Shown here in pieces: positions 1 to 64,000 of a DNA stretch of 64,000 nucleotides (its first letter is position 1; each line of letters opens with the position of its first letter). A program made the position numbers and the translations under genes. The stretch covers positions 17,484 through 81,483 of the forward strand of contig JAPPIG010000101.1 in NCBI GenBank assembly GCA_028820635.1, given 5' to 3'. Source of the stretch: Candidatus Poribacteria bacterium (lineage in GTDB: Bacteria > Poribacteria > WGA-4E > WGA-3G). Below the pieces are notes generated by a model. That model was given only the letters and a program-made list of their open reading frames with translations. It searched no databases and was not told the DNA's origin.

Positions 1-272
1 CAGCGTCCATCAACACCAGGGGCATTGTGTGTATGGCTGCAGTTAATGACGATATTTTCAGTCGGGATGCCAGTAGTTTGATGAATTGCATTGAGGAGTC
101 GTGCGTTGTATTGAAGCGGAAACTGCCCATAGTCTGCCGTCACGATAGCAAGTTGTGTTTCGCCATCCGCAAGCACCAACGCGCGTGCATACAACTCAGC
201 GTAAACTTCTGGTTTATCCTTTATAGCAGTAATATTAGTTTCCGCCGCACCTGCCTTTAGGCGTGTTTTCAC
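1..272 (-). CDS. Partial CDS (N-terminus in window, runs off the left edge): neutral/alkaline ceramidase-like hydrolase
   Basis: Absent from the ORF track because there is no stop in the window. Reverse-strand GTG at 270-272 has GGAG 7 nt upstream. Translation reads MKTRLKAGAAETNITAIKDKPEVYAELYARALVLADGETQLAIVTADYG...INCSHTHNAPG. This matches the N-terminal pattern and the SHTHxxP motif of this family as I recall it. Confidence 0.5.
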   Translation of the reverse strand, partial: MKTRLKAGAAETNITAIKDKPEVYAELYARALVLADGETQLAIVTADYGQFPLQYNARLLNAIHQTTGIPTENIVINCSHTHNAPGVDGR

Positions 273-323
273 AAGGTTGCTCCATATCGTTGTGTTACGG
301 CACACGGCGTGTGCCTACTACCT

Positions 324-1382
324 TTAAGTCAAATCCGTCAATTGCGGCATCACTTCATTCTTCAGAAGTTCCATTGAATGCGTCCACTGCTCCTTAGGTT
401 CCCATTCGTGTCCCATTGCAAGTAGCACTCCGAATCCACCGACATCCTCATACAGTTGACGTAAGCGATTTGCAACATGGTCAGGACTACCAACAATCCA
501 CAATGTATCCAATAAAGTCTCTAAACATGTTTCTACGTCTGGAATATCTGGGTTCATTTTAAATTTTTCCCATCCAAAGAGTCTAAACCAATAATCCCGA
601 AAATCGCGTCCGAGTGTGCCTTCAATAGCCTCTTTTCGTGCCTGCTCATCGGTATCCGCAACGTATACTTCGCGGGCGATGCGCCATGTGGATCGAGATG
701 GAGAGAGTCCAGTTTTCGCAGCACCCTCTTCAACGGCATCCCAATGCGTTTTAATGACAGAAACAGGTGCAAGATTGATACTCATCGGAATCCACCCACG
801 TTCACCAGCAAAAATAAGCGTATCGGATTTGGCTGATGACCCCGCAAGCGCAATTGGCGGATGCGGTTTCTGATACGGCTTCATGTGGATACTAACGATG
901 TCTGGATGTCCTTCAGGGATTTTAAATTCCCAGAAATCGCTTTTATAATGTCCCGGTACAGGATCCGTCCAAATTTTAAGAACAGCATCAATTCCTTCCC
1001 GAGTTGCCTGCCGTCTGTCAGCGGATGCCATGAACATTTCTGCATCGCTCGGTGTAGAACTGGAGCCAACGCCCCAATGGAATCGTCCGTGTGCAAGATG
1101 GTCTAACTGCGCGATGCGATGCGCGACAACTGCCGGATTATGTATCGGCATGCACGTTATTCCTGTGCCAAAGATAATGTTCTCTGTCATCCCAAGTGCT
1201 CTGGCGATAAAGAGGTCAGGAGACGGAATATTTTCCCATGTAAACGTAAAATGTTCACCAATATAAGCTTCTTTGTAGCCTAATTTGTCTAACGCCACTA
1301 CCTGTTCAAGGTCATCGTCCAATGTTTTGGTCGTGTTGCTACCGGGCGGGTGCAAAGGCATTGTGAAAAATCCGAGTTCCAT
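324..1382 (-). CDS. LLM-class (luciferase-like) flavin-dependent oxidoreductase
   Basis: 352-aa ORF. The MELGFF start, the LGYKEAYIGEHF stretch and the GRFHWGVG motif are typical of luciferase-like monooxygenases. Confidence 0.75.
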   Translation of the reverse strand: MELGFFTMPLHPPGSNTTKTLDDDLEQVVALDKLGYKEAYIGEHFTFTWENIPSPDLFIARALGMTENIIFGTGITCMPIHNPAVVAHRIAQLDHLAHGRFHWGVGSSSTPSDAEMFMASADRRQATREGIDAVLKIWTDPVPGHYKSDFWEFKIPEGHPDIVSIHMKPYQKPHPPIALAGSSAKSDTLIFAGERGWIPMSINLAPVSVIKTHWDAVEEGAAKTGLSPSRSTWRIAREVYVADTDEQARKEAIEGTLGRDFRDYWFRLFGWEKFKMNPDIPDVETCLETLLDTLWIVGSPDHVANRLRQLYEDVGGFGVLLAMGHEWEPKEQWTHSMELLKNEVMPQLTDLT

Positions 1383-1521
1383 AGATAAACTCCTTTATGT
1401 GTATAAAACGAATGGAGTAGATATTATGATTCTTGTCTGTGCTTCTGTAAGTCGTGGACTATGTTTTTTAAATCGCTATTTGTTGTCTTGGAAAAGGCAA
1501 TTTGAGGATATATTTCTGAAC

Positions 1522-1550
1522 TTGACAAGATCAAAGGAATCTGTTATTGT
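1522..1550 (+). promoter_or_regulatory. Possible sigma70-type promoter for the SBP gene
   Basis: TTGACA (1522-1527), a 17-nt spacer, then TATTGT (1545-1550), about 85 nt upstream of the start codon. Confidence 0.25.
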
Positions 1551-1634
1551 TTTCACAAGTTTTGAAACTATCAAAAGGTTACCAAAAATCAACATATTTT
1601 TCAAGCGTTTTACGCGAAGGGGAGATTGCACATA

Positions 1635-2831
1635 ATGAATATAAAAAGTTTTTACTTCACTTCAATTGTTCTATTAGTACTTCTAAGTATATCTCTATTA
1701 GGATGTGAAAAAGTTGATCAGATGATTCCAACCGACACCACATCTCCGATGGATACAACGCTAAAAATTGGTGTCATTCAACCATCACATAGCTACACCA
1801 CCTTTAGTCAAGGTGCTGAAACCGCTCGTGTCCAAATTAATAAAAATGGCGGAATACTCGGCATGGAGGTTGCGTTTATCACCCGAAATAACCAGCCTGT
1901 AGCAGATGAACCACCGACATCTGAAGCAAGCATCAGTGCAGCAAATGAACTGATTGATATGGAAGAGGTATTTGCCCTACTCGGTCCCGTTCGCTCAAGC
2001 ATGGCGCTCAAGGTCGGACCAATTGCACAGCAGGCGCAGCGACTCATGCTTCCCGGTTCAAGCGGCTCAGATGTGCCGGAATCGGGAGATCATATCTTCC
2101 TCATCACGGTGCCAAACCCATTTCAAGGAAAGGTCATGGCAAGTTTCGCGATTAATCCTGACGAACTTGGTGCCCAAACGGCGGTAACAATCTATGAAGA
2201 AGGTGATAACTATTCCATCAACCTCGTCCAAGCATTTGAGGCATCTTATAAGGAAATCGGTGGTCAAATCGTTCACAGCGGCTCCTACCCTTCAGGTGAG
2301 ACTACCTTTACAGCACTGCTCATGGAAATTCAGGAGCTGGACGTTACACCTGATGTTATCTTCTCTCCCGGTCATCAACCAGAAACTCCTCTTTTGATAG
2401 GGAAAGCACGGCAAGCTGGCATCAAAGCGACCTTCCTCGGTGGCAGCGCTTGGGATGACAGAGAACGGTTCCTTAGCATCTTAGACGATAGCACTATGTT
2501 AGACGGCAGTTATTATCCGACTAATTTTTCCGTAGCGACACAGGACGTAGATGTGCAGGAATTTGTGAATGGTTATACGGCACTGTTTGAAAGTGCTCCT
2601 GATGGCGTTGCAGCGTCTGGGTATGATGCGATGCGGCTTTTGGCACGCGCAATAGAGAAAGCGGGTTCACTTGATTATGCTGCTGTTCGCAATGCCTTTG
2701 CAGAAGTCAAAGATTACAAGGGGGCAACAACTATTTCGCATTACGATGCAAATCGTCATCCCGTCAAAAGCCTCGCAATTCAGGTAATTCGTGGTGGAAA
2801 AGTTGAACACTACAAAGTTGTGAAACCGTAA
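1635..2831 (+). CDS. ABC transporter substrate-binding lipoprotein, Leu/Ile/Val-binding (Peripla_BP_6) type
   Basis: Signal peptide with lipobox LLGC. KIGVIQP...GAETARVQINKNGGILGMEV is typical of LivJ-like binding proteins. I prefer ATG 1635 (GGGGAG ends 10 nt upstream) over the ORF-track TTG at 1626. No permease or ATPase genes are adjacent. Confidence 0.75.
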   Translation: MNIKSFYFTSIVLLVLLSISLLGCEKVDQMIPTDTTSPMDTTLKIGVIQPSHSYTTFSQGAETARVQINKNGGILGMEVAFITRNNQPVADEPPTSEASISAANELIDMEEVFALLGPVRSSMALKVGPIAQQAQRLMLPGSSGSDVPESGDHIFLITVPNPFQGKVMASFAINPDELGAQTAVTIYEEGDNYSINLVQAFEASYKEIGGQIVHSGSYPSGETTFTALLMEIQELDVTPDVIFSPGHQPETPLLIGKARQAGIKATFLGGSAWDDRERFLSILDDSTMLDGSYYPTNFSVATQDVDVQEFVNGYTALFESAPDGVAASGYDAMRLLARAIEKAGSLDYAAVRNAFAEVKDYKGATTISHYDANRHPVKSLAIQVIRGGKVEHYKVVKP

Positions 2832-2846
2832 AACGTGTAAAATAAA

Positions 2847-3623
2847 ATGGAACATGAAGCAACACGTCCAAAGGCTTTTTTGATTGATCTGGATGGAACA
2901 CTCTATTTTAAAGGCAAACCTTACCCCGGAGCAATTGAGACTGTTAATTATCTGCGGGAGAAAGACTTTCAACTCCGATTTTTGACAAACACAACTGCTA
3001 AAACCCCAAAGATGCTTTACGCACAAATGCAAGGATTAGGCTTTGGCATCCATGAAAATGAGATTTTTAATGCGACTTATGCGTGTCTCTTCTACTTACG
3101 TTCACAGATTGGAATAAGTTGCCATTTTATGGTTGACGATGCTATTAAAGCGTTTTTCAAAGAAATACCATCAGATGACGAAGCACCCGATTTTGTCGTT
3201 ATTGGAGACTACGGTCAAAAGTTTGACTTTCACACTTTGAATCACGCTTTCCGCCTGCTGATGGATGGGGCTGAACTTATAGCATTACAGAAGGGACTCT
3301 ACTGGTTTTCATCTGAAGGAATATTCTTGGATTGCGGTGCCTTTGTGACACTTCTGGAATCCGCCGCAGATAAAACCGCCAAGGTCATGGGCAAACCGAG
3401 TGAGACGTTCTTCAAGCTTGCTCTTGATGATCTTCAGCTTTCTCCAAGTGAAGTAATTGTAGTCGGTGATGATATTACGTCTGATATAGTTGGGGCACAG
3501 ACAATGGAGATGCGGAGTATCTTGGTTAAGACTGGAAAGTTTAAACCTAATCAATTGGAAAATCCTATAACGGAGCCAACATGGGTGCTTGAGAGTGTTT
3601 CTGAGTTAAGTCAACTTTTTTAA
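2847..3623 (+). CDS. HAD-IIA family hydrolase (LHPP/NagD-like phosphatase)
   Basis: Motif I is LIDLDGTLY; motif IV is VGDDITSDI near the C-terminus; 258 aa. Confidence 0.75.
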   Translation: MEHEATRPKAFLIDLDGTLYFKGKPYPGAIETVNYLREKDFQLRFLTNTTAKTPKMLYAQMQGLGFGIHENEIFNATYACLFYLRSQIGISCHFMVDDAIKAFFKEIPSDDEAPDFVVIGDYGQKFDFHTLNHAFRLLMDGAELIALQKGLYWFSSEGIFLDCGAFVTLLESAADKTAKVMGKPSETFFKLALDDLQLSPSEVIVVGDDITSDIVGAQTMEMRSILVKTGKFKPNQLENPITEPTWVLESVSELSQLF

Positions 3624-3656
3624 CAGTTTTCCAGAGAAGTATCGGAGACAACACTT

Positions 3657-4691
3657 ATGACAAACCAAATTATTCAACTCGGAGTCGTCGGATGTGGATG
3701 GGCAGGCTGCCAAGCTATTAATGCCGCCAATGCCACCTCTCGACTAAACGTCATTGCTATCGCAGAACGTGACCCAACCCGCCGTGAACAAGCAGGAAAT
3801 GACTACGCAGTACCACATCGCTATGCTGACTATACAGAACTCCTTGACGACTCATCTGTTGATGCTGTTTATCTTGCTACTTCGCCAGATGGTAGACTTC
3901 AGCAAGTCTTAGATACGCTCAATGCAGGCAAACATGTCTTAGTCCAAAAACCGCATGCTATCCGCGCTCCTGAAATATTAGAGATGGAAACAGCAGCGCA
4001 GCAGTCTGGCAAAACACTCCAATTCTGCTATTTTATGCGTCACTTTCCAAACAACCGACAGATTCGGCGCGCTGTCCTAAACGGTGCAATTGGAGACCCA
4101 TTTCACGCCCGCGTTTTTGGAAAATACAACTTCATTCCAACCCTGGATACCAACAGTCGATGGTTACACGTCTATGGACAGAAAGGTGGCTCATTAGGAC
4201 AACACTATTCGCACGAACTCAATCTGACATGGTGGTGGATGGGGTGTCCAAAACCTGAATGGGCATTTGCATCAAAGCATGTGCTTTATCCACAATACGA
4301 TGGACCTGAAGGCGCTGCAGAAGACTATTTCACAGGTCTCCTGGGTTGCGAAGGTGGTAAGACCATCCAGATTGACTGTTCACGGATGAGTCATTCAGAT
4401 TCTGGCAGCGTTGTGGAACTTTACGGCACTACTGGTGCGATCACAAATGGGGGCATATCTCGATTCAAAGATGGCCAATTTGTCCGAGAATCGATTGATG
4501 AACCTATTGAAATTGATCATGGAGAACAGCCTGAAGAAGTGCCTGTATTCTACTACGAACTCAATCATTTCGCTATGGCTATTGCGGGAGAAGTGACACC
4601 AGATGTATCTTCAGAAGATGCCTATATCTTTATGCAGATATTGGATGCACTCTACGACAGCGCGAAAAGTGGTGAAATGGTTTATATTTGA
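3657..4691 (+). CDS. Gfo/Idh/MocA family oxidoreductase (divergent relative of the tandem array)
   Basis: Rossmann start LGVVGCGWAG; EKP-equivalent motif LVQKPHA; 344 aa. Confidence 0.75.
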   Translation: MTNQIIQLGVVGCGWAGCQAINAANATSRLNVIAIAERDPTRREQAGNDYAVPHRYADYTELLDDSSVDAVYLATSPDGRLQQVLDTLNAGKHVLVQKPHAIRAPEILEMETAAQQSGKTLQFCYFMRHFPNNRQIRRAVLNGAIGDPFHARVFGKYNFIPTLDTNSRWLHVYGQKGGSLGQHYSHELNLTWWWMGCPKPEWAFASKHVLYPQYDGPEGAAEDYFTGLLGCEGGKTIQIDCSRMSHSDSGSVVELYGTTGAITNGGISRFKDGQFVRESIDEPIEIDHGEQPEEVPVFYYELNHFAMAIAGEVTPDVSSEDAYIFMQILDALYDSAKSGEMVYI

Positions 4692-4757
4692 CAAAATCAC
4701 ATCTTTCTGTTAATCTTATAGCAAAACTGATACATTTCTAACTAAGGAGATTTTTCT

Positions 4758-5795
4758 ATGTACAAAAGTGCGATGTTAGGGTGCGGTGGACGCGCCGGGG
4801 GGCATGCAAGTGCCTATCGCTTTGTTAAAGGTGGTAAACTCGCAGCAATCTGCGATATGAACGAAGAACGACTAAACAACTTCGGTGATAATTTTGACAT
4901 ATCTTCCCGTTATACAGATTTGGATGAGATGCTCGAAAAAGAGAAACCGGATCTGCTACATATTGTGACCGCACCCGTGCTGCGCGGTTCGAATGAACGA
5001 ATACGGTATTCACTAATGAAGCAAGCCTCAGACCACGGTGTGCCTGCAGCGATTGTGGAAAAACCGATTGCTGTTGAAAGCGAAGATTGGAAACAGATTG
5101 CCGAATTAGCAGATGAAACAAAAACGAAGTTTGTTGTCAATACACAACTTAACTTCCATCCAAAAAACCTTGAATTAAAGCGAGATGTCGCGGACGGTAA
5201 GATAGGTGATCTTAAGTTCATTGACGCGAGTGCGCGCAGTACACCAGTAGATCAAGGTCCACACGTGCTTCAATTGGTATCATCCTACATTGATAATTCC
5301 AGACCTGTGAGTGTACTTGGGCAAATATCTGGAAGAGAACATCTGGATTCAGCGCAGCCTTCACCGATGCATGCTGCAGCACAAGTTATATATGAAAATG
5401 GACTTCACGTCTCTCTTGCATTTGGGCAAGGCATGGGCACGATGGCATCTGATGATCAAGGTATTTATTGCCACAAGCGCGTCTTTGTCATCGGAACAGA
5501 AGGATTCGTTCATTGGCGGTTTAGTAATTGGGAGCGCGCCACGCAAAAAGGAGGTTATGAAGGCGGTCCACTCAACTATGGTGAACAAGATGTTGAAGCA
5601 CAAGGAAATCTCACGGAGGCTGTCTTTGATTGGCTTGACGACGAAAAAAATGAGCATCCGACACATCTCAAACAATCCCTTGCAGAGTTCAATCTGCTTT
5701 TAGGAATGTACTACAGTGGTATTACAAATCAGATTATTGATCTACCGTTTGAACCACCCGACGGTTTGATGGATTCACTGAGAGAGAAGTTATAA
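4758..5795 (+). CDS. Gfo/Idh/MocA-type oxidoreductase, tandem paralogue 1 of 6
   Basis: Rossmann motif LGCGGRAGGHA. EKP motif IVEKPIA (K102). D165-x3-H169 (VDQGPHV). AAGGAGA Shine-Dalgarno upstream of the ATG. Confidence 0.85.
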   Translation: MYKSAMLGCGGRAGGHASAYRFVKGGKLAAICDMNEERLNNFGDNFDISSRYTDLDEMLEKEKPDLLHIVTAPVLRGSNERIRYSLMKQASDHGVPAAIVEKPIAVESEDWKQIAELADETKTKFVVNTQLNFHPKNLELKRDVADGKIGDLKFIDASARSTPVDQGPHVLQLVSSYIDNSRPVSVLGQISGREHLDSAQPSPMHAAAQVIYENGLHVSLAFGQGMGTMASDDQGIYCHKRVFVIGTEGFVHWRFSNWERATQKGGYEGGPLNYGEQDVEAQGNLTEAVFDWLDDEKNEHPTHLKQSLAEFNLLLGMYYSGITNQIIDLPFEPPDGLMDSLREKL

Positions 5796-5827
5796 ATTTA
5801 CTTTAGATTTTCCTTCTATAAAGATTG

Positions 5828-5859
5828 GCGGTAGCAGCGAATTTATTTGCAACTACCGC
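5828..5859 (+). terminator. Hairpin after paralogue 1 (weak intrinsic-terminator candidate)
   Basis: GCGGTAG...CTACCGC gives a 7-bp stem plus 2 further pairs, with loop GAATTTATTT, followed by AT-rich TAATTATTATA. Confidence 0.25.
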
Positions 5860-5927
5860 TAATTATTATATACCGTATGTGGAACATTTATGTGCGCGCA
5901 GTACAGAATGTATAAGGAGAAACATCT

Positions 5928-6965
5928 GTGTATAAAAGTGCGATATTAGGGTGTGGTGGTCGTGCCCGCGGGCATGCAGGTGCGTATCGTTTTGTTAAAG
6001 GTGGTAAACTCGCAGCGATCTGCGATATGAACGAAGAACGACTCAACGACTTCGGAGATCGTTTTGATATATCTTCCCGTTACACCGATTTGGATGAGAT
6101 GCTTGAGAAGGAGAAACCCGATCTTCTCCATATTGTCACAGCGCCATTATTACGCGGGACTAATGAACGCATTCGGTATTCGTTAATGAAGCAAGCATCA
6201 GACCACGGCGTGCCAGCAGTAATTGTAGAGAAACCGATTGCTGTTGAAAGCGAAGACTGGAAGCAGATTGCCGGACTCGCAGAAGAAACAGAAACAAAGT
6301 TTGTTGTCAACACACAACTGAACTTCCATCCCAAAAATATTGAACTAAAACGAGATGTCGCAGAAGGTAAAATTGGCGAACTAAGGTTCATTGACGCAAG
6401 CGCACGCAATACAATAGTAAACCAGGGACCACACGTGCTTCAATTGGTATCATCCTACATTGACAACTCTCGACCCGTGAGTGTGCTCGGGCAAATCTCT
6501 GGAGGTGAACGTTTGGATTCAGCAGAACCTTCACCGATGCATGCAGCAGCGCACGTTTTATATGAAAATGGACTTCACGTGTCCCTTGCTTTTGGCACGG
6601 GAATGGGCGCGAAGGTATCAGAAAGACCCGCGAATTTCAGACATAAACGTGTTTTTGTTGTTGGCACAAAAGGTTTTGTGCATTGGCGGTTCAGCAGTTG
6701 GGAACGCGCAACGCCTGAAGGTGGTTATGAGGGTGGTCATCTCAGCTATAACGATCAGGATGTTCAAGCACAAGGAAATCTCACAGAGGCTGTCTTCGAT
6801 TGGCTTGACGACGAGAAAAACGTACATCCGACACACCTCAAACAATCACTTGCTGAGTTCAACCTCCTTTTAGGTATCTACTACAGCGGTATAACAAATA
6901 ACATTATTGATCTTCCATTTGACCCACCTGATGGGTTGATGGATTTGCTTAGAGAGCAGTTGTAA
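5928..6965 (+). CDS. Gfo/Idh/MocA-type oxidoreductase, tandem paralogue 2 of 6
   Basis: GTG start 7 nt after AAGGAGA. I count 50 differences from paralogue 1 over 345 residues. The Asp of the DxxxH motif is replaced (VNQGPHV). Confidence 0.85.
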   Translation: MYKSAILGCGGRARGHAGAYRFVKGGKLAAICDMNEERLNDFGDRFDISSRYTDLDEMLEKEKPDLLHIVTAPLLRGTNERIRYSLMKQASDHGVPAVIVEKPIAVESEDWKQIAGLAEETETKFVVNTQLNFHPKNIELKRDVAEGKIGELRFIDASARNTIVNQGPHVLQLVSSYIDNSRPVSVLGQISGGERLDSAEPSPMHAAAHVLYENGLHVSLAFGTGMGAKVSERPANFRHKRVFVVGTKGFVHWRFSSWERATPEGGYEGGHLSYNDQDVQAQGNLTEAVFDWLDDEKNVHPTHLKQSLAEFNLLLGIYYSGITNNIIDLPFDPPDGLMDLLREQL

Positions 6966-6985
6966 TGGTCTGTTCATATTCAAAT

Positions 6986-7108
6986 TGTAGGTCGGGTAGA
7001 GCAAAGCGAAACCCGACAAATGCCATAAGCGCTTTTGGCGTTGATTTGGGCACGTATGATCAGATACGGGTATCCATGTCGGGTTTCGTAAACTCTACCC
7101 GACCTACA
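6986..7108. repeat. REPIN-like composite palindrome in the paralogue 2/3 spacer
   Basis: Left arm TGTAGGTCGGGTAGAGCAAAGCGAAACCCGACA (6986-7018) and inverted right arm TGTCGGGTTTCGTAAACTCTACCCGACCTACA (7077-7108). The centre carries an inverted copy of the AATCAACGCCAAA.GCGCTTTTGGC motif. Confidence 0.7.
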
Positions 7109-7174
7109 AGTGATTTATATAGAAAGTCAATAAGACAATATGTCATTTGATATGATATTATATCCTAACACTCT

Positions 7175-7204
7175 GGCAGGCGCGGTTTCAAACCACGCCT
7201 ACAA
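7175..7204 (-). repeat. GTAGG-headed REP-like hairpin
   Basis: The reverse complement reads TGTAGGCGTGGTTTGAAACCGCGCC, which is a GTAGG head followed by a GC-rich stem. Confidence 0.55.
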
Positions 7205-7245
7205 GAAAGAGTTAACATTTTGAATTTTACTAAGGAGAAATTTCC

Positions 7246-8283
7246 ATGTATAAAAGTGCATTTTTAGGTTGTGGTGGTCGTGCCCGCGCCCATGCAAGCG
7301 CATATCGTTTCGTTAAAGGCGGCAAAATCGGCGCAATCTGTGATATGAACGAAGAACTTCTCAATAAATTCGGTGACGACTTTGATGTTTCTTCCCGCTA
7401 CACAGATTTAGATGAGATGCTTGAGAAAGAGAAGCCTGATCTTCTCCACATCGTCACGGCTCCAGTTTTGCGTGGGACCAATCAACGTATCCGCTATCCA
7501 TTGATGAAGCAGGCATCAGACCACGGTGTGCCAGCAGCGATTGTTGAGAAACCGATTGCCGTTGAAAGCGAGGACTGGAAACAGATTGCTGGATTGGCAG
7601 AAGAGACAAAAACAAAGTTTATTGTCAACACACAACTAAACTTTCATCCCAAGAACCTTGAACTGAAACAAGATGTTGCAGACGGTAAGATAGGTGAGAT
7701 TAAGTTTATTGACGCAAGTGCGCGCAGCACGCCTGTAGACCAAGCGCCCCACGTATTGCAGTTGGTATCGTCATATATCGATAACTCGCGTCCGGTACGC
7801 GTGTTAGGTCAAATTGCAGGTAGAGAACAATTAGATTCTGCGCAGCCTTCTCCGATGCATGCTGCTGGACAGGCAATATATGAAAATGGTCTGCACGTTT
7901 CTCTTGCGTTTGGAACAGGCATGGGAACGTTGGCATCAGAGGGTGGAGGCACAGTAACACATAAACGTGTTTTTGTTGTCGGCACAAAAGGTTTTGTGCA
8001 TTGGCGGTTCAGTAGTTGGGAGCGTTCCACACATGAAGGTGGTTACGAGGGTGGTCCGCTCAGCTATGGTGAACAGGATATTCAAGCACAAGGCAACCTC
8101 ACTGAAGCAGCTTTCGATTGGCTTGATGATGAGAAAAACGAACATCCGACACATCTCAAACAATCTCTTGCGGAATTTAATCTGCTGTTAGGTATTTACT
8201 ATAGCGGTATAACGAATCAGATTATAGATCTCCCGTTTGACCCACCCGATGGGTTAATGGCTTCTCTCAAGGAACATCTATAA
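7246..8283 (+). CDS. Gfo/Idh/MocA-type oxidoreductase, tandem paralogue 3 of 6
   Basis: Same motifs as paralogue 1 (LGCGGRA, IVEKPIA, VDQAPHV). AAGGAGA Shine-Dalgarno. Confidence 0.85.
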   Translation: MYKSAFLGCGGRARAHASAYRFVKGGKIGAICDMNEELLNKFGDDFDVSSRYTDLDEMLEKEKPDLLHIVTAPVLRGTNQRIRYPLMKQASDHGVPAAIVEKPIAVESEDWKQIAGLAEETKTKFIVNTQLNFHPKNLELKQDVADGKIGEIKFIDASARSTPVDQAPHVLQLVSSYIDNSRPVRVLGQIAGREQLDSAQPSPMHAAGQAIYENGLHVSLAFGTGMGTLASEGGGTVTHKRVFVVGTKGFVHWRFSSWERSTHEGGYEGGPLSYGEQDIQAQGNLTEAAFDWLDDEKNEHPTHLKQSLAEFNLLLGIYYSGITNQIIDLPFDPPDGLMASLKEHL

Positions 8284-8293
8284 ACTAAAAATG

Positions 8294-8324
8294 GCGTGGG
8301 GCAGACATGTTGTATGCCCCACGC
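8294..8324. repeat. Perfect 10-bp GC-rich hairpin after paralogue 3
   Basis: GCGTGGGGCA / TGCCCCACGC with an 11-nt loop. There is no U-tract on the + strand, so it is not a classic terminator for paralogue 3. Confidence 0.5.
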
Positions 8325-8362
8325 ATAAAACCACATCAGAGCCATTCCATTGTACTGAAGCA

Positions 8363-8394
8363 TTCTTGTTGGAGGGCTTTGTAAGCCCGATTTT
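8363..8394 (+). repeat. REP-like unit (GT[TG]GG head), copy 1
   Basis: TTCTTGTTGGAGGGCTTTGTAAGCCCGATTTT matches the inverted copy at 16702-16733 at 31 of 32 positions. Confidence 0.7.
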
Positions 8395-8451
8395 CAACAC
8401 ATTATACTAACATTTTTCTTTGCTTGATATAAGTATATTAGGAGACATTCT

Positions 8452-9489
8452 ATGTATAAAACAGCGATGTTAGGATGCGGTGGTCGTGCCCGTGCACATG
8501 CAGATGCCTATCGCTTTGTAAAAGGTGGTAAACTCGCAGCAATTTGCGATATGAATGAGGAATTGCTTACCAACTTTGGCAATGATTTTGGTATCTCTTC
8601 CCGCTACACAGATTTAGATGAGATGCTTGAAAAAGAAAAACCCGATGTGCTTCACATTGTAACAGCGCCTGTTTTACGCGGCACAAGTGAACGCATTCGA
8701 TATCCGTTGATGAAGCAAGCATCAGACCACGGTGTGCCTGCCGCAATCGTAGAGAAGCCTATTGCCGTTGAAAGCGAGGACTGGAAGCAGCTTGCAGGAT
8801 TAGCTGAAGAAACACAAACGAAGTTCGTTGTTAATACACAACTCAATTTTCACCCGAAAAACTTAGAATTAAAACAGGATGTTGCTGAGGGCAGAATTGG
8901 TGAAATCAAGTTTATTGATGCCAGCGCACGCAGCACGCCTGTAGACCAAGCACCCCACGTATTGCAACTTGTCTCTTCCTACATTGACAACTCGCGCCCG
9001 ATCCGAGTGCTCGGACAAGTTGCTGGAGCTCAGGATTTGGACTCCACTCAGCCCTCTCCAATGCATGCTGCCGCTCAGGTCATATATGAAAATGGACTTC
9101 ACGTCTCTCTCGCATTCGGAGCAAGTGTAGGGACGCGAGTGCCTATAGATTCGGGTAATCACACACACAAACGCGTCTTTGTCGTAGGAACGAAAGGTTT
9201 CGTGCATTGGCGGTTTAGCAGCTGGGAACGCGCAACACCAGAAGGTGGTTACGAAAGTGGACCACTCGACTATGGAGAGCAGGATGTCGTCGCACAAGGC
9301 AATCTGACCAATGCTGTTTTCAATTGGCTTGACGATGAGAACAATGTGCATCCGACGCATCTCAAACAATCTCTTGCGGAATTTAATCTCCTCCTCGGCA
9401 TTTACTACAGTGGCGTAACAAGTCAGATTATCGACCTTCCGTTTGAACCGCCCGATGGCTTGATTGATATTTTGCGAGAAAAATTATAA
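8452..9489 (+). CDS. Gfo/Idh/MocA-type oxidoreductase, tandem paralogue 4 of 6
   Basis: Same motifs as paralogue 1. TAGGAGA Shine-Dalgarno. Confidence 0.85.
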   Translation: MYKTAMLGCGGRARAHADAYRFVKGGKLAAICDMNEELLTNFGNDFGISSRYTDLDEMLEKEKPDVLHIVTAPVLRGTSERIRYPLMKQASDHGVPAAIVEKPIAVESEDWKQLAGLAEETQTKFVVNTQLNFHPKNLELKQDVAEGRIGEIKFIDASARSTPVDQAPHVLQLVSSYIDNSRPIRVLGQVAGAQDLDSTQPSPMHAAAQVIYENGLHVSLAFGASVGTRVPIDSGNHTHKRVFVVGTKGFVHWRFSSWERATPEGGYESGPLDYGEQDVVAQGNLTNAVFNWLDDENNVHPTHLKQSLAEFNLLLGIYYSGVTSQIIDLPFEPPDGLIDILREKL

Positions 9490-9574
9490 GACTTTATTTG
9501 TAACAGAACGGTTAGAAAACGCTCCTACCGTGTAGGGTCCAAACTGCATAAGCATGGGCTATAATGGAGACATC

Positions 9575-10615
9575 ATGTATAAAACTGCGATGTTGGGATG
9601 CGGTGGTCGCGCCCGTGGACACGCAGATGCTTATCGCTTTGTGAAAGGTGGTAAACTTGCAGCAATCTGTGATATGAACGTAGAGCGACTCAACAACTTC
9701 GGGGATGACTTCAATATCTCTTCCCGTTATACCGACTTGGACGAGATGCTTGAAAAAGAGAAGCCAGATGTCTTGCATATCGTCACATGTCCCGTGCTTC
9801 CGAGTAGTAACGAACGTATCCGCTATCCGTTGATGAAACAGGCATCCGATCATGGCGTGCCAGCGGCGATTGTGGAAAAACCAGTCGCTATTGAAGGCGA
9901 GGATTGGAAGCAGATTGCAAGGTTAGCAGAAGAGACGAAAACGAAATTTGTCGTCAATACACAGCTCGACTTCCACCCAAAAAATCTTGAATTGAGAAAA
10001 GATGTCGTGGAAGGAAGAATCGGTGAGATTAGGTTTGTTGATGCCAGTGCGCGCAGCATGCCTGCTGAGCAAGGAGCACACGTGCTACAATTGGTGTCCT
10101 CCTACATTGACAACTCACGTCCAGTACGAGTTCTTGGACAAATCTCTGGAAGCAAGAATTTACATTCTGCTTCGCATCCCTCTCCGCTGCATGCAGTCGG
10201 GCATGTTTTGTATGAGAACGGTGTCCACGTCTCTCTTGCATTTGGAACAGAGATGGCACAAATGGCATCCGATGACCCGGGTATTTATGGTCACAAACGT
10301 GTTTTAGTTGCTGGTACGAAGGGCTTCATTCATTGGCGTTTCAGTAGTTGGGAACGCTCAACACTGGAGAATGGCTATGAGAGTGGACCACTGAACTACG
10401 GAGAGCAAGATGTTGTTGCGCAGGCAAACTTCACTGAAGCCATTTTTGATTGGTTAGACGATGAGAACAATGTGCATCCGACGCATCTCAAGCAATCGCT
10501 TGTTGAGTTTAATATTATCTTAGGGATGTACTACAGTGGAATAACAAACGAGATTATTGAACTCCCGTTTGAACCACCCGATGGATTGATTGATGTTTTG
10601 CAAGAAAAACTATAA
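9575..10615 (+). CDS. Gfo/Idh/MocA-type oxidoreductase, tandem paralogue 5 of 6
   Basis: I prefer ATG 9575 (MYKTAMLGCGG, with GGAGA 4 nt upstream) over the ORF-track ATG at 9554. It is 346 aa because of a one-residue insertion (SASHPSP). DxxxH reads AEQGAHV, so Asp is replaced by Glu. Confidence 0.85.
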   Translation: MYKTAMLGCGGRARGHADAYRFVKGGKLAAICDMNVERLNNFGDDFNISSRYTDLDEMLEKEKPDVLHIVTCPVLPSSNERIRYPLMKQASDHGVPAAIVEKPVAIEGEDWKQIARLAEETKTKFVVNTQLDFHPKNLELRKDVVEGRIGEIRFVDASARSMPAEQGAHVLQLVSSYIDNSRPVRVLGQISGSKNLHSASHPSPLHAVGHVLYENGVHVSLAFGTEMAQMASDDPGIYGHKRVLVAGTKGFIHWRFSSWERSTLENGYESGPLNYGEQDVVAQANFTEAIFDWLDDENNVHPTHLKQSLVEFNIILGMYYSGITNEIIELPFEPPDGLIDVLQEKL

Positions 10616-10692
10616 AACGTTGACTTACATTGTGTTTGTTGTTAACACTATCTATTTTGGTTTAAACCAGCATACTATTAAGGAGATTCTTT

Positions 10693-11730
10693 ATGTATAA
10701 AACAGCGATGTTAGGTTGTGGTGGTCGTGCCCGTGCACATGCTGATGCATACCGCTTTGTGAAAGGCGGCAAACTCACAGCGATCTGCGATATGAACGAA
10801 GAACTCCTCAACAAATTCGGAGATGATTTCAGTATCTCTTCGCGTTACACGGATTTAGATGAGATGCTTGAAAAAGAAAAACCGGATGTGCTTCACATCG
10901 TCACGGCACCATTGTTTCGTGATTCAAATGAACGTATTCGGTATCCTTTGATGCAACAAGCATCAGACCACGGCGTACCAGCAGCGATTGTAGAGAAACC
11001 GATTGCCATTGAAAGTGAAGGCTGGAAACAAATTTCTGGGTTAGCAGAAGAGACAAAAACAAAGTTTGTTGTCAATACGCAGCTTAACTTTCATCCACAA
11101 AACCTTGAACTGAAGCAGGACGTAGCAGAAGGTAAAATCGGTGAAATCAAGTTTATTGATGCAACCGCTCTCAGCACACCTGTAGATCAAGGCCCACACG
11201 TGCTTCAGTTAGTTTCATCTTATATTGATAATTCGCGTCCAGTCCGCGTATTAGGGCAAATTTCTGGAGGTGCAAATTTAGATTCTGCGCAGCCATCTCC
11301 ACAATATGCTGCTGCAAGAGTTCAGTATGAGAATGGACTGCATGTCTCTTACGCATTTGGGACAGCCATCGCACCCTTTGGCTCCGATGATCCGAAGGCT
11401 TTCTTTACTAAACGCGTCTTTGTTGTTGGCACAGACGGATATGTGCATTGGCGGTTCAATAGTTGGGAACGTTCGACCAGAGAAGGCGGCTACGAAGGGG
11501 GTCCGCTCAACTACGGGCAGCAGGATGTTGTTGCCCAAGGTAATCTCACCAATGCTGTTTTTGATTGGCTTGATGACGAGAAGAAAGTGCATCCGACACA
11601 TCTCAAGCAATCCCTCGTGGAGTTCAATCTGCTTTTAGGAATATACTATAGCGGTATTACAAACGAGATAATTGAACTTCCATTTGATCCGCCAGATGGG
11701 TTAATGGATTCGCTTAGGGAGCGATTGTAA
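10693..11730 (+). CDS. Gfo/Idh/MocA-type oxidoreductase, tandem paralogue 6 of 6
   Basis: Same motifs as paralogue 1. AAGGAGA Shine-Dalgarno. Confidence 0.85.
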   Translation: MYKTAMLGCGGRARAHADAYRFVKGGKLTAICDMNEELLNKFGDDFSISSRYTDLDEMLEKEKPDVLHIVTAPLFRDSNERIRYPLMQQASDHGVPAAIVEKPIAIESEGWKQISGLAEETKTKFVVNTQLNFHPQNLELKQDVAEGKIGEIKFIDATALSTPVDQGPHVLQLVSSYIDNSRPVRVLGQISGGANLDSAQPSPQYAAARVQYENGLHVSYAFGTAIAPFGSDDPKAFFTKRVFVVGTDGYVHWRFNSWERSTREGGYEGGPLNYGQQDVVAQGNLTNAVFDWLDDEKKVHPTHLKQSLVEFNLLLGIYYSGITNEIIELPFDPPDGLMDSLRERL

Positions 11731-11806
11731 TTAGCGTGTACATAACTTTTGCTATTGCGAGTTATGGAAATATGTGAACATTTCAGTGGATAGCAACTTC
11801 CACCCG

Positions 11807-11930
11807 GTAGGCGAGGTTTCCTAACCTCGCCAGTTATGGTGTATAGTGGTCTATCTACTCTAAAATCATAGGTCGCGATTCGGAGATCGCTCCTACCGAG
11901 AACATTGTAGGAGGAACTCCGATTCCCGAC
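11807..11930. repeat. Cluster of GTAGG-headed REP units after the array
   Basis: GTAGGCGAGGTTTCCTAACCTCGCC at 11807-11831. GTCGCGATTCGGAGATCGCTCCTAC at 11872-11896 (inverted half). TGTAGGAGGAACTCCGATTCCCGAC at 11906-11930. Confidence 0.7.
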
Positions 11931-11955
11931 TATTGATGAGACATATAAGTTTAGG

Positions 11956-12138
11956 ATGGACTATCCACTACCCTTTACTATCGGAAGTAGAAACGGACAA
12001 AACTTCTTTGCTGGTGTTGTTGACGAAGTGGCATTTTGGAACGAGGCAATTTCTGTTGAGGAATCCATGAACCCATCACCTGTACAACCAAAAGGTAAAC
12101 TCACAACCACTTGGGGTAAGATAAAAGATCGCCACTAA
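11956..12138 (+). pseudogene. C-terminal remnant of a LamG/concanavalin-like domain protein
   Basis: This 60-aa ORF carries FAGVVDEVAFWNEAIS, the typical last-strand motif of LamG-domain proteins. The N-terminal ~150 aa of such a domain is missing, and stop codons and REP units lie immediately upstream. Confidence 0.4.
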
Positions 12139-12142
12139 AAAG

Positions 12143-12994
12143 ATGGAAACCAATTCTGAAAAATTCGCTGAAGATGGCTACCTTGTCGTGAAAGCGGCAC
12201 TACACTCAGATGATTTGGCTCCGTTAATTGCGGTTATTTCTGAAGTTGTTGACAAACGCGCACAAGAATTTCGCAACGCTGGAACAATCTCAGATATTTA
12301 CGGAGACATGCCATTTGAACGGCGCTGGTATACCATCCTTCAGGAATGCGGTAGAGAAAATGAGGTGTTTGGCTGGCATACACTCGTTTTTAGTGAAGCA
12401 CTCTTCAACTTAATCACACATCCAAAAGTGTTAGATGTTGTAGAAACAATTATCGGTTGTGAGATTCAGTTCAACGGTGATTTTTGGGTGCGCCCGAAAT
12501 TGCCCAACGAAAAACTCACGACATTGCCTTGGCACCAAGACAGTGCCTACATGCCTCATACAGAAAAGGATACACACCTAACAGTATGGCTGCCGTTAGT
12601 AGATGTTGAAGTAGAAAACGGTGCGCTGCAATTTTTGCCCGGTAGCCATACATCTGGTTTACAAACCTACCATCGTGTTGAAGGCGAGGCGTTCGCTGTT
12701 CCAGTGCTATCTCCGACATCATCCCACAACAATATTGACACATTAGAAATGAAAAAAGGGGACCTGCTGATTTTTAACAATCTGGTATTTCACCGTTCTT
12801 TGCTAAACTGTAGCGATATTATTCGTTGGTCTGTTGATTTTCGGTTTAGTCGGAGTGACACATCGTTAGATGGACTCTGGCACGAAGCGATTGCGTGTCC
12901 CGTTCGCAATGGAAACAACGAGCAGTGTCTAACATCATGGGATGCTTGGCAAACACAATGGGAAGCAAGTCCACATAAAGGCAAATTTGTTTAA
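12143..12994 (+). CDS. Phytanoyl-CoA dioxygenase (PhyH) family Fe(II)/2-oxoglutarate oxygenase
   Basis: The start FAEDGYLVVKAAL, the HxD motif in WHQDSAY, and a distal His in VFHRS. Confidence 0.7.
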   Translation: METNSEKFAEDGYLVVKAALHSDDLAPLIAVISEVVDKRAQEFRNAGTISDIYGDMPFERRWYTILQECGRENEVFGWHTLVFSEALFNLITHPKVLDVVETIIGCEIQFNGDFWVRPKLPNEKLTTLPWHQDSAYMPHTEKDTHLTVWLPLVDVEVENGALQFLPGSHTSGLQTYHRVEGEAFAVPVLSPTSSHNNIDTLEMKKGDLLIFNNLVFHRSLLNCSDIIRWSVDFRFSRSDTSLDGLWHEAIACPVRNGNNEQCLTSWDAWQTQWEASPHKGKFV

Positions 12995-13911
12995 TCTTCA
13001 GACTGCGTTGTTAACGTTTCTCTATAGTGTAACGCTTCAATGGCTGCTTTTCTCATTTCTTGTTGCTGCTGTAACGGGGCACCTGCGGCTCCTGGCGCAG
13101 CAGCGTGCGGTTTAAAGATGAAAACCATGGTCACTTTGTCGTCAACATCAAAATCAAATGAGATACCTCTTTTCAAGTACCAATGCGTTTTCACACCATC
13201 TTTAAGAAGGTCTTCTCGTTCGGCATTTCCAAACTCCTCCTCCACCTGCTTGAGTGTATTTCCAATACCTCTTCTGCCTGCTGTTTTTGCTTTATTAGGT
13301 CTTCTCACAAATATATCTGTAACAAGATTATTATTATCTACAAAACCGGATAACCCTTTGTCAGGATTCCAATACGAAAAATGCCGATCTACACCAAGGG
13401 GACCGTCCGGCTCTCCATGAACTTTTTCAACATTCTTAAACGGATCTCCTAACTTGATACCAGCGGCGCTCCTGCCAGGCACGATAAGATTTATTTGCGG
13501 AGGGTCGGGGTCTGGTAATATCTCTTCTATAGGATCTGGTGGGATGAATTTCTTGTTTGCGCTCTTTTTCACTCGCTTTGTAGATTTGGAAACACCATCA
13601 CTCACAATAACTGTCACTGTAACCGACTCAATATCCGGAGGCGCAGTCCATTTTACAGTTGTTCCCGTTGTTGAACTTAGTTTTCCTGCACTCACTGTCC
13701 AAGTATAGTCCAATGGGTCGCCATCTTCATCAAAAGCAATTACCTTGAATTCAAGAGTTTCTCCCGGGTTGAATTCGGTTGGAACAAGAAAAGTGTCAAC
13801 AGTAGGTGAGTTGTTGGTTGGTTCATCACTATCGTCCGAACCACAACCAGCAATGTAAAGGCTGATTAGACATACCATAACAAGACTTATTAAACGATAT
13901 TTATTTTTCAT
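12991..13911 (-). CDS. Secreted lipoprotein with a PKD/Ig-like domain
   Basis: Lipobox IAGC. DEDGDPLDYTWTVSAG...VKWTAP is typical of PKD/cadherin-like Ig folds. The C-terminal tail is low-complexity. Confidence 0.55.
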   Translation of the reverse strand: MKNKYRLISLVMVCLISLYIAGCGSDDSDEPTNNSPTVDTFLVPTEFNPGETLEFKVIAFDEDGDPLDYTWTVSAGKLSSTTGTTVKWTAPPDIESVTVTVIVSDGVSKSTKRVKKSANKKFIPPDPIEEILPDPDPPQINLIVPGRSAAGIKLGDPFKNVEKVHGEPDGPLGVDRHFSYWNPDKGLSGFVDNNNLVTDIFVRRPNKAKTAGRRGIGNTLKQVEEEFGNAEREDLLKDGVKTHWYLKRGISFDFDVDDKVTMVFIFKPHAAAPGAAGAPLQQQQEMRKAAIEALHYRETLTTQSED

Positions 13912-13921
13912 TTATATCTCC

Positions 13922-14878
13922 TTAAAATTCAGTAGTTTCTCCTGTTTTCAAAACAACATAACTACGATATCGTTCTGGGTGTATCTCCCCGGATTCAACG
14001 GCACTTTGAATGGCACAGTCAGATTCTTTAACGTGTGCACAATCGTTATATCTACATTCACCAAGAAAAACTTCCATCTCAGGAAAATAAAGTTCAAGAT
14101 TTTCTGTATCAATACCCCACAAACCGACCTCTCGGATACCGGGTGTATCTGCAACTTCACCACCAATTTCGAGAGAAAACAATTCTACGAGCGTTGTTGT
14201 GTGTCTACCTTTTCGAGTTTTTGAACCTACTTCCGCAGTTCTTAATTTAAGATCCGGTTGTATGGCATTTAAGAGGCTTGATTTTCCTACACCGGATGCT
14301 CCTACAATTACACTAAATTTATCTCTTAGTGCATTCCGCAAAGATTCAAGGGTTGTGGACGTATTTATGCTCGTGTACAATACTTGGTAGCCGAGTTTCT
14401 CGTAGATTTGGAAAGTAGAGGTAAGTTGTTCACGCTGCGTTGAATCTACTAAGTCCATTTTATTCAAGCAGATAACCGCTGCCATGTCTCCTGCCTCTGC
14501 TAAAATCAGAAACCGATCCAGTGTCCGAAAGTTTAGAGGAGGCATCCGTGTTGAAACAACGGCTACTACCTGATCTGCATTGGCAACAATAATTTGTTCA
14601 ATTTCTTCATGTTTTCCCGCATACTGCCGTGAGAATTTGGTTTGGCGTGAAAGGATTTCCTCAACGACACCTTCTTCTGAATCAAGTTGAGTAAAAATAA
14701 CTTGGTCCCCAACAGCGACTGGGTCAGCATAAAGCCTACGTCCTGTTTCGGAACGTCGTTTTCTTTTTAATGTGCCGCGTAATGTGCATCGCAGAACAAG
14801 TTCACCGTGCTGAACATCATAAAATCCTGTTCGTGCTCGGATGACTCTGCCTTGTTCACGGGTAAGGATAAATGCCAC
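13922..14878 (-). CDS. rsgA: Ribosome small-subunit-dependent GTPase A
   Basis: Circularly permuted GTPase motifs (NKMDL, GASGVGKSSLLNA, DTPG) and the C-terminal zinc motif CRYNDCAHVKESDCA. Confidence 0.9.
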   Translation of the reverse strand: MAFILTREQGRVIRARTGFYDVQHGELVLRCTLRGTLKRKRRSETGRRLYADPVAVGDQVIFTQLDSEEGVVEEILSRQTKFSRQYAGKHEEIEQIIVANADQVVAVVSTRMPPLNFRTLDRFLILAEAGDMAAVICLNKMDLVDSTQREQLTSTFQIYEKLGYQVLYTSINTSTTLESLRNALRDKFSVIVGASGVGKSSLLNAIQPDLKLRTAEVGSKTRKGRHTTTLVELFSLEIGGEVADTPGIREVGLWGIDTENLELYFPEMEVFLGECRYNDCAHVKESDCAIQSAVESGEIHPERYRSYVVLKTGETTEF

Positions 14879-14945
14879 CTCCCAGTTATGGATGTGTAGA
14901 ATTTCGTATTAGTTTGGTGTTTTCTAAAAACATTCTTTCCTACCA

Positions 14946-15060
14946 AATCAACATCAAATGCGGGTTTGGAATTTGGCACTTCGGACATTCTTTCTGTAGG
15001 AGGGAACTCCGATTCCCGACTACGATTGGCTTTGGTCGCGATTCGGAGATCGCTCCTACA
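14946..15060. repeat. Composite repeat: AATCAAC...hairpin motif plus a REPIN doublet
   Basis: The doublet at 14994-15060 is CTGTAGGAGGGAACTCCGATTCCCGAC-N14-GTCGCGATTCGGAGATCGCTCCTACA. It is near-identical to 16353-16419 and related to 30108-30171, 33838-33900 and 11872-11930. Confidence 0.85.
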
Positions 15061-15126
15061 AATCAGGTGTATAATTATTTCAATAATTCACCATAAATAC
15101 ATAGATTGTATATTAGATCGTTGACT

Positions 15127-15894
15127 TCAAACATATTTTTTCATTGTTTTTAATGCAGTTTCAATATCTGCATCAAAGTTTTCAAATTTGCACTCACACG
15201 AGATGCGTCCGTCGTATCCTGCTTTTTGTAGTGCGGTAAAGAAATCTGAAAAATCAAAGTCATCATTTCCAGGATAGGAGCGTTTGACAGGTTCAGCGAT
15301 ATGAACATGTGCTAACCATTCTGCAGCGTCAACAATGTTTTGCATCGGTTCGTTTTCTTGCCAGACGTGATATAGGTCAGCCAATGTTTTAATTCCTTTT
15401 CGGTTGACACGTTTTGCCATCGCTAATCCGTCTGCAACAGTGCGTAATATGTTTCCCTCTTTTAGACATATCGGTTCAATAACAATTGTGATGCCGTGTG
15501 CTTCCGCATGGTCAGCACCCATATCAAGAAATTCTGCGATCTGTGCTAATGCTCGTTCTTCTGAATAACCTTCCTCAACGTTTCGTGAACCGCTGCTGCC
15601 GTAAACGATGACTTCTCCGCCAATCTCGTTGGCTCTACGACATGCAGTTTCCACATACCGAGACAAACGTTCAAAATCCACTGTGTCACCGACAACGCGC
15701 AGGTCTCTGGGGATAAATCCGGCATACGCTTCAGGTTTCAAGGGTGCTTCTACCACCCGTTCTCGAATCTTCTGAAATTCGGTTTCATCTGCTTCTGGCA
15801 TAAGTGCATTTCGTACACCTAATTCAATATAGTCGTATCCGACTTCCGCAAGCCGATTAACATTTTCTAAACCAGTACATATTCCAAATCGCAT
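15127..15894 (-). CDS. Sugar phosphate isomerase/epimerase (xylose isomerase-like TIM barrel)
   Basis: 255 aa. The MRFGICT start, YDYIEL and the overall pattern fit the AP_endonuc_2 family. Confidence 0.7.
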   Translation of the reverse strand: MRFGICTGLENVNRLAEVGYDYIELGVRNALMPEADETEFQKIRERVVEAPLKPEAYAGFIPRDLRVVGDTVDFERLSRYVETACRRANEIGGEVIVYGSSGSRNVEEGYSEERALAQIAEFLDMGADHAEAHGITIVIEPICLKEGNILRTVADGLAMAKRVNRKGIKTLADLYHVWQENEPMQNIVDAAEWLAHVHIAEPVKRSYPGNDDFDFSDFFTALQKAGYDGRISCECKFENFDADIETALKTMKKYV

Positions 15895-15917
15895 GAGTTA
15901 CTCCAAAATAGATGTGT

Positions 15918-16265
15918 TTAAAAAGCAAAAATAAAAAAGCGTATCACAGTTTCGATTATAGAAATTAACACTGCCGCGATGAGCGTGTTTAGGAAGCCGT
16001 CAATTTCGAATCCATCAACCAGTTTGTTGGTAATCCAAAGCAGAAATGCATTGATGACAAAGTAAAAGAGTCCCAACGTTAAAATCATAAATGGAAGCGA
16101 TAAAAATACCAAAATTCCGGTGAAGAGAAACTTGAAAATTCCATATACAAGAGCAACCCCCACCGCAGTTGCACACCCTTTAACTCGAACTGCAGGCAAA
16201 ATATATGTCACAATCAAAACTGAAACACTCAGTATCAGTAGGTTCAAAATCCAATTTATTAGCAT
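15918..16265 (-). CDS. Small 4-TM membrane protein of the phage-holin-4_2 (PF04020-like) family
   Basis: 115 aa with four hydrophobic helices. The pattern ...AVRVKGCATAVGVALVYGI...NAFLLWITNKLVDGFEIDGF matches that family as I recall it. Confidence 0.55.
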   Translation of the reverse strand: MLINWILNLLILSVSVLIVTYILPAVRVKGCATAVGVALVYGIFKFLFTGILVFLSLPFMILTLGLFYFVINAFLLWITNKLVDGFEIDGFLNTLIAAVLISIIETVIRFFIFAF

Positions 16266-16352
16266 TTTAAATTCTCCAAGACATGTGTTTGAAAAGATAT
16301 ATTTGACACCGATTGTTTATATAGATTTTAGAATTAACTGGACATTATTCAT

Positions 16353-16419
16353 CTGTAGGAGGGAACTTCGATTCCCGACTACGATTGGCTTTGGTCGCGA
16401 TTCGGAGATCGCTCCTACA
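16353..16419. repeat. REPIN doublet (same family as 14994-15060)
   Basis: CTGTAGGAGGGAACTTCGATTCCCGACTACGATTGGCTTTGGTCGCGATTCGGAGATCGCTCCTACA. Confidence 0.85.
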
Positions 16420-16470
16420 GGTGAAATGTTTAATGATTTCAATAATTTACTATAAACATTATTTTTTAGT

Positions 16471-16789
16471 TGGTGCTGTGCTAAGTATCACCATAAGTGT
16501 CAATTTAGCGAGTAACATTTGTGCATTTGATACACCTTTCGCCCCTCTGGGGCTTGATGAATACGGACATTATGCTGCTATACACCTTTCGCCTCTCCGA
16601 GGCTTTGGCAAATAGCATCATAGCACCAGCGGTGCGGAATGTTTATAGAATACACGTGCCATAAGAAACCAAGCACCAGCGGTGCGAAAGGTGTATAACA
16701 CAAAATCGGGCTTACAAAGCCCTCCCACAAGAAGAAATCCGCAATTTTTTCTTAAATTGACACCTATGGTACTGTGCTAAGTATCACCA
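16471..16789. repeat. Nested repeat block bounded by a 23-nt direct repeat
   Basis: Direct repeat TGGT[G/A]CTGTGCTAAGTATCACCA at 16471-16493 and 16767-16789. Inverted repeat GTGTCAATTTA (16497-16507) / TAAATTGACAC (16753-16763). Four hairpin-plus-GAAAGGTGTAT units at 16530-16553, 16580-16603, 16623-16647 and 16673-16697. A REP unit at 16702-16733. Confidence 0.75.
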
Positions 16790-16790
16790 A

Positions 16791-17594
16791 TCATTTTCCG
16801 AAGCGGCGTTTACGATGGCTATAGTCACGCAAAGCTCGGAGAAAGTCAATTTTTCTAAACGAGGGCCAATAAGTATCACAAAAATAGAATTCTGAATAGA
16901 CGCTCTGCCACAATAGAAAACCAGATAGACGCACCTCTCCGCTCGTGCGAATAATTAGTTCTGGGTCGGGAAGATTAGAAGTATATAAATATGGTGCGAT
17001 TTTATCAACACTCAATTCTTCAACGATTTGATCGGCATCTTTACCATCCTGAATTTCCGCTTTTAGATGTCCTTTAAATGCCTCAATTATTTCCTCGCGT
17101 CCACCGTAAGCGACAGCAACATTCAGGATAAACTTGTCATAGTTTTTTGTCGCTTCTTCTGCTTGACGAATTGCTTCTTGAAGACTGGGCGGCAGTTGTT
17201 CAATTTGTCCCATTGCTCGCACTTTAATCTGGTTAGCATGTAGCCCTTCAATAGTCACCAATTCACGCATTTTTCTTTCGATTAATCCTAAGATTCCTTC
17301 AACTTCATCATCTGCGCGCTTGAAGTTATCCAGTGAGAAAATCCATATTGAAAAGATTTCAACACCAAGTTCATCACACCAATGGAGAACCTCTTCAAGT
17401 TTGTCTGCGCCTTCATAATGTCCTTTTATTATATCGTCTAACCCACTGGCTTTGGCGTAGCGGCGGTTTCCATCAAGAATAACACCAATATGGCGTGGTA
17501 TATTCCACGTACCTGCTTCCGCTTCCAGCCGTTTTTGGTACGCGTTGTAAAATCGCTTTTCGATCTTATTTTTAAGGAATTTAAGTGGCTTCAT
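16791..17594 (-). CDS. uppS: Isoprenyl transferase (undecaprenyl-diphosphate synthase family)
   Basis: HIGVILDGNRRYA, the RTSGEVRLSGFLLWQ signature and the C-terminal RRFG. Confidence 0.9.
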   Translation of the reverse strand: MKPLKFLKNKIEKRFYNAYQKRLEAEAGTWNIPRHIGVILDGNRRYAKASGLDDIIKGHYEGADKLEEVLHWCDELGVEIFSIWIFSLDNFKRADDEVEGILGLIERKMRELVTIEGLHANQIKVRAMGQIEQLPPSLQEAIRQAEEATKNYDKFILNVAVAYGGREEIIEAFKGHLKAEIQDGKDADQIVEELSVDKIAPYLYTSNLPDPELIIRTSGEVRLSGFLLWQSVYSEFYFCDTYWPSFRKIDFLRALRDYSHRKRRFGK

Positions 17595-17856
17595 GTGATC
17601 CCTTGTAAAATGACTCCAATTTATTAATGACTAACTTTTGACATCGGATTACGAGTAGGTATACCGATAGGTTGGTTAAAATGCAATGTCGAATTGTGTT
17701 GTTTTCCAATTATACCATGAAAACCGTGTTAAGAAAAATAGAAACTAAAATTATTGTTTACAGCAGCGTCATTCAATTGTCAATATTATCCGTTTGAGTT
17801 TGAAGTAGCAATTTGTTGATGCTACTACCTCAATACGGAGATCACTACTACTCAAA

Positions 17857-17898
17857 ATATACCATACGGTATATTTTTTTATACCGTGGTATATTTTT
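17857..17898 (+). terminator. Tandem AT-rich hairpins with T-runs (orphan terminator-like)
   Basis: ATATACC-ATAC-GGTATAT followed by TTTTTT (17857-17880). Then ATACC-GT-GGTAT followed by ATTTTT (17881-17898). No annotated + strand gene lies upstream. Confidence 0.35.
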
Positions 17899-18254
17899 GA
17901 AAATTGCCATAAACTCAGTTCCTAACAGGGTTTAGAAAGGTTTTCTTATTAAGGTATTAATTTTAAATTTTGGACTTACGCAACTTTAACAATTTTTCAA
18001 TAATTATGGCGAAATTGGTATAATTTTCAGCAACATGCTTAGTTTCCATTGCGCTTCCAATTTGTTGGATTCTCTGCCGTTTTTTATTAAGTAATTCCAA
18101 CGTTTTCATACTGATATTATACCCTTGTTATAGGTGATGGTCAGCAGTTTTGTTGCTTGCCGGACAATAGATATCCAATATATTTACAATAAGTTTGCGG
18201 GAAAATAGTTTTCAGTTGGTAGGTGTACCAGCATTTGTCTGAATCAAGATTTAC

Positions 18255-18332
18255 GAATCAACGTCAAATGCGTTTTTGGCATTTGACGGGATTATACTAT
18301 TTCTAACGTGAGTTTGAAATAGTATAATCCCG
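18255..18332. repeat. AATCAACG...hairpin motif followed by a perfect 17-bp hairpin
   Basis: GTCAAATGC / GCATTTGAC 9-bp stem at 18263-18287. CGGGATTATACTATTTC / GAAATAGTATAATCCCG at 18287-18303 and 18316-18332, with loop TAACGTGAGTTT. Confidence 0.8.
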
Positions 18333-18512
18333 CAGCATTCTCCGTTATTTTTGGCAAAAACGGCACAACCTAACAGGTTATGCTACAAAAACAGTGCTTT
18401 TTTATGCATGAAAAGTGTTTAGAGCAAACTCACATTTTATTATCAAACTCATGTTAAATTAATGTGTATGGCATAAACGCACAGGACACCCTGCAAGAGC
18501 CCTTGTCTTAAA

Positions 18513-18635
18513 GACGCGCTTACAAAGCGCGCCTACTTTGTTTCAGGCGTTATGGGTATCACAACTAAACATGTCGGGTTTCGCAAGCTCTACCCGACCT
18601 ACAAGACTATATCGGGGTTGAAAACCCCTCCTACA
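18513..18635 (-). repeat. Three consecutive GTAGG-headed REP units of different sequence families
   Basis: The reverse complements read GTAGGCGCGCTTTGTAAGCGCGTC (18513-18536), TGTAGGTCGGGTAGAGCTTGCGAAACCCGACA (18572-18603) and TGTAGGAGGGGTTTTCAACCCCGA (18612-18635). Confidence 0.75.
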
Positions 18636-18688
18636 GAGTAGAGGAAAATGTAAGGTTTGGCACGCTCTATCGCATCGTAAAATAGCAG

Positions 18689-18717
18689 TTGACAACCCAA
18701 GCGCGTTGCGGTAGACT
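18689..18717 (+). promoter_or_regulatory. Sigma70-type promoter candidate for the 650-aa membrane protein gene
   Basis: TTGACA (18689-18694), a 17-nt spacer, then TAGACT (18712-18717), 38 nt upstream of the ATG at 18755. Confidence 0.4.
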
Positions 18718-18754
18718 ACATAAGAATAATACCCGTGAATTGATTCAAGACTAA

Positions 18755-20707
18755 ATGGAAATTCAAAAAGCCCCACTCTCGACGTCCTCGCAAATTCCTG
18801 CCCACGGGGTTACGCTCAAATCCATCCTAATTGCTGTTATTCTAATTCCAATAAATTGCTACTGGGTTATCGAAATGGAGGTTATCCGCTATTCTGGTCA
18901 CCCAGTCACGATTTCACTTTTTTTTAATGTTATTTTCAGTCTGTTTGTAGTTATCGGTGTTAACCAACTGCTGCAGCGTTTTCTGCCACGAATTGCGTTG
19001 GTCCAAAGCGAGTTGGTTGTTGTTTACCTGATGCTTTCCATTGCCTCAGGAATTACTGGGCACGATATGCTTGAAATTTTGGTGCCGATGCTTGGGCATG
19101 CTTTTCGCTTTGCAACGCCTGAAAATGAATGGCAACAACTGTTTTTACCTTTCCTTCCAGAATGGCTCACCGTCAGTAATAATAACTTGTTGCAAGGTTA
19201 TTATGAAGGTGACCTACCACTCTATACATTTGAAACCTTACTCGGTTGGGCAACACCTGTGTTGTGGTGGACAGTGTTTATTAGTGTGCTGATTTTCGGC
19301 ATGCTTTGCATTAATATTATTATCCGAAAACAGTGGATTGAGTATGAAAAACTAAGTTACCCGATTATCCACCTTCCTCTCCAACTTACAGAAACCCCTC
19401 ATAACCGTCTTTTCCAGAATAAGCTAATGTGGCTCGGTTTTTGTGTTGCTGGTGGCTTGGCATTATGGAACGGTATAAGTTTTCTATACCCCTTTTTCCC
19501 GGAGTTGCGTACCCGTATTCAGAGTTATCAGGTTTTTACAGAAAGCCCTTGGAACGCGATGGGCAGAATTCCTTTTTCGCTCTACCCATTTGCGATTGGA
19601 CTTGGTTTTTTTATTCCACTTGACCTCTCATTTTCTTGTTGGTTTTTCTTTTGGTATTGGCGGTTAATGCGTGTTGCGGGGGCAGCATTCGGATTTCGTA
19701 ACCTACCTCGTTTTCCCTATACCAACGAGCAAGCATCTGGCGGGTATCTTGCGTTGTGCGTTTTAGCTATATGGGCAAGTCGCAGACACCTACTTCGGGT
19801 AGGACGAGCACTCTTTAGTCAAAAGAAATCACAAGAAGATGAAAATGAAGCAATTTCTTATAGAGCCGCCGTTCTTGGACTCATTGCTGTAATGGTTTTC
19901 TTAGTGATTTTTTGCTACTATGGCGGTGCCAACATAGGCATCATGCTCGCGTTTTTCGCTATCTATTATATGATTTCTATTGCAATCACGCGTATGCGTG
20001 CTGAGTTGGGAACGCCCGTGCATGATTTGCACTATTCTGGTCCCGACCAAATTTTAACGCGGGTGGTCGGTACACGCAGGTTGGGCAGAGATAATCTCAT
20101 CATGTTTTCAATGTTTTGGTTCATCAATCGTGCATATCGAAGCCACCCGATGCCACATCAGTTAGAAGGGTTTAAAATTATAGAACGAACTAACATGACA
20201 ATGAAACGGATTATCTTTGCCTTTATGTTAGCCGCTGTGTTAGGGTCGTTAGCAGGTTTTTGGGCTTTAATTGACCGTGGCTATCAATTAGGAATGGAAG
20301 TTCGGGCATATTGGCCATCCTTGAGTGCATTTGGTATAGAACCCTACCGCCGTCTAACGGGCTGGCTTCAATCTCCTACTGATACGCTTATCCCAGAAAG
20401 TCTGTTTACAGGTATTGGTTTTCTACTGACAACTGTGCTAATGCTGTTTCGAATGCGTTTTGTGTGGTGGCCGTTTCATCCTGCTGGTTTTGCTATTTCT
20501 ACCAGTTGGGGCATGCATGTTACATGGGGTTGTCTTTTTATGAGTTGGGTAATTAAAGTGATTATTCTCAAATATGGTGGACCAGTGAGGTATAGAAAAG
20601 TAGCACCTTTCTTTTTAGGACTTATCCTTGGGGAGTTTACGGTAGGAAGTGTCTGGACAATTATAGGAATTGTTGGCGGTATTCCAACCTACGGATTCTG
20701 GGTTTAG
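18755..20707 (+). CDS. Large polytopic membrane protein of unknown function
   Basis: 650 aa with at least 12 hydrophobic segments and many Trp/Phe/Tyr-rich helices. I recognise no family motif. Confidence 0.6.
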   Translation: MEIQKAPLSTSSQIPAHGVTLKSILIAVILIPINCYWVIEMEVIRYSGHPVTISLFFNVIFSLFVVIGVNQLLQRFLPRIALVQSELVVVYLMLSIASGITGHDMLEILVPMLGHAFRFATPENEWQQLFLPFLPEWLTVSNNNLLQGYYEGDLPLYTFETLLGWATPVLWWTVFISVLIFGMLCINIIIRKQWIEYEKLSYPIIHLPLQLTETPHNRLFQNKLMWLGFCVAGGLALWNGISFLYPFFPELRTRIQSYQVFTESPWNAMGRIPFSLYPFAIGLGFFIPLDLSFSCWFFFWYWRLMRVAGAAFGFRNLPRFPYTNEQASGGYLALCVLAIWASRRHLLRVGRALFSQKKSQEDENEAISYRAAVLGLIAVMVFLVIFCYYGGANIGIMLAFFAIYYMISIAITRMRAELGTPVHDLHYSGPDQILTRVVGTRRLGRDNLIMFSMFWFINRAYRSHPMPHQLEGFKIIERTNMTMKRIIFAFMLAAVLGSLAGFWALIDRGYQLGMEVRAYWPSLSAFGIEPYRRLTGWLQSPTDTLIPESLFTGIGFLLTTVLMLFRMRFVWWPFHPAGFAISTSWGMHVTWGCLFMSWVIKVIILKYGGPVRYRKVAPFFLGLILGEFTVGSVWTIIGIVGGIPTYGFWV

Positions 20708-23427
20708 GTTCTATCTTTGCGTGGATTTATCGCCAAATTTAATGGTAGCAATAGCAAAATTAGACTACATAAAGATGTTATTATCCATTCCTGCTGAAGC
20801 GGGACGATTTTCAATACGTCCTGCATAGGTCCAATGTACATCGCTGATACGTGAATTCCGATAACAATAACAAAAATAATAAATAAACGTATGTTGGTGA
20901 ACATTCTTTTAAAGAGAGATTCCCATGGATATCGTGTACATTGGAAATAAACCGCCACCTGCGCAAAAATCAAAGTAGTGCAAGCTGCTGTCTGTGCCAC
21001 TTCAATATTAGATTCAGTTCCAGAAGATGTTACCACCAAAAAATGAGTTATTGTCATTAGACTGATAACAAGACTTCGGCAAACAATATCAAGTACGGCA
21101 GTTTTTGGAAACATCATAGTTGCTCTACCAGGGTGATACTGCTTTTCATTGACGGATATTTTTTCATAACCTAATCCGATTGTAGGAAGCAAAGTTGTCA
21201 AAAATTGGGTCCAAACCACTTGTGTTAGTGTTAGCGGCAACTCAAACGTGAAAGCTGTATGTAGAATTAATCCAAAAATAACAGTGAAAAATTGTGCCAG
21301 TGTGCAGGAAAGACACCACCGAAGTGTGCCAGAAAGGTTGTGATATGCTTCTCGCGCATAGAGCAGGCAGTCTTTGACTGCCTTAAAACCTTTTTCGATT
21401 ATCAGGCAGTCCGCGTGGTCTTGGGCGAAATGTGAAGCGTACCTCGCATCTGCAAATGCAAGGTCTGCAGTAATCATGGCTCTTTGATCGTTAGCATTTT
21501 GACCTAAAAAACCTACAGAATGATTATGGCGTTTCAAACTGAGAACAATATTCCTGCGTTGTTCTTGTGTCGGTTGTGAATAAGCATTCCAATTTAAAAT
21601 CTCTTTGTCAAACTCTTGTGTAGATAGTTGCCTCAGTTCTTCTCTTGTTCCGACGGCGTTGCGGGTATGGACGAGCCCTAACTCTCTGGCTAAATCGGTT
21701 GTTGCTTGTTCATCGCTTTCACTCATTAGAATGACCTTTATGCCAGTGTCCATGAATGATTTTATCACTTCTTTTGTTTCGTCGTTATCAGTTACAGAAA
21801 AACTTATGAATCCTAAAAAGGTTGATATTTCCTGAACTTCTGGCGGGGTTAGCGGCACCTCGGAATTTAGTGATGCTACGCCATAGACCGTATCCCGCGG
21901 GTTTTGCATATAATTAAGAATTTCATTGCACATCTCGTACTGTTCATAGTGAAATTCACTTACTTCCCCGTTTACAAGTATCGAATTACATGCCTCAAGC
22001 ACGTTCCGTGCATCGCCAAAAATAATATTTAGGTACTCGTTTTCACCTGATTCAAACACGTGAAGTTCATATCCAAAGTTTGGTGTCCATGGGTATTCTG
22101 AAACAAGATGCATATTAGCTTTAAGATCAGCCAATTTATACCCGAGTTGTTCCATTGTATCTTGAATAACGAGTTGATGTGCATGATCAATACCTGTTCT
22201 ATCGTAATATCGCTCGCCAGAAGTACCTAAACCCGCAGTCAACACAAGACCAGGTGCACCTTGTGGAATTTGGAACCTTGGTGGAATATTGCTGATTCGT
22301 TTATTCTTTTCTTCGGATGATTGGGATTTCAGGGAATTTAACCAATTTTCCCATTCTGAACGGTTCACCATTTTTTGGTCAACAAAAATACTGGAAATAG
22401 TAAGAGATTTTGTGCTCGCGATGCCCTTTTCATCAGAACAAAAGGCTGTAAGACGATTCAATTTCTCAAGGAAATGTCTTTCCCTGAGTGCTATACCTTT
22501 TTTTAGCACAGCAGAGACTCTCTGGTCAAGAATGGAGTGTAATAACAACACTAAGTCATGCGGCGTTGCGGCAATTGCAAAAATTAGACCGAATTGAACA
22601 AACTCTATCCAATTTGGGTCACTCTGTGGCGATTTTTGCCACCAGAGAATAGCGACTGCAATGCCTCCTAAAACCAAACCAGATACTTTTAGAATATCAT
22701 TGAAAAATTTTATTTGATTTTCTGCGACCGTCATCTCATTCGGTAGTTCGCGTGTGCTTCCACGGTTCTGATGCATTTCTAATTCATTGCCCGTTCTAAC
22801 GACAACCGCATTGCCTGTTCCGGCATCAACGTACGTCCCACCGAAAACCATGTTTGTCTGTTTTTCCGGCGGGAGTCCCGATTCAGCTATTTCTTTGAAG
22901 GTTTTTGCGGCGGAGCCGCTACTCCCGAATAGAGCAGATTCGTTAACTTTTAACCCGTCTGATTGCACTATACGCGCATCCGCAGGGATGTAATCGCCGG
23001 GTCTAAGGAGAAGCAAGTCACCCGGAACAATATCGGAAGGCGAGCATTTTTCTTGCGTGCCTTGACGCATTACTGTAACGGTAATGTTGAATTGTGCTTT
23101 TCGCTGCTTGTGTTTACGTCTAAAACTTATAACGACAATGATTGCCCAAAAGAAGGACAGAATCAATATCCCGCCGATAAGTCCAATTTTCGGAATATCA
23201 GGGGTAAATGCGAAAACTGTTGCGGCAAGTACTAAAAGCAGCAATCTCCAATTAAGCACTTGCTCGAAAAACAAACCAATTTGCGAAGTATCTATCTTGG
23301 AATTCGGCTCATTTTTACCATGGATTTCCTTTCGCCTTTCTACATCAGCGTGGCTCAAGCCGTATTCAAGGTCGGTTTTGAATTGGTTTAGCAGAAAAGA
23401 GACACTTTCTGCATAAAAATTAGACAT
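20704..23427 (-). CDS. P-type ATPase-like membrane protein with degenerate catalytic motifs
   Basis: It has a Cation_ATPase_N-like start (LEYGLSHADVERRKEIHGKNE) and the overall P2-type layout. However DKTGT reads DEKGI (22420-22434), TGES reads FGSS, KGAPE reads GDARN, MITGD reads MSESD and TGDGVNDAPAL reads LGQNANDQRAM. Confidence 0.7.
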   Translation of the reverse strand: MSNFYAESVSFLLNQFKTDLEYGLSHADVERRKEIHGKNEPNSKIDTSQIGLFFEQVLNWRLLLLVLAATVFAFTPDIPKIGLIGGILILSFFWAIIVVISFRRKHKQRKAQFNITVTVMRQGTQEKCSPSDIVPGDLLLLRPGDYIPADARIVQSDGLKVNESALFGSSGSAAKTFKEIAESGLPPEKQTNMVFGGTYVDAGTGNAVVVRTGNELEMHQNRGSTRELPNEMTVAENQIKFFNDILKVSGLVLGGIAVAILWWQKSPQSDPNWIEFVQFGLIFAIAATPHDLVLLLHSILDQRVSAVLKKGIALRERHFLEKLNRLTAFCSDEKGIASTKSLTISSIFVDQKMVNRSEWENWLNSLKSQSSEEKNKRISNIPPRFQIPQGAPGLVLTAGLGTSGERYYDRTGIDHAHQLVIQDTMEQLGYKLADLKANMHLVSEYPWTPNFGYELHVFESGENEYLNIIFGDARNVLEACNSILVNGEVSEFHYEQYEMCNEILNYMQNPRDTVYGVASLNSEVPLTPPEVQEISTFLGFISFSVTDNDETKEVIKSFMDTGIKVILMSESDEQATTDLARELGLVHTRNAVGTREELRQLSTQEFDKEILNWNAYSQPTQEQRRNIVLSLKRHNHSVGFLGQNANDQRAMITADLAFADARYASHFAQDHADCLIIEKGFKAVKDCLLYAREAYHNLSGTLRWCLSCTLAQFFTVIFGLILHTAFTFELPLTLTQVVWTQFLTTLLPTIGLGYEKISVNEKQYHPGRATMMFPKTAVLDIVCRSLVISLMTITHFLVVTSSGTESNIEVAQTAACTTLIFAQVAVYFQCTRYPWESLFKRMFTNIRLFIIFVIVIGIHVSAMYIGPMQDVLKIVPLQQEWIITSLCSLILLLLPLNLAINPRKDRT

Positions 23428-23478
23428 CGTTTTTCCTAACGTTTTACCTTCTGACAGAAATCACCATAGGTCGTATAA

Positions 23479-24405
23479 TTATAGATTTTTACCTTCGTTT
23501 TTCCAGACTTTTGCACCTTCCAGATCAGTGCTAAGCACTTGGATTTCGCATGGAATATTATGTTGTTTAAAGACATTCTGCATCCGATTTCCAATCTCGT
23601 CCATGTTATTTAAACAGTATGCTGCGATGGTTGGTCCCGCACCACTTAATGCGATGCTAAGCGCTCCTGCATCTATCGCAGCTTCTACCACGTCATCAAA
23701 TCCAGGAATTAGACTGCTGCGATAAGGTTGATGTAACTTATCCTTCATTGCTGCTGATAACATTTCCAATTTTCCGGTGGCAATACAAGCAACTAATAAG
23801 GAACTTCTACTAATATTATAGATTGCATCAGTGAAATTAACGGTTTTGGGTAGAATGTCTCTCGCTTTCTGTGTTGACAATGTAAATTCTGGAATGGCGA
23901 GTACAACATGAAGAGTAGGATCACATGTTAGCCGTATTGTATGGACGTGTTTGCCTTCTTGCACCGAAATGACCATGCCCCCATATAAAGAAGCAGCGAC
24001 ATTATCGGGGTGTCCCTCTATGTCTGTTGCAAAATTGAGCAGTTCCGAATCAGAGAATGGATGACCACACAGTACGTTTGCTGTCAGTAATCCTCCAAGA
24101 ATTGCTGTTCCGCTTCCCCCTAACCCGCGAATCGCAGGAATACCGTTAGTAATGCTTAATTTTAAACCCTTGGGCTGTCGCACGCCGCTCCGTTGGAAAA
24201 CAGATTCTACGGCTTGAAATGCGATATGTTCAGGAGTGCTTGGAATCTTATCAATATCTATCCCGCTGATTACAACTTCTGTTCGGTTCCCAGTAATTTC
24301 TAATGTTACGGTGCTGTAAAGTTGCAAAGCAAGACCCAACGTATCAAACCCAGGACCCAGGTTTGTAGTGCTTGCGGGGATACGCGCGCTAATTTTTTGA
24401 GACAT
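23479..24405 (-). CDS. thrB: Homoserine kinase
   Basis: PASTTNLGPGFD, the GHMP-kinase motif GLGGSGTAI; 308 aa. Confidence 0.9.
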   Translation of the reverse strand: MSQKISARIPASTTNLGPGFDTLGLALQLYSTVTLEITGNRTEVVISGIDIDKIPSTPEHIAFQAVESVFQRSGVRQPKGLKLSITNGIPAIRGLGGSGTAILGGLLTANVLCGHPFSDSELLNFATDIEGHPDNVAASLYGGMVISVQEGKHVHTIRLTCDPTLHVVLAIPEFTLSTQKARDILPKTVNFTDAIYNISRSSLLVACIATGKLEMLSAAMKDKLHQPYRSSLIPGFDDVVEAAIDAGALSIALSGAGPTIAAYCLNNMDEIGNRMQNVFKQHNIPCEIQVLSTDLEGAKVWKNEGKNL

Positions 24406-24428
24406 ACTAAAAATTTCCCAACTTAGCT

Positions 24429-25601
24429 CTATAACTTTGCAATTGCAGTTTCAATTCGGTGTAATGCCTTTTCAATGTTTTCCAATGAATTCGCATACGA
24501 AAGTCGCAGATACCCATCCCCATATTTACCAAAAGCTGTACCCGGTAGTAAGGCAACTCCTGCCTCATCCATTAAGTAATCTGCAAGCGTTTCACAGGAA
24601 AGAGGAAGTTTTGTGACATTCGGAAAAACGTAGAACGAACCGAGCGGTTTGATACAACTAATCCCGTCAATAGCATTTAAACCCTCAACAATTGCATCGC
24701 GTCGTTTCCGAAATTCCGTAACCATTTGGGTGACAAATGTTTGAGGTCCAGTTAACGCTTCTATTCCAGCAATTTGTGTGAAGGTTGCGGTGCAGGAATT
24801 TGAGTTAATTGTCAGCTGAGTGATCTTATCTGCAATCGGGCGTGGAGCAACACCATATCCAAGCCGCCAACCGGTCATAGCGTAAGTTTTTGAATGTCCT
24901 TCAATCAGAATAGTCTGGTCTTTCATACCAGGGAGGCTCAGAATACTCTGATGGGTGCCCTCGTAAAGGAGGCGTGAATAGACTTCATCAGTTAGGATAT
25001 AAAAGTTATGTTCTTGGGCGAGTTTCGCTATTGCAGCAATGTCTTCTGCTGTGAGGATTCCACCAGTCGGGTTCTGCGGTGAATTTAGTATCAAAAGTTT
25101 TGTGCGTTCAGTGATTGCATCAACCAAATCTTCTATTCGGAAACGAAAATCAACCTCTTCCCGAAGTGCAAGCGGGACTGCTTTTCCACCGATAAAATCA
25201 ATGACCGATTCGTAGACAGGGAAGCCAGGTTCTGGATAGATTACCTCATCGCCTTCATCAATTAATGCTAAAATTGTGAAAAAGATAATCGGCTTTGCAC
25301 CCGGTGTAACGGTTACTTCATCTGGATGAATTTCCACACCGCGCGTCTCAGAAATGTGCTGGGCAACGACTTCTCTAAATTCGGGTATTCCTGCTGATGG
25401 GCAATAACCGGTATGCCCATCTTTCATTGCCTTGAATGCAGCTTCACAAACATTCATCGGCGTAGAAAAATCTGGTTGACCTATTTCTAAATGAATTATA
25501 TCTTTGCCTTGTGCTTCTAAACTTTTAGCTTTGGCTAATACCTCAAACGCAGATTCTGTCCCCAAGCGACTCATCCGCTTGGCGAATGTAGGGCTTCCCA
25601 A
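24429..25601 (-). CDS. Class I pyridoxal-phosphate-dependent (aspartate-type) aminotransferase
   Basis: NSPQNPTGG and the SKTYAMTGWRLGY Lys motif. TTG start 5 nt after AAGGAGGG. Confidence 0.85.
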   Translation of the reverse strand: MGSPTFAKRMSRLGTESAFEVLAKAKSLEAQGKDIIHLEIGQPDFSTPMNVCEAAFKAMKDGHTGYCPSAGIPEFREVVAQHISETRGVEIHPDEVTVTPGAKPIIFFTILALIDEGDEVIYPEPGFPVYESVIDFIGGKAVPLALREEVDFRFRIEDLVDAITERTKLLILNSPQNPTGGILTAEDIAAIAKLAQEHNFYILTDEVYSRLLYEGTHQSILSLPGMKDQTILIEGHSKTYAMTGWRLGYGVAPRPIADKITQLTINSNSCTATFTQIAGIEALTGPQTFVTQMVTEFRKRRDAIVEGLNAIDGISCIKPLGSFYVFPNVTKLPLSCETLADYLMDEAGVALLPGTAFGKYGDGYLRLSYANSLENIEKALHRIETAIAKL

Positions 25602-25712
25602 AATTTCCCTCCTTTATATCTAACAACGAATTCATATTCGCGAGTTTGCCCTAATTGATTCTATAGTTACAAACATCTTTGAACAGTTATATATTCCATG
25701 TGTACTTGGTGG

Positions 25713-26765
25713 TTATTTTGACTTTAAGATTAAACCGGTTGACCCTACTAACCAAGCAGTGTCTTTATCAAGTACAAATACATTCATCATTTTAATTTTT
25801 TGAATTTCTTCAGCCATTTCTTCAATTTCCCATTTTTTCCCGCCATTATTGGTGCTGAGAATAATACCTACTCCGAAATCGCCTCCTACTGCCCATCCAG
25901 TATGTTTATCTGCAAATTGGACGCTTCGGAGAGTCTCTGTGGTGCCGCTTTTCTGTTCTTCCCATTTTTTTCCACCGTTGGTTGTGTGGAGAATGACACC
26001 GTTTTCACCAACTGCCCAACCTACTGAAGCATCAAGGAAAAATATATCTTCAAGAATATCCTCTTTTCCTGTTTCTTGCATTTCCCACGTCATAGATCCA
26101 TCTGTGGTTTTCTGAATAACGGTCTTTTGTGCCTTATCAGCAGGAAAAACGCGTACTCCGGCTATCCATCCAGTGTTTTCGTCAAGAAACTGAATCGCAT
26201 TGAACATACTTGTTTCATCATCACCTACGTTTCCAACTTTTCCGCCTTGTAAGGTTTCCCAATGCCTTCCACCATTTTTCGTTGAAATAATAGTATCATT
26301 CTGACCTACAGCGTACCCAACGTCTTTGTTAATGAAATAGACAGCTTTAAGTGCCGTATTCAATTCAAGGACTTTGTCCACCTTACATACTTGACGTTCC
26401 CAGTCTCTACCGTTATTAGTGCTAACAATTATTCCATCTGCTCCGACTGCCCAACCATGATTAGCATCTAAAAAATAGATTCCATGTAGGTCTGACTTAA
26501 GTTTAATTTCTGATTTTTCCCAAGTTGCCCCACCATTTTTTGTGTATCCAATAAAGCCGGGGTTTTCAAAATCTTCAAAAGCTGCTGAGCCGACAACCCA
26601 TCCGGTTTTTGCTCCTGTAAATGTAATAGACATATAATCGCGGATGTCTGGGTCGCTTTTCTGTAATATAACCCATCCCGCTGCTGGTAAGGTAAATGCT
26701 AAAGTGCAAATGATTGAGAATCTGATGATTTTAGATAAATGTAGTGATGATTTTAATCTGTTCAT
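25713..26765 (-). CDS. Ycf48/BNR-repeat beta-propeller protein (secreted or membrane-anchored)
   Basis: N-terminal hydrophobic anchor. Repeated T.NGG..WE blades (TKNGGATWE, TNNGRDWE, TKNGGRHWE, TTDGSMTWE, TTNGGKKWE, TNNGGKKWE). Confidence 0.7.
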   Translation of the reverse strand: MNRLKSSLHLSKIIRFSIICTLAFTLPAAGWVILQKSDPDIRDYMSITFTGAKTGWVVGSAAFEDFENPGFIGYTKNGGATWEKSEIKLKSDLHGIYFLDANHGWAVGADGIIVSTNNGRDWERQVCKVDKVLELNTALKAVYFINKDVGYAVGQNDTIISTKNGGRHWETLQGGKVGNVGDDETSMFNAIQFLDENTGWIAGVRVFPADKAQKTVIQKTTDGSMTWEMQETGKEDILEDIFFLDASVGWAVGENGVILHTTNGGKKWEEQKSGTTETLRSVQFADKHTGWAVGGDFGVGIILSTNNGGKKWEIEEMAEEIQKIKMMNVFVLDKDTAWLVGSTGLILKSK

Positions 26766-26936
26766 GATAGCTCCTTTAATATTTTATTTCTTCTGAGAAG
26801 AGTCTAATTAATAGTATACATACGTAACTACTATTAAGTCAATATTCTAAATTTTCTTTTCAAGGTTATTTGGTTTTCTATATTTCTGAGACATTTTTAT
26901 ACACCAAGTCTAAATCGGTATAATATTGATGCGGTA

Positions 26937-28331
26937 CTATTTCGCAACAATGATTGTTCCTGTTTTAATACTATTCCCAACTTGTAATTGATAAATATAG
27001 ATGCCGCTTTCAACGATTTCACCACTTTCATTTTTCCCGTCCCATTTTAGTTCCGTTTCACCAAGTTGTGCGGTCAAGGTTTTTACAAGCACTCCGTTTA
27101 GATTGAAGAGAAGCACACTAAATTCACCTTCAACTTCTTCAACTGCGCGTGCTGGGAAGATTAAGGTGTTGAAATCGGGATCAGCGGATAGCGGTGTGAA
27201 CGGATTGGGATAAGGTTTATCAAATATCCGAAATCTTTCCTTTGCTGGAGTAGATTCGTTGTCTGCCTCGTCAATCGCGATTACAGCATAAATAAAACTC
27301 CCCACTGATAAAGGTCTTCTATCAACAAATTTAAAATCGGAAGATTCATGTGAGACATCATCAGTAGATATTTCACCATCGGGGAGAGGTTCCAAAGTTT
27401 CAACTTCTGAAGAACCGAACAGAATTTGATACCTTGTTACATCACGACTAACACTTGGCTTCCATGAAACTTCTATACCTTCACTTGAGGTAACAACACG
27501 GAGCATGTTCGGCGATTCAGGTGCGGCAGTGTCTTCTGATACCTCTACAGTCTGTATCGGCGAACGTCCTGATTGCAAAAAGAGCGTCTTGTAAGCAGTT
27601 ATCTCATACGTATGATTTCCGGGGAGAACGTCTACATCACGAAACGTTGTTGATGCTCGGTTTTCTACGTTTATTTGGAAATCTTTATCCCTATAGATGA
27701 GGTAACCGTTAACATCTGGATCAGTTGATTTTTGCCAACGGAGTGTTACATCATTTTCACCAGTTTTGTCAGACTCGGCAATAAAGCCAGAAACAGGGGC
27801 AGGCGGCACATTTGGGATTACTTGTAATGTGAAGTCATCATTATTTAATTTACCATCTGCTTGTCCTTCTTCTATATATTCACCGATCGGAACGTCATCG
27901 TTATTACGCAGCAGTACTCTAAACACCGCTTCAAAGAAATTATTTGATGTTCTACAGTCAAATGCAATTTCATATCTTGAGTTCTGAGTATCCACGATCG
28001 TTTGCGCAAGTTCTATACGCAGCGCATTTCCAGAGATTATCGCTTTCGCTTTTAGTGTTTCTTTATCTCGTAAGATACTATCAAATTCGGATACTTGGGG
28101 GACAAACCCTGAGGGCATTATTATTTCAATAGTCTTGATTTCTTCACCGATTTCTGCCAATGACCTATCAATTTGAAGTGTGACAATGAGTGGCACTGTT
28201 GAACTGGCAGGGACAATACCTTTAGTTTGACCAGCGACGTTAATTTCACCCTGTGATGTGACCGCACCGTAACTATAGTGAGTAAAAAGTAGGCTAATGA
28301 TTAAGACCAAAATAAGAAATGGATTTTTCAT
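26937..28331 (-). CDS. Secreted FN3-repeat protein with a FlgD-Ig / T9SS-type C-terminal domain
   Basis: Signal peptide. Two FN3-like repeats (PPAPVSGF...LRWQKS, PESPNMLRV...VSWKPS). The C-terminus reads PYPNPFTP...LKWDGKNESGEIVESGIYIYQL. Confidence 0.65.
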   Translation of the reverse strand: MKNPFLILVLIISLLFTHYSYGAVTSQGEINVAGQTKGIVPASSTVPLIVTLQIDRSLAEIGEEIKTIEIIMPSGFVPQVSEFDSILRDKETLKAKAIISGNALRIELAQTIVDTQNSRYEIAFDCRTSNNFFEAVFRVLLRNNDDVPIGEYIEEGQADGKLNNDDFTLQVIPNVPPAPVSGFIAESDKTGENDVTLRWQKSTDPDVNGYLIYRDKDFQINVENRASTTFRDVDVLPGNHTYEITAYKTLFLQSGRSPIQTVEVSEDTAAPESPNMLRVVTSSEGIEVSWKPSVSRDVTRYQILFGSSEVETLEPLPDGEISTDDVSHESSDFKFVDRRPLSVGSFIYAVIAIDEADNESTPAKERFRIFDKPYPNPFTPLSADPDFNTLIFPARAVEEVEGEFSVLLFNLNGVLVKTLTAQLGETELKWDGKNESGEIVESGIYIYQLQVGNSIKTGTIIVAK

Positions 28332-28347
28332 GAGGCAATAACCTTTG

Positions 28348-29304
28348 TTAGAATAGTAGATTTACAGAAAATCGTTGTGTTGTGTTATCTTGAAGGTCAC
28401 CGGTCAGTAACTGAAATCCGTAATCAAGTTGAAGTGCTGTACTACCAATTGGTATCTTGGCACTGCCACCGAGATTTAGGGTTGTAGCTGAATTACCACC
28501 AGTTTTCATTCCGTAGCCGCCTCGAATTGCAATGGCTTTATTAAGCCAGATTTCTGCACCTGCACGCGTGAAAATTTCACCATTGCGTGATGTGACCTCA
28601 ATAGTTCCTAAACTTGCTTTCAACAAGTTACTCATTACAGCACCTTGGGCACTCATTTCAGCAATTGATTCAAGCCTATATACAAGACCAGCACGGATAT
28701 TCTGAGGAACTGAATCTGTATGTGCATCGGATACGCTCATATCTGCAGGAAGTAAATTTTCTACGGATATTCCGATACTGAGACTATTGAAAGGTTTAGC
28801 AATTAAACCAACATCGAAAGATAAAGCTGAACTTGAGGTTTGCGTAAAATATGGATTCTCAATCACGAATTCGTTATCTTCATCATAAGTAATGCCGAAC
28901 AACTTTAGATTTGCACCGACTCCCAATTGCTTAAAAATAGTATTACCATAAGAGAAGCGAATTGTTTGCTCTTGATAGATGTCAGAATCTTCTGTAAGGA
29001 TACCGATATTTGCACCGAGTGTTCCCACACTTCCGAGCGGCATGATTCCTCCTATCGTGTTGTAGGTAATGAGACCGCTAAATCGCTGTGCATACGTAGC
29101 GCCAATTTGGATCTCCTCAATATAGGCTAATCCAGCAGCGTTGTAGTTTGGAGCATTGCTATCATCAGCGAGCGCGACGAACGCTCCACCAAGACCGAGA
29201 GGACGAGCACCAACACCAATATCATTAAATGCAGCAAAAGTCAGCGGCGTAAAGCATAGGGTCATGAACAGTATGTAAAAACAACTCAGTTTAATTTTTG
29301 TCAT
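28348..29304 (-). CDS. PorV/PorQ-like (UPF0164-like) outer-membrane beta-barrel protein
   Basis: Signal peptide, GARPLGLGGAFVALADDSNAPNYNAAGLA, alternating beta-strand pattern and a terminal Phe. Confidence 0.6.
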   Translation of the reverse strand: MTKIKLSCFYILFMTLCFTPLTFAAFNDIGVGARPLGLGGAFVALADDSNAPNYNAAGLAYIEEIQIGATYAQRFSGLITYNTIGGIMPLGSVGTLGANIGILTEDSDIYQEQTIRFSYGNTIFKQLGVGANLKLFGITYDEDNEFVIENPYFTQTSSSALSFDVGLIAKPFNSLSIGISVENLLPADMSVSDAHTDSVPQNIRAGLVYRLESIAEMSAQGAVMSNLLKASLGTIEVTSRNGEIFTRAGAEIWLNKAIAIRGGYGMKTGGNSATTLNLGGSAKIPIGSTALQLDYGFQLLTGDLQDNTTQRFSVNLLF

Positions 29305-29312
29305 TTTTTTTC

Positions 29313-29951
29313 CTACGGTCTACCTGTCATTGGAACAAAATTAACGCCAGTGATTCTTGTGGTTTCAAATTTACCGCTACGTTTCTGTACTAAGAGAAGT
29401 TCTTGTATATCCGAACCAACAGGGATAACCATTCGTCCGCCTTCGACGATTTGTTGTGTAAGTCTATGTGGTATCTTTTTAGGGGCGGCTGTTACAAGTA
29501 TGCCATCATACGGGGCATGCTCAATCCAACCGTAATAACCGTTTCCTTGTTTAAGATAAATGTTCTGATAGTTAAGTGCATTTAGCCTTGCTTTTGCACT
29601 TTTTGCAAGTTCCGATAGAATTTCAACTGAATAAACATCCTTAGCGAGTTCTGCCAATACTGCCGTTTGGTACCCACACCCTGTGCCGATTTCAAGTACT
29701 CTGGAAAGAGGATTTAATTCCAATAATTCTGTCATTAATGCAACTATGTAAGGTTGTGAAATTGTTTGCCCCTTATCTATTGGAAGGGGTCTATCATGAT
29801 ATGCCCATTTATAGAATTCGGGTGTTACAAACAGATGCCTCTGAATTTTTTCCATCGCAGCCAGTATTTCAGGATTCTGAATATCACGTTTTTCAAGTTG
29901 GTTGCGTACCATTTTTTGTCTGGCAATAGTAAATTCATCGGCTTGTGTCAT
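29313..29951 (-). CDS. pcm: Protein-L-isoaspartate O-methyltransferase
   Basis: QTISQPYIVA and the SAM motif VLEIGTGCGYQTAVLAEL; 212 aa. Confidence 0.9.
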   Translation of the reverse strand: MTQADEFTIARQKMVRNQLEKRDIQNPEILAAMEKIQRHLFVTPEFYKWAYHDRPLPIDKGQTISQPYIVALMTELLELNPLSRVLEIGTGCGYQTAVLAELAKDVYSVEILSELAKSAKARLNALNYQNIYLKQGNGYYGWIEHAPYDGILVTAAPKKIPHRLTQQIVEGGRMVIPVGSDIQELLLVQKRSGKFETTRITGVNFVPMTGRP

Positions 29952-30047
29952 TGTCTGCTTCCTTGAATTTTATCATGTGCCTGACTCGCAAAATTACAAT
30001 CTGAAATTATGGTAGAGATTAGAATTAACGTTACATTTCTGAACTGT

Positions 30048-30171
30048 GAATCAACGCTGAATGCGCTTTTGGCATTCAGCCAAATCAACGCCAAATGCGC
30101 TTTTGGCGGGAGGGAACTCCGCTTCCCGACTGCTCCTAACTTTCTGTCGCGATTCGGAGATCGCTCCTACA
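30048..30171. repeat. Two tandem AATCAACG...hairpin motifs plus a REPIN doublet
   Basis: GAATCAACGCTGAATGCGCTTTTGGCATTCAGC and AAATCAACGCCAAATGCGCTTTTGGC are followed by GGGAGGGAACTCCGCTTCCCGAC...GTCGCGATTCGGAGATCGCTCCTACA. Confidence 0.8.
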
Positions 30172-30214
30172 GAGGAAATGTAGAATTATTTCTATAGTCC
30201 ACTATAAATTAAAA

Positions 30215-32635
30215 CTATGAACCGACGTTTATTTCATAAGGTATCATCAGAAAGATTCGATGCTTTTTGATGATATTGAGTAATTTTAAGCTCGGTGTTT
30301 CTCCAAACAATTCATGCCCAAAAGATTGGTAGATATCCGACATCTGAAACATCCTACTGGATATGAGTTGGATGTTTCCCAACAATTGAGTAATCCAAGG
30401 CAGCTTAGGTAGTCGGACTATTTCTACCACTTCATTGTCTAAACCTGCCCGTTTTTTTGCGATTGAGAGTGCCTTGCTGAGACCTCCGAGTTCGTCAACC
30501 AAGCCTTTTTCTTTTGCTTGTCGTCCTGTCCATACTCGTCCACGGGCGACTTTATCTACATCTGCTTTCGTTAATTGTGTTCTTCCTCTTGCAACTTTAG
30601 ATGTAAAATCTTCATAAATTTCGTTGATCTGTTTTTGCACAATCTCCTGTTCGTCTTGCGGAAAATCACTATAATTGCTGTAAAAGTCGGCATGTGCTCC
30701 ACGTTTTATAATTTCCTTCTTGATACCGAGTTTTTCATATAATCCCTTGAAACTATATTTTCCACCAATTACACCTATAGAACCGGTAATTGTCCCTGGT
30801 TCTGCAACAATAACATCAGCGGGTGCAGCGATGTAATATCCACCAGAAGCGGCAACATCTGCCATAGAAACGATAAGTGGTTTTGTAATGGTAAGATTTA
30901 TGAGTTCATTCCATATAATATCCGCTGCGATGACCAATCCACCACCACTATCGATTCGCAAAACGACCGCTTTAATCGCTTCGTTTTGCCGTGTGTATCT
31001 GATTGTCCGCGCAATGGTTTCAGCACCCATCACTTTCGTTCCTGTAAATGGGTCCGTGAAACTCTCGCCCGTCAACATCATTCCCTCTGCCTTAATAATC
31101 GCAATTTTCGGTTTTGGTACCGTCCAGTCATGCGGATATAACCCACTATTTAGATATTCATTTACGTTAACAAGGTTAACTTTGCTTTCTGCAAGTTTGT
31201 TGGCTCTGTGATCCAGACCATCCGTATAAATAAGTTCATCTACAATTTTTAATTTACGTGCTTGATTTGCAGTAAAAGGACCTTGATCAATCAGTTGCTT
31301 AACGTATTCAGGAGTCCAACCTCTTGCAGTTGCAATATCTGTCGTAAGTTGGTCGTATAGATCATCAAGGATTGAATTTAGGTTTTCGCGATGTGGATCG
31401 GACATATTGCTTCGAGTGAAAGGTTCCGATGCAGATTTATATTCACCAATATGTTCAAGATGTGCTCGGATGCCGAGTTTGTCTAACGCCCCCTTGTAAA
31501 AGGAGCGTTCTGACCGTAAACCGATAAGACGTACTCCGGCACTTGGATGTATCAAAATTTGATCACATGCCGAGGCTACGATATAATCACCAGTGGAACA
31601 ATCGGTGATATAGCACATAACGACTCTACCCGATTCCCTGAATTCCATGATTGCATCGCGTATCTCTTGGAATTGCCCCATTCCGTACTCACTCCCGTTA
31701 ATTCGGATTAAAACACCTGCAACATCTTCGTCCCATTTAGCGATTCGAAGTATTGTGTCAAGGTGCTGCAACCCTGTGTCAAGAAATAAGCGTTTACGGG
31801 GAATTGGTTTGGTGATTGAAGCTGATGAAAACTGAAAGTAACCAACGCCTGTGTTCGTTTTTCTGTTTTCATCAAAACAGTTTGCGGTGCCGATGCCGAT
31901 ATTTCCAATGTTAATACCGAAACGTATATCAAAACTGCGATCACTATTATATGCGCCGCGGAGCATAAGTTCACGAATTGGGCGGATTTCAACAGCGTAA
32001 CTCAGATCAATTCCACTCACGTCTTGTGTTTTCTGCATATCTATGGATAAAGTCGTGCGCCATGTTCCTGGTCGAAGTGCGATACCAAAATCGTAAGTTC
32101 GTCCTAACTTTTGATTGAACAATTTTGGGCGATTCAGGTCGCGTCCTATTGCCCCGATTGAGAAATAACGGCGACGATACATCAACCCGATAGAAAGCGA
32201 ATTATATCGGTCGTAAAAGCGATTATCTGAGTTAACCCAACTATAACTTGTTCCCCAGTATAGTGCATTGCCGAAATGGTGTCCTGCAGACAAACTGTAA
32301 CGCGTAAAATTAATATTCTCCGAAGCGTTTGCGAATTCCACGCTGAATCCACCACTTGGCACCGAAATAAATAGGGCATCATCACTCGGCAAATCGCTGT
32401 GATATGTTCGTAAGTAATATAGATTTAGTGCGCGGCGAGTACCGAGACCTGCAGGGTTGAAAAAAGTCGCCAAAGCATCGTCGCTCATGGCAACAGAGTT
32501 TGCGGGCAGATGCGTGCGTATCTTTGGAGGTTCTGCTCTTGCCAGAATTGGAAGCAAACTACAGATAAAGAGGATACAAATTAACTTTTTTTGCATGTTC
32601 AACGAATTGTCTTCTTTGGTGGGATTGGAATTCAT
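30215..32635 (-). CDS. sppA: Signal peptide peptidase SppA (two S49 domains) with an N-terminal PorV-like beta-barrel-type extension
   Basis: The C-terminal ~520 aa has two S49 modules (ITDCSTGDYIVASACDQI; MADVAASGGYYIAAPAD...GSIGV). The N-terminal ~290 aa has a signal peptide, MSDDALATFFNPAGLG and alternating beta-strand character. Confidence 0.75.
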   Translation of the reverse strand: MNSNPTKEDNSLNMQKKLICILFICSLLPILARAEPPKIRTHLPANSVAMSDDALATFFNPAGLGTRRALNLYYLRTYHSDLPSDDALFISVPSGGFSVEFANASENINFTRYSLSAGHHFGNALYWGTSYSWVNSDNRFYDRYNSLSIGLMYRRRYFSIGAIGRDLNRPKLFNQKLGRTYDFGIALRPGTWRTTLSIDMQKTQDVSGIDLSYAVEIRPIRELMLRGAYNSDRSFDIRFGINIGNIGIGTANCFDENRKTNTGVGYFQFSSASITKPIPRKRLFLDTGLQHLDTILRIAKWDEDVAGVLIRINGSEYGMGQFQEIRDAIMEFRESGRVVMCYITDCSTGDYIVASACDQILIHPSAGVRLIGLRSERSFYKGALDKLGIRAHLEHIGEYKSASEPFTRSNMSDPHRENLNSILDDLYDQLTTDIATARGWTPEYVKQLIDQGPFTANQARKLKIVDELIYTDGLDHRANKLAESKVNLVNVNEYLNSGLYPHDWTVPKPKIAIIKAEGMMLTGESFTDPFTGTKVMGAETIARTIRYTRQNEAIKAVVLRIDSGGGLVIAADIIWNELINLTITKPLIVSMADVAASGGYYIAAPADVIVAEPGTITGSIGVIGGKYSFKGLYEKLGIKKEIIKRGAHADFYSNYSDFPQDEQEIVQKQINEIYEDFTSKVARGRTQLTKADVDKVARGRVWTGRQAKEKGLVDELGGLSKALSIAKKRAGLDNEVVEIVRLPKLPWITQLLGNIQLISSRMFQMSDIYQSFGHELFGETPSLKLLNIIKKHRIFLMIPYEINVGS

Positions 32636-32764
32636 TTTGTAACAATACCATATATCTGAATAAATGGCAAGAGAAAAGTATATAGGCAGGGTTTTGAAAA
32701 TTTTCGGTTTCTAATTTCAATCTTTTGGCTGGGTTTGTAGGGTAGTCAGAAATTAATTTTGTGG

Positions 32765-33580
32765 TCAGGTTTGTCGTGCGTATTGTGGAAAAAGTTCATC
32801 ATGAATGTCACTACATTGCTGAAGATGGATTTTTCGCGTCTCGTCTGCAGTGTCTACCATAGTTGGGAAGAACATACCTGCGCCGGTGTCAATGTTGTAT
32901 CCACCAGCCGAATGGACGCTCAGATATTGATGCAACGTCTCTAAATCAGGTTCTGTTGTGCAATGTTGAGTGCAATTCATCGTGAACATCCGCCGCCGAG
33001 TTCCACCGCCAAATGATGCGTGGTAGGTATCGTGATTGAAAATTACTACATCACCAGGGTTGCTTTCTAACGCGATACTTGTTGGGAAGTCGCGCGGTGG
33101 AATACCGAACAACGCTTCCGATTGATTGGGATCAATCTTTTGTGCGCGTACAAAGTGTTCTGGGTTTTGGCTACCGGGTATTATTCGCAAGCATCCGGTC
33201 TCGCGTGTCAGAGGGTCAAGATAGAAGGCAACTTTACACGCGAAAAGTCTCCCCCAACTTCCATCAGGGTGCCAACCTGTATTACCTGTATAATAGTTTC
33301 CATCGCCGCCAGCATAGTTGAAATCTTCTCCGATAACTCCACCTATTAGTCCCTTTATACGCTCATCATCAAGCAGTGTACAGAGTTGAGGTCGATGTTC
33401 AATGGGGCCTCCGAACATTGTGCGGCGTGTACCGTCATGTTCCTTACCGCCACCAAATTCTTGGATTGAAATTTCAAATTCTTCTGTGATCCATTCAACT
33501 TCGCTCGGCGAAAACATATTGGGTATTGATAGGTAACCGAATGTGTTAAAGAAGTTTACTTGGTGTTCTGTAAGTTTCAT
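32765..33580 (-). CDS. Phytanoyl-CoA dioxygenase (PhyH) family oxygenase
   Basis: FFNTFGYLSIPNMF, WHPDG (HxD) and THHASF. I prefer ATG 33580, because the ORF-track TTG at 33598 contains the AAGGAG Shine-Dalgarno. Confidence 0.7.
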   Translation of the reverse strand: MKLTEHQVNFFNTFGYLSIPNMFSPSEVEWITEEFEISIQEFGGGKEHDGTRRTMFGGPIEHRPQLCTLLDDERIKGLIGGVIGEDFNYAGGDGNYYTGNTGWHPDGSWGRLFACKVAFYLDPLTRETGCLRIIPGSQNPEHFVRAQKIDPNQSEALFGIPPRDFPTSIALESNPGDVVIFNHDTYHASFGGGTRRRMFTMNCTQHCTTEPDLETLHQYLSVHSAGGYNIDTGAGMFFPTMVDTADETRKIHLQQCSDIHDELFPQYARQT

Positions 33581-33780
33581 GATATTCTCCTTTCTCAAAA
33601 TCGGAACTATGGGCGATAGATTACTTTCAAAATTTTGGTGTTGTTACGTAACATTATCAGGTGTAGCACTAATTGTCAAGGAATTTGATAATGTTGCATG
33701 AAATGTTTGAGATGTGCTTAAAAAAATAGACATCAAATCAATTGTGTCCCTAAAAAATGTTCTTCCTTAAATGGAAATGA

Positions 33781-33901
33781 CGAGGCACAGTAACCTCGCC
33801 TTACAATATAGTAATTATGTAAATAAGTTCACATATTCTGTAGGAGCGATCTCCGAATCGCGACCTTTTGTGAATGTCGGGAATCGGAGTTCCCTCCTAC
33901 A
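33781..33901. repeat. REP unit plus an inverted REPIN doublet
   Basis: CGAGGCACAGTAACCTCGCCTTAC at 33781-33804. CTGTAGGAGCGATCTCCGAATCGCGAC-N12-TCGGGAATCGGAGTTCCCTCCTACA at 33838-33901. Confidence 0.8.
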
Positions 33902-33968
33902 ACTTAGATGTAAAGTTAATTGTAAAATCTACTATAAATTAAGAAGTCAACAGAATGTTTATGTGTCT

Positions 33969-34706
33969 CTACGAAAGCCCATCCCAGTATTTCCACATAT
34001 CTTCAGGGGTATCAAACTTGATCTCATCCAAGTCTTTTCTGCGATACCTACCGATAAGAGCGATTCTGACGTTGCGTCCGCAGTTTGGTCCTGCGGTATG
34101 GCTCATCTGATGATGCCAGAAACAGACATCTCCACCTTCACCCGTGAATTCATAACTCGGTCCTAAGTCAAATGGAGCAACACCACCGGGGAGACTATCC
34201 AAATCATGATGTCTAAAATATTCCGCCCAAATGCGGTGACTTCCAGGCCAAATAGTAAACCCTCCACCTTGTTTCTCAACGGTGTCAAGATAGACGGATG
34301 CGCCCAATGTAAATGCCCCTACGACACCTTTAGGCACACCGTTACTCGGTGTATGGTATCCGTCGAGATGTCCTAAAGGTTCGCGCCACTCTCTGTCTGG
34401 GTCAGGAAAATTGATATGCGGTCCTGCACCACCATCGGGATGCAGTTTGCCCTCGCCTACCATCTCCTCCGCCATAGCGAAAACGTCGTTCCCGTAGATT
34501 GTCCCTTTAATGACATCTTCACCACCGATGGGGGCAGTGCGATATCCTTTGCGTATCCAAGATTCTGGGTCGTTCCTATCTTCTTCAAGTGAATCCCAAA
34601 CTTTATCTAATGCGGCATCAATCTCTTCTTGACTGAGTGCGCCGCGCATAACCAGATAACCGTTCTCTTTGAAAAATTCTTTATCTGCGTCTGTTAATAA
34701 AGGCAT
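33969..34706 (-). CDS. Phytanoyl-CoA dioxygenase (PhyH) family oxygenase
   Basis: FFKENGYLVMRGAL, GHLDGYH and WHHQMSH. I prefer ATG 34706 (MPLLTD, AAAGGA upstream). The longer ORF-track start would overlap the upstream gene. Confidence 0.65.
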   Translation of the reverse strand: MPLLTDADKEFFKENGYLVMRGALSQEEIDAALDKVWDSLEEDRNDPESWIRKGYRTAPIGGEDVIKGTIYGNDVFAMAEEMVGEGKLHPDGGAGPHINFPDPDREWREPLGHLDGYHTPSNGVPKGVVGAFTLGASVYLDTVEKQGGGFTIWPGSHRIWAEYFRHHDLDSLPGGVAPFDLGPSYEFTGEGGDVCFWHHQMSHTAGPNCGRNVRIALIGRYRRKDLDEIKFDTPEDMWKYWDGLS

Positions 34707-34725
34707 AGTTTTGTTCCTTTCAAAT

Positions 34726-35871
34726 TTAAGCGTTGACAATAAATCCGTTTTCTTCAACTGCTTTTTGATACGGTTCTTCATCTATCCTTAAACCAAAACC
34801 GGGGAGATTAGGGATATTCACATATCCATTAGAAATAGAATAGCTGGAATCGTCTATTCCTGGCGTTGTTGCATGGTCCCATTCAACAAATTCAAATTTT
34901 TCTACCTTTGCAGCAAGATGACCCGTAACAAAATTGCCGTAGTAACCGCCGTAGTGATGTGGTGCTGTGCCGACGTTGACTGCATCTAATTCAGGTCCCA
35001 ACTCAAGCCATCTTGAGAAACCTGGATGGAAAATATCGTATTGCACGATGTCAATGAGTCCATCTTTCGCCCAATTAACTAAATGAAGGGATGCGCCACC
35101 TTCGCCATCAGCGATTTTGGTCTGTATGCCTTCGGCGTTTAGCCATTCCTTCAGTAGACTATAAACACGTGCGTCCTCATGGAATGCTTCCTCCATCCAA
35201 TACACGTTTGCTTCTGCTGCTCCACCTAATACCTGTTTCGTAATGTTGAGATTGTAGCCGTTGTTTGCATCAATTAGAATTGTGGCATCCTGTCCTACGG
35301 CATCGCGCACCGCACAGATAACATCAATATCGCGCTGCGTGCCTTTTTCAAGGGGCATGTGCATAGCACCACGCCCAACCTTAATCTTATATGCGTTATG
35401 TCCACGTGCTTCGCCTTCAAGTGCTTCGGAAGCGATAAGCGCAGCAGCCTCTGCATTGTCTTCAAGATGTAGGTCATCAATGTAGAGAGAAGTATCATAA
35501 CACGGTGCTTGAAAATCGCCATTTTCACCGGATAACATCGCATAGACAGGTTTTTGTTTCAACTGCCCAACGAGGTCCCATAGTGGATACTCCATGAACT
35601 GATATTCCTCAGTCACACCGTCTTGCGCGTCAAATGCCTCGCTTAACTGAAACCCTACGATTGCCTCCGCTTTCTCACGTGAAATTGACGAAAACCCGAT
35701 GCCACTTGCACCGTCAGAAGTTGTGATACGTGCAATGGGTGGTCGCACATGTAAGCCGTGTTCACCGAGCCGCGAGTTACAACCAGCTTTGCGTGGGCGT
35801 TCACCTGTCAGACGTGCCCACTCAATTCGATCTATTTTTACATTTTCCAAAGATGTTCTCCTTATTGACAC
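34726..35871 (-). CDS. Enolase-superfamily enzyme (mandelate racemase/muconate lactonizing family, sugar-acid dehydratase-like)
   Basis: KxK motif YKIKVGRG. Metal-ligand pattern ILIDANNGY / WMEEAF / IADGEG. Confidence 0.7.
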   Translation of the reverse strand: MSIRRTSLENVKIDRIEWARLTGERPRKAGCNSRLGEHGLHVRPPIARITTSDGASGIGFSSISREKAEAIVGFQLSEAFDAQDGVTEEYQFMEYPLWDLVGQLKQKPVYAMLSGENGDFQAPCYDTSLYIDDLHLEDNAEAAALIASEALEGEARGHNAYKIKVGRGAMHMPLEKGTQRDIDVICAVRDAVGQDATILIDANNGYNLNITKQVLGGAAEANVYWMEEAFHEDARVYSLLKEWLNAEGIQTKIADGEGGASLHLVNWAKDGLIDIVQYDIFHPGFSRWLELGPELDAVNVGTAPHHYGGYYGNFVTGHLAAKVEKFEFVEWDHATTPGIDDSSYSISNGYVNIPNLPGFGLRIDEEPYQKAVEENGFIVNA

Positions 35872-35916
35872 TAATTAAACTCCTGCTATGTCCACCTATA
35901 TTTTATGGTTTAAAAG

Positions 35917-35941
35917 TCGCGACCAGGAGGTCGCTCCTACA
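35917..35941 (-). repeat. Single REP half-unit
   Basis: GTCGCGACCAGGAGGTCGCTCCTACA is a variant of the GTCGCGATTCGGAGATCGCTCCTACA arm. Confidence 0.6.
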
Positions 35942-36013
35942 GAAGAGGTCTTGCTGAAAACAAAGATATCCAAGATTTATATAATTCACCCACAATTGTA
36001 AGTGGAAATAGCA

Positions 36014-36523
36014 TTACATTTGCGTTTGAAGTAGAGCAATGCTCTTCGGGTCTAACTTATTGTAGTTCTCAATTTCATATCGATTGCCATCAGCATCTTT
36101 AATGAGGACGCGTCCGCTTTCAAGGGTAACTATGTCATATCGGGTACGGATTCCGAACTCAACATCGCCTTGACTTGTTTCAACATTCCAGGTCGTAACG
36201 CCAAATTGCCCATCAAGCGAATTGATTTTGGTAATTTTCGGCATAAAATATCGTTTCTGCAATTCTTCCGTGAGGACATCGCGTGAATTAGGCGTGAGTT
36301 TTTTTACATCTTCAACGATACCGAGCTCGTTTCCCTCATTATCTAAAAGGGAAATGTAGCGAGTAGTTTCACTTACCGGAAAACTACGCACTGGTTCAAC
36401 CTTCGTGTGAATTGTCCCGTCCGGAAGTTGGACTACAAGTTCTTCAAAAGCGTTACGACCAATGCTGACCTTGCTTGCGTCAAGGAATTCTAATTCATCA
36501 GCAACTTTAATCGCTTCATTCAT
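36014..36523 (-). CDS. DUF1854-family protein
   Basis: 169 aa. ...VRSFPVSETTRYISLLDNEGNELGIVEDVKKL...RYFMPKITKI...DADGNRYEIENYNKLDPKS fits the DUF1854 pattern as I recall it. It lies 27 nt downstream of the ABC exporter gene. Confidence 0.6.
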   Translation of the reverse strand: MNEAIKVADELEFLDASKVSIGRNAFEELVVQLPDGTIHTKVEPVRSFPVSETTRYISLLDNEGNELGIVEDVKKLTPNSRDVLTEELQKRYFMPKITKINSLDGQFGVTTWNVETSQGDVEFGIRTRYDIVTLESGRVLIKDADGNRYEIENYNKLDPKSIALLQTQM

Positions 36524-36550
36524 TAGCCTCTCCCTAATCTATTTGTAATG

Positions 36551-39037
36551 TTACCACGCGCGAATTTTGGATAGTTCCGTCTGTTTTTGACACAAACTGG
36601 CGTAAGTGCCATCTTTAGCAATTAACTCCTCATGTGTTCCCATTTCGTCAACCTCACCTTCTTTTAACACGATGAGTCTATCGGCATATTTTAGGGTTGA
36701 CAACCTATGCGCGATTGCAAACACCGTTCTTCCTTGCACGAGCCGTTCCAAAGCCTCTTGGATTTTGGATTCTGTTTCAGTATCAACTGATGAAGTGGCT
36801 TCGTCTAAAATCAGGATTCTCGGATTTTTCAAGATTGCGCGTGCGATAGAGATCCTTTGCCGTTCACCACCAGAAACGCGTGCGCCTCGTTCACCGACCA
36901 TTGTGTCGTAACCGTCAGGGAATTTGATAATGAAATCGTGAGCATTTGCGGCTTTCGCAGATGCGATAATCTCATGCCGAGATGCGCCAGGTTTTGAGTA
37001 GCCGATATTTTCAGCGATTGTGCCTGCAAACAGAAATGGATCTTGTAATACTACGCCAACCTGTTGTCGTAGTGCTTTAAGCCGAATTTCTTTGCTATTG
37101 TGACCATCAATTTCTATTGTGCCTTCATTTGGGTCGTAAAAACGGGTAATTAAATTAATAAGCGTGCTTTTCCCCGCACCACTATGTCCTACCAATCCAA
37201 TCATTTCACCGGGTTGCACTTGGAAACTTACGCCATTTAGGGCGTCCTTTTCGCTATCGTAAGAGAAATAGACATCCTTAAATTCGATGGCACCTCTAAT
37301 ATTCGCGAGTGCAACGGCATCCCTTTTATCTGCAACGCTTGGTGGCGTATCCAAAATTTCAAACACACGTTCTGCTGAAGTGCCTGCTCGGATGAACCTT
37401 TCATTCATTTGGCAGAGGGTATACACGGGTCTAAAGAATTGCATCATGTATGATTGAAACATGAACAGGATACCAAGTGTTAAATCACCTTGAAAAATTT
37501 GCCATCCCCCAACTAACCAGATGATGATAGACCCTGAATAGGTAATAAATTCCATCATCGGACGGTAAAGTGTTCCAAGTTTTGCTGCGTTCATCTCTCC
37601 AGTAAACACCTGATGGGTTAAATCACTAAACCGACTAATCTCATATTGTTCTCGTGCGAATGCCTTGACAACACGCACCCCCGGGATTGTACTTGCCAGG
37701 ATTGTACTGATATTTGCGTACCGTTTCCATAAAACATGGTACACTTTGCTCATTTTTTTGCCAAAAAAGATTGTAAAGATGATAAGACAGGGTATCGGAA
37801 TTAATGTCCATAAAGCAAGTTTCCAATGATAGGAGAACATGAAAGTACACATAAAAAGGATGGTGAAAGTATCGCCGACTATATCTTGTAATCCATTTGC
37901 AACAAAGTCTCTGAGTCTGGACACATCATGCGTGATTCTGGACATCAGATTACCAGTGTCGCGTTCATGAAAAAAGTCAATAGAGAGCGCATTAAGATGT
38001 TCATAGGTCTCATTTTGCAGTCGTCGAGTGACATTCTGTCCTACCCACGCCATCATATACCCACGGATGGAGGAAGTTCCCATGGTAAAGACTCTAAGAC
38101 CTACCATCATAAAAATAATAGCAATTAGGTGTCCAAAACTACCACCGAGTGGCATACTGCCGAACCATCCACCTAACGTGTCTGCTATACCTTGCAATTG
38201 CCCCCAAGATGTTTCTGGCAGTGCTTGATTAGTAGAGACTGCAGTTCCGACTGGCATCAAAATATTGTCGATCAGTTCTTTACTTAGAATAGGTGGGAGA
38301 ACCGCAACAAACCGGATTAACAACATCAATAAAAAAGCAGGAATGATGACATGTAAAAATGGGACAGCATATTTGAATAGACGGAAAATAAGTTTACTTT
38401 TTTTGACACAATTGACGCAGACACCAGACCAACTTGGGATAGGTTCACCGCATTTTTCACATCGGCTTTTATCGCCTCCAGGCTGCGTGCCATTACCACC
38501 ATTACCGCGCCTACCACGCCGCCTGCCGCCTGCGCCGGGACCGCCTCTGCCACGCCCTCCATCACCTGAATCAGCATCCTTAAGTGCAGATAATTTTTCT
38601 AATTCCGAAACAGCAAGGTTGAATTTTGGAGTTAACCTTTTTGAATAGCGTGCCAATTCAAAGGCATTTTCTGAGGTCGTAACCTTGAGTATGTTATTGC
38701 CGTACATCTCAAGGATTTCAATGTCTTCAACGGAGGTGAGGGACACCTCTCGTATGTCGTGTCCAAGGACACCGCTCTGATTGAAAGCAATCAGGCGCTT
38801 ATCTGTAACTAATAGCCAATCTTTTCCATAAGTGCTGTCAAACCGCAGGTCGGTTGAAACAGCAATCTTGATTTCCTCCCCTTTTTCAAGTAGTCCTTGT
38901 GCCTGTTTTTGTAGGAGTTCAGGCACTTCTTCCTTTGTCGTTAACTCGTTATTCCCCTTTTTTCGGCGCGGTTTTCCATTGAAAGACCCCATCCGATGGG
39001 ATCTCCCGCGTCCTGAACTTGACATAGGACCGTGCAT
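36551..39037 (-). CDS. ABC exporter (fused TMD-NBD) with an N-terminal PH-like domain, Gly/Arg-rich linker and zinc ribbon
   Basis: Walker A GHSGAGKST, signature VSGGERQR and Walker B ILILDEATS. A six-helix exporter TMD. The N-terminus has a bacterial PH-like segment (LLEKGEEIKIAV...DWLLVTDKRLIAF), GRGRGGPGAGGRRRGRRGNGGNG and CEKCGEPIPSWSGVCVNC. Confidence 0.8.
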   Translation of the reverse strand: MHGPMSSSGRGRSHRMGSFNGKPRRKKGNNELTTKEEVPELLQKQAQGLLEKGEEIKIAVSTDLRFDSTYGKDWLLVTDKRLIAFNQSGVLGHDIREVSLTSVEDIEILEMYGNNILKVTTSENAFELARYSKRLTPKFNLAVSELEKLSALKDADSGDGGRGRGGPGAGGRRRGRRGNGGNGTQPGGDKSRCEKCGEPIPSWSGVCVNCVKKSKLIFRLFKYAVPFLHVIIPAFLLMLLIRFVAVLPPILSKELIDNILMPVGTAVSTNQALPETSWGQLQGIADTLGGWFGSMPLGGSFGHLIAIIFMMVGLRVFTMGTSSIRGYMMAWVGQNVTRRLQNETYEHLNALSIDFFHERDTGNLMSRITHDVSRLRDFVANGLQDIVGDTFTILFMCTFMFSYHWKLALWTLIPIPCLIIFTIFFGKKMSKVYHVLWKRYANISTILASTIPGVRVVKAFAREQYEISRFSDLTHQVFTGEMNAAKLGTLYRPMMEFITYSGSIIIWLVGGWQIFQGDLTLGILFMFQSYMMQFFRPVYTLCQMNERFIRAGTSAERVFEILDTPPSVADKRDAVALANIRGAIEFKDVYFSYDSEKDALNGVSFQVQPGEMIGLVGHSGAGKSTLINLITRFYDPNEGTIEIDGHNSKEIRLKALRQQVGVVLQDPFLFAGTIAENIGYSKPGASRHEIIASAKAANAHDFIIKFPDGYDTMVGERGARVSGGERQRISIARAILKNPRILILDEATSSVDTETESKIQEALERLVQGRTVFAIAHRLSTLKYADRLIVLKEGEVDEMGTHEELIAKDGTYASLCQKQTELSKIRAW

Positions 39038-39384
39038 AAATCAAACTCCATAGCATTAATTTATACTAAAATTTGGTAAATATGCGAACATCTGCTAATA
39101 GTCGCACTTTGGAAACGGGCGTTCAATGATGTCAAAGTAATTACGGGTTTACTATAAAAGACTTTTCTTTTTAACGAATTTTTGGGGGAAAGGTTGAGTG
39201 AATTTTATTATGCTTACGGAGAGATGGATTTATCTTATGGCGATATTTGCACAGTTTGACTGAGGTTGTCAATGTCTGAAGTGTGGAGAAATATGTTACC
39301 ATAAGCAAGAGCGAGTATCTAATTTCAAATGTAAGGTAAGTTCAGCTTTCAGTTGTAATAACTTTGAAAGTAAGAGTTCTCGGA

Positions 39385-40146
39385 TTAATAGTCTATTACT
39401 TCTAACCCTTGCATCCGCTCAAGTGCAAAGACCCGAATATCTTGACGCAATTCACAGAATCCTTCTACACACAACGTCTGGCCAGAATCTCGACTGTTCG
39501 GTATATTAAATAACCGATCTGGGACAACTGTGCGCGTCATCCACGTCTTAGCGTTCGGCTTCTTATAGTCAAACTGAATTCTCTGATTATTCTCAATAGC
39601 AGATTGGATCTCCTTAACTTGTGGCGCGAACTCTGATTGGGACGGATTCAGGGTAAAACTATCAAAAATATCACCTTTACCGTACATACTGTCATGACAT
39701 ACCTTGCAAATCAATTCGAGATTATCCAATTCGTTGGTTCCGCCTTCACATAAATCAATTTCATGTATCAGATAAACGTCCCGCTCTTCTCCACAACTTA
39801 AGCAAATTGAACCGTTTTGCTGGATGAGGTGGCGTTTGCGCTCATGCCAATCTGGTGGCCAACTCGGCAAGAAGTCATAAATTGAGGTTAAAGTGTTTTT
39901 TAGTTTTGTTAGTTCAGAAGATAAACTTTCAACCTCTTCCTCTGATGCTACTTCTTTATTTGGAACTTCGTCACGCACAAAGAGAGACATAATGAGTTGT
40001 GAACTGTGTTGACGCAAGATACTTTCAATTTCATCTTCCCGTATTTGCAGCTTGAGCAGACAAGAAGTGTGAAGATGATCGCCATTGGACAGCATCATAT
40101 CGTATTCATAGTCTGCAAATTGTTTGCACACGGTACAGTAAGACAT
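39385..40146 (-). CDS. Zinc-finger / HNH endonuclease / WYL-like domain protein
   Basis: N-terminal CxxC...HxHxxC. HNH core CLSCGEERDVYLIHEIDLCEGGTNELDNLELICKVCH. The C-terminus IQFDYKKPN...RTVVPDRLF...LCVEGFCELRQDIRVFALERMQGLEVI follows the WYL-domain pattern. I prefer ATG 40146 (AGGGA 6 nt upstream) over the ORF-track TTG at 40152. Confidence 0.7.
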   Translation of the reverse strand: MSYCTVCKQFADYEYDMMLSNGDHLHTSCLLKLQIREDEIESILRQHSSQLIMSLFVRDEVPNKEVASEEEVESLSSELTKLKNTLTSIYDFLPSWPPDWHERKRHLIQQNGSICLSCGEERDVYLIHEIDLCEGGTNELDNLELICKVCHDSMYGKGDIFDSFTLNPSQSEFAPQVKEIQSAIENNQRIQFDYKKPNAKTWMTRTVVPDRLFNIPNSRDSGQTLCVEGFCELRQDIRVFALERMQGLEVIDY

Positions 40147-40160
40147 TTTCAATCCCTATT

Positions 40161-41765
40161 TTAATTGTCAAAACTTTCTGCTGAGGGACGTTCCTGCATA
40201 ACAGGAATCACATAACTCCGAATCTTAAAATCTTCTATTTCCTCTGTCTCAGCACGTGGTTCTGGATTAGTGCGATGGTCAAAGACAACATAGTACCCTT
40301 CCGTTGCGCTTTCTAATTTGAGATATGATGCAAGTTGCCGCTTACCTTTCTGATAACTTACTTCGCCTCTCCACACTTTTGTCTCCACCACGTATTTTCG
40401 TTGATTATGCGTGATTAATAAATCCATCCTACCGCGCCCTGTTTGCACCTCAATGTGCATAAAGCCGCCTACTAACCGAACAAACTGCTCAAGATACGCA
40501 AGCAGCAGATGCCGACCTACAGATTCTTGTGGTGTATCTGGCACTTGTAGTATATTAAATCCCGCACGTGCGATGAAATCTCGGAAGTTATCAAGCAGTG
40601 CTCCCATTTCTATATGTCCAGTTGTAGAAAGGTAATCGAGAAAGCCTTCGCGGGTGTCTTCAGGCAGATATTCCTGCTCTAACCCGTTCACTGCTGGTTT
40701 GAACGTTTGTAAGATGCAATAAAAATAAATTGGGTTCGCAATTTCACACATGCCATCTGTGCCTTGTTTTATAACGCCATAAGTTGCAAGTTCACTGATA
40801 AGATCGTCGCGAAGATTGAAAGCTGGACCATCATCAGTTGCGGTAATTCTCATCAAGATACTTTCAAAGCGTGGGTTTCTGCGGATATTTGTTGTCAAAT
40901 GGTCAATGTTGGTATTGCGTTCATGAAGCAGCTGGAAGTGTGCTTGTGAGAAGTGATCCATCGTAATTGATTCTGTCTTTGGAATGTCAAGTTCACCAGT
41001 CAGTATTTGTGCGATTCTATTGACAAGGAAAGGTTGTCCTACAGTCTGTTTATGGATAGATTCAATTACCTTTGGCAAAAAGGATTGTCCGACTTCTTCC
41101 GTATACTGCTGTAGGAGTTCATGCACTTGTTCACATGTGAAGTTTGGGAGGTGGAATTCATCTTGAATATTGAAGGGGGAGATAGATCGGTCATAATTGA
41201 GTTGTGCGATACTTTTAACTCCGACAATCCCAACGCTGTGAGGACATCGCGGTTCATCAGAAAGATAAATGTGTCGAAGAGCATATAGGAAATCACTTAC
41301 GGATGTCTGTGGAATACCATCAAACTCATCAATAATGATTACAACCTTGTTCTTTTCTAAAAAATCAGAAAGTTGTTGAAAAAACGTGATCATTGAAAAA
41401 GCATCGGTTAGTTGTGTATTATCAAAAAATAATGTAAGGTTTTCTGAAAGTGTCTTTCCACGCTTCTGAAAGACACTTTCTATCTCCTTGCGCAGCATGT
41501 AGAGGAATCTCTCATAAAAAACGGTAGGAGATATATCGCGCATTACCTGAAAATCCAGGCGAATCGTAAAGTATGTAGTATCTTCAGATGCAAGTGTGTC
41601 AAGAGACCAGCGAAAAAATGTGGTTTTACCAGTCTGGCGCGGTGCGAAGATAACGATATAACGTCCGTCTTTGACGCGGTCAATGAAATCGTCAAGCTCG
41701 GCAGAACGACTGACAACATAATTCTTTTTCGGATGGACGGGACCTTGTGTGCCAAAACGTCTCAT
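40161..41765 (-). CDS. P-loop ATPase (ORC/Cdc6- or AAA_35-like) fused to a C-terminal PD-(D/E)xK nuclease domain
   Basis: NYVVSRSAELDDFIDRVKDGRYIVIFAPRQTGKTT (Walker A) and VVIIIDEFD (Walker B). C-terminal GRGRMDLLITHNQRKYVVETKVW (D...ExK). I prefer ATG 41765 (MRRFGTQGP, AAGGA upstream). The ORF-track start at 41891 overlaps the MlrC gene. Confidence 0.7.
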   Translation of the reverse strand: MRRFGTQGPVHPKKNYVVSRSAELDDFIDRVKDGRYIVIFAPRQTGKTTFFRWSLDTLASEDTTYFTIRLDFQVMRDISPTVFYERFLYMLRKEIESVFQKRGKTLSENLTLFFDNTQLTDAFSMITFFQQLSDFLEKNKVVIIIDEFDGIPQTSVSDFLYALRHIYLSDEPRCPHSVGIVGVKSIAQLNYDRSISPFNIQDEFHLPNFTCEQVHELLQQYTEEVGQSFLPKVIESIHKQTVGQPFLVNRIAQILTGELDIPKTESITMDHFSQAHFQLLHERNTNIDHLTTNIRRNPRFESILMRITATDDGPAFNLRDDLISELATYGVIKQGTDGMCEIANPIYFYCILQTFKPAVNGLEQEYLPEDTREGFLDYLSTTGHIEMGALLDNFRDFIARAGFNILQVPDTPQESVGRHLLLAYLEQFVRLVGGFMHIEVQTGRGRMDLLITHNQRKYVVETKVWRGEVSYQKGKRQLASYLKLESATEGYYVVFDHRTNPEPRAETEEIEDFKIRSYVIPVMQERPSAESFDN

Positions 41766-41853
41766 TTTGTTTTCCTTCATCTGTGGTATCTTACAAAGAC
41801 AAGGATACCACAGGAAGAGTCGGTTGTCAAGAGTCGTGTAAAAGAAGGTCTTT

Positions 41854-43308
41854 TCAATCCAACGGGAACAACGGCCGCCGAACATTCTCATACTTAAAAT
41901 GCAGCGGATTCACAGCAGTCAATCCTGGTGTATCCACCTCAATAATCTTCCCCGCAATCGGTTCGTAAGCAGCACGATATGCAATTGCCGCTTTCACAAC
42001 AATCATTCGCATTGCCTTTGGATTGATGCCGAGACTCAGTAATTGCTGCAGGCTAAACGGTGTTTGACGTTTACTTGTCAGCATCACTAACGAATCCGCT
42101 ACTGCTACAACAGCTGTTAACCCTTGATTGTGATATTTTTGTCCGCCGTGGCGTGGTTCGGTTTCAATAAAATGACCATCATGAATTAAGCGGACTTTGC
42201 CGTTAATCGCTACTGGATCACCGTGCAGTTTATCTGCCTTTCCACCGACCTGTAAGGAAACTTCATTACCAACACCTGCCTGAATACAGGTTTGCACACT
42301 CTCAGGATCGCATAGAATAACAACAAATCCTGATACTTTTTGTCGCAACAACTCCGCCAGAATGAAAGTGCTGTCACCGGGTGATCCGCCGCCAATATTA
42401 TCTCCCATTTCAACAAGAATTATCGGATATTGATCGCTTGAAATTGCTTGCTGGACAGCGTGGGCAGCATCTGGCAGATTGAGTGTTAATTGGTCGTGGA
42501 CATTCCACAACATATCTGATAACCGAGTAGCCTCTGTTTTTGCAAGTTGTGGGTTATCGTCCGTTACGACAACGAAGGATGGACCTATTTCATAGACATC
42601 TGCGTAAGGATATCCTGCAGCGACATTTGCGACAAGAACGTTAGAATTGTCTTCAAGATGCTGTGCCGCGTTCAGAGTAGAACGCATAGGTTCAGCACTT
42701 GTATTTTGATATAGGATATTGAGAATCATAGGTGGTTTCGCAAGCACCTGCGTAGGTGTTACCTCTTTTCTGAGAATACGCATCATCAATTCTGCTGCCT
42801 GTAACCCACGTTGCCGCTGATCAATGTGTGGATTTGTTTTGTATATTACAAGTGCTGTTGACTTGTCAACCATCTGTTGAGAGACATTTGCGTGATGGTC
42901 AAGTGTAACAACAATTGGCAAAGATTCTCCAAAAATGTCCCGAAGCCTCCGCAATACTTCCCCGTCGCCATCAGGAAAACTCTCTACGACCATTGCGCCG
43001 TGCAGCGCAAGCAGTAATCCATCCAGTTTCGGCATTGCTTTGAGTTTCAGTATAAGCATATCAGTGAGTTTTTCAAATGCCTTATCAGTTACAGGGCCAG
43101 CAGGTGTTGCGGCAGCCATTAAAGTCGGATGTGCTGTGTAACCATGCTGTTCAGCACCTTGAATAAATCCGCCCATTTCATGATGTGTCCCCTTCCAAAC
43201 CGATAATAAATCATCTCCAATAGTATGAGAAAATGCCTCAAAGTCCGTTGGTGTATCACTAAACGTATTAGATTCGTGCATGATTCCACCGATAGCAATC
43301 GTAACCAT
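41854..43308 (-). CDS. M81 family metallopeptidase (MlrC-like)
   Basis: IAIGGIMHESNTF start and the MlrC N- and C-domain layout. I prefer ATG 43308 (AAGGGGA upstream) over the ORF-track TTG at 43332. Confidence 0.7.
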   Translation of the reverse strand: MVTIAIGGIMHESNTFSDTPTDFEAFSHTIGDDLLSVWKGTHHEMGGFIQGAEQHGYTAHPTLMAAATPAGPVTDKAFEKLTDMLILKLKAMPKLDGLLLALHGAMVVESFPDGDGEVLRRLRDIFGESLPIVVTLDHHANVSQQMVDKSTALVIYKTNPHIDQRQRGLQAAELMMRILRKEVTPTQVLAKPPMILNILYQNTSAEPMRSTLNAAQHLEDNSNVLVANVAAGYPYADVYEIGPSFVVVTDDNPQLAKTEATRLSDMLWNVHDQLTLNLPDAAHAVQQAISSDQYPIILVEMGDNIGGGSPGDSTFILAELLRQKVSGFVVILCDPESVQTCIQAGVGNEVSLQVGGKADKLHGDPVAINGKVRLIHDGHFIETEPRHGGQKYHNQGLTAVVAVADSLVMLTSKRQTPFSLQQLLSLGINPKAMRMIVVKAAIAYRAAYEPIAGKIIEVDTPGLTAVNPLHFKYENVRRPLFPLD

Positions 43309-43389
43309 AATGATTCCCCTTTGAAAATTCAATCTGTGAAAGTGGTTCTGTTCTAAAATATCGTATCTGAATATTCTATAGACTAAATA

Positions 43390-43667
43390 TAACGTGAGTT
43401 CGGTATAAGCAACTTTCGGAATCGGCAGAATATGCCTCCTAAAAACTATTGTTATTTTGTATACTAAAATAATACCGGATTTTTAGAGTCAATTATGACT
43501 ATTTTAGTCATAATTGACTTACCAATCCAGTAATAACAAAGGATCGTAGCACATTACAAAATCCTATCATTTTCCGATTGACTCTAAAAACTCTAATAAT
43601 CTTTTTATAACGTAAATACGGAGAAAAGATATGGAATTTTTCAGGTCTTTATACCGAACTCACGTTA
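43390..43667. mobile_element. MITE-like non-coding element with 19-bp perfect terminal inverted repeats
   Basis: TAACGTGAGTTCGGTATAA (43390-43408) and its exact reverse complement (43649-43667). Nested inverted repeats TTTTTAGAGTCAAT (43480-43493) / ATTGACTCTAAAAA (43577-43590) and GTCAATTATGAC (43488-43499) / GTCATAATTGAC (43507-43518). No ORF. Confidence 0.6.
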
Positions 43668-43690
43668 CAATACAAGTATTTAAAAATATC

Positions 43691-43720
43691 TTGACGGAGA
43701 GCGTAAAAATAGTGTATTAT
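43691..43720 (+). promoter_or_regulatory. Sigma70-type promoter candidate for the HD-domain gene
   Basis: TTGACG (43691-43696), an 18-nt spacer, then TATTAT (43715-43720), about 85 nt upstream of the ATG at 43805. Confidence 0.4.
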
Positions 43721-43804
43721 TTAACACTGTTTTAATCTCCGAATTTCTAACAAATGTATTGTTTACAGGTATTTATAGGCGTGAATTGAGTAGCGATAGG
43801 ACGC

Positions 43805-44410
43805 ATGGCGGAAAATGACATTCGGAAAAACCGTATTGAAGAAGCGATAGAACTCGCCGCACAGGCACACGATGGGCAATTTCGGAAAGGTACTAAAACC
43901 CCGTATATATCGCATCCGTATGCTGTCGGTCTTATGTTGATGGATGCTGGCTGTTCAGAAGCAGTTGTGATAGCAGGAATTTTGCATGATACGGTTGAGG
44001 ATACCGACCTGACATTGGCGTGCATTCGGGATAGTTTTGGTGAACCTATCGCGGAAATTGTTGATGGATGTTCTGAAAATAAATCTTTGCGGTGGCGGGA
44101 GCGAAAGACTGAACGTATTGAAGCATTAAAAAGCGCCAGTACTGAGGTTTGCCTTGTAACATGTGCCGACAAACTTCATAATTTACGTACCGTGATTTCG
44201 GAATTCGACGACATCGGTGATGCGGTATGGGAACGTTTTCACGGTGGTTTAGAGGCACAAGCGTGGTACTACCAAAGTATTTTAGAGAGTTTGCGAACAC
44301 ATATAGATAAAAAGGTGTCGTGTGACGGGATTGTCCAGAAACAATTCAAGATTATTTTTCAACAACTGCAACAAGCTGTGATATATCTGTTTGAAGGGAA
44401 GATAGAATGA
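43805..44410 (+). CDS. RelA/SpoT-type HD-domain protein (small alarmone hydrolase-like)
   Basis: AAQAHDGQFRKGTKTPYISHPYAVG and GILHDTVEDT; 201 aa, with no synthetase domain. Confidence 0.75.
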   Translation: MAENDIRKNRIEEAIELAAQAHDGQFRKGTKTPYISHPYAVGLMLMDAGCSEAVVIAGILHDTVEDTDLTLACIRDSFGEPIAEIVDGCSENKSLRWRERKTERIEALKSASTEVCLVTCADKLHNLRTVISEFDDIGDAVWERFHGGLEAQAWYYQSILESLRTHIDKKVSCDGIVQKQFKIIFQQLQQAVIYLFEGKIE

Positions 44411-45306
44411 AGATTGCGTATGCTTTTCGGCGGTGTGCATCTTATCCATATAACGGTGGTGGACTACCCACCGATACTAAAAATCAACAACAATTTCTGC
44501 AAAAGGCGAAAGAAATCGGATTTGAAGGTATTGAACTACCGACAATGAACCTGCCAGATGCAGAGATTGGGACACTCCGCACGCAGCTTGAAGATGCAGG
44601 CATGCCGTGTGTTGCAATACGGGGTGGTGGCGGTGCTGCCCATCCGCGTGTTGCTGCTGGGAATAAACAAGCCATGATAAATGCAGTTAATTTTGCTGCC
44701 AAAATAGGTGCAAATGTAGTGAATTCTACAGTCACTACGCCACCACGGGATCCGAACGGCAAAGGCACGTATCGTGGTGAGCCTGTCTCGCAAGGCTCAA
44801 GCCGCCAAGCAAGCGCAATAGATTATGAACAGACAGCGACTGCAGTCTCTGAAGTGGCTTCTATTGCTGTTGACCAAAACGTTTCTATCTCCATTGAGGT
44901 CCATCAAAATTCAATTGTGGACAACAGTTGGTCAGCACTACATCTGTTGGAGTTAATTGATGCACCAAATGTCGGTATCAATCCAGACTTAGGCAACATC
45001 TATTGGACTTATGATATTCCAGAGGAATCGTGCGAAGATGCTATTGTAGCACTTGCACCGCATGTCAACTATTGGCATTGCAAGAGCCTTTATCGTGTGC
45101 ATATACCAGATTTAGAAACTGCTATCTACGTTCAAGTGCCACTTCCAGATGGGGAAATTGACTATCGTTTTGCCATTGCTGCACTGTTAGATGCGGACTA
45201 TGATGGATATCTCGCAATAGAAGGTGTCCGATATGGCGATCAGTTCCATCAAGATGGACGGAGTGTCGCGTATGTTAAATCCGTTATAGCGGATCTCAAG
45301 TCGTAA
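44407..45306 (+). CDS. Sugar phosphate isomerase/epimerase (xylose isomerase-like TIM barrel)
   Basis: 299 aa. GFEGIEL, SIEVHQNS and LAIEG motifs. Its ATGA overlaps the upstream HD gene. Confidence 0.65.
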   Translation: MKIAYAFRRCASYPYNGGGLPTDTKNQQQFLQKAKEIGFEGIELPTMNLPDAEIGTLRTQLEDAGMPCVAIRGGGGAAHPRVAAGNKQAMINAVNFAAKIGANVVNSTVTTPPRDPNGKGTYRGEPVSQGSSRQASAIDYEQTATAVSEVASIAVDQNVSISIEVHQNSIVDNSWSALHLLELIDAPNVGINPDLGNIYWTYDIPEESCEDAIVALAPHVNYWHCKSLYRVHIPDLETAIYVQVPLPDGEIDYRFAIAALLDADYDGYLAIEGVRYGDQFHQDGRSVAYVKSVIADLKS

Positions 45307-45435
45307 AACTAACTTTTGACCAAAATTTGATGAATACTGCTGAAACTTCTGCGTTTTGACCGACACCAAAATTATTTAATCCAGATATCCAAATTATTTC
45401 AATTTTAGACCTGTTCGATTCTACATCCCAAAATT

Positions 45436-46482
45436 ATGACAAACAAGAAAATCCGTCTTACTGCAACTGTCAAATGTGCTGGGTGAGCGTCAAAACTTGC
45501 TCCGGGTGAGCTTTCACACATTTTAGAAAACCTGCCCAAGTCTACTGATCCGAACCTGCTTGTTGGCACAGAGACCTCTGATGATGCGGGGATATACCGT
45601 ATTTCTGACGACCTTGCCCTTGTCAACACTGTTGACTATTTTACGCCTATCGTGGACGATCCGTATACATTCGGTGCGATCGCAGCGACAAATTCATTGA
45701 GCGATGTGTATAGCATGGGCGGCATGCCGAAAACTGCGTTGAATATTACCTGTTGGCCGAGGGATGACCTTGATCTCTCAATTCTCGGTGATATTGTGAG
45801 AGGTGGTGCTGAAAAGGCATCAGAAGCGGGAGCGGCACTTCTCGGTGGACATACGGTGGATTCACCTGAATTGATGTATGGACTTTCTGTAACTGGGGTT
45901 GTGCATCCTGAGAAGTTTGTCAAAAACTACGGCGCGCGTCCTGGTGATGTTCTCATTCTAACAAAAAATCTCGGTATCGGCATTCTCACGACAGGATTAA
46001 AATTCAACAAAATCAGTGATGAAGTCTTACCAGAATTGGTTGAATCAATGACACGGCTCAATGCTTCTGCGTCTGCGGTTATGTTAAAGTATGATGCATC
46101 CGCATGCACAGATGTTACAGGGTATGGATTGTTAGGACATGCATCAGAAATGGCAGCGGGCAATGATGTGCGTTTAAAAATAGATAGCAGTGCAATTCCA
46201 TACTTTGAAGATGCGCCAGCACTTGTTGCGAAGAAGACTTATACGCAGGCATATCTTGCGAATACTAAGTTCCTTTCGGATAAAGTTTCGTTTAGTTCGT
46301 CGGTTTCGGAGGAGATGCGGCATATTTTGATGGAAGCAGAAACGTCAGGCGGATTGTTATTTGCATTGCCAGCAGAAAATGCCGATGCAGCAATAAAAGA
46401 TCTTCGCGCTGTTGATTGTCCTGAAGCCTCTGTTGTTGGTGAAGTCATTGCAGAAGATGCTGCATATATTGAGGTGCATTAG
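45436..46482 (+). CDS. selD: Selenide, water dikinase (selenophosphate synthetase) with in-frame UGA-encoded selenocysteine
   Basis: The ORF track begins at 45652. The same frame is open back to ATG 45436 except for TGA at 45484-45486. Translation MTNKKIRLTATVKCAG-U-ASKLAPGELSHILENLPKSTDPNLLVGTETSDDAGIY...TPIVDDPYTFGAIAATN aligns with the E. coli SelD N-terminus (IRLT...AGCGCK...DPNLLVG), with U at the Cys17 position. Confidence 0.85.
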
Positions 46483-46507
46483 AATATTTGCAAAATGGTG
46501 ACTTTAT

Positions 46508-47029
46508 ATGACAAAATATGAATTGGCAAAGCAGATTCGTGCAGTAGCATATCTTACAGGTGAATTCAAGCTGCGTTCAGGTAAAATTAGTAATTTCTAT
46601 TGGGACAAATATCGGTTTGAAAGTGATCCATTATTGCTAACTGCAATTGCAGTGGAGATGGCAAAATTACTACCAGTAGAATGTGACGGTTTAGCAGGAT
46701 TGGAATTAGGGGGGATTCCTCTTGCGACTGCAATCTCTTTACAGACCGGAATCCCTTGTTTTTACGTCCGTAAAGAGGCAAAAACTTACGGCACATGCAA
46801 TCTCATAGAAGGAGGTGTAAAAGAGAAGAGCTTACTTGTTGTGATAGAAGATGTTATTACGACTGCCGGACAGGTTTGCACATCCATAGAACAGATTCGT
46901 GGAGAGGGACACACAGTGGAACATGTTGTAGCAGCCATTGACAGGCAAGCGGGGGGAGAGGAGAAAATTAACGCGCTCGGATGTTCATTCGCATCGGTTT
47001 TTACACTTGCGGAGTTAGAAGCAGTATAA
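46508..47029 (+). CDS. pyrE: Orotate phosphoribosyltransferase
   Basis: FKLRSGKISNFYWD and the PRPP motif LVVIEDVITTAGQ; 173 aa. Confidence 0.85.
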   Translation: MTKYELAKQIRAVAYLTGEFKLRSGKISNFYWDKYRFESDPLLLTAIAVEMAKLLPVECDGLAGLELGGIPLATAISLQTGIPCFYVRKEAKTYGTCNLIEGGVKEKSLLVVIEDVITTAGQVCTSIEQIRGEGHTVEHVVAAIDRQAGGEEKINALGCSFASVFTLAELEAV

Positions 47030-47153
47030 CATCTTTTTCAATTGGATAGCACACTAAACAGACTTCACAAGTGAATTAATATATAATCAGACAGATAGGA
47101 AATTCCGCTAAAGCAAAAATAACACGAGTAAACCGTAAGAGATTACGAGAAAT

Positions 47154-47951
47154 GTGATAAAGAAAATGAAAATACTGTTTATAGGAGATATTGTTGGAAA
47201 TCCGGGGAGAAGAGTTGTAACTGAATTTTTGAAAGAGCTTAACAAAACTACAAATCCGTATGATTTCATCATTGCGAATGGCGAAAACGCTGCAGGGGGA
47301 AAAGGTTTAACATTTGAAGTTGTTGATCAGTTGTTGGCATCAGGTGTTTCTGCCATTACAACTGGAAACCATGTTTGGGATCAGAAAGAAATCTTTGACT
47401 TTGTTGACACAACGCCGCAGTTGATTCGTCCAGCAAACTATCCTGCGGAAGTGCCTGGTCGCGGTTTCACCATAGTTCCTTCAGTTGATGGACGTTCCAA
47501 ACTCGGTGTAATCAACCTCGCGGGCCAGATATTCATGAACAGATACACCAATCCGTTTCATGCATTGGATGAAATACTATCTGAGGTGAAAACTGAAACC
47601 CCTTATGTGATTCTTGATTTTCATGCTGAAGCGACTTCAGAAAAAATTGCAATGGGATGGCACGCGGATGGTAAGGTATGTGCTGTGATTGGCACGCACA
47701 CGCATGTTCAAACGGCAGATGAGCGCGTTCTGCCACAAGGCACAGCATATATTACGGACGTTGGCATGACAGGTCCTCATGATTCGGTTATTGGGAGCAG
47801 GATAGATAAAGTACTTGAAAGTTTTTTGACAATGATGCCAGCGCGCTTTGGTGTAGCGAAAGACAATATCAAATTATGTGCTGTTCAAATTGAATTAGAT
47901 GATGAAACAGGGTTGGCACTCAGTATTGAACGGATTCAATATCAACTTTGA
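47154..47951 (+). CDS. YmdB-like (TIGR00282-type) metallophosphoesterase
   Basis: ILFIGDIVGNPGR, NGENAAGGKG, GNHVWD and DFHAEATSEK. The start is either GTG 47154 or ATG 47166. Confidence 0.8.
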   Translation: MIKKMKILFIGDIVGNPGRRVVTEFLKELNKTTNPYDFIIANGENAAGGKGLTFEVVDQLLASGVSAITTGNHVWDQKEIFDFVDTTPQLIRPANYPAEVPGRGFTIVPSVDGRSKLGVINLAGQIFMNRYTNPFHALDEILSEVKTETPYVILDFHAEATSEKIAMGWHADGKVCAVIGTHTHVQTADERVLPQGTAYITDVGMTGPHDSVIGSRIDKVLESFLTMMPARFGVAKDNIKLCAVQIELDDETGLALSIERIQYQL

Positions 47952-47963
47952 AGGACACTCAGA

Positions 47964-49184
47964 ATGCAGTTAGAACTCCCGATACCTCGGACGATTTTTA
48001 GCGTTACGCAAATAACTAAAACCTTGTCCCGCATAATTGAGCAGCAACCAGTACTTCAAAATGTGTGGGTGAAGGGGCAAGTTTCAAATCTCAGTCGTCC
48101 CGCGTCTGGGCATATCTATTTCACACTTAAAGATGAGAACAGTAATATCAGAAGCGTCGCGTTTCGGAGTAGTGCATCTCGGTTACAGTTTTTGCCGCGT
48201 GACGGGGATGAAGTTCTGGTGCAAGGACGAATCAATATCTATGCTGCAAGTAGTGAATATCAAATAATTGTCAATACGGTAGAACCACTCGGAGTTGGGG
48301 CACTGCAGCGAGCCTTTGAAGAACTAAAACAGAAACTTTCAGATGAAGGGCTATTTGATGATCGGCACAAAAAGCCGTTACCCGTTTTTCCAAAGAAAAT
48401 CGGGGTAATTACTTCTGAAACAGGCGCTGCAATACAAGATATTCAGCAACAACTTCAAAAGAGGTATCCGTTAGCTGAACTATTGCTATACCCGACACTT
48501 GTGCAAGGGGAATATGCTGCGGCCCAAATTGCCCGTGCCATACGTGTTATGAACAGTAGAACTGATATAGATGTTTTAATTGTTGGGCGTGGTGGCGGTT
48601 CCCTTGAAGACCTATGGGCATTCAATGAAGAAATTGTTGCACGCGCAATCTTCGACTCTGATATTCCCGTTGTCTCTGCTGTCGGTCATGAAACAGATTT
48701 TACCATATCTGATATGGTTGCAGATCACCGATCACCAACACCGTCTGCCGCAGTAGAACATGTTGTCCCTGACAGATTAGATTTATTAGCACAGTTAAAT
48801 GGCGTGATAAATCGTTTGAATGAACTTATAATGCGGCAGATTACCACACAACATGCCGAAGTAGATGCGTTGGAATTGGGGCTTTCACCATCTAAACGAA
48901 AGGATACAATCTATCAGTTGTCTCAATCTGTTGACGGTCTTGAAGCAACATATCAAAAAGCAATAAATGATAGATTGAACGTAGAAAGCAACCGATTACA
49001 ATCTTTAGCCGCTCGGTTAAATGGACTTAGTCCATTAGCGACCTTAAAACGAGGATATAGTGTTTGTAGGACATCTTCTGGAGATGTTGTAACATCAAAC
49101 GATCAAATAAATGTCGGGGAACGACTTGATGTAAAACTTTCCCAAGGTAATCTCGTTTGCACTGTTGCCGAGTGTTTAGAATGA
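47964..49184 (+). CDS. xseA: Exodeoxyribonuclease VII large subunit
   Basis: OB-fold start VWVKGQVSNLSRPASGHIYFTLKDE and the catalytic region GRGGGSLEDLWAFNEE. Confidence 0.9.
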   Translation: MQLELPIPRTIFSVTQITKTLSRIIEQQPVLQNVWVKGQVSNLSRPASGHIYFTLKDENSNIRSVAFRSSASRLQFLPRDGDEVLVQGRINIYAASSEYQIIVNTVEPLGVGALQRAFEELKQKLSDEGLFDDRHKKPLPVFPKKIGVITSETGAAIQDIQQQLQKRYPLAELLLYPTLVQGEYAAAQIARAIRVMNSRTDIDVLIVGRGGGSLEDLWAFNEEIVARAIFDSDIPVVSAVGHETDFTISDMVADHRSPTPSAAVEHVVPDRLDLLAQLNGVINRLNELIMRQITTQHAEVDALELGLSPSKRKDTIYQLSQSVDGLEATYQKAINDRLNVESNRLQSLAARLNGLSPLATLKRGYSVCRTSSGDVVTSNDQINVGERLDVKLSQGNLVCTVAECLE

Positions 49185-49228
49185 AAATATAGCGAAACTA
49201 TTGATATTGTTAGGTAAGGAGAAACCGT

Positions 49229-49459
49229 TTGACATTTGAAGAAAAACTTGAAAAACTAAAAGAAATTGTTGAAAAGTTAGAAGCACCAGAAACTTTGGAG
49301 TTAGATGCTTCTCTGACACTTTTTGAGGAGGGTGTCGGATTAGTTCGTTCGTGTAGGGAACTTCTTGAAGCTGCAGAAGTCCGAGTACAAAACGTGTCTC
49401 AAGAAGATAATGAGGACACGACAGCGGAATCTATATCCGAGGATGAAAACGGAGAATAG
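49229..49459 (+). CDS. xseB: Exodeoxyribonuclease VII small subunit
   Basis: FEEKLEKLKEIVEKLE...LDASLTLFEEGVGLVRSC. TTG start 6 nt after AAGGAGA. Confidence 0.85.
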   Translation: MTFEEKLEKLKEIVEKLEAPETLELDASLTLFEEGVGLVRSCRELLEAAEVRVQNVSQEDNEDTTAESISEDENGE

Positions 49460-49460
49460 G

Positions 49461-51320
49461 ATGGTTTTGGAAAAAATTAACTCACCTGTTGACCTAAAGA
49501 CGCTAAATATAAGCGAGTTGGAAACACTCGCTGAGGAGATGCGTGCCTATTTGTTGGCAGTATTATCCAAGCATCCCGGTCATTTCGCTCCTAACTTCGG
49601 GACTGTCGAATTAGCGATTGCCTTACACACGGTTTTCGACACACCTCAGGACAAACTAATCTGGGATATAGGTCATCAGGCATATCCTCATAAACTTCTT
49701 ACGGGGCGTTTAGATTCTTTTGATACCTTGCGGCAAACTGATGGGATTAGTGGGTTTCTGAGCCGTGAAGAAAGTAAGTACGATGTCTTTGGAGCAGGAC
49801 ATTCGAGCACCTCAATTTCAGCGGCATTAGGTATTGCAGCTGCTCGCGATGTTAATAATGATGATTTCAAAGTTATTGCTGTTATAGGCGATGGCGGGTT
49901 GACGGGAGGGATGGCACTTGAAGGATTGAACGCCGCGGGCGATTTCAGAAAGGACATGTTGGTAATTCTAAACGATAATCAGATGTCAATTTCTCCTACT
50001 ATCGGGGCAATCTCAAAACACTTCCACAAACTGATTAGTTCGCGCGGCTATAATCGCCTTCGAACAAGTGCGAAAGAATTGATAAGCCTTTTTCCATCAG
50101 ATGCGAAAGCATTAGCACAGAAGATTGAAGCGTCGCTAAAACCTGGAACACTGTTTGAGGAATTTGGATTCAGATATTTTGGTCCCCTTGATGGAAACGA
50201 TTTGGAATCGTTAATACCTATTCTCACAGGTATTCGTGAATTGACCGGACCGATCTTAGTGCATGTGGTTACAAAGAAGGGAAAAGGGTATCTTCCTGCT
50301 GAAAAAGACCCGGTTAAGTTCTATAGTGTCAGCGGGCAGTTCGACGTAAAAACAGGTAAATCGCTTCGTCCTACCTCCGCCACACCTAAATACACAGATG
50401 TTTTTAGCCGTACTCTCATTGAAGAAGCCAAGCATGATTCTCGTATTATAGGTGTAACAGCAGCCATGTTGGGTGGAACTGGTTTAGACAAGTTTTCGGA
50501 GGTATTTCCAGATAGATGTTTTGATATTGGATTAGCAGAGCAGTGTGCTGTCACCTTCGCTGCAGGACTTGCAACGGAAGGTCTAAAACCAGTTGTTGCC
50601 ATCTATTCTACCTTCTTACAACGTGGCTATGACCAGGTTCTCCATGATGTATGTATTCAGAATTTGCCGGTTGTCTTCGCACTTGACCGTGCAGGAATCG
50701 TAGGGGCAGATGGACCAACACACCACGGCGTTTTTGATATTGCTTACCTCCGTTCAATTCCTAACATTGTGTCAATGGCTCCCAAAGATGAGAATGAATT
50801 GCAGCACATGCTTAAAACAGCGTTAACCTATGAAATGGGTCCTATCGCGTTGCGTTATCCACGTGGAACAGGAATCGGTGTTAAATTGGAAACTGAACCT
50901 AAACCGTTACCCATCGGAAAAGCTGAAATCTGTCAAGAAGGGGATGATTTACTGATTGTGGCACTCGGAAACCGCGTTTACCCCGCACTTGAGGCAGCAA
51001 AGACTCTGAGTGAAACAGGCATTGAAACGACAGTGGTCAATGCACGCTTTATTAAACCTTTAGATGTTACATTGATTGTAGACTTAGCAAAACAGATTGG
51101 CAATATGATTACAGTAGAAGATGGTATATTGATGGGTGGGTTTGGCAGTGCTGTGCTTGAAGCACTTGCAGCGGAAAGAATTACAGATGTACGTGTGACT
51201 TCACTCGGAGTGCCTGATCGGTTTATTGAACATGGAGACGTAAATACATTATACGATAAATACGGTTACGATGCTGAAGCCATAATTCGTGCTGGAGTTG
51301 CATTAGCTGTCGGATCATAG
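49461..51320 (+). CDS. dxs: 1-deoxy-D-xylulose-5-phosphate synthase
   Basis: GHQAYPHKLLTGR and the TPP motif GDGGLTGGMALEGLN. I prefer ATG 49461 (MVLEKINSPVDLK), which lies directly after the xseB stop. The ORF-track extension from 49365 overlaps xseB. Confidence 0.9.
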   Translation: MVLEKINSPVDLKTLNISELETLAEEMRAYLLAVLSKHPGHFAPNFGTVELAIALHTVFDTPQDKLIWDIGHQAYPHKLLTGRLDSFDTLRQTDGISGFLSREESKYDVFGAGHSSTSISAALGIAAARDVNNDDFKVIAVIGDGGLTGGMALEGLNAAGDFRKDMLVILNDNQMSISPTIGAISKHFHKLISSRGYNRLRTSAKELISLFPSDAKALAQKIEASLKPGTLFEEFGFRYFGPLDGNDLESLIPILTGIRELTGPILVHVVTKKGKGYLPAEKDPVKFYSVSGQFDVKTGKSLRPTSATPKYTDVFSRTLIEEAKHDSRIIGVTAAMLGGTGLDKFSEVFPDRCFDIGLAEQCAVTFAAGLATEGLKPVVAIYSTFLQRGYDQVLHDVCIQNLPVVFALDRAGIVGADGPTHHGVFDIAYLRSIPNIVSMAPKDENELQHMLKTALTYEMGPIALRYPRGTGIGVKLETEPKPLPIGKAEICQEGDDLLIVALGNRVYPALEAAKTLSETGIETTVVNARFIKPLDVTLIVDLAKQIGNMITVEDGILMGGFGSAVLEALAAERITDVRVTSLGVPDRFIEHGDVNTLYDKYGYDAEAIIRAGVALAVGS

Positions 51321-51416
51321 AGTCAACTTGGGAACATCAATATTTGTTACGAGTATTTGAGGTAATGTTCACAAGCAATCTGTATAGTTTTAATCGTAAA
51401 TTAGATATGATGAAAG

Positions 51417-52271
51417 ATGGATAGGTTAGATATTGTCCTTGTTCAACGCGGTTTTGCTGAAAGTCGTCTCCAAGCAAAGCGTTTAATTTTTGCAGGTGCA
51501 GTCAAAGTAAACAACAATTCAAACCTAAAACCCGGACAACGCATACCACTTGACGCTGAAATTGAGGTTGAACATCCGCCAAAATATGTCAGTCGTGGTG
51601 GATTAAAACTTGAAAAAGCATTACAAGATTTTGACATAACCGTCCAAAATAGAGTAGCGATTGATGTAGGTGCTTCCACAGGTGGTTTTACCGACTGCTT
51701 ACTCCAACACGGTGCAGGTTTCGTTTATGCGGTTGATGTCGGGTATGGTCAACTTGCATGGAAACTTCGCAAAAACCCGCGCGTGCACGTACTTGACAAA
51801 ACCAATATCCGCTACATTGACCAACACCTATTTTCACATCCACTTGACATTGCAGTGATTGATGTGTCTTTTATCTCCTTACGAAAAGTGTTGCCTGTTG
51901 TGATTGAAAAGTTAGGCGTATCGGAGATTATCGCTCTCGTAAAACCACAGTTTGAGGCAGGGCGCAACCACGTTAAAAAGGGCGGCATAGTTGACAACCC
52001 AGACGTCCATAAAGTAACTTTGGGTAATTTGATTGAATTTGTACAGCAAAATTTTGCAGTAATACCTTTCGGATTAACCTTTTCACCGATTCATCAAGAT
52101 ATAGGTAATATTGAATATCTCCTCTGGCTGCGTAAATCCACGACAGCAACACAATTTGAATCTGGATTAGAAATCCTAACTACAATAGATATGGATTTTG
52201 TCAGTGATGTAGTTAACACCGCGCACGACGCGTTTTATGTTAACAGCGTAGAAAAATCGGAACAAGAATGA
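51417..52271 (+). CDS. tlyA: TlyA-family rRNA (cytidine-2'-O)-methyltransferase
   Basis: S4-like start RLDIVLVQRGFAESRLQAKRLI and the FtsJ-type SAM motif IDVGASTGGFTDCLLQHGA. Confidence 0.85.
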   Translation: MDRLDIVLVQRGFAESRLQAKRLIFAGAVKVNNNSNLKPGQRIPLDAEIEVEHPPKYVSRGGLKLEKALQDFDITVQNRVAIDVGASTGGFTDCLLQHGAGFVYAVDVGYGQLAWKLRKNPRVHVLDKTNIRYIDQHLFSHPLDIAVIDVSFISLRKVLPVVIEKLGVSEIIALVKPQFEAGRNHVKKGGIVDNPDVHKVTLGNLIEFVQQNFAVIPFGLTFSPIHQDIGNIEYLLWLRKSTTATQFESGLEILTTIDMDFVSDVVNTAHDAFYVNSVEKSEQE

Positions 52272-55200
52272 TGAAAAGACAAAAAAGAGTATTTATTTCA
52301 ATACCTCTAATTACGCTACTCATCGGAATCGTTGGATATTTCTATATCAGTTCAGATTCCTTCCTAAATAATTTCATAAAACCTCGTCTTGAAGAAGCTC
52401 TTCAAAAACAGGTCAATAAAAAACACACTGTGACATTTGGCGAATTGAGTGGCAACATCTTTACCGGTGTTGAAGTCGAGAATTTTAGGATAGAAGACGA
52501 TGAAAAATTGCCTATACTCTCCACAGATGAGATAGTCCTGAAATACTATTTTTGGGGTCTACTACAACGCAAATTTCTTGTAACTACGTTAGAAATTAAC
52601 TCCCCAGAGTTTAACTTAAGGCGCAATTCGGCTGGACAAGTTAATTTAACGCAGGTGTTTCGGGAATCTTCACAAGATTCGGATGCGTCTTTCGCATTTG
52701 CAATTTCCAAAGCTGCTATTAATGGCGGGAAGATTCTTTTTACAGATACACAGCAAAACATTAAATTAAGTCTACCAGATATTGACATTGAGTTACAGGG
52801 TAGGTTAGAAAAATGGGATCATACAGGAAAACTCTCTATTGGTAAAGGGGATTTTATCCTAAATGGAACCGAATTGCCAATTGGGCAGTTGACGGATATA
52901 GATTTTTCTCTTTCAGTGAAAAGTGGTCAATTATTGGAATCACTCAAACTGCAATTAGGTAACTCACTATTAGAAGTACAGGAATTGAAAAAGAATTGGG
53001 ATAGCGGAAAATGGAATACGCTTGTAGAGATAACGATTGATGCGACAGATGTGCAAAAGTTTCTTGGTAACGACACGCAACTTGCAGGATTTGGCAAAGT
53101 TAAATTGGATTTAAATGGAACAGATTCAACTTTAAATGGAACACTTATAGGCACATCTGAAGCACTTTCAATCAAGCAATTTCCAACAGATTCATCTGAA
53201 TCCAAAACAAGACAAATTGATATTGCGAATCTTAAGATTGACACTACGCTGAATTTTGCGGAAGTTGCGGGGATGACGTTAGAAGAATTCACTGCAGAGG
53301 TCGCTGGTGGTACACTTTCTGGAAGCGGTCGTGTCACATTTGACAATAACTCTGAAGGTAATCTAATTGAGCGATTACAGCATTTTGTCAAACAACCTAT
53401 TACCTATGATAGTAAATGGGATATTTCAGACGTTCAACTTAATTTGCTATTGGTAATGTTTGGAGAATTATCAAAACAAATACCGCAACTTGAATCTGGG
53501 ACATTTACAGGCACAGCGTTAATAAATGGCAATACTACAAGAGATTTTCATCTTGATAGCAGTGTGAAGCTTTCAGATACCCGTTTTCTTATCAAAGACG
53601 AATCTATACCTTTGAACGACTCATCGCTGAATTGGAAAATATCTTCGGAACATACGAATGGTTCAAATATCAGGATAGATGGCACAATTGATAATACAAA
53701 CGTTGATATTAACGGATCTTTTGATAGATTTGATGTTCAACTTGAGAATGTTGACTTTGGGAAACTATCAAGAATTTTAAATTCTGTGCCTTTCAAAGGT
53801 ATTGGAAGCATTACTGCAGAAATAAAAAAAGATGGTACTGCTACTGGGCATGTAGAAATGCCTGAAGCATTCTATTGTCACAGCGATGAGGACCCAATCC
53901 CACTTGGTCGTTTAGCCGGAAATTTTCGATATGAAAATCGGGTTGTGTATTTTGAAAACGCACATCTGACAAAACAAGGTGGTACAAGCGTTTCCATTGA
54001 AGGTAATATTGGTATAGATGGTAAATTACCTGCGAGTTTTAGCATCGTCGCTGATCCGCTTGTGTTGGATGCTGACTATAACAAACTCTTTTTTACTGTA
54101 GTCTACCCCATTGAAGGTGATATAAAGGGGGAATTAAATTTATATGGTCACCTCATTGACCATCTTGATGGCAGCGGCAATTTTGTTGTTAATTCTGGAA
54201 ACGCCTGGGGCATCAATTTTGATCCTGCAACATTGCAATTAGAAATTGACAATTACTCACTCGCCATTCCCGATTTTGTAATACCGACACGCGGTCAACA
54301 GGTTATTCTTAATGTCAATGTAGAAAGTAATGGTGATTTTAACTTCACTGTAAAAAGTAGTAAAGACAAACCGGTTCAATTAGTTGAACTTGCACGCGCT
54401 GCAGACATCACCGATTTTCCACTTGATGGCAAAATGAGTGTTAACGTTGAATCATATCAAAAAAAGCCGCAAGACCTCGTATTTACAACAAAATTTATTT
54501 TTACAGATCTCACCTTTGAAGACAATTCGCTTGGCGATGCCTATCTGGACGGCATTCTCATAGAAGAAAAAGATCACTTTGAATTTACCGGCAAAGGACT
54601 TGCTGGAACAACTGATATTGAGGGTACAATCAGTAATGCCTTATCTAATCCATACAAGTTTTTCCTTAAAAGTGAAAAAACTGCGGCCCCTCCGATTCTA
54701 CGCATTTTTCATCCTGCCCTTGATGCAATTACTGGCACGATTGATAGTATTGTAAAAATAGAAGGCACAATTACTGAGTTAGTCGAACCTGCAAAAAAAA
54801 GTGTTCATCCTTATGATGTTGACATAGTTATCAACCAGACTCTACTTCAGTACAATTCCTTACGTTTTACAAATTCCAAGACGATACGTCTAACTTTAGA
54901 AGATGATATTTTGACGATTTCTGACAGTTCGCTCTCTGTGAATGGTGAGGAATCTCCATTCATTCAACTCACTGGTACCATTGATACAAAAACCGAGAAG
55001 ATTGATCTTTATTCCAAACATAATCAAATATTAACACTGGAATCTCTCGGGACAGCATTAGGGTTTCCCATTTTGGGTAATGTTCATTATGATTTAAAAA
55101 TAAAAGGAACGTTCAGTGATCCTATTGTTGATCTCAAATGGACAATACCAATGTTAATTCAGGAAACCGAAATAGGGAAAATCAGTATAAGTGACGCAAA

Positions 55201-58200
55201 CGGTGAAATAAAATTTCAAGATAACACACTACATATCAAACCTTTTCAAATGCTAGTCCTGAATAGCCCGTTCGAGATAGGCGGAAATATAGTAATTGAT
55301 GAAAATGAATTTAACAATTCCAAACTAAATTTTAAAATCATAAGCGACAATCTTGATTTAGCAAAGTTGTCAGATTTACTCAGGAAAAGTCTGCCCGTTG
55401 AGACAGTGAAACGCCTTACGTCTAACAAATCTGCCTTAATTGCAGGAAATATTGGGGCTGTGCTAAATGTGGCAGGAACCGTTACTGAACCTATTGTTGA
55501 TTTAAACACACATACAATTGAAAATCACCCTATTCGTCTTGGTGCATTTGCAGAACCGATTACACTGAACAAATTGCGCGCACTAACTACTATTAGAAGG
55601 CAATCAATGCAAATACAGGACTTAATTGCCAATGGACAGATCGGAAAAGGCATATTTCAGATAAATGGTGACACTCTATTTTCAACCAAAAACAGAGACA
55701 AAATGACGTTTGACTTAGATATGTCTGTTGAGAAACTGGAGGTAGGAGATTTTATAACGTTTTACCAGCAAACTTCTCCCTTAAGTGGTACAGTGAGCGG
55801 CTCTGTGAAGTTAACAGGAACAGGTTTCACCAGCGATCTTTTAACAGCAATATGTAAAATAAATGAACTCAATTTACAAGCACATGATTATAGAATTTAT
55901 AATACCGTACCTATAGACTTCAAATTGAAAAATAATAGCGTTACTACTCTTCTTCCCTTACAGATTGAGTCTTCTGCACTGGGATCCGCAGTTAAAATTG
56001 GTTTTGATGGTCCGCTTACTATGCCAAACATCACAGCGAAATGGCAGGGAACTTTCAAACACCCTTTAAAGCAAGCAACAAATTCACCTCTACAGTGGAA
56101 CGGTAATGCTGAATATGCAAACAAACAGATAAAATTGAGAACTGAACTAACTACTAACGGTGATAATTTAACCCTCAACGGAATAATTCCCTTTGATCTC
56201 ACTTTGGTACAGATCGATTTCTCAGAACGATTCCTTGAAGCACCTATAGAGGTACATCTTCGCAGTAATGAACTACCATTTACTTTTTTCCCAGGTATTG
56301 ATGCTGTTTTTTCGGAGACAGGAGAAGGTGTTGTGGATATTGATTTGACACTTCAAGGCACGACGCGAACGCCATATTTACAAGGGAATGTTAATTTGCA
56401 GGCTCCAAAAATCGGTTTCAAGAATTTCAGTCAATCCTTTGAGAATGTTACAGTCCAACTCAAAGCACGTAGAGGTGTTCTTGAGTTGGCAAAGTTTCAA
56501 TTTGATATAGAGGATGGAACTTGTAATCTTGAACAAAGTGAGTTGGAGCTTGATGGTTTAACTCCGAAATTTTTCTCGGCAAAAGGATTGTCAATAAAAC
56601 AGTATCCTCTCGGTACAATTCTGCGACAAGCACTACCTCAAGATATCTTTGAAGATGTGAATGGAAATGTAGCAGCTACGCTTAGGGAATTGAACATACC
56701 GCTTAAAAACTTTTTTGAAAGTGGCGAAAAATTCCCAATTCCGAAAATACGCGAAAAAATCTCTTTTGACGCTCTCACTCAGGTAGCAACAGCGGATTTT
56801 ACCATTGATAACATTTCCTTGGGTTTTACTATTACTACCTTAGATCAGCAATTCATTTTTGAAAATCCAGAACCCATTCCGATAACGTTAGGAAATGCTG
56901 GCACATTCACGGTCAATGGATTTAAGTTCGAAAATACTCTTCCAATTTCTTCTGATATAGCAGCGGATCCGCTTGTTTTCAGCTGTTACGGTAGATGGAA
57001 CATACAAGGTGATATATTTGCCAACCTGAAACTGGACAATTTCAATATCTCTATTTTAGATTCACTTTTACCTACGGAGTTTCGTGAGGCATATCAGAAG
57101 AAGGGAATGCTATCAACGACCATTGACATCAAAGGTTCTTATGCAGCACCTGAAATAACAGTGAAGTGTGTTGGACATGAACTTGCTATCAATAAAGCAA
57201 ACATTGATGAATTCTTTGCAGAACTACAATATAGTCCTGATGACCAACAGTGGACAATTTCTGATAAGTCTATCTTGAGATTTGGCGGGAATCAGCTCTC
57301 TTGCTCAGGGCATGTGCCTTATTTGCTTTCCTTATCTAACCTTCAAGCAAAACCGCTCTCCGAGGAAATGGAGGTTGAGATCGACTTTAAATTGGAGGAA
57401 CTTGAAATTTTGCATCTTTTGGAACCTCTTATTCAATCTGCAAGTGGAATAGGTTCAATCAATGCAACAGTCAGTGGAACGCCACAAGCCCCACGACTTA
57501 AAGGCGAGGGAAAATTTTCAAAACTTAAACTCTCCATCTCCAGTTCGCCTGTTTACTTTGAGAATACTAACGCACAGTTTGATTTCACTGAATCAAAACT
57601 TGAAATCATAGCCATTGAAGGTGAATTGAACAGTGGTGATTTTTCTGCAAGAGGTGAAATTGCCTTAAATTGGTTTGAAATAGATGATATTAACCTTGTA
57701 GCCAATTTAACAGACTGCACCTTTACCCAACCGCGTTTGTACGAGATCAACATAAATTCTGATGAGTTACGTCTACATGGAAAAATTGCAGATATGATTC
57801 TGGAGGGGCATATTAGAATCGACTCAGGGTACTACCGACAGGATTGGAATTGGGAAGACGTACTTAATGCTTTTTCTGCTGGTATTGTCCGAGAAGCAGA
57901 TCTATTCTCGTATGCTCCACTCTTGCGCGAACTTGACTTAGATGTAGATATTGATATACCAGACAACTTTCACTTACGTTCATCTACTGGTGGAAACACT
58001 GACATTGAAATCGCTTGTAGCGGTCAAATCACAGGTGCGTTTCAGGAACCACTTTTTACGGGTAATGTTTCCATCCTCAAAGGGAAAATTGGTATCATTA
58101 CACAGGTTTTTGAAATTGTAGGGGATTCAACGATTAGAAACTCAAGCACGACTGCCTTCAATCCAGAACTAAATATCTCCCTTGAAATTCCGAACCCAAT

Positions 58201-58558
58201 CCGTGGTGTCTTACTTAGAGACGGAAGCACAGCAGATCTAAAAATTACCGCAACGATAACTGGTATTCTCGAAAACGGCGATATTGACAAAGCGAAGCTT
58301 AATTTACATGCAGAACCACTTAATTCCTCCACAACTGAATTCTTGACAGAAGCAGATGTGCTTGCGCTCCTTTTACCGGGTAACTTTTTTTCACGATCAT
58401 TTGGCGGAATCACCTTCACTATTTCATCTGGTTTTGATCCCAATGAGCGCCACATTATTGCAGAATATCCATTACCTAAAAATATGTCCATAAAAGTAGA
58501 AGGTGATGAAAAGGGTGAAGTTGGCGTAGATATTCAACTGTTGGAGCGGCGATTCTAA
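52268..58558 (+). CDS. Giant TamB-like translocation and assembly module protein
   Basis: 2096 aa. N-terminal membrane anchor, long beta-rich repetitive body, and a C-terminal DUF490-like end (...NISLEIPNP...ITATITG...YPLPKNMSIKVEG). The start overlaps the tlyA stop (ATGA). Confidence 0.7.
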   Translation: MMKRQKRVFISIPLITLLIGIVGYFYISSDSFLNNFIKPRLEEALQKQVNKKHTVTFGELSGNIFTGVEVENFRIEDDEKLPILSTDEIVLKYYFWGLLQRKFLVTTLEINSPEFNLRRNSAGQVNLTQVFRESSQDSDASFAFAISKAAINGGKILFTDTQQNIKLSLPDIDIELQGRLEKWDHTGKLSIGKGDFILNGTELPIGQLTDIDFSLSVKSGQLLESLKLQLGNSLLEVQELKKNWDSGKWNTLVEITIDATDVQKFLGNDTQLAGFGKVKLDLNGTDSTLNGTLIGTSEALSIKQFPTDSSESKTRQIDIANLKIDTTLNFAEVAGMTLEEFTAEVAGGTLSGSGRVTFDNNSEGNLIERLQHFVKQPITYDSKWDISDVQLNLLLVMFGELSKQIPQLESGTFTGTALINGNTTRDFHLDSSVKLSDTRFLIKDESIPLNDSSLNWKISSEHTNGSNIRIDGTIDNTNVDINGSFDRFDVQLENVDFGKLSRILNSVPFKGIGSITAEIKKDGTATGHVEMPEAFYCHSDEDPIPLGRLAGNFRYENRVVYFENAHLTKQGGTSVSIEGNIGIDGKLPASFSIVADPLVLDADYNKLFFTVVYPIEGDIKGELNLYGHLIDHLDGSGNFVVNSGNAWGINFDPATLQLEIDNYSLAIPDFVIPTRGQQVILNVNVESNGDFNFTVKSSKDKPVQLVELARAADITDFPLDGKMSVNVESYQKKPQDLVFTTKFIFTDLTFEDNSLGDAYLDGILIEEKDHFEFTGKGLAGTTDIEGTISNALSNPYKFFLKSEKTAAPPILRIFHPALDAITGTIDSIVKIEGTITELVEPAKKSVHPYDVDIVINQTLLQYNSLRFTNSKTIRLTLEDDILTISDSSLSVNGEESPFIQLTGTIDTKTEKIDLYSKHNQILTLESLGTALGFPILGNVHYDLKIKGTFSDPIVDLKWTIPMLIQETEIGKISISDANGEIKFQDNTLHIKPFQMLVLNSPFEIGGNIVIDENEFNNSKLNFKIISDNLDLAKLSDLLRKSLPVETVKRLTSNKSALIAGNIGAVLNVAGTVTEPIVDLNTHTIENHPIRLGAFAEPITLNKLRALTTIRRQSMQIQDLIANGQIGKGIFQINGDTLFSTKNRDKMTFDLDMSVEKLEVGDFITFYQQTSPLSGTVSGSVKLTGTGFTSDLLTAICKINELNLQAHDYRIYNTVPIDFKLKNNSVTTLLPLQIESSALGSAVKIGFDGPLTMPNITAKWQGTFKHPLKQATNSPLQWNGNAEYANKQIKLRTELTTNGDNLTLNGIIPFDLTLVQIDFSERFLEAPIEVHLRSNELPFTFFPGIDAVFSETGEGVVDIDLTLQGTTRTPYLQGNVNLQAPKIGFKNFSQSFENVTVQLKARRGVLELAKFQFDIEDGTCNLEQSELELDGLTPKFFSAKGLSIKQYPLGTILRQALPQDIFEDVNGNVAATLRELNIPLKNFFESGEKFPIPKIREKISFDALTQVATADFTIDNISLGFTITTLDQQFIFENPEPIPITLGNAGTFTVNGFKFENTLPISSDIAADPLVFSCYGRWNIQGDIFANLKLDNFNISILDSLLPTEFREAYQKKGMLSTTIDIKGSYAAPEITVKCVGHELAINKANIDEFFAELQYSPDDQQWTISDKSILRFGGNQLSCSGHVPYLLSLSNLQAKPLSEEMEVEIDFKLEELEILHLLEPLIQSASGIGSINATVSGTPQAPRLKGEGKFSKLKLSISSSPVYFENTNAQFDFTESKLEIIAIEGELNSGDFSARGEIALNWFEIDDINLVANLTDCTFTQPRLYEININSDELRLHGKIADMILEGHIRIDSGYYRQDWNWEDVLNAFSAGIVREADLFSYAPLLRELDLDVDIDIPDNFHLRSSTGGNTDIEIACSGQITGAFQEPLFTGNVSILKGKIGIITQVFEIVGDSTIRNSSTTAFNPELNISLEIPNPIRGVLLRDGSTADLKITATITGILENGDIDKAKLNLHAEPLNSSTTEFLTEADVLALLLPGNFFSRSFGGITFTISSGFDPNERHIIAEYPLPKNMSIKVEGDEKGEVGVDIQLLERRF

Positions 58559-61500
58559 ATGTGTAAATTTGGTTTGAACCATACGCTAAAATCCTTGTCT
58601 GTTTGTTTGGTTAAGGGAAGTATATTTTGTGGACTAATACCAATAGTTCTCTATTTTTTTACCGTTGAACCTCTCTTCGGAGAAGTTACAGACACCTCTC
58701 AATTCCTTGATTCCTCACCTGAGATCTTCCAACAAAAGAAAGTTGTTAAAATTGAATATCTCATTGACGACCTCCCTGTAACAAATATTGAGGCACTTGA
58801 TAGTCTTAAAAAATTAACCAATGTAACGAATAGTTCACAGTTTTCGCGTTATGCTATCCAACAAAGTGTTAGTTCACTTTTTTTGTCACAAAGGTTCTCG
58901 CAGATTGATGTTTACACCTTACAAACACCTGAAGGGGTTGTGCTGAGATTTGATTTAAAAAATGTGATGCGCATCCAAAAAATTAAGATAACAGGTGAAC
59001 TGCCTGATGAACTTAGACAAGCAATCCGTGCTGCGATAAAATTGAAACTTGGGGCACGGTATGTACCCGTAATTGGTAAAAAAGATGTAGATTCTATCAA
59101 GCTGGTGTGTGCTGAAAACGGTTATTTTGATGCTGAGGTCAAAGAGAATACAATTGCTTCTGATGGAAGTTTAATATATCAGGTTGATTTAGGAAATCCT
59201 ACGGTTATTAAGAGTTTTAAGATTCTGGGTAATTCGGCGATATTCTCAGAACAGATTAAATCAATATGTAAAACCAGTGACGGAAAAGTTTATCGTAGGT
59301 CTGTTTTAGACAAAGATATTGAGAAAATTCGTGAACTTTATAGGAAGAAGTACTATCCGAGTGTAGAAATTGTTTCAACCTTTGCACATAAAACTGGCGA
59401 ATTGGAACTTGAAATAGTTGAAGGCACACAATTATTGCTTGATTTTGTAGATGAGAACGGAAAACCGATTATTCAAGACTCTCCGGTTCGCAATTTTTTG
59501 GCAAAATTAGGTATTAACACAAAAGAATCTGAAAGAGATCGACTCAGAGGCGAAATAACATTTTTAATAAATAACCGTCCTTTGTGGGAGGAAACCGTAC
59601 AAGATCACTTTGAAGCGGAGGGGTACCACGGAACCGAAGTAAAATCAAAGGTATTAACCAATTCTCCACTCCATGTTAAATTTACTGTTTTGCGGGGTAT
59701 CCGATATATAGTAACTGATGTTACATTTTCTGGAAACAACGCTTTTTCTGATGAGGAGTTGTTGCGCGAGATAGAGATGAAACCTCACCGTTCCATCTCT
59801 CGCCTCTTTCGCAAGCGTATTTTTTCTCAACAGACGCTTTTAAGAGATATACAACGTTTAACGATTTTATATGAAAAAACTGGATATCCTGATGCTGTGT
59901 TAAAGTTACCAATTCCAGAAAAACAGAGTTCTAATAACCGAAATTTTGGCAAAATTAAGATACATTATACGATAATTGAAGACCACAAAAAAGTGATTAA
60001 TCGTTGTCTGTTTAGTGGAAATGAGGTGTTAGACACGACTACGCTCCTGAATGCTTTGCCGAGTAAATCTCAAGAACCCTATGCACGGCTTATTCAGAAA
60101 AATTACGAAAACGCAATACTTAAAGCATATCAAGATCGGGGTTACATAGATGCAGAAATATTAGATACACAATACCTACACAAAACAGACGCACCCGTTT
60201 TTCAGATAGAAGGTAATTTTTCTGAACAATTGGATTCATGGACGCTGCCGGAAAAATTACGAGATGCATTTAAAAAACACAATTTATCGCATGCTGGAAC
60301 GTCTATTGCTACAAACATAGATGAAGAGTGGAGTATTCAAGATTTTGATGGTAACGCTCGTTATACGCTTGAGCAGGAAAAGAAGCATCTGTCAGTTTAT
60401 GAACACGGTATTTTACGATTTGAAATTTCTGAAGGAGCTCAAATAGTATTTGGCACGTTCAGTTTTGTAGGTGATACTGGGGTTAACACAAACATACTAA
60501 ATCGCGAGATTACGCATCTTCGGGGTGCCCTTTATACCCCAGACAAGTTAAGTCAAGCTATCCAAAACCTCTACAGTACGGGAGTTTTTGAACCTGGAAT
60601 CCGTGTAGGAGAACCTATAATTCCAACAGATTTTGACAGTCAACCAAGTTTTTCTTCAACACAACCGATAGTCAGAGATGTAGCAATTCTACTTCAAAAG
60701 AGGGCCCCACGCTCATACGGTGCAAGCATTGGTTATAGTTCTTCAGACGGACCACGCGGGACGATTGCCCTAAGCCATCTTAACCTCTTCAAACGAAATA
60801 TACGATTTCGATTACGCGGTAGAGGTGGAACACTCGGCTACCTCTATGATACGATTTTAACTGAACCTTGGCTCATAGGCAGAACAAGTGGTAGTTTGCA
60901 ATTCTTGGGAAGAAAATTGGAAGAAGACGACGGTGTTAGAGCACTACAAGGTAGTTTTAGTCTCAGTAGAAAGTTATCCAGATCACATCGACTCAATCTA
61001 CAATACAGTTTTCGTGATTTAAAAGATACTTCTGTGGCACCTCTGATTCCAAACCCATCAACTACGGTTAGCAGTCTTCGTCTCTTATGGAGACAAGATA
61101 GTCGTGTGCCATCTCTTAATCCAACATCTGGCATGTTAAACGAGGTTACAGTGGAATATGCGGGAGGATTTTTAGGTGGAAAAAGCAGCTTTACTAAAAT
61201 TATAACTGACACCCGCTATCATAGAAAACTAAGCGCACGTGGCCCTGTGTTAGCAACTGCCCTCCGATTAGGTTATACCCCAGGTCTCCAAGCTAAAGCT
61301 GGCAGCGATGCAGAACTAATTTCTTTTGAAAGATTCTGGGTAGGAGGCAGTACAACAGTTCGAGGTTATGAGGAACGGGGACTTGGACCTGAAGATATTA
61401 CTGGAAAACATCGGGGAAATGTGCAGTTCATCTTTAATACCGAATTGCGTTTTCCAATTTATACACCAATTGATGGGGTTTTGTTTTTTGATGCTGGCAA

Positions 61501-61675
61501 CGTATGGGACACTGCAAAAGATATTGAGTACGAATGGTTGCCTTCCTCTTTAGGTGTAGGTCTGCGATTAAACTTGGGGCCTCTTGTTGGAGGAATAGAT
61601 TATGCTGTGCCACTCATCTCTGTGTCTGGTGTTTCAACAGAGGTTTTCTATTTTCGCGTTGGTAGCACATTTTAG
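58559..61675 (+). CDS. Omp85-family (BamA/TamA-like) outer-membrane protein assembly factor, unusually long
   Basis: 1038 aa. Several POTRA-like repeats (e.g. IKITGELP..., FKILGNSAFSEQ..., VTFSGNNAFSDEEL..., CLFSGNEVLDTT...). The C-terminal barrel has RVRGYEE..GP, FFDAGNVW and a terminal Phe. The ATG immediately follows the tamB-like stop. Confidence 0.75.
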   Translation: MCKFGLNHTLKSLSVCLVKGSIFCGLIPIVLYFFTVEPLFGEVTDTSQFLDSSPEIFQQKKVVKIEYLIDDLPVTNIEALDSLKKLTNVTNSSQFSRYAIQQSVSSLFLSQRFSQIDVYTLQTPEGVVLRFDLKNVMRIQKIKITGELPDELRQAIRAAIKLKLGARYVPVIGKKDVDSIKLVCAENGYFDAEVKENTIASDGSLIYQVDLGNPTVIKSFKILGNSAIFSEQIKSICKTSDGKVYRRSVLDKDIEKIRELYRKKYYPSVEIVSTFAHKTGELELEIVEGTQLLLDFVDENGKPIIQDSPVRNFLAKLGINTKESERDRLRGEITFLINNRPLWEETVQDHFEAEGYHGTEVKSKVLTNSPLHVKFTVLRGIRYIVTDVTFSGNNAFSDEELLREIEMKPHRSISRLFRKRIFSQQTLLRDIQRLTILYEKTGYPDAVLKLPIPEKQSSNNRNFGKIKIHYTIIEDHKKVINRCLFSGNEVLDTTTLLNALPSKSQEPYARLIQKNYENAILKAYQDRGYIDAEILDTQYLHKTDAPVFQIEGNFSEQLDSWTLPEKLRDAFKKHNLSHAGTSIATNIDEEWSIQDFDGNARYTLEQEKKHLSVYEHGILRFEISEGAQIVFGTFSFVGDTGVNTNILNREITHLRGALYTPDKLSQAIQNLYSTGVFEPGIRVGEPIIPTDFDSQPSFSSTQPIVRDVAILLQKRAPRSYGASIGYSSSDGPRGTIALSHLNLFKRNIRFRLRGRGGTLGYLYDTILTEPWLIGRTSGSLQFLGRKLEEDDGVRALQGSFSLSRKLSRSHRLNLQYSFRDLKDTSVAPLIPNPSTTVSSLRLLWRQDSRVPSLNPTSGMLNEVTVEYAGGFLGGKSSFTKIITDTRYHRKLSARGPVLATALRLGYTPGLQAKAGSDAELISFERFWVGGSTTVRGYEERGLGPEDITGKHRGNVQFIFNTELRFPIYTPIDGVLFFDAGNVWDTAKDIEYEWLPSSLGVGLRLNLGPLVGGIDYAVPLISVSGVSTEVFYFRVGSTF

Positions 61676-61685
61676 GCATGTAAGA

Positions 61686-62642
61686 TTACTCTGATGGGTC
61701 ATAAGGTTTTCCTAATGCGAGTGGCGCCTCTGCTCGTCCTACAAAACCTGCCAACACCGCTAAACAAAGCACAAAGGGCAACATCAAAAACCACTGATAT
61801 TGGATATCCCAGCCAAATGCTTGGAATCGATTGTCCAGTGCGAATCCAAGCCCAAAAAGTAGTGCGGCACCACAGGCTTTCATTGGATGCCATTTTCCGA
61901 AGATTACTATCGCCAATGCAATAAAACCGCGACCCACTGTCATTCCAGGGGAGAAATAGGGCACATCTGCAAGTGATAGATAACCGCCGCCGATCCCAGC
62001 CATAGTTCCGGCAAACAATAGACACATCGTCCGTAATAGTGAGACGTTTGATCCAATAGTAGAAATCGCTTTCGGATGTTCACCACAAGCGCGAACTCTT
62101 AGACCGAGTTGTGTATGGTAAAGGAAAAAGTAGACGCAAGGGACCATCAGGAAAGCCAAGTAGACAATGATATTATGTGAAAATAGTGCTTCCCCAAAAA
62201 ATGGAATCTGCGAGAGCAATGGCACATCAAATTGTTTAAAATCTTGAACGCTATGTGAACTGCCCGTTTTCCCAAATAGTCGTTGATATACTACCTCTGT
62301 AAGACCTAAAGCCAATAGTGTTATTGCTGTGCCAATTACAACCTGATCTCCACGCAGTCTAATCGCAAAAAAGGCGAATAACGCAGCGGTAACTAATCCG
62401 CTCAATCCTGCAAATAAAAGACCATTCCACGGGGCAAGGAATGGTAGTTCAGCAGTATAAAAAGAACCCATCATCCCGAAAAGCGCACCGATGAGCATCA
62501 TGCCTTCAATGCCGATGTTTATCACACCAGCACGTTGTGAAACCACTTCTCCTAATGCAGCAAGTAATAGTGGCGTTGCTCCACGGATTGTAGCTGCAAG
62601 GATATCTTCAAGTATTGCTATAATATCCATTTCTTTTCGCAA
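61686..62642 (-). CDS. ABC transporter permease (BPD_transp_2, sugar/nucleoside type), without partner genes nearby
   Basis: TPLLLAALGEVVSQRAGVINIGIEGMML and at least 8 hydrophobic helices. No ATPase, SBP or second permease is adjacent on either side. Confidence 0.7.
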   Translation of the reverse strand: MRKEMDIIAILEDILAATIRGATPLLLAALGEVVSQRAGVINIGIEGMMLIGALFGMMGSFYTAELPFLAPWNGLLFAGLSGLVTAALFAFFAIRLRGDQVVIGTAITLLALGLTEVVYQRLFGKTGSSHSVQDFKQFDVPLLSQIPFFGEALFSHNIIVYLAFLMVPCVYFFLYHTQLGLRVRACGEHPKAISTIGSNVSLLRTMCLLFAGTMAGIGGGYLSLADVPYFSPGMTVGRGFIALAIVIFGKWHPMKACGAALLFGLGFALDNRFQAFGWDIQYQWFLMLPFVLCLAVLAGFVGRAEAPLALGKPYDPSE

Positions 62643-62981
62643 TGAGCAGATTTGGGCTTTCGTTGTTTCATCTGTAGGTTTTCGATTTTTTTTGTGAGTG
62701 TGCAGAGAGTGATAGATTTTTGACTAAAGGTAAGTTAATCCTATGATTAGGAATTTTGTTGGCATATATTTACCTAAAGTTTAGCGTAAAAGTCTTCACC
62801 TTTACATCAATTATACCGTATCCTGAGACTGTTTTCAACGACTATTTTAAGTCCCTACGTGCTACCACGATCTAAATAACACACTTATTCTATTAGATTG
62901 TTCTGCTATTTATCCTTGCGAATATATTTTGTTGGATTGTATAATCCATAATAGTAAAGAACCTGATAGAAGGCATAGATT

Positions 62982-63566
62982 ATGATTTTAAAATACGAAG
63001 GCATAAACGATTTTGTGAAGTATGCTCCTGATGAGATACCACAAAGTGATACAGGTGATTTGTCATTAAGGATTACTGATGATTTTACCTTTTCTGATGA
63101 ATTAGAACTAAAAGCAAATTTTTTTGATACGTTAAAAGACGTTATCGAAAAAATTGCTGAAAGACGATTTGATTTAATACTTTCTGTAGGGAATAGAGAT
63201 GAATCTTACTGTAATATAGATATAAATACTGATTTCTTTCTTTCTCCAGGTAAGCTGAGACGTGCTGAGGAAAGATGCACTGCATTCATTATTCAGTATG
63301 ATCAACCTCACTTACGATACAAGCTTGATGGTGTTGAAAGCAAAGATGTTCTGTTAATAATCAATCATCTCTACAATGATGTTTTTGACTATAACCTTAC
63401 GCAAGCGGACTTGCGCAGGGAATATCAGAAAGAACAAGACCTTATAGGAGAACAAGAAGAAGCTGAAGGTAAGAAGTTCAAAAGAGATGAAAAAAAGGTG
63501 TTTAAGTTTGTATCTACAACCATTAGATATAAACCACCTATTCCTGATATAAAGGAAGAAGAATAA
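62982..63566 (+). CDS. Hypothetical protein in an AT-rich region
   Basis: 194-aa ORF with an acidic/Lys-rich C-terminal tail. I recognise no motif. Confidence 0.35.
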   Translation: MILKYEGINDFVKYAPDEIPQSDTGDLSLRITDDFTFSDELELKANFFDTLKDVIEKIAERRFDLILSVGNRDESYCNIDINTDFFLSPGKLRRAEERCTAFIIQYDQPHLRYKLDGVESKDVLLIINHLYNDVFDYNLTQADLRREYQKEQDLIGEQEEAEGKKFKRDEKKVFKFVSTTIRYKPPIPDIKEEE

Positions 63567-63713
63567 ACTAAAGAAGCGTGCTAAAAATACAACTATAGGT
63601 GCAAGAAGCAATATTATCAATAGCTTTATTATTATCAGGATAATGTTCTTCACCTATTTTTTTGTGTTTATCAAAAAACCCTTTTATTTTACTTATTATT
63701 ACTCCTTTTAGAT

Positions 63714-63977
63714 CTATAGGGGCGTAATGTCCCTTCCAATACAAGTTGATCTATCTGAACGCTCCGTTTTTGATAAATCAAAGCGTGGGACCTCTTGACT
63801 ACCGCCTCTGACAACACGTTCTTCATCGTCTATAAGTATTGTCAAGATACCTTCAATAATTTCATAGGCAGTAGCTCCGCCTGTCCTACGAATGCCCAAT
63901 CGTTTACTAATCTCGTGTTGCCTTAGGTTGGGTTCGTAAAATAAGACTTCAAGGATAGCTTCCTTTAGGTAAGTCAT
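63714..63977 (-). CDS. Hypothetical small protein, possible winged-helix DNA-binding fold
   Basis: 87 aa. The segment LRQHEISKRLGIRRTGGATAYEIIEGIL resembles an HTH, but the evidence is weak. Confidence 0.3.
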   Translation of the reverse strand: MTYLKEAILEVLFYEPNLRQHEISKRLGIRRTGGATAYEIIEGILTILIDDEERVVRGGSQEVPRFDLSKTERSDRSTCIGRDITPL

Positions 63978-64000
63978 TCCAATTTGTGCAATTGATTTTG

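Follow-up and report, generated by a model that had tools for sequence, protein, structure and literature searches.

Ancient tandem paralogues of a Gfo/Idh/MocA-type oxidoreductase in sponge-associated Poribacteria

Poribacteria are abundant, uncultivated symbionts of sponges, and to our knowledge their carbon sources are known solely through genome inference. A stretch of 64,000 nucleotides from one Candidatus Poribacteria genome (contig JAPPIG010000101.1 of assembly GCA_028820635.1; hereafter the window) carries six consecutive genes for an oxidoreductase of the Gfo/Idh/MocA type. Carbohydrate-degrading bacteria commonly have several genes of this type, and the locus poses the question of what these six copies are, how they arose and why they have been kept together. 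The genes, here c1 to c6 (Table 1), lie head-to-tail on the + strand. Their products measure 345, 345, 345, 345, 346 and 345 residues in the list of open reading frames, and the spacers between them (spacers 1 to 5, from c1 to c6) measure 132, 280, 168, 85 and 77 nt. All six products open with (M/V)YK[ST]A.LGCGGRA. Each gene has a Shine-Dalgarno sequence of its own, placed 7–8 nt upstream of the start codon, which is an exact AAGGAGA in c1, c2, c3 and c6, TAGGAGA in c4 and no more than TGGAGA in c5. For c5, an alternative start at an in-frame ATG (9554) would add seven residues, but the c5 orthologues begin with MYKT. An earlier note on this DNA had described an array of six copies at 4758–11730 with these lengths, spacers and N-terminal and EKP motifs, each copy with its own ribosome-binding signal, and had counted by hand 50 residue differences between c1 and c2. 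Recomputation reproduced all of this, the 50 differences included.

Table 1. Positions of the array genes, their neighbours and the intergenic elements in the window.
Feature	Position	Strand	Description
Predicted lipoprotein solute-binding protein	1626-2831	+	Peripla_BP_6 (Leu/Ile/Val-binding type), Pfam E 3e-40
HAD-superfamily hydrolase	2847-3623	+	Hydrolase_6 and Hydrolase_like (Pfam); conserved neighbour, in 28 related loci
GFO7	3657-4691	+	canonical Gfo/Idh/MocA; PF01408, PF02894 and PF22725 all above threshold
c1	4758-5795	+	345 aa Gfo/Idh/MocA oxidoreductase; D165 in DxxxH; PF01408 E 7e-17
c2	5928-6965	+	345 aa; GTG start; N at DxxxH position 165; PF01408
REPIN-like element	6985-7109, spacer 2		125-nt inverted doublet
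c3	7246-8283	+	345 aa; orthogroup most widely retained; PF01408
GC-rich hairpin	8294-8324		directly past c3 stop; 14-nt arms, 93% complementary, 3-nt loop
c4	8452-9489	+	345 aa; PF01408
c5	9575-10615	+	346 aa; E165; one-residue insertion near residue 200; most divergent copy
c6	10693-11730	+	345 aa; PF01408
Three REP-like palindromes, clustered	11810-11940		after c6; hairpin 11810-11831
PhyH-family Fe(II)/2-oxoglutarate dioxygenase	12143-12994	+	downstream of array; PF05721 E 6e-28

The Pfam profile PF01408 matched all six copies above threshold (57–67 bits against a cut-off of 24, E 5e-15 to 2e-18). The profile of the C-terminal domain, PF22725, scored 17–21 bits against a cut-off of 27, this domain being too divergent to reach the Pfam thresholds. 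The AlphaFold model of c1 (pLDDT 96.8) has the canonical Gfo/Idh/MocA fold with the C-terminal sheet-plus-helices domain present. Over its full length Foldseek matched it, at a probability of 1.0 and TM scores of 0.71–0.80, to Gfo/Idh/MocA oxidoreductases of sugars and cyclitols, among them 5uhw, DgpA, scyllo-inositol dehydrogenase, WlbA and SqgA; none of the solved structures among these matches exceeds 20% identity. In an alignment of 58 sequences reaching down to 23% identity, GCGGRA, EKP (E101, K102) and H169 are invariant and G8, G10 and R12 are conserved, and the longer string IVEKP[IV]A is shared by the six copies and by every one of the seven orthogroups. In the profile alignment H169 falls on the His that serves catalysis in 5uhw, DgpA and WlbA. 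Thus, the array proteins combine the features that mark the superfamily, namely the Rossmann GxGxxA motif, the EKP lysine, the C-terminal domain and the D-x3-H/Y motif (here DxxxH), which stands at the start of the first helix of that domain. Strand 2 ends in Asp33 (ICD), which by analogy suggests a preference for NAD.

For the history of the copies we sampled the relatives within 10 kb on either side of the best 80 of 223 hits, so that a genome may have more copies than are counted here. Tandem arrays of two to six copies occur among these hits in at least 73 other Poribacteria genomes, and arrays were found in many single-record, chromosome-level assemblies of 5–6.7 Mb. Every copy in the window belongs to an orthogroup of its own, in which no genome has more than one member and which is represented in at least 23 to at least 71 other genomes. 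Within the best 80 of 223 hits, the orthologues of c1 span at least 36 genomes (bootstrap 99), those of c2 about 23 or more, those of c4 at least 48 (bootstrap 77), those of c5 at least 41 (bootstrap 100) and those of c6 at least 51 (bootstrap 100), while the c3 orthogroup comprises 78 sequences in 71 of the 73 genomes. The tree does not separate the c2 and c3 clades cleanly, c2 being less distinct than the others. All array copies together are monophyletic (bootstrap 100/100), and the single-copy relatives fall outside. Beyond the array clade, the other Poribacteria and the other phyla sampled have one copy per locus, and the nearest full-length relatives beyond the tight family share 43–67% identity among the matches found in either search. 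Related single-copy genes occur in the unrelated lineages Latescibacterota, Gemmatimonadota, Spirochaetia and Chloroflexota. The record names of many of these lineages suggest sponge or coral metagenomes.

Since each orthogroup has at most one member per genome and the fully supported array clade has single-copy outgroups, the duplications are older than the radiation of the sponge-associated clade. A single ancestral gene underwent serial tandem duplication in the ancestor shared by this one clade of Poribacteria, whose lineages have since lost, reordered or split copies, leaving arrays of two to six. Gene order and copy content accordingly differ between genomes. The six-gene order is identical in two independent assemblies (L003 and L006), the L003 locus being 92–94% identical to that of the window. 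In record OZ244889 the array is split within spacer 2 and its parts lie 2 Mb apart, and in one genome (L002) a TIM-barrel gene follows c2, only at a rearranged junction.

The fixed differences between the paralogues lie four residues ahead of the catalytic His, in segment 192–208 and in loop 223–240 of the substrate-binding domain. Residue 165, the Asp position of DxxxH, is D in four copies (c1, c3, c4, c6) but N in c2 and E in c5, and each state is fixed, with at least 96% conservation inside its clade. In loop 223–240 the difference between paralogues reaches 0.58, compared to 0.16 for the whole protein, and conservation within orthogroups is 0.86. The model places this loop on the surface, joining two strands of the C-terminal sheet; going by the fold in general, it would line the active site. 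A further residue, D204, is retained by all of the 16 outgroups, and every copy in the array has another residue there. These differences fit functional specialisation and, as far as the sequences tell, make the diversification of substrate range suggested in the earlier note plausible.

We consider it likely that the six genes are ancient tandem paralogues forming one subfamily of cytoplasmic, probably NAD-preferring Gfo/Idh/MocA oxidoreductases. Acting on a sugar, cyclitol or glycoside, each enzyme would turn a secondary alcohol into the ketone, or run in reverse, with the EKP lysine and His169 of DxxxH presumably serving catalysis. The paralogues would differ in substrate or stereo-specificity through residue 165, segment 192–208 and loop 223–240, and the array would probably let the symbiont process related polyols or glycosides derived from the host or from seawater.

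Loop 223–240 could instead be a subunit interface rather than a determinant of the substrate, if the paralogues assembled with one another into one or several hetero-oligomers. In keeping with such an assembly, enzymes of the Gfo/Idh/MocA type normally occur as dimers or tetramers, the six genes follow each other in one orientation across short spacers, and divergence is greatest in a surface loop of the C-terminal sheet. An obligate complex of fixed composition, however, would not tolerate the variable copy content (71 of the 73 genomes have c3, 36 have c1 and about 23 have c2) or the 2 Mb between the parts of the array in OZ244889. With gene order varying as well, and the full catalytic motif set present in all copies, we hold this arrangement to be improbable.

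The dehydrogenase reading was set against named systems. The best structural match was 5uhw from Agrobacterium radiobacter, with NAD+ and Mg (Foldseek E 4e-26, TM 0.76), which also leads the profile search (E 6e-40). This oxidoreductase has the GCG...A N-terminus and D-x3-H in common with the array proteins but differs in its sequence (20% identity), in having QKP in place of EKP and in being a single gene; a literature search on that entry found no published function. The DgpA-type glycoside 3-oxidoreductases (9m3d, 7xr9, 9m37) gave the top PDB sequence match (E 4.5e-11; profile E 2e-37) and likewise are cytoplasmic NAD enzymes with EKP and D-x3-H. Their significant sequence match to the array is mainly N-terminal, with the C-terminal stretch weakly aligned in the profile search, and the whole chain reaches a TM of 0.70 in Foldseek. 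In the window the array has no DgpB/C-like partner of the xylose-isomerase fold beside it; a gene of this kind comes no nearer than 15127–15894, on the other strand. With the match confined to the N-terminal part and no TIM-barrel lyase gene adjacent, we rejected a DgpA-type identity. A UDP-GlcNAc 3-dehydrogenase, with IolG the best match among curated families, was rejected as well (50 bits against a cut-off of 450). The Bacillus subtilis proteins IolG, IolX and IolW are reportedly inositol dehydrogenase paralogues of different stereo-specificities; the likeness to the array is that of several Gfo/Idh/MocA paralogues in one genome, each for one isomer of a substrate class, although we know of no six-gene tandem array among them. 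Use of myo-inositol has been proposed for Poribacteria (PMC6306507). The IolG model itself (TIGR04380) gave 48 bits against a cut-off of 355, in the N-terminal half only, and was rejected; the window annotation places no iolE, iolD, iolB or iolC beside the array.

The NAD-dependent sulfoquinovosidases 8qc2, 8qc6 and 8zn9 also stand among the top Foldseek matches (TM 0.75–0.78, 13–15% identity), and the GH109 protein 6t2b was matched by sequence. These hits would suit enzymes that use NAD as a cofactor in a redox-neutral reaction, either oxidoreductive glycosidases like those of SqgA, GH109 or GH4 or else lyases and epimerases working through 3-keto intermediates, and not net dehydrogenases. 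We think this unlikely, as an identity of 13–15% is no better than that to true dehydrogenases and the best sequence matches, DgpA1 and 5uhw, are dehydrogenases.

The six copies share 76–86% identity as proteins and 73–82% as DNA. Between copies dS runs from 0.9 to saturated and pairwise dN/dS from 0.03 to 0.09. Between orthologues, at unsaturated dS, dN/dS is 0.02–0.11 (0.022 for c3), the highest values being those of c5 (0.107) and c2 (0.07). All six reading frames are intact, and a gene-conversion test on the copies returned no significant tract (global p ≥ 0.27). The view in the earlier note that the copies are old and individually maintained is thus borne out; strong purifying selection has kept every copy as a separate orthologue. 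That some copies are decaying, or are non-catalytic pseudo-enzymes kept by linkage only, might be read from c2 and c5, which have lost the Asp of DxxxH and have the highest dN/dS among orthologues. We find this very unlikely given intact frames throughout, a dN/dS that nowhere exceeds 0.11, and N and E states fixed within their clades; moreover, Asn occupies the same aligned position in the active enzyme WlbA and in one outgroup (L086). The head-to-tail layout of equal-length genes is all that speaks for a recent dosage amplification, or for an artefact in which the assembly collapsed or expanded a repeat. Like the earlier note, we dismiss both: the copies are too divergent in DNA identity and dS for assembler confusion or recent origin, the six-gene order recurs in L003 and L006, and orthologues of each copy exist in dozens of genomes.

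The spacers had been said to carry REP/REPIN palindromes that could have mediated unequal crossing-over. Such elements, intergenic GTAG-headed palindromes in dispersed multiple copies with one inverted doublet, are indeed present in spacer 2, spacer 3 and the spacer past the array, but spacers 1, 4 and 5 hold small unique hairpins only. The REPIN-like element of spacer 2 is made up of two arms, each about 34 nt long and inverted relative to the other, with a GTCGGGT/ACCCGAC hairpin behind a TGTAGG head in each, and contains a 17-nt perfect inverted repeat and a nested 12-nt repeat; an extra copy of the arm lies at 18570–18605. The hairpin past c3 has no second copy within the window. The palindromes of spacer 3 and of the post-array spacer are GTAGG-headed and have other copies in the window: units of the cluster after c6, 25–27 nt long, are identical to copies near 15034, 16393, 30146 and 33840, and other units have four to five identical copies each. 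The REP families are dispersed across the whole window. No RAYT transposase turned up among those genes of the 64 kb that Pfam scans annotated. A role in the duplications did not hold up. The element of spacer 2 is absent from the L003 locus and was therefore inserted long after the array formed; a recent insertion, it did not bring the duplications about. Elements of this kind are not confined to the array, and one or more of them are younger than it. The REP-bearing spacers may be sites of rearrangement, compare the split inside spacer 2 in OZ244889.

Among the neighbours, GFO7 had been taken for a seventh, more divergent member of the family. It is a Gfo/Idh/MocA protein, but it aligns with c1 over the N-terminal 146 residues only (23% identity) and has QKP in place of EKP. 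It belongs to a separate subfamily, outside the duplication history of the array. GFO7 is syntenic with the array in 53 of 78 related loci; the solute-binding protein gene, first of the + strand run, occurs in 54 related loci and the PhyH dioxygenase gene in 35. The PDB relatives of the former protein are branched-chain amino-acid binding proteins and those of the latter are PHYHD1, SnoK/SnoN, EvdO2 and MysH. By Pfam and PDB relatives the binding protein, the HAD hydrolase and the dioxygenase form no recognisable sugar pathway, and the remainder of the window consists of housekeeping genes. The synteny is absent around the single-copy outgroups, and it may just reflect genome relatedness.

The array is real, well conserved and common to many related genomes, and it is an ordinary expansion of an enzyme family, with nothing pointing to a new mechanism. 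For enzymology it offers a convenient natural series of 76–86% identical enzymes, across which a short loop and one residue of the catalytic motif may set specificity. Its six- to seven-fold expansion, its conservation throughout the clade and the single copies elsewhere in our sample single it out as a tangible candidate for a metabolic adaptation related to the host. We regard it as possible, though rather unlikely, that the array is a symbiosis-specific innovation, in which an ancestor that had lost Asp204 gave rise to six or seven enzymes specialised for related sponge-derived compounds. Isomers of cyclitols or glycosides from the host matrix or host metabolites are examples of such compounds. 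If this were true, the array would be a marker of a nutritional link connecting the symbiont to its host, and would help to explain it.

The ORF list confirms six co-oriented Gfo/Idh/MocA genes, designated c1 to c6 in window order, with the lengths and the spacers (132, 280, 168, 85 and 77 nt from c1 to c6) given in the earlier note. Protein lengths are counted from the MYK start common to all orthologues. The shared start motif, (M/V)YK[ST]A.LGCGGRA, and the EKP motif, as IVEKP[IV]A, are present in all six copies, each of which is well over threshold for the Pfam model PF01408 (GFO_IDH_MocA) and under the cut-off for the C-terminal model PF22725. An AAGGAGA-type Shine–Dalgarno sequence, attributed to every gene, matches AAGGAGA in four copies; c4 has TAGGAGA and c5 only TGGAGA. 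The upstream gene GFO7, taken to be a seventh, divergent member, is indeed a Gfo/Idh/MocA protein, with canonical C-terminal Pfam domains, but it belongs to another subfamily: its identity to c1 is 23% across 146 N-terminal residues, and QKP replaces EKP.

Coordinates of the array and its neighbouring features in the window
Feature	Position	Strand	Remark
Luciferase-like oxidoreductase		opposite	upstream of the + strand run
Peripla_BP_6 lipoprotein	1626-2831	+	first in the + strand run
HAD hydrolase	2847-3623	+	upstream of GFO7
GFO7	3657-4691	+	directly before the array
c1	4758-5795	+	345 aa
c2	5928-6965	+	345 aa, GTG start
REPIN-like inverted doublet	6985-7109		spacer 2; 125 nt; arms are TGTAGG-headed hairpins
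c3	7246-8283	+	345 aa
c4	8452-9489	+	345 aa
c5	9554/9575-10615	+	346 aa from MYK start
c6	10693-11730	+	345 aa
PhyH dioxygenase	12143-12994	+	412-nt gap after the array

The array is real, and the reading of its copies as old and individually maintained is strongly supported. The nearest database proteins are from Candidatus Poribacteria, at up to 97% identity. Among the best 80 of 223 hits from a scan with one genome for each species, at least 78 related loci were spread over 73 Poribacteria genomes, all of them MAGs except the single-cell assembly WGA-3G, and many of them single records of 5–6.7 Mb labelled as chromosomes. Stop-to-stop ORFs of the family are in tandem at nearly every locus, with 2–6 per locus and at least 295 in total, the counts per genome being lower bounds that cover ±10 kb around each locus and the best 80 of the 223 hits. 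The order c1–c6 is identical in L003 (JAPPCZ01; 92–94% DNA identity over the whole region) and in L006 (CBDCOJ01, a 315-kb contig; 88–94% identity). An assembly artefact or a recent amplification, both doubted from the outset, is ruled out by these two other assemblies and by the divergence of the copies, since an assembler could not have collapsed or expanded genes that differ by 18–27% in DNA.

Pairwise, the copies share 76–86% protein identity and 73–82% DNA identity, and an exact recount of c1 against c2 reproduces the 50 differences counted by hand. The maintenance of the individual copies is evident from low dN/dS, saturated dS and the lack of a significant conversion tract, the dN/dS and GENECONV checks having been proposed in the earlier note. 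Between paralogues (Nei–Gojobori), dS is 0.94 for c1/c2 and reaches beyond saturation in others, dN is 0.07–0.145, and dN/dS is 0.03–0.09, far from the value of ~1 for decaying copies. Because paralogue dS is saturated, we also compared the window copies with their orthologues in other genomes, using only pairs with 0.1 < dS < 1.5. The median dN/dS was 0.024 for c1, 0.073 for c2, 0.022 for c3, 0.038 for c4, 0.107 for c5 and 0.058 for c6. Concerted evolution was rejected by a GENECONV-like permutation test, in which no tract had a global p < 0.27 over 480 variable sites.

Neighbour joining of 291 full-length copies from related loci places each window copy in its own group, in which no genome is represented more than once. 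These orthogroups span at least 36 genomes for c1, 23 for c2, 48 for c4, 41 for c5 and 51 for c6, and at least 78 sequences from 71 genomes for c3; an extra orthogroup, x, of at least 14 sequences, is missing from the window. A second scan, seeded with a 4-sequence alignment of the nearest non-family relatives, found one copy per locus throughout the relatives outside the array clade. The nearest of these are from other Poribacteria lineages (62–67% identity), the next from Planctomycetota, Anaerolineae and unclassified MAGs (~50–57%), and the most distant from Latescibacterota, Gemmatimonadota, Spirochaetia and Chloroflexia (~33–42%). The phylogeny suggested for dating the duplications, rooted with these single-copy relatives, recovers the array copies as monophyletic in 100 of 100 bootstraps. 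Clade support is 99–100 for c1, c5 and c6 and 77 for c4; the c2 and c3 clades are imperfectly separated because one stray sequence is misgrouped. A monophyletic array clade with single-copy relatives puts the duplications after the split from other Poribacteria and before the radiation of the array clade. Serial duplication in this interval, followed by loss, reordering and splitting of copies, is the history that these sequences indicate.

Frequent orders in other genomes are c5-x-c4-c3-c6, c5-c4-c3-c6 and c5-c3-c4-c6. On chromosome OZ244889.1, c1–c2 and c3–c6 are 2 Mb apart, with the breakpoint within spacer 2 (halves L002 at 4.2 Mb and L049 at 2.2 Mb). There, the next gene after c2 has a xylose-isomerase fold, and the c3–c6 part adjoins a Type ISP restriction-modification gene and a DpnII/MboI-like nuclease; the PYJA, CBDHCS and JAPPES genomes show a similar split, without c2. 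Among the MAGs with single-copy relatives at 33–42% identity (Latescibacterota, Gemmatimonadota, Spirochaetia and Chloroflexota; L094–L129 and other second-scan loci), many have isolate names equal to those of Poribacteria MAGs (jk18x, p16x, SB06xx, Plut, IRC), which suggests identical sponge or coral metagenomes as their source. Such a distribution hints at enrichment of the wider family in host-associated lineages, or at its exchange among them.

The proposal that REP/REPIN palindromes in the spacers mediated the duplications is unsupported. Palindromes are present, as the doublet of spacer 2 (with a third arm copy at 18570-18605) and a repeat in spacer 3 (32 nt in common with 16702-16733), but they are dispersed over the window and not specific to the array. 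The spacer after the array contains three units, each with 4–5 identical copies elsewhere in the window. Two palindrome families of 25–27 nt, TAGGTCGCGATTCGGAGATCGCTCCTAC and TGTAGGAGGGAACTYCGATTCCCGAC, are bounded by GTAGG/CCTAC. Their copies (11871-11896, 15034-15059, 16393-16418, 30146-30170 and 33840-33866; further 11913-11932, 15003-15022, 16353-16378 and 33876-33902) share 96–100% identity within the window, with exact matches in the first family, and are frequently paired. A GTAG head is typical of REPs, and the spacer palindromes are genome-wide REP-like elements. The spacer 2 doublet is missing in L003, where an alignment gap spans 6966-7068; it is therefore a recent insertion, with no role in duplications that predate the clade. 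The REP-bearing spacers may nonetheless be sites of rearrangement, as in the break of OZ244889.1.

c1 was modelled with AlphaFold2 from a 58-sequence alignment with identity down to 23%; the model, of mean pLDDT 96.8 and pTM 0.93, consists of a Rossmann domain (residues 1–128) and an alpha/beta domain. Its Foldseek matches are Gfo/Idh/MocA structures only (probability 1.0, TM 0.71–0.80, 13–20% identity), including 5uhw, NAD-dependent sulfoquinovosidases, TM_0425, DgpA, scyllo-inositol dehydrogenase, glucuronide 3-dehydrogenase and WlbA. Residues G8, E101, K102, Q130, H169 and G249 (c1 numbering) are invariant in the wide alignment, and a profile search aligned H169 with the D-x3-H histidine of 5uhw, DgpA and WlbA. 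Asp33, after strand 2, suggests by analogy a preference for NAD. Strand 1 begins at the N-terminus, and no signal peptide was found in the array protein.

The only curated NCBIfam hits, to iolG, UDP-GlcNAc 3-dehydrogenase, levoglucosan dehydrogenase and BT_2159, were all far sub-threshold and gave no functional assignment. Despite the myo-inositol use proposed for Poribacteria (PMC6306507), the array proteins are, judged by their 48 bits against an iolG equivalog cut-off of 355, not IolG equivalogs. The family is narrow, with only 67 clusters (50% identity) at E < 1e-30 among 1.8 billion representatives. Some distant relatives carry fused domains (P0135, P0141 and P0151, 765–788 aa; P0211, P0214, P0240 and P0255, 607–633 aa; P0260; P0261), the partner being an N-terminal class III aminotransferase or a C-terminal xylose-isomerase-like TIM barrel, GT2 glycosyltransferase or O-methyltransferase. 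The fusions point to keto-sugar chemistry in general; transfer of function from these relatives is ruled out by an identity of at most 37%.

Assignment of a substrate from genomic context was dropped, the neighbours being heterogeneous and synteny existing only in the array clade. The array neighbours recur in 28–54 of 78 related loci (best 80 of 223 hits) and were not found around the single-copy outgroups; thus, their conservation may merely reflect shared ancestry. The Peripla_BP_6 protein is similar to branched-chain amino-acid binders and the PhyH protein to PHYHD1, SnoK/SnoN, EvdO2 and MysH, and no coherent pathway emerges among these genes. The outgroup contexts point towards polyol or sugar metabolism, but inconsistently so: two PhyH genes at L084; a UxuA-like TIM barrel, a TPP enzyme and an SDR at L091; and a zinc alcohol dehydrogenase and an epimerase at L094. 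For P0124, the nearest outgroup, the gene table of a 2.4-kb contig lists only a TetR-family regulator directly 5′ of the gene. The L084 PhyH pair, from another Poribacteria lineage, is in tandem at 5959-7715 (+), just 5′ of the single family gene (7992-9032), and echoes the window PhyH 3′ of the array; against the latter, the pair missed the BLAST filter (E ≤ 1e-20, ≥60% query coverage).

A 75-codon open frame (11911-12138, +) stops 4 nt short of the start codon of PhyH and matches just the last 32 positions of Laminin_G_3 (Pfam, E 5e-5, sub-threshold). The frame seems to be what remains of the 3′ end of a LamG-domain gene, with REP-like palindromes now occupying the place of the upstream part. 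Elsewhere, beside a P-type cation ATPase gene (20704-23427, −), the window encodes a conserved 650-aa protein with no function assigned (18755-20707, +), which is covered from end to end by DUF6785 and DUF6784 (E 1e-166). A lower-GC stretch (0.37) contains two adjacent, very long ORFs, of 2096 aa (52268-58558, +) and 1038 aa (58559-61675, +). Over the full window, neither the Rfam nor the tRNA scan gave a match.

Across the orthogroups, 155 of 345 positions are at least 98% invariant. Positions conserved within groups and variable between them cluster at residue 165, in segment 192–208 and in loop 223–240. Residue 165, four before the catalytic His, is E in c5, N in c2 and D in the other five orthogroups (c1, c3, c4, c6 and x), a state kept in at least 96% of each orthogroup; as the near outgroups retain D165, N and E are derived. 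Loop 223–240 ranks in the top 3 of 328 windows by between-paralogue consensus difference, at 0.58 compared with a protein-wide 0.16, and still scores 0.86 for conservation within orthogroups, a pattern to be expected of a specificity determinant rather than of relaxed constraint. Asp204 is kept in 16 of 16 outgroup sequences, whereas all array copies have M, T or Q there, so this change at a family-conserved residue preceded the expansion. From general knowledge of the fold, the variable segments would line the substrate pocket.

Literature searches combining Poribacteria with Gfo/Idh/MocA, COG0673, PF01408 or MocA, with most subscription journals outside their scope, found no publication on the array, and a search for 5UHW found nothing relevant. 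The array is a clade-specific, uncharacterised expansion within a very common enzyme superfamily, for which substrate diversification of the copies would be the best explanation.

Follow-up and report, generated by a model that had tools for sequence, protein, structure and literature searches.

Two adjacent genes occupy positions 39385-41765 of the window, which is the 64,000-nucleotide stretch of DNA, from a sponge-associated member of Candidatus Poribacteria, that we analyzed. Both lie on the minus strand, gene 1 upstream of gene 2:

41802..41830, minus strand: promoter-like site, TTGACA-17 nt-TATCCT with a TG extension (consensus match; putative promoter)
40161..41765, minus strand: gene 1, 534 aa, ORC/Cdc6-like AAA+ ATPase (Pfam AAA_35) with a helical/winged-helix middle and a predicted C-terminal PD-(D/E)xK nuclease
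40147..40160, minus strand: 14-nt spacer between genes 1 and 2 (aatagggattgaaa), with an AGGGA Shine-Dalgarno-like ribosome-binding stretch
39385..40146, minus strand: gene 2, 253 aa, with a zinc ribbon, long helices, a YPPDW-type HNH module and a WYL domain

An earlier note on this DNA had described two same-strand genes 14 nt apart, and our check of the open reading frames bears out its coordinates: the TAA stop of gene 1 lies at 40161-40163 and the ATG of gene 2 at 40146. A longer reading frame for gene 1 runs out to 41891 and overlaps the neighboring MlrC gene; the homologues, which are 528-545 aa long, support the ATG at 41765, with the ribosome-binding stretch GAAGGAAA just 5' of it. The promoter-like site falls within the 88-nt spacer from the MlrC stop to the gene 1 start, a spacer that is 75-81% conserved in four orthologous loci. 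Given that the spacer between genes 1 and 2 is too short for a terminator, the two genes are likely to be co-transcribed. The dN/dS values of 0.12-0.13 for gene 1 and 0.15-0.18 for gene 2, alongside 0.13 for MlrC, reveal purifying selection on both; these are true genes and not chance reading frames.

The main features of the gene 1 protein are as follows:

41619..41645, minus strand: Walker A, APRQTGKTT (residues 41-49); G46, K47 and T48 are invariant in 85 family members
41361..41540, minus strand: helical insertion between Walker A and Walker B (residues 76-135), the family's most variable part by per-position entropy over 85 paralogues
41319..41345, minus strand: Walker B, VVIIIDEFD (residues 141-149); D146 is invariant and E147 is present in 98% of 85 copies
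40191..40523, minus strand: predicted PD-(D/E)xK nuclease domain (residues ~415-525), with catalytic candidates E439, D448 and E461-x-K463 (core 40377-40451)

The N-terminal region scores 56.4 bits against the Pfam AAA_35 profile (PF14516; cut-off 27; residues 16-255) and 33.6 bits against AAA_22, also over its cut-off. With AAA_35 above its gathering score and both Walker motifs intact, gene 1 is a P-loop ATPase of the AAA_35 / ORC-Cdc6-like AAA+ type, as the earlier note had read it. There are also weak matches to Orc1/Cdc6 (TIGR02928, PDB 2qby) and Foldseek matches that include RuvB and RFC. In the structure model the insertion forms helices 80-101, 108-115 and 122-135, and its position corresponds to the initiator-specific motif site of ORC/Cdc6/DnaA-type AAA+ proteins. 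This variable insertion is a candidate specificity determinant.

A C-terminal restriction-endonuclease fold had also been claimed for gene 1 on the basis of GRGRMDLLI...KYVVETKVW, which is indeed present at residues 443-465. E439, D448, E461 and K463 are conserved in 100% of 85 family members, and in the AlphaFold model the core follows the order alpha-beta-beta-beta-alpha-beta with a pLDDT of 83-93. Taken singly, the sequence stays below the Pfam cut-offs for PDDEXK_9 (19.7 bits against 25.5) and NERD (18.7 against 22.1), and the PDDEXK_3 match is likewise sub-threshold; PADLOC gives weak matches across the same region to PDC-S54, PDC-S26 and LmuA. Some homologues pass PF08011 in precomputed annotation, and homologues also bear Pfam PF28130 (DUF8371). 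Despite the sub-cut-off PDDEXK_9 score, the nuclease assignment stands because of the invariant residues, the AlphaFold core and the homologues that pass PF08011; by its modeled fold order and its catalytic signature, the domain belongs to the PD-(D/E)xK superfamily.

In gene 2 we distinguish three modules:

40060..40137, minus strand: N-terminal zinc-binding motif C4-x2-C7...H26-x2-C29, unchanged in 35 Poribacteria sequences, with at least 90% conservation over a 55-sequence alignment of the wide family
39679..39867, minus strand: SWPPDW leader and HNH module (residues 94-156), with C115-x2-C118, I127-H128-E129, N142, C147-x2-C150-H151 and Y155
39397..39618, minus strand: WYL domain (residues 177-250), with invariant R205, R234, R238 and R244

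All three had been anticipated: a CxxC/HxH zinc-finger-like N-terminus, now seen as the conserved C4-x2-C7...H26-x2-C29 motif, an HNH core and a WYL-like C-terminus. The HNH call holds, with a qualification about its active site. The single-sequence Pfam score is 20.6 bits, just below the cut-off of 21.4; the family profile matches the HNH domains of IscB (E 2e-9) and McrA (E 3e-9), and the module aligns with ZorE in hhalign at 97.6% (E 4e-12), so that the match is clear at the level of the fold. The site retains its zinc cysteines, the general base H128 and, in this window, N142 and H151. The motif is non-canonical, however: the first His of the HH pair (127) is Ile, the CxxCHxxxH tail reads CHDSMY, with H155 replaced by Tyr, and roughly half of the Poribacteria orthologues have Tyr in place of H151. 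Two or three of the four histidines of the site are missing across the Poribacteria clade, and an acidic residue has been gained at 129. This active site appears partly degenerate in the clade, and its catalysis may be weakened or remodeled.

The WYL domain is the most conserved part of the gene 2 protein. It scores 45.8 bits against Pfam WYL (PF13280; cut-off 21.8; residues 177-250), which assigns it to that family at the sequence level, and R205, R234 and R238 are invariant family-wide. Profile comparison links it to the WYL domains found in Pif1 helicases (8bnv/8bns, E 4e-15) and in PafBC (E 1e-11). Beyond this clade, a broad stand-alone Zn-ribbon-HNH-WYL family extends across many phyla (259 clusters at E<=1e-10) with heterogeneous neighbors, and gene 2 is a Poribacteria-specific branch of this Zn-ribbon, coiled-coil, HNH, WYL family.

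The pair is flanked by an M81/MlrC peptidase gene and by a bPH_3-ABC exporter with its DUF1854 partner. The earlier note had seen only unrelated metabolic and transport genes here. That is accurate for this window, but the orthologous site in related Poribacteria is a defense hotspot with Zorya II ZorA/B/E, a type IIG restriction-methylase, a DarT/DarG-like gene and Uma2 nucleases. The island genes match their profiles strongly (ZorA2 E 6e-70, ZorB2 E 5e-74, ZorE2 E 4e-50, REase_MTase_IIG E 1e-252, DarG E 6e-42), with PD_DExK and Uma2/PDC-S03 genes as well, and full Zorya II sets are found in L002, L010, L037 and L079. The metabolic flanks of this window are explained by erosion of the island here, and the gap downstream of gene 2 holds a trace of it:

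39234..39314, minus strand: DarT-macro (DarTG-like) relic, with the frame ..YFSTLQTLTTSVKL.. as compared with ..MFFSTLQTLTISVNL.. at the macro domain start of intact genes
39149..39205, minus strand: non-coding core upstream of the ABC exporter gene (leader/promoter region), outside the cassette

The gap had been described as 347 bp of non-coding DNA (39038-39384); the gap is real, but it contains the leader of the ABC gene and the relic. A 35-nt motif of the relic recurs in 14 loci, always on the gene-2 strand, and no chance match is expected in the window. It lies downstream of gene 2 in 12 of the 14; L098 duplicates one of these, and in L135, which has no gene 2, it sits inside the DarT-macro gene. 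By itself the tblastn match of the relic is weak (62% over 21 aa, E 0.14). The leader core is 78-90% identical in 10 related loci, including L015 and L047, in which gene 1 or gene 2 is not adjacent.

The known anti-phage systems at the orthologous site and the DarT-macro relic support a role in defense for genes 1 and 2, a role that would follow by guilt by association. By recurrent location beside known defense systems, the operational standard for nominating new ones, this locus and several gene-1 paralogues count as defense-island residents: at the orthologous sites and the paralogue sites, Zorya II, type IIG or type I restriction-modification (R-M), DarTG or Uma2 genes adjoin them. Other paralogue sites have housekeeping flanks. 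The slow evolution of the genes, near the rates of their housekeeping neighbors, and their conserved positions are not typical of fast-turnover defense genes.

Gene 1 is one paralogue of a stand-alone ATPase-nuclease family whose Pfam label is only a domain of unknown function (DUF8371). With at least 580 loci in Poribacteria and several copies per chromosome, this family is among the most expanded in sponge-associated members of the phylum. Nearly all copies are single or in tandem arrays of 2-4; gene 2 accompanies only 9 of the 80 best gene-1 loci, and more than 90% of family loci lack it. Paralogues lie between hsdS and hsdR of a type I restriction operon in four species and also adjoin type ISP enzymes. 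Many others sit between housekeeping genes, such as miaA/mnmA and recQ, a SIS-domain gene and a symporter, or next to a transketolase-like gene. More distant full-length relatives are carried by cyanobacterial, Thermotogota and Bacteroidota plasmids, and one distant homologue adjoins a type I R-M system on a Marinitoga plasmid.

We counted pairings over 52 gene-2 loci. Adjacency is seen in about 30, where the genes lie 14-35 nt apart or overlap; gene 1 stands directly upstream of gene 2 as a full-length copy in 24, truncated in 6 and frameshifted in 1. In 13 loci an intact gene 2 stands without gene 1; one of these is an islet within the nuo operon. L117, L135 and L148 show the converse: DarT-macro comes straight after gene 1, and no remnant of gene 2 is left. 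The earlier note had asked whether homologues of the pair co-occur and sit in defense islands; within Poribacteria they do, but a relative of gene 1 was found near none of the 18 HNH-WYL loci sampled beyond the phylum.

Given that each gene also occurs alone, they look like two neighboring candidate immunity genes and not like a new two-gene system. The earlier proposal that a sensor, an NTPase and two nucleases form one compact system is not supported: gene 1 is nearly always found without gene 2, gene 2 is a stand-alone family, and their adjacency has essentially one origin, a single ancestral juxtaposition. With modest confidence, we consider it probable that the locus carries two adjacent, probably co-transcribed candidate immunity nucleases in an eroded Poribacteria defense island, each self-sufficient and not half of an obligate pair. 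The analysis shows which domains the proteins contain, how far their catalytic residues are conserved, that purifying selection acts on both genes, how the families are distributed over genomes and in what island setting they lie; the biochemical activities of both proteins and the defense phenotype are predictions.

On this reading of two self-sufficient nucleases, the AAA+ module of gene 1 would bind DNA or another invader cue, with the helical insertion between Walker A and Walker B as the likely specificity element, and ATP-dependent assembly would license the C-terminal PD-(D/E)xK domain to cut DNA. Such a mechanism resembles that of ATP-dependent restriction enzymes and of nuclease-bearing Avs/STAND proteins. 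The WYL domains of Pif1 and PafBC bind single-stranded DNA (ssDNA); the WYL domain of gene 2 may do the same through its conserved arginines, like those of Pif1, DriD and PafBC, and the bound state could position or switch on the ZorE-like HNH module. Any cooperation at this locus would be facultative: ssDNA or nicks made by one protein might feed the other, or the gene 1 ATPase might work with the HNH protein in a Septu-like manner.

The alternative of a genuine two-component, Septu-like defense system strikes us as doubtful, if quite conceivable. Here the gene 1 ATPase would sense or remodel invader DNA, the WYL domain of gene 2 would sense ssDNA or a nucleotide signal, the nucleases would act jointly and the operon would be selected as a unit. 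The tight same-strand arrangement agrees with this: beside the 14 nt seen here, orthologous loci have 17-35 nt or an overlapping stop and start, and close spacing is held across about 30 species. The gene pair persists through rearrangement of its flanks (contexts A and B, and L040) while Zorya, R-M and DarTG genes come and go, and the gene 1 copies that neighbor gene 2 group in orthologous clades of their own, apart from the array paralogues. In six species a gene 1 with a clean loss of its nuclease domain and with intact Walker motifs is kept beside gene 2 under selection (dN/dS 0.11), which favors coupling and amounts to Septu logic. Against an obligate system, the one ancestral juxtaposition and one local inversion of gene order (L019, L020) provide no independent replication, and the rarity of gene 2 beside gene 1 and the sampled HNH-WYL loci beyond Poribacteria, described above, point the same way. 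Clean loss of either partner with the other left intact is frequent, one genome carries the two genes 1.9 Mb apart (L083, L015), and the state of the HNH motif does not track the presence of gene 1.

A further, more speculative possibility, which we think unlikely, sees in the AAA_35-DUF8371-PD-(D/E)xK family a new and widespread class of immune nucleases, ATP-dependent and encoded by a single gene, that draw their specificity from the variable initiator-motif-like insertion. The 5-10 or more paralogues per Poribacteria genome would then be akin to a repertoire of innate receptors; the paralogue at this locus would have taken on the ssDNA-sensing HNH-WYL protein as a second cooperating effector, on which the nuclease-less ATPases would depend.

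The genes might instead have no part in immunity, gene 1 being a lineage-specific expansion for symbiont DNA metabolism or host interaction and gene 2 an ssDNA-responsive nuclease of repair or damage response. Expansions of AAA-ATPase/PDDEXK_9 (DUF1703) genes in Cardinium and Rickettsia symbionts offer a parallel. The many paralogues at conserved housekeeping sites, including the one beside recQ, fit such a role, as do the family's slow evolution, its strong purifying selection and its conserved synteny. In DNA-damage responses, PafBC and DriD use their WYL domains to sense ssDNA, and among solved structures the nearest WYL domain is that of Pif1 (PMC9964779, PMC12041258); one symbiont has a 25-copy DUF1703 expansion of unassigned function (PMC6387759). 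Yet the gene 1 family lies repeatedly in or beside R-M, Zorya and DarTG genes, and the HNH-WYL family is patchy across phyla, with a candidate conflict-type neighbor (SLATT_6, and a PLD-like protein, the latter suggestive only) in 2 of 10 sampled loci. We regard a non-immune function as decidedly improbable. A selfish mobile element, whether gene 1 alone or together with gene 2 (a single-gene transposon or homing-type nuclease at many sites), would suit the dispersed copies of gene 1, often single-gene insertions between unrelated genes, and its homologues on several plasmids of one Pseudanabaena strain, but this idea is largely refuted and very hard to credit, given that paralogue flanks share only a ~15-nt ribosome-binding region with no terminal repeats found by flank comparison, that copies within a genome are old (median identity 67%, no near-identical pair), that each site is orthologous across species, that no transposase or integrase is linked to gene 1 and that the family has no match in 50,697 phage records.

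If the defense reading is true, the locus nominates two uncharacterized effector families. Of these, the ATPase-nuclease family holds the greater interest, with hundreds of loci, some inside type I restriction operons and some beside Zorya or type IIG genes. The HNH-WYL family would couple a nuclease directly to a WYL sensor, unlike the WYL transcription factors studied so far. The locus is also a natural experiment: it occurs as the full pair, as a nuclease-less ATPase with HNH-WYL, and as either gene alone, and could show how defense modules become coupled. If the defense reading is wrong, a large conserved paralogue family has been documented in an uncultured symbiont phylum.

We compared both proteins with known systems. 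The earlier note recognized no named system, and PADLOC-DB 2.0 agrees: neither protein matches one, and the only matches are to WYL domains and to P-loop/nuclease motifs at less than 18 bits. We found no experiment in the literature on any member of either family. Septu is the nearest in layout, with a P-loop ATPase gene followed by an HNH gene on the same strand in a defense island, and the nuclease-less variants of gene 1 with gene 2 reproduce its ATPase + HNH logic exactly. We reject membership, as the PADLOC models of PtuA and PtuB match neither protein even at E<=1 and the gene 1 ATPase belongs to another clade. PtuA is of the ABC/AAA_15 type, whereas gene 1, as had been suspected, is not: it matches AAA_35, is ORC/Cdc6-like and usually has its own PD-(D/E)xK domain. 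PtuB lacks a WYL domain and a zinc ribbon, and genes 1 and 2 are far more often alone than paired.

Gene 1 resembles the DUF1703 proteins (PF09820 + PF08011) in its N-terminal AAA-type ATPase, its C-terminal PD-(D/E)xK domain and its length (~500-550 aa), and both occur as stand-alone genes with large paralogue expansions in host-associated bacteria (PMC6387759). It forms a separate family, however, scoring 15.6 bits against 26.1 for AAA-ATPase_like and missing the PDDEXK_9 cut-off as given above; the family now falls under Pfam DUF8371 and matches AAA_35, not AAA-ATPase_like. STAND/Avs proteins such as Avs4 likewise combine a P-loop NTPase, a winged helix and a PD-(D/E)xK-type effector in one polypeptide, and the implied logic is an NTP-dependent assembly that activates a nuclease. 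Foldseek matches gene 1 to Avs4 at E 2e-4, but with low TM-scores, 0.26 normalized to the query and 0.12 to the target. Avs proteins are 1000-2000 aa long, with large C-terminal sensor repeats and an N-terminal effector; in contrast, gene 1, at 534 aa, has its nuclease at the C-terminus and lacks a repeat sensor.

Gene 2 and ZorE have homologous HNH modules, YPPDW leader and CxxC...CxxCH zinc site included, but ZorE lacks the zinc ribbon and WYL domain of gene 2, and gene 2 lacks the N-terminal region of ZorE. As a whole protein, gene 2 matches the PADLOC ZorE model only at E 0.043. The pair is not a Zorya type II system: neither ZorA nor ZorB lies beside it, and MlrC abuts gene 1. Fusions of HNH and WYL domains were listed, uncharacterized, by Makarova et al. 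2014 (PMC4012209). Gene 2 shares a WYL domain with conserved arginines with the regulators BrxR and CapW and with PafBC, DriD and Pif1, and it shares a defense-island location with BrxR and CapW. It is no regulator of the BrxR/CapW type, as Pfam and NCBIfam scans find no HTH family in it. BrxR, CapW, PafBC and DriD are transcription factors with an N-terminal winged HTH; in gene 2, the N-terminal half consists instead of a zinc ribbon, helices and an HNH nuclease module.

Both minus-strand reading frames described in the earlier note are present in the window, one for an ATPase-nuclease (gene 1) and one for a zinc ribbon-HNH-WYL protein (gene 2). Mechanically, the gene 1 ORF extends to 41891, a longer form that runs into the MlrC gene; its homologues, 528-545 aa long, start at MRRFGTQGP. 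The features of the locus are as follows.

88-nt spacer upstream of gene 1: promoter-like TTGACA-17-TATCCT with a TG extension
ATG at 41765 to TAA at 40161-40163, minus strand: gene 1, 534 aa
14 nt, minus strand: spacer between the genes, aatagggattgaaa, followed by the gene 2 ATG at 40146
ATG at 40146 to end at 39385, minus strand: gene 2, 253 aa
39234-39314, minus strand: relic of a DarT-macro (DarTG-like) gene, in-frame YFSTLQTLTTSVKL against MFFSTLQTLTISVNL at the macro-domain start of intact genes
Flanks of the pair: M81/MlrC peptidase gene; bPH_3-ABC exporter with its DUF1854 partner

No terminator-like site was found between gene 1 and gene 2, and the two genes are likely co-transcribed. 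Every named close homologue comes from Candidatus Poribacteria. Pairwise dN/dS is 0.12-0.13 for gene 1 and 0.15-0.18 for gene 2, with 0.13 for the flanking MlrC gene and 0.07 for the flanking ABC exporter; the low values for gene 1 and gene 2 show that both are functional genes.

At its N-terminus the ABC exporter (36551-39037, minus strand) has a bacterial PH domain (bPH_3); it also has a low-complexity stretch rich in Gly and Arg, with a CxxC...CxxC motif, and the next gene encodes the DUF1854 protein. Because homology to its relatives begins only at residue 19, the true start of the exporter may be downstream of 39037. Farther away on the plus strand, seven tandem ORFs of 344-353 aa (3657-11730) are presumed, from size and arrangement alone, to be paralogues; the first one scanned is a GFO/IDH/MocA-type oxidoreductase. 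At 52268-61675 (plus strand) lies a possibly TamB-like protein of 2096 aa that matches DUF748 at its N-terminus; the POTRA/Omp85 protein of 1038 aa after it may be its partner in an outer-membrane assembly pair.

In gene 1, the Pfam families AAA_35 (56.4 bits) and AAA_22 score over their cut-offs, and PDDEXK_9 is sub-threshold (19.7 bits vs 25.5). The nuclease call is confirmed by invariant residues and by the AlphaFold model: K47, D146, E439, D448, E461, and K463 are each invariant among 85 family members, and residues 416-496 form an alpha-beta-beta-beta-alpha-beta core with pLDDT 83-93 in a model whose mean pLDDT is 72.9. The fold search was not decisive: it matched only generic AAA+ proteins and, with low TM-scores, Avs4. 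Precomputed annotation of the family lists AAA_35 with PF28130 (DUF8371). Only residues 76-135 are clearly variable; they form a helical insertion between the two Walker motifs, and initiator-clade AAA+ proteins have a DNA-contacting motif at the matching position. This segment is a candidate specificity element.

The AlphaFold model of gene 2 is poor (mean pLDDT 59.8, WYL region below 50), so we based its domain calls on profile searches and kept the model out of the fold search. WYL is over its Pfam cut-off (45.8 bits) and HNH just under (20.6 bits vs 21.4). The HNH call is confirmed by matches of the gene-2 family profile to the HNH domains of IscB (E 2e-9) and McrA (E 3e-9); ZorE is a homologue of this module, leader included (hhalign 97.6%). 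Conservation in the protein is highest in the WYL domain, whose arginines are invariant, and the family profile matches WYL domains of Pif1 helicases (E 4e-15) and PafBC (E 1e-11). Its closest solved relatives bind single-stranded DNA (PMC9964779).

Gene 2 belongs to a wide HNH-WYL family. An exhaustive search gave 1052 of its cluster representatives at E<=1e-3, and 259 at the stricter E<=1e-10; most are 250-300 aa long, and many align along their full length. The HNH motif of this family reads LHxHHxxPLSKGGSNxxxNLxLLCxxCHxxxHG, with YPPDW ahead of it and CxxC...HxxC in the N-terminal part. The Poribacteria clade retains the four cysteines and His128. None of the 52 Poribacteria sequences has His127 (Ile, Val, Leu, or Gln instead), most have Tyr, Phe, or Cys in place of His155, and about half have Tyr in place of His151; the window's copy retains His151 and Asn142. 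At position 129, all Poribacteria sequences except one have gained Glu or Asp. Judged from sequence, the canonical HNH of the wide family appears eroded in this clade, where catalysis may be weakened or remodelled. Across the Poribacteria loci we found no link between the state of the HNH motif and the presence of gene 1.

With a degenerate DNA pattern, we collected 18 wide-family loci outside Poribacteria, from Deltaproteobacteria, Shewanella, Halomonas, Gracilibacteria, Chloroflexota, and others. None of the 18 has a gene-1 relative near the HNH-WYL gene, and their neighbours are unrelated (IS240 transposase, DprA, FliR, HisF, SLATT_6, a PLD-like gene). Because of its word index, a homologue search with the wide-family profile returned Poribacteria sequences nearly exclusively, and it added a sole outside context, P0378 from a Caulobacteraceae genome, in which the HNH-WYL gene adjoins an RNase T-like gene and glyQ. 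The HNH-WYL fusion was already listed in 2014 (PMC4012209); we found no functional study of it in the literature.

The 347-bp gap downstream of gene 2 had been described as non-coding. The gap is there, and the DarT-macro coding relic lies inside it. A 35-nt motif of the relic recurs in 14 loci, each time on the strand of gene 2, and is downstream of gene 2 in 12 of them; one of the 14 (L098) is a re-fetch of one of the 12, and another, L135, lacks gene 2 and has the motif inside its DarT-macro gene. In other Poribacteria, an intact DarT-macro gene directly follows gene 2. The rest of the conserved gap, 39149-39205, is the ABC leader. We rejected a structured RNA or terminator here: the gap matches nothing in Rfam, its gene strand shows no terminator-like site, and the conserved motif is the coding relic.

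Three recurrent arrangements are found among the 53 Poribacteria loci carrying gene 2.

Context A, the window's clade: MlrC, optional insert, gene 1, gene 2, ABC exporter
Context B: type IIG restriction-methylase (opposite strand), DUF2280 gene, gene 1, gene 2, DarT-macro gene, heparinase-like gene
Context C (L004, L013, L014, L049, L050; about 4000-11100): gene 2 without gene 1, between nuoD and nuoE, with Uma2 nucleases

One locus, L040, joins contexts A and B, with MlrC upstream and DarT-macro downstream. By PADLOC and Pfam, the optional insert is ZorA2 (E 6e-70), ZorB2 (5e-74), and ZorE2 (4e-50), and the other neighbours include REase_MTase_IIG (E 1e-252), DarG (6e-42; the longer forms also have DarT), Uma2/PDC-S03, and a Cas-associated PD_DExK gene. 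The orthologous site is a defence hotspot in Poribacteria. The DarT-macro relic shows that the island is eroded in the window's genome, where only gene 1 and gene 2 remain between housekeeping flanks. The earlier note's description of the flanks as unrelated metabolic and transport genes is true of the window only because of this erosion; at the same site, relatives have Zorya II, type IIG, and DarTG.

Complete Zorya type II sets at the orthologous site (L002 2244-6300, L010 3148-6239, L037 1-2250, L079 464-3633) lie between MlrC and gene 1 or adjoin the type IIG enzyme. In context B (L021-L048; e.g. L022 9647-10384), an acidic protein of ~245 aa, matching DUF2280 weakly and nothing in PADLOC, is often encoded upstream of gene 1. 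Context C appears as a small islet interrupting an NADH dehydrogenase operon, its nuoD-like and nuoE-like genes named by inspection of the sequence; some of these loci also have a putative DNA methyltransferase and a putative small HNH gene, both named in the same way.

Gene 1 and gene 2 are, somewhat more likely than not, two self-sufficient modules that may cooperate facultatively. That they form an obligate pair is rather unlikely, even though their spacing is tight or overlapping across about 30 species, the pair persisted through flank change, and gene-1 copies adjoining gene 2 group in orthologous clades. In six species, moreover, gene 1 is a 357-408-aa form in which the nuclease domain is cleanly lost and the Walker motifs are intact, with dN/dS of 0.11 in five of the six. 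Against an obligate pair, the adjacency has a single origin, and elsewhere both families are overwhelmingly stand-alone. Thirteen loci have an intact gene 2 and no gene 1 (in three more, gene 1 or a fragment of it is downstream instead), and at the same site gene 1 is also found without gene 2. A second gene 2, standing alone, is present in one genome (L007 and L016); in another the two genes are ~1.9 Mb apart, at L083 and L015. What the earlier note observed is confirmed, and its interpretation as a two-gene defence system is supported in part.

On contig CBDANF010000003.1, MlrC-Zorya-gene 1 (L083) is split from gene 2-ABC-DUF1854 (L015), with both genes intact. L019 and L020 have the inverted order, gene 2 ahead of gene 1, and L019 also has, between two gene-1 copies, a 44-residue piece of another gene 2 (10471-10590), from the C-terminal WYL part.

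Close relatives of gene 1 are encoded at at least 580 loci in a scan of one genome per species. The best 80 of these are all from Poribacteria, five of them on chromosome OZ220722.1, and only nine of the 80 have gene 2. Three loci (L117, L135, L148) have DarT-macro directly after gene 1 and no trace of gene 2. The gene-1 copies have a median identity of 67%. Paralogues recur at conserved sites. Twelve loci have one between miaA/mnmA and recQ, eight between a SIS-domain gene and a sodium:solute symporter, six beside a transketolase-like gene, and four, from four species, inside a type I restriction-modification operon, where it separates hsdS from hsdR (L093, L101, L114, L118; about 2500-8600 each). 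Tandem arrays of four paralogues (L078 7001-13795, immediately after a type ISP restriction-methylase) and two (L077 7001-10272) are also seen.

The mobile-element reading of gene 1 was rejected: the paralogues have no common flanking DNA, which rules out an IS-like element, and they lack terminal repeats. Plasmids of Pseudanabaena, Nostoc, Haliscomenobacter, and Marinitoga carry full-length but distant homologues (26-30% identity); the Marinitoga gene adjoins a type I restriction system. A phage or plasmid origin was rejected: gene 1 has no match in phages and only these distant ones on plasmids, and HNH-WYL has no full-length match in phage or plasmid collections. Our literature search on AAA_35, PF14516, and PDDEXK_9 turned up no functional work on the gene 1 family.

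The most valuable lead is not the pair itself but the expanded ATPase-nuclease family, together with the natural series of full, nuclease-less, and solo forms at the locus. No named-system model in PADLOC 2.0 matches gene 1 or gene 2. The likeness to Septu proposed earlier holds for the order of ATPase then HNH, but the pair does not qualify as Septu. BrxR and CapW have only the WYL domain in common with gene 2. DUF1703 proteins have the architecture of gene 1 but belong to different Pfam families, and Avs proteins share its NTPase-nuclease logic but differ in size and layout.
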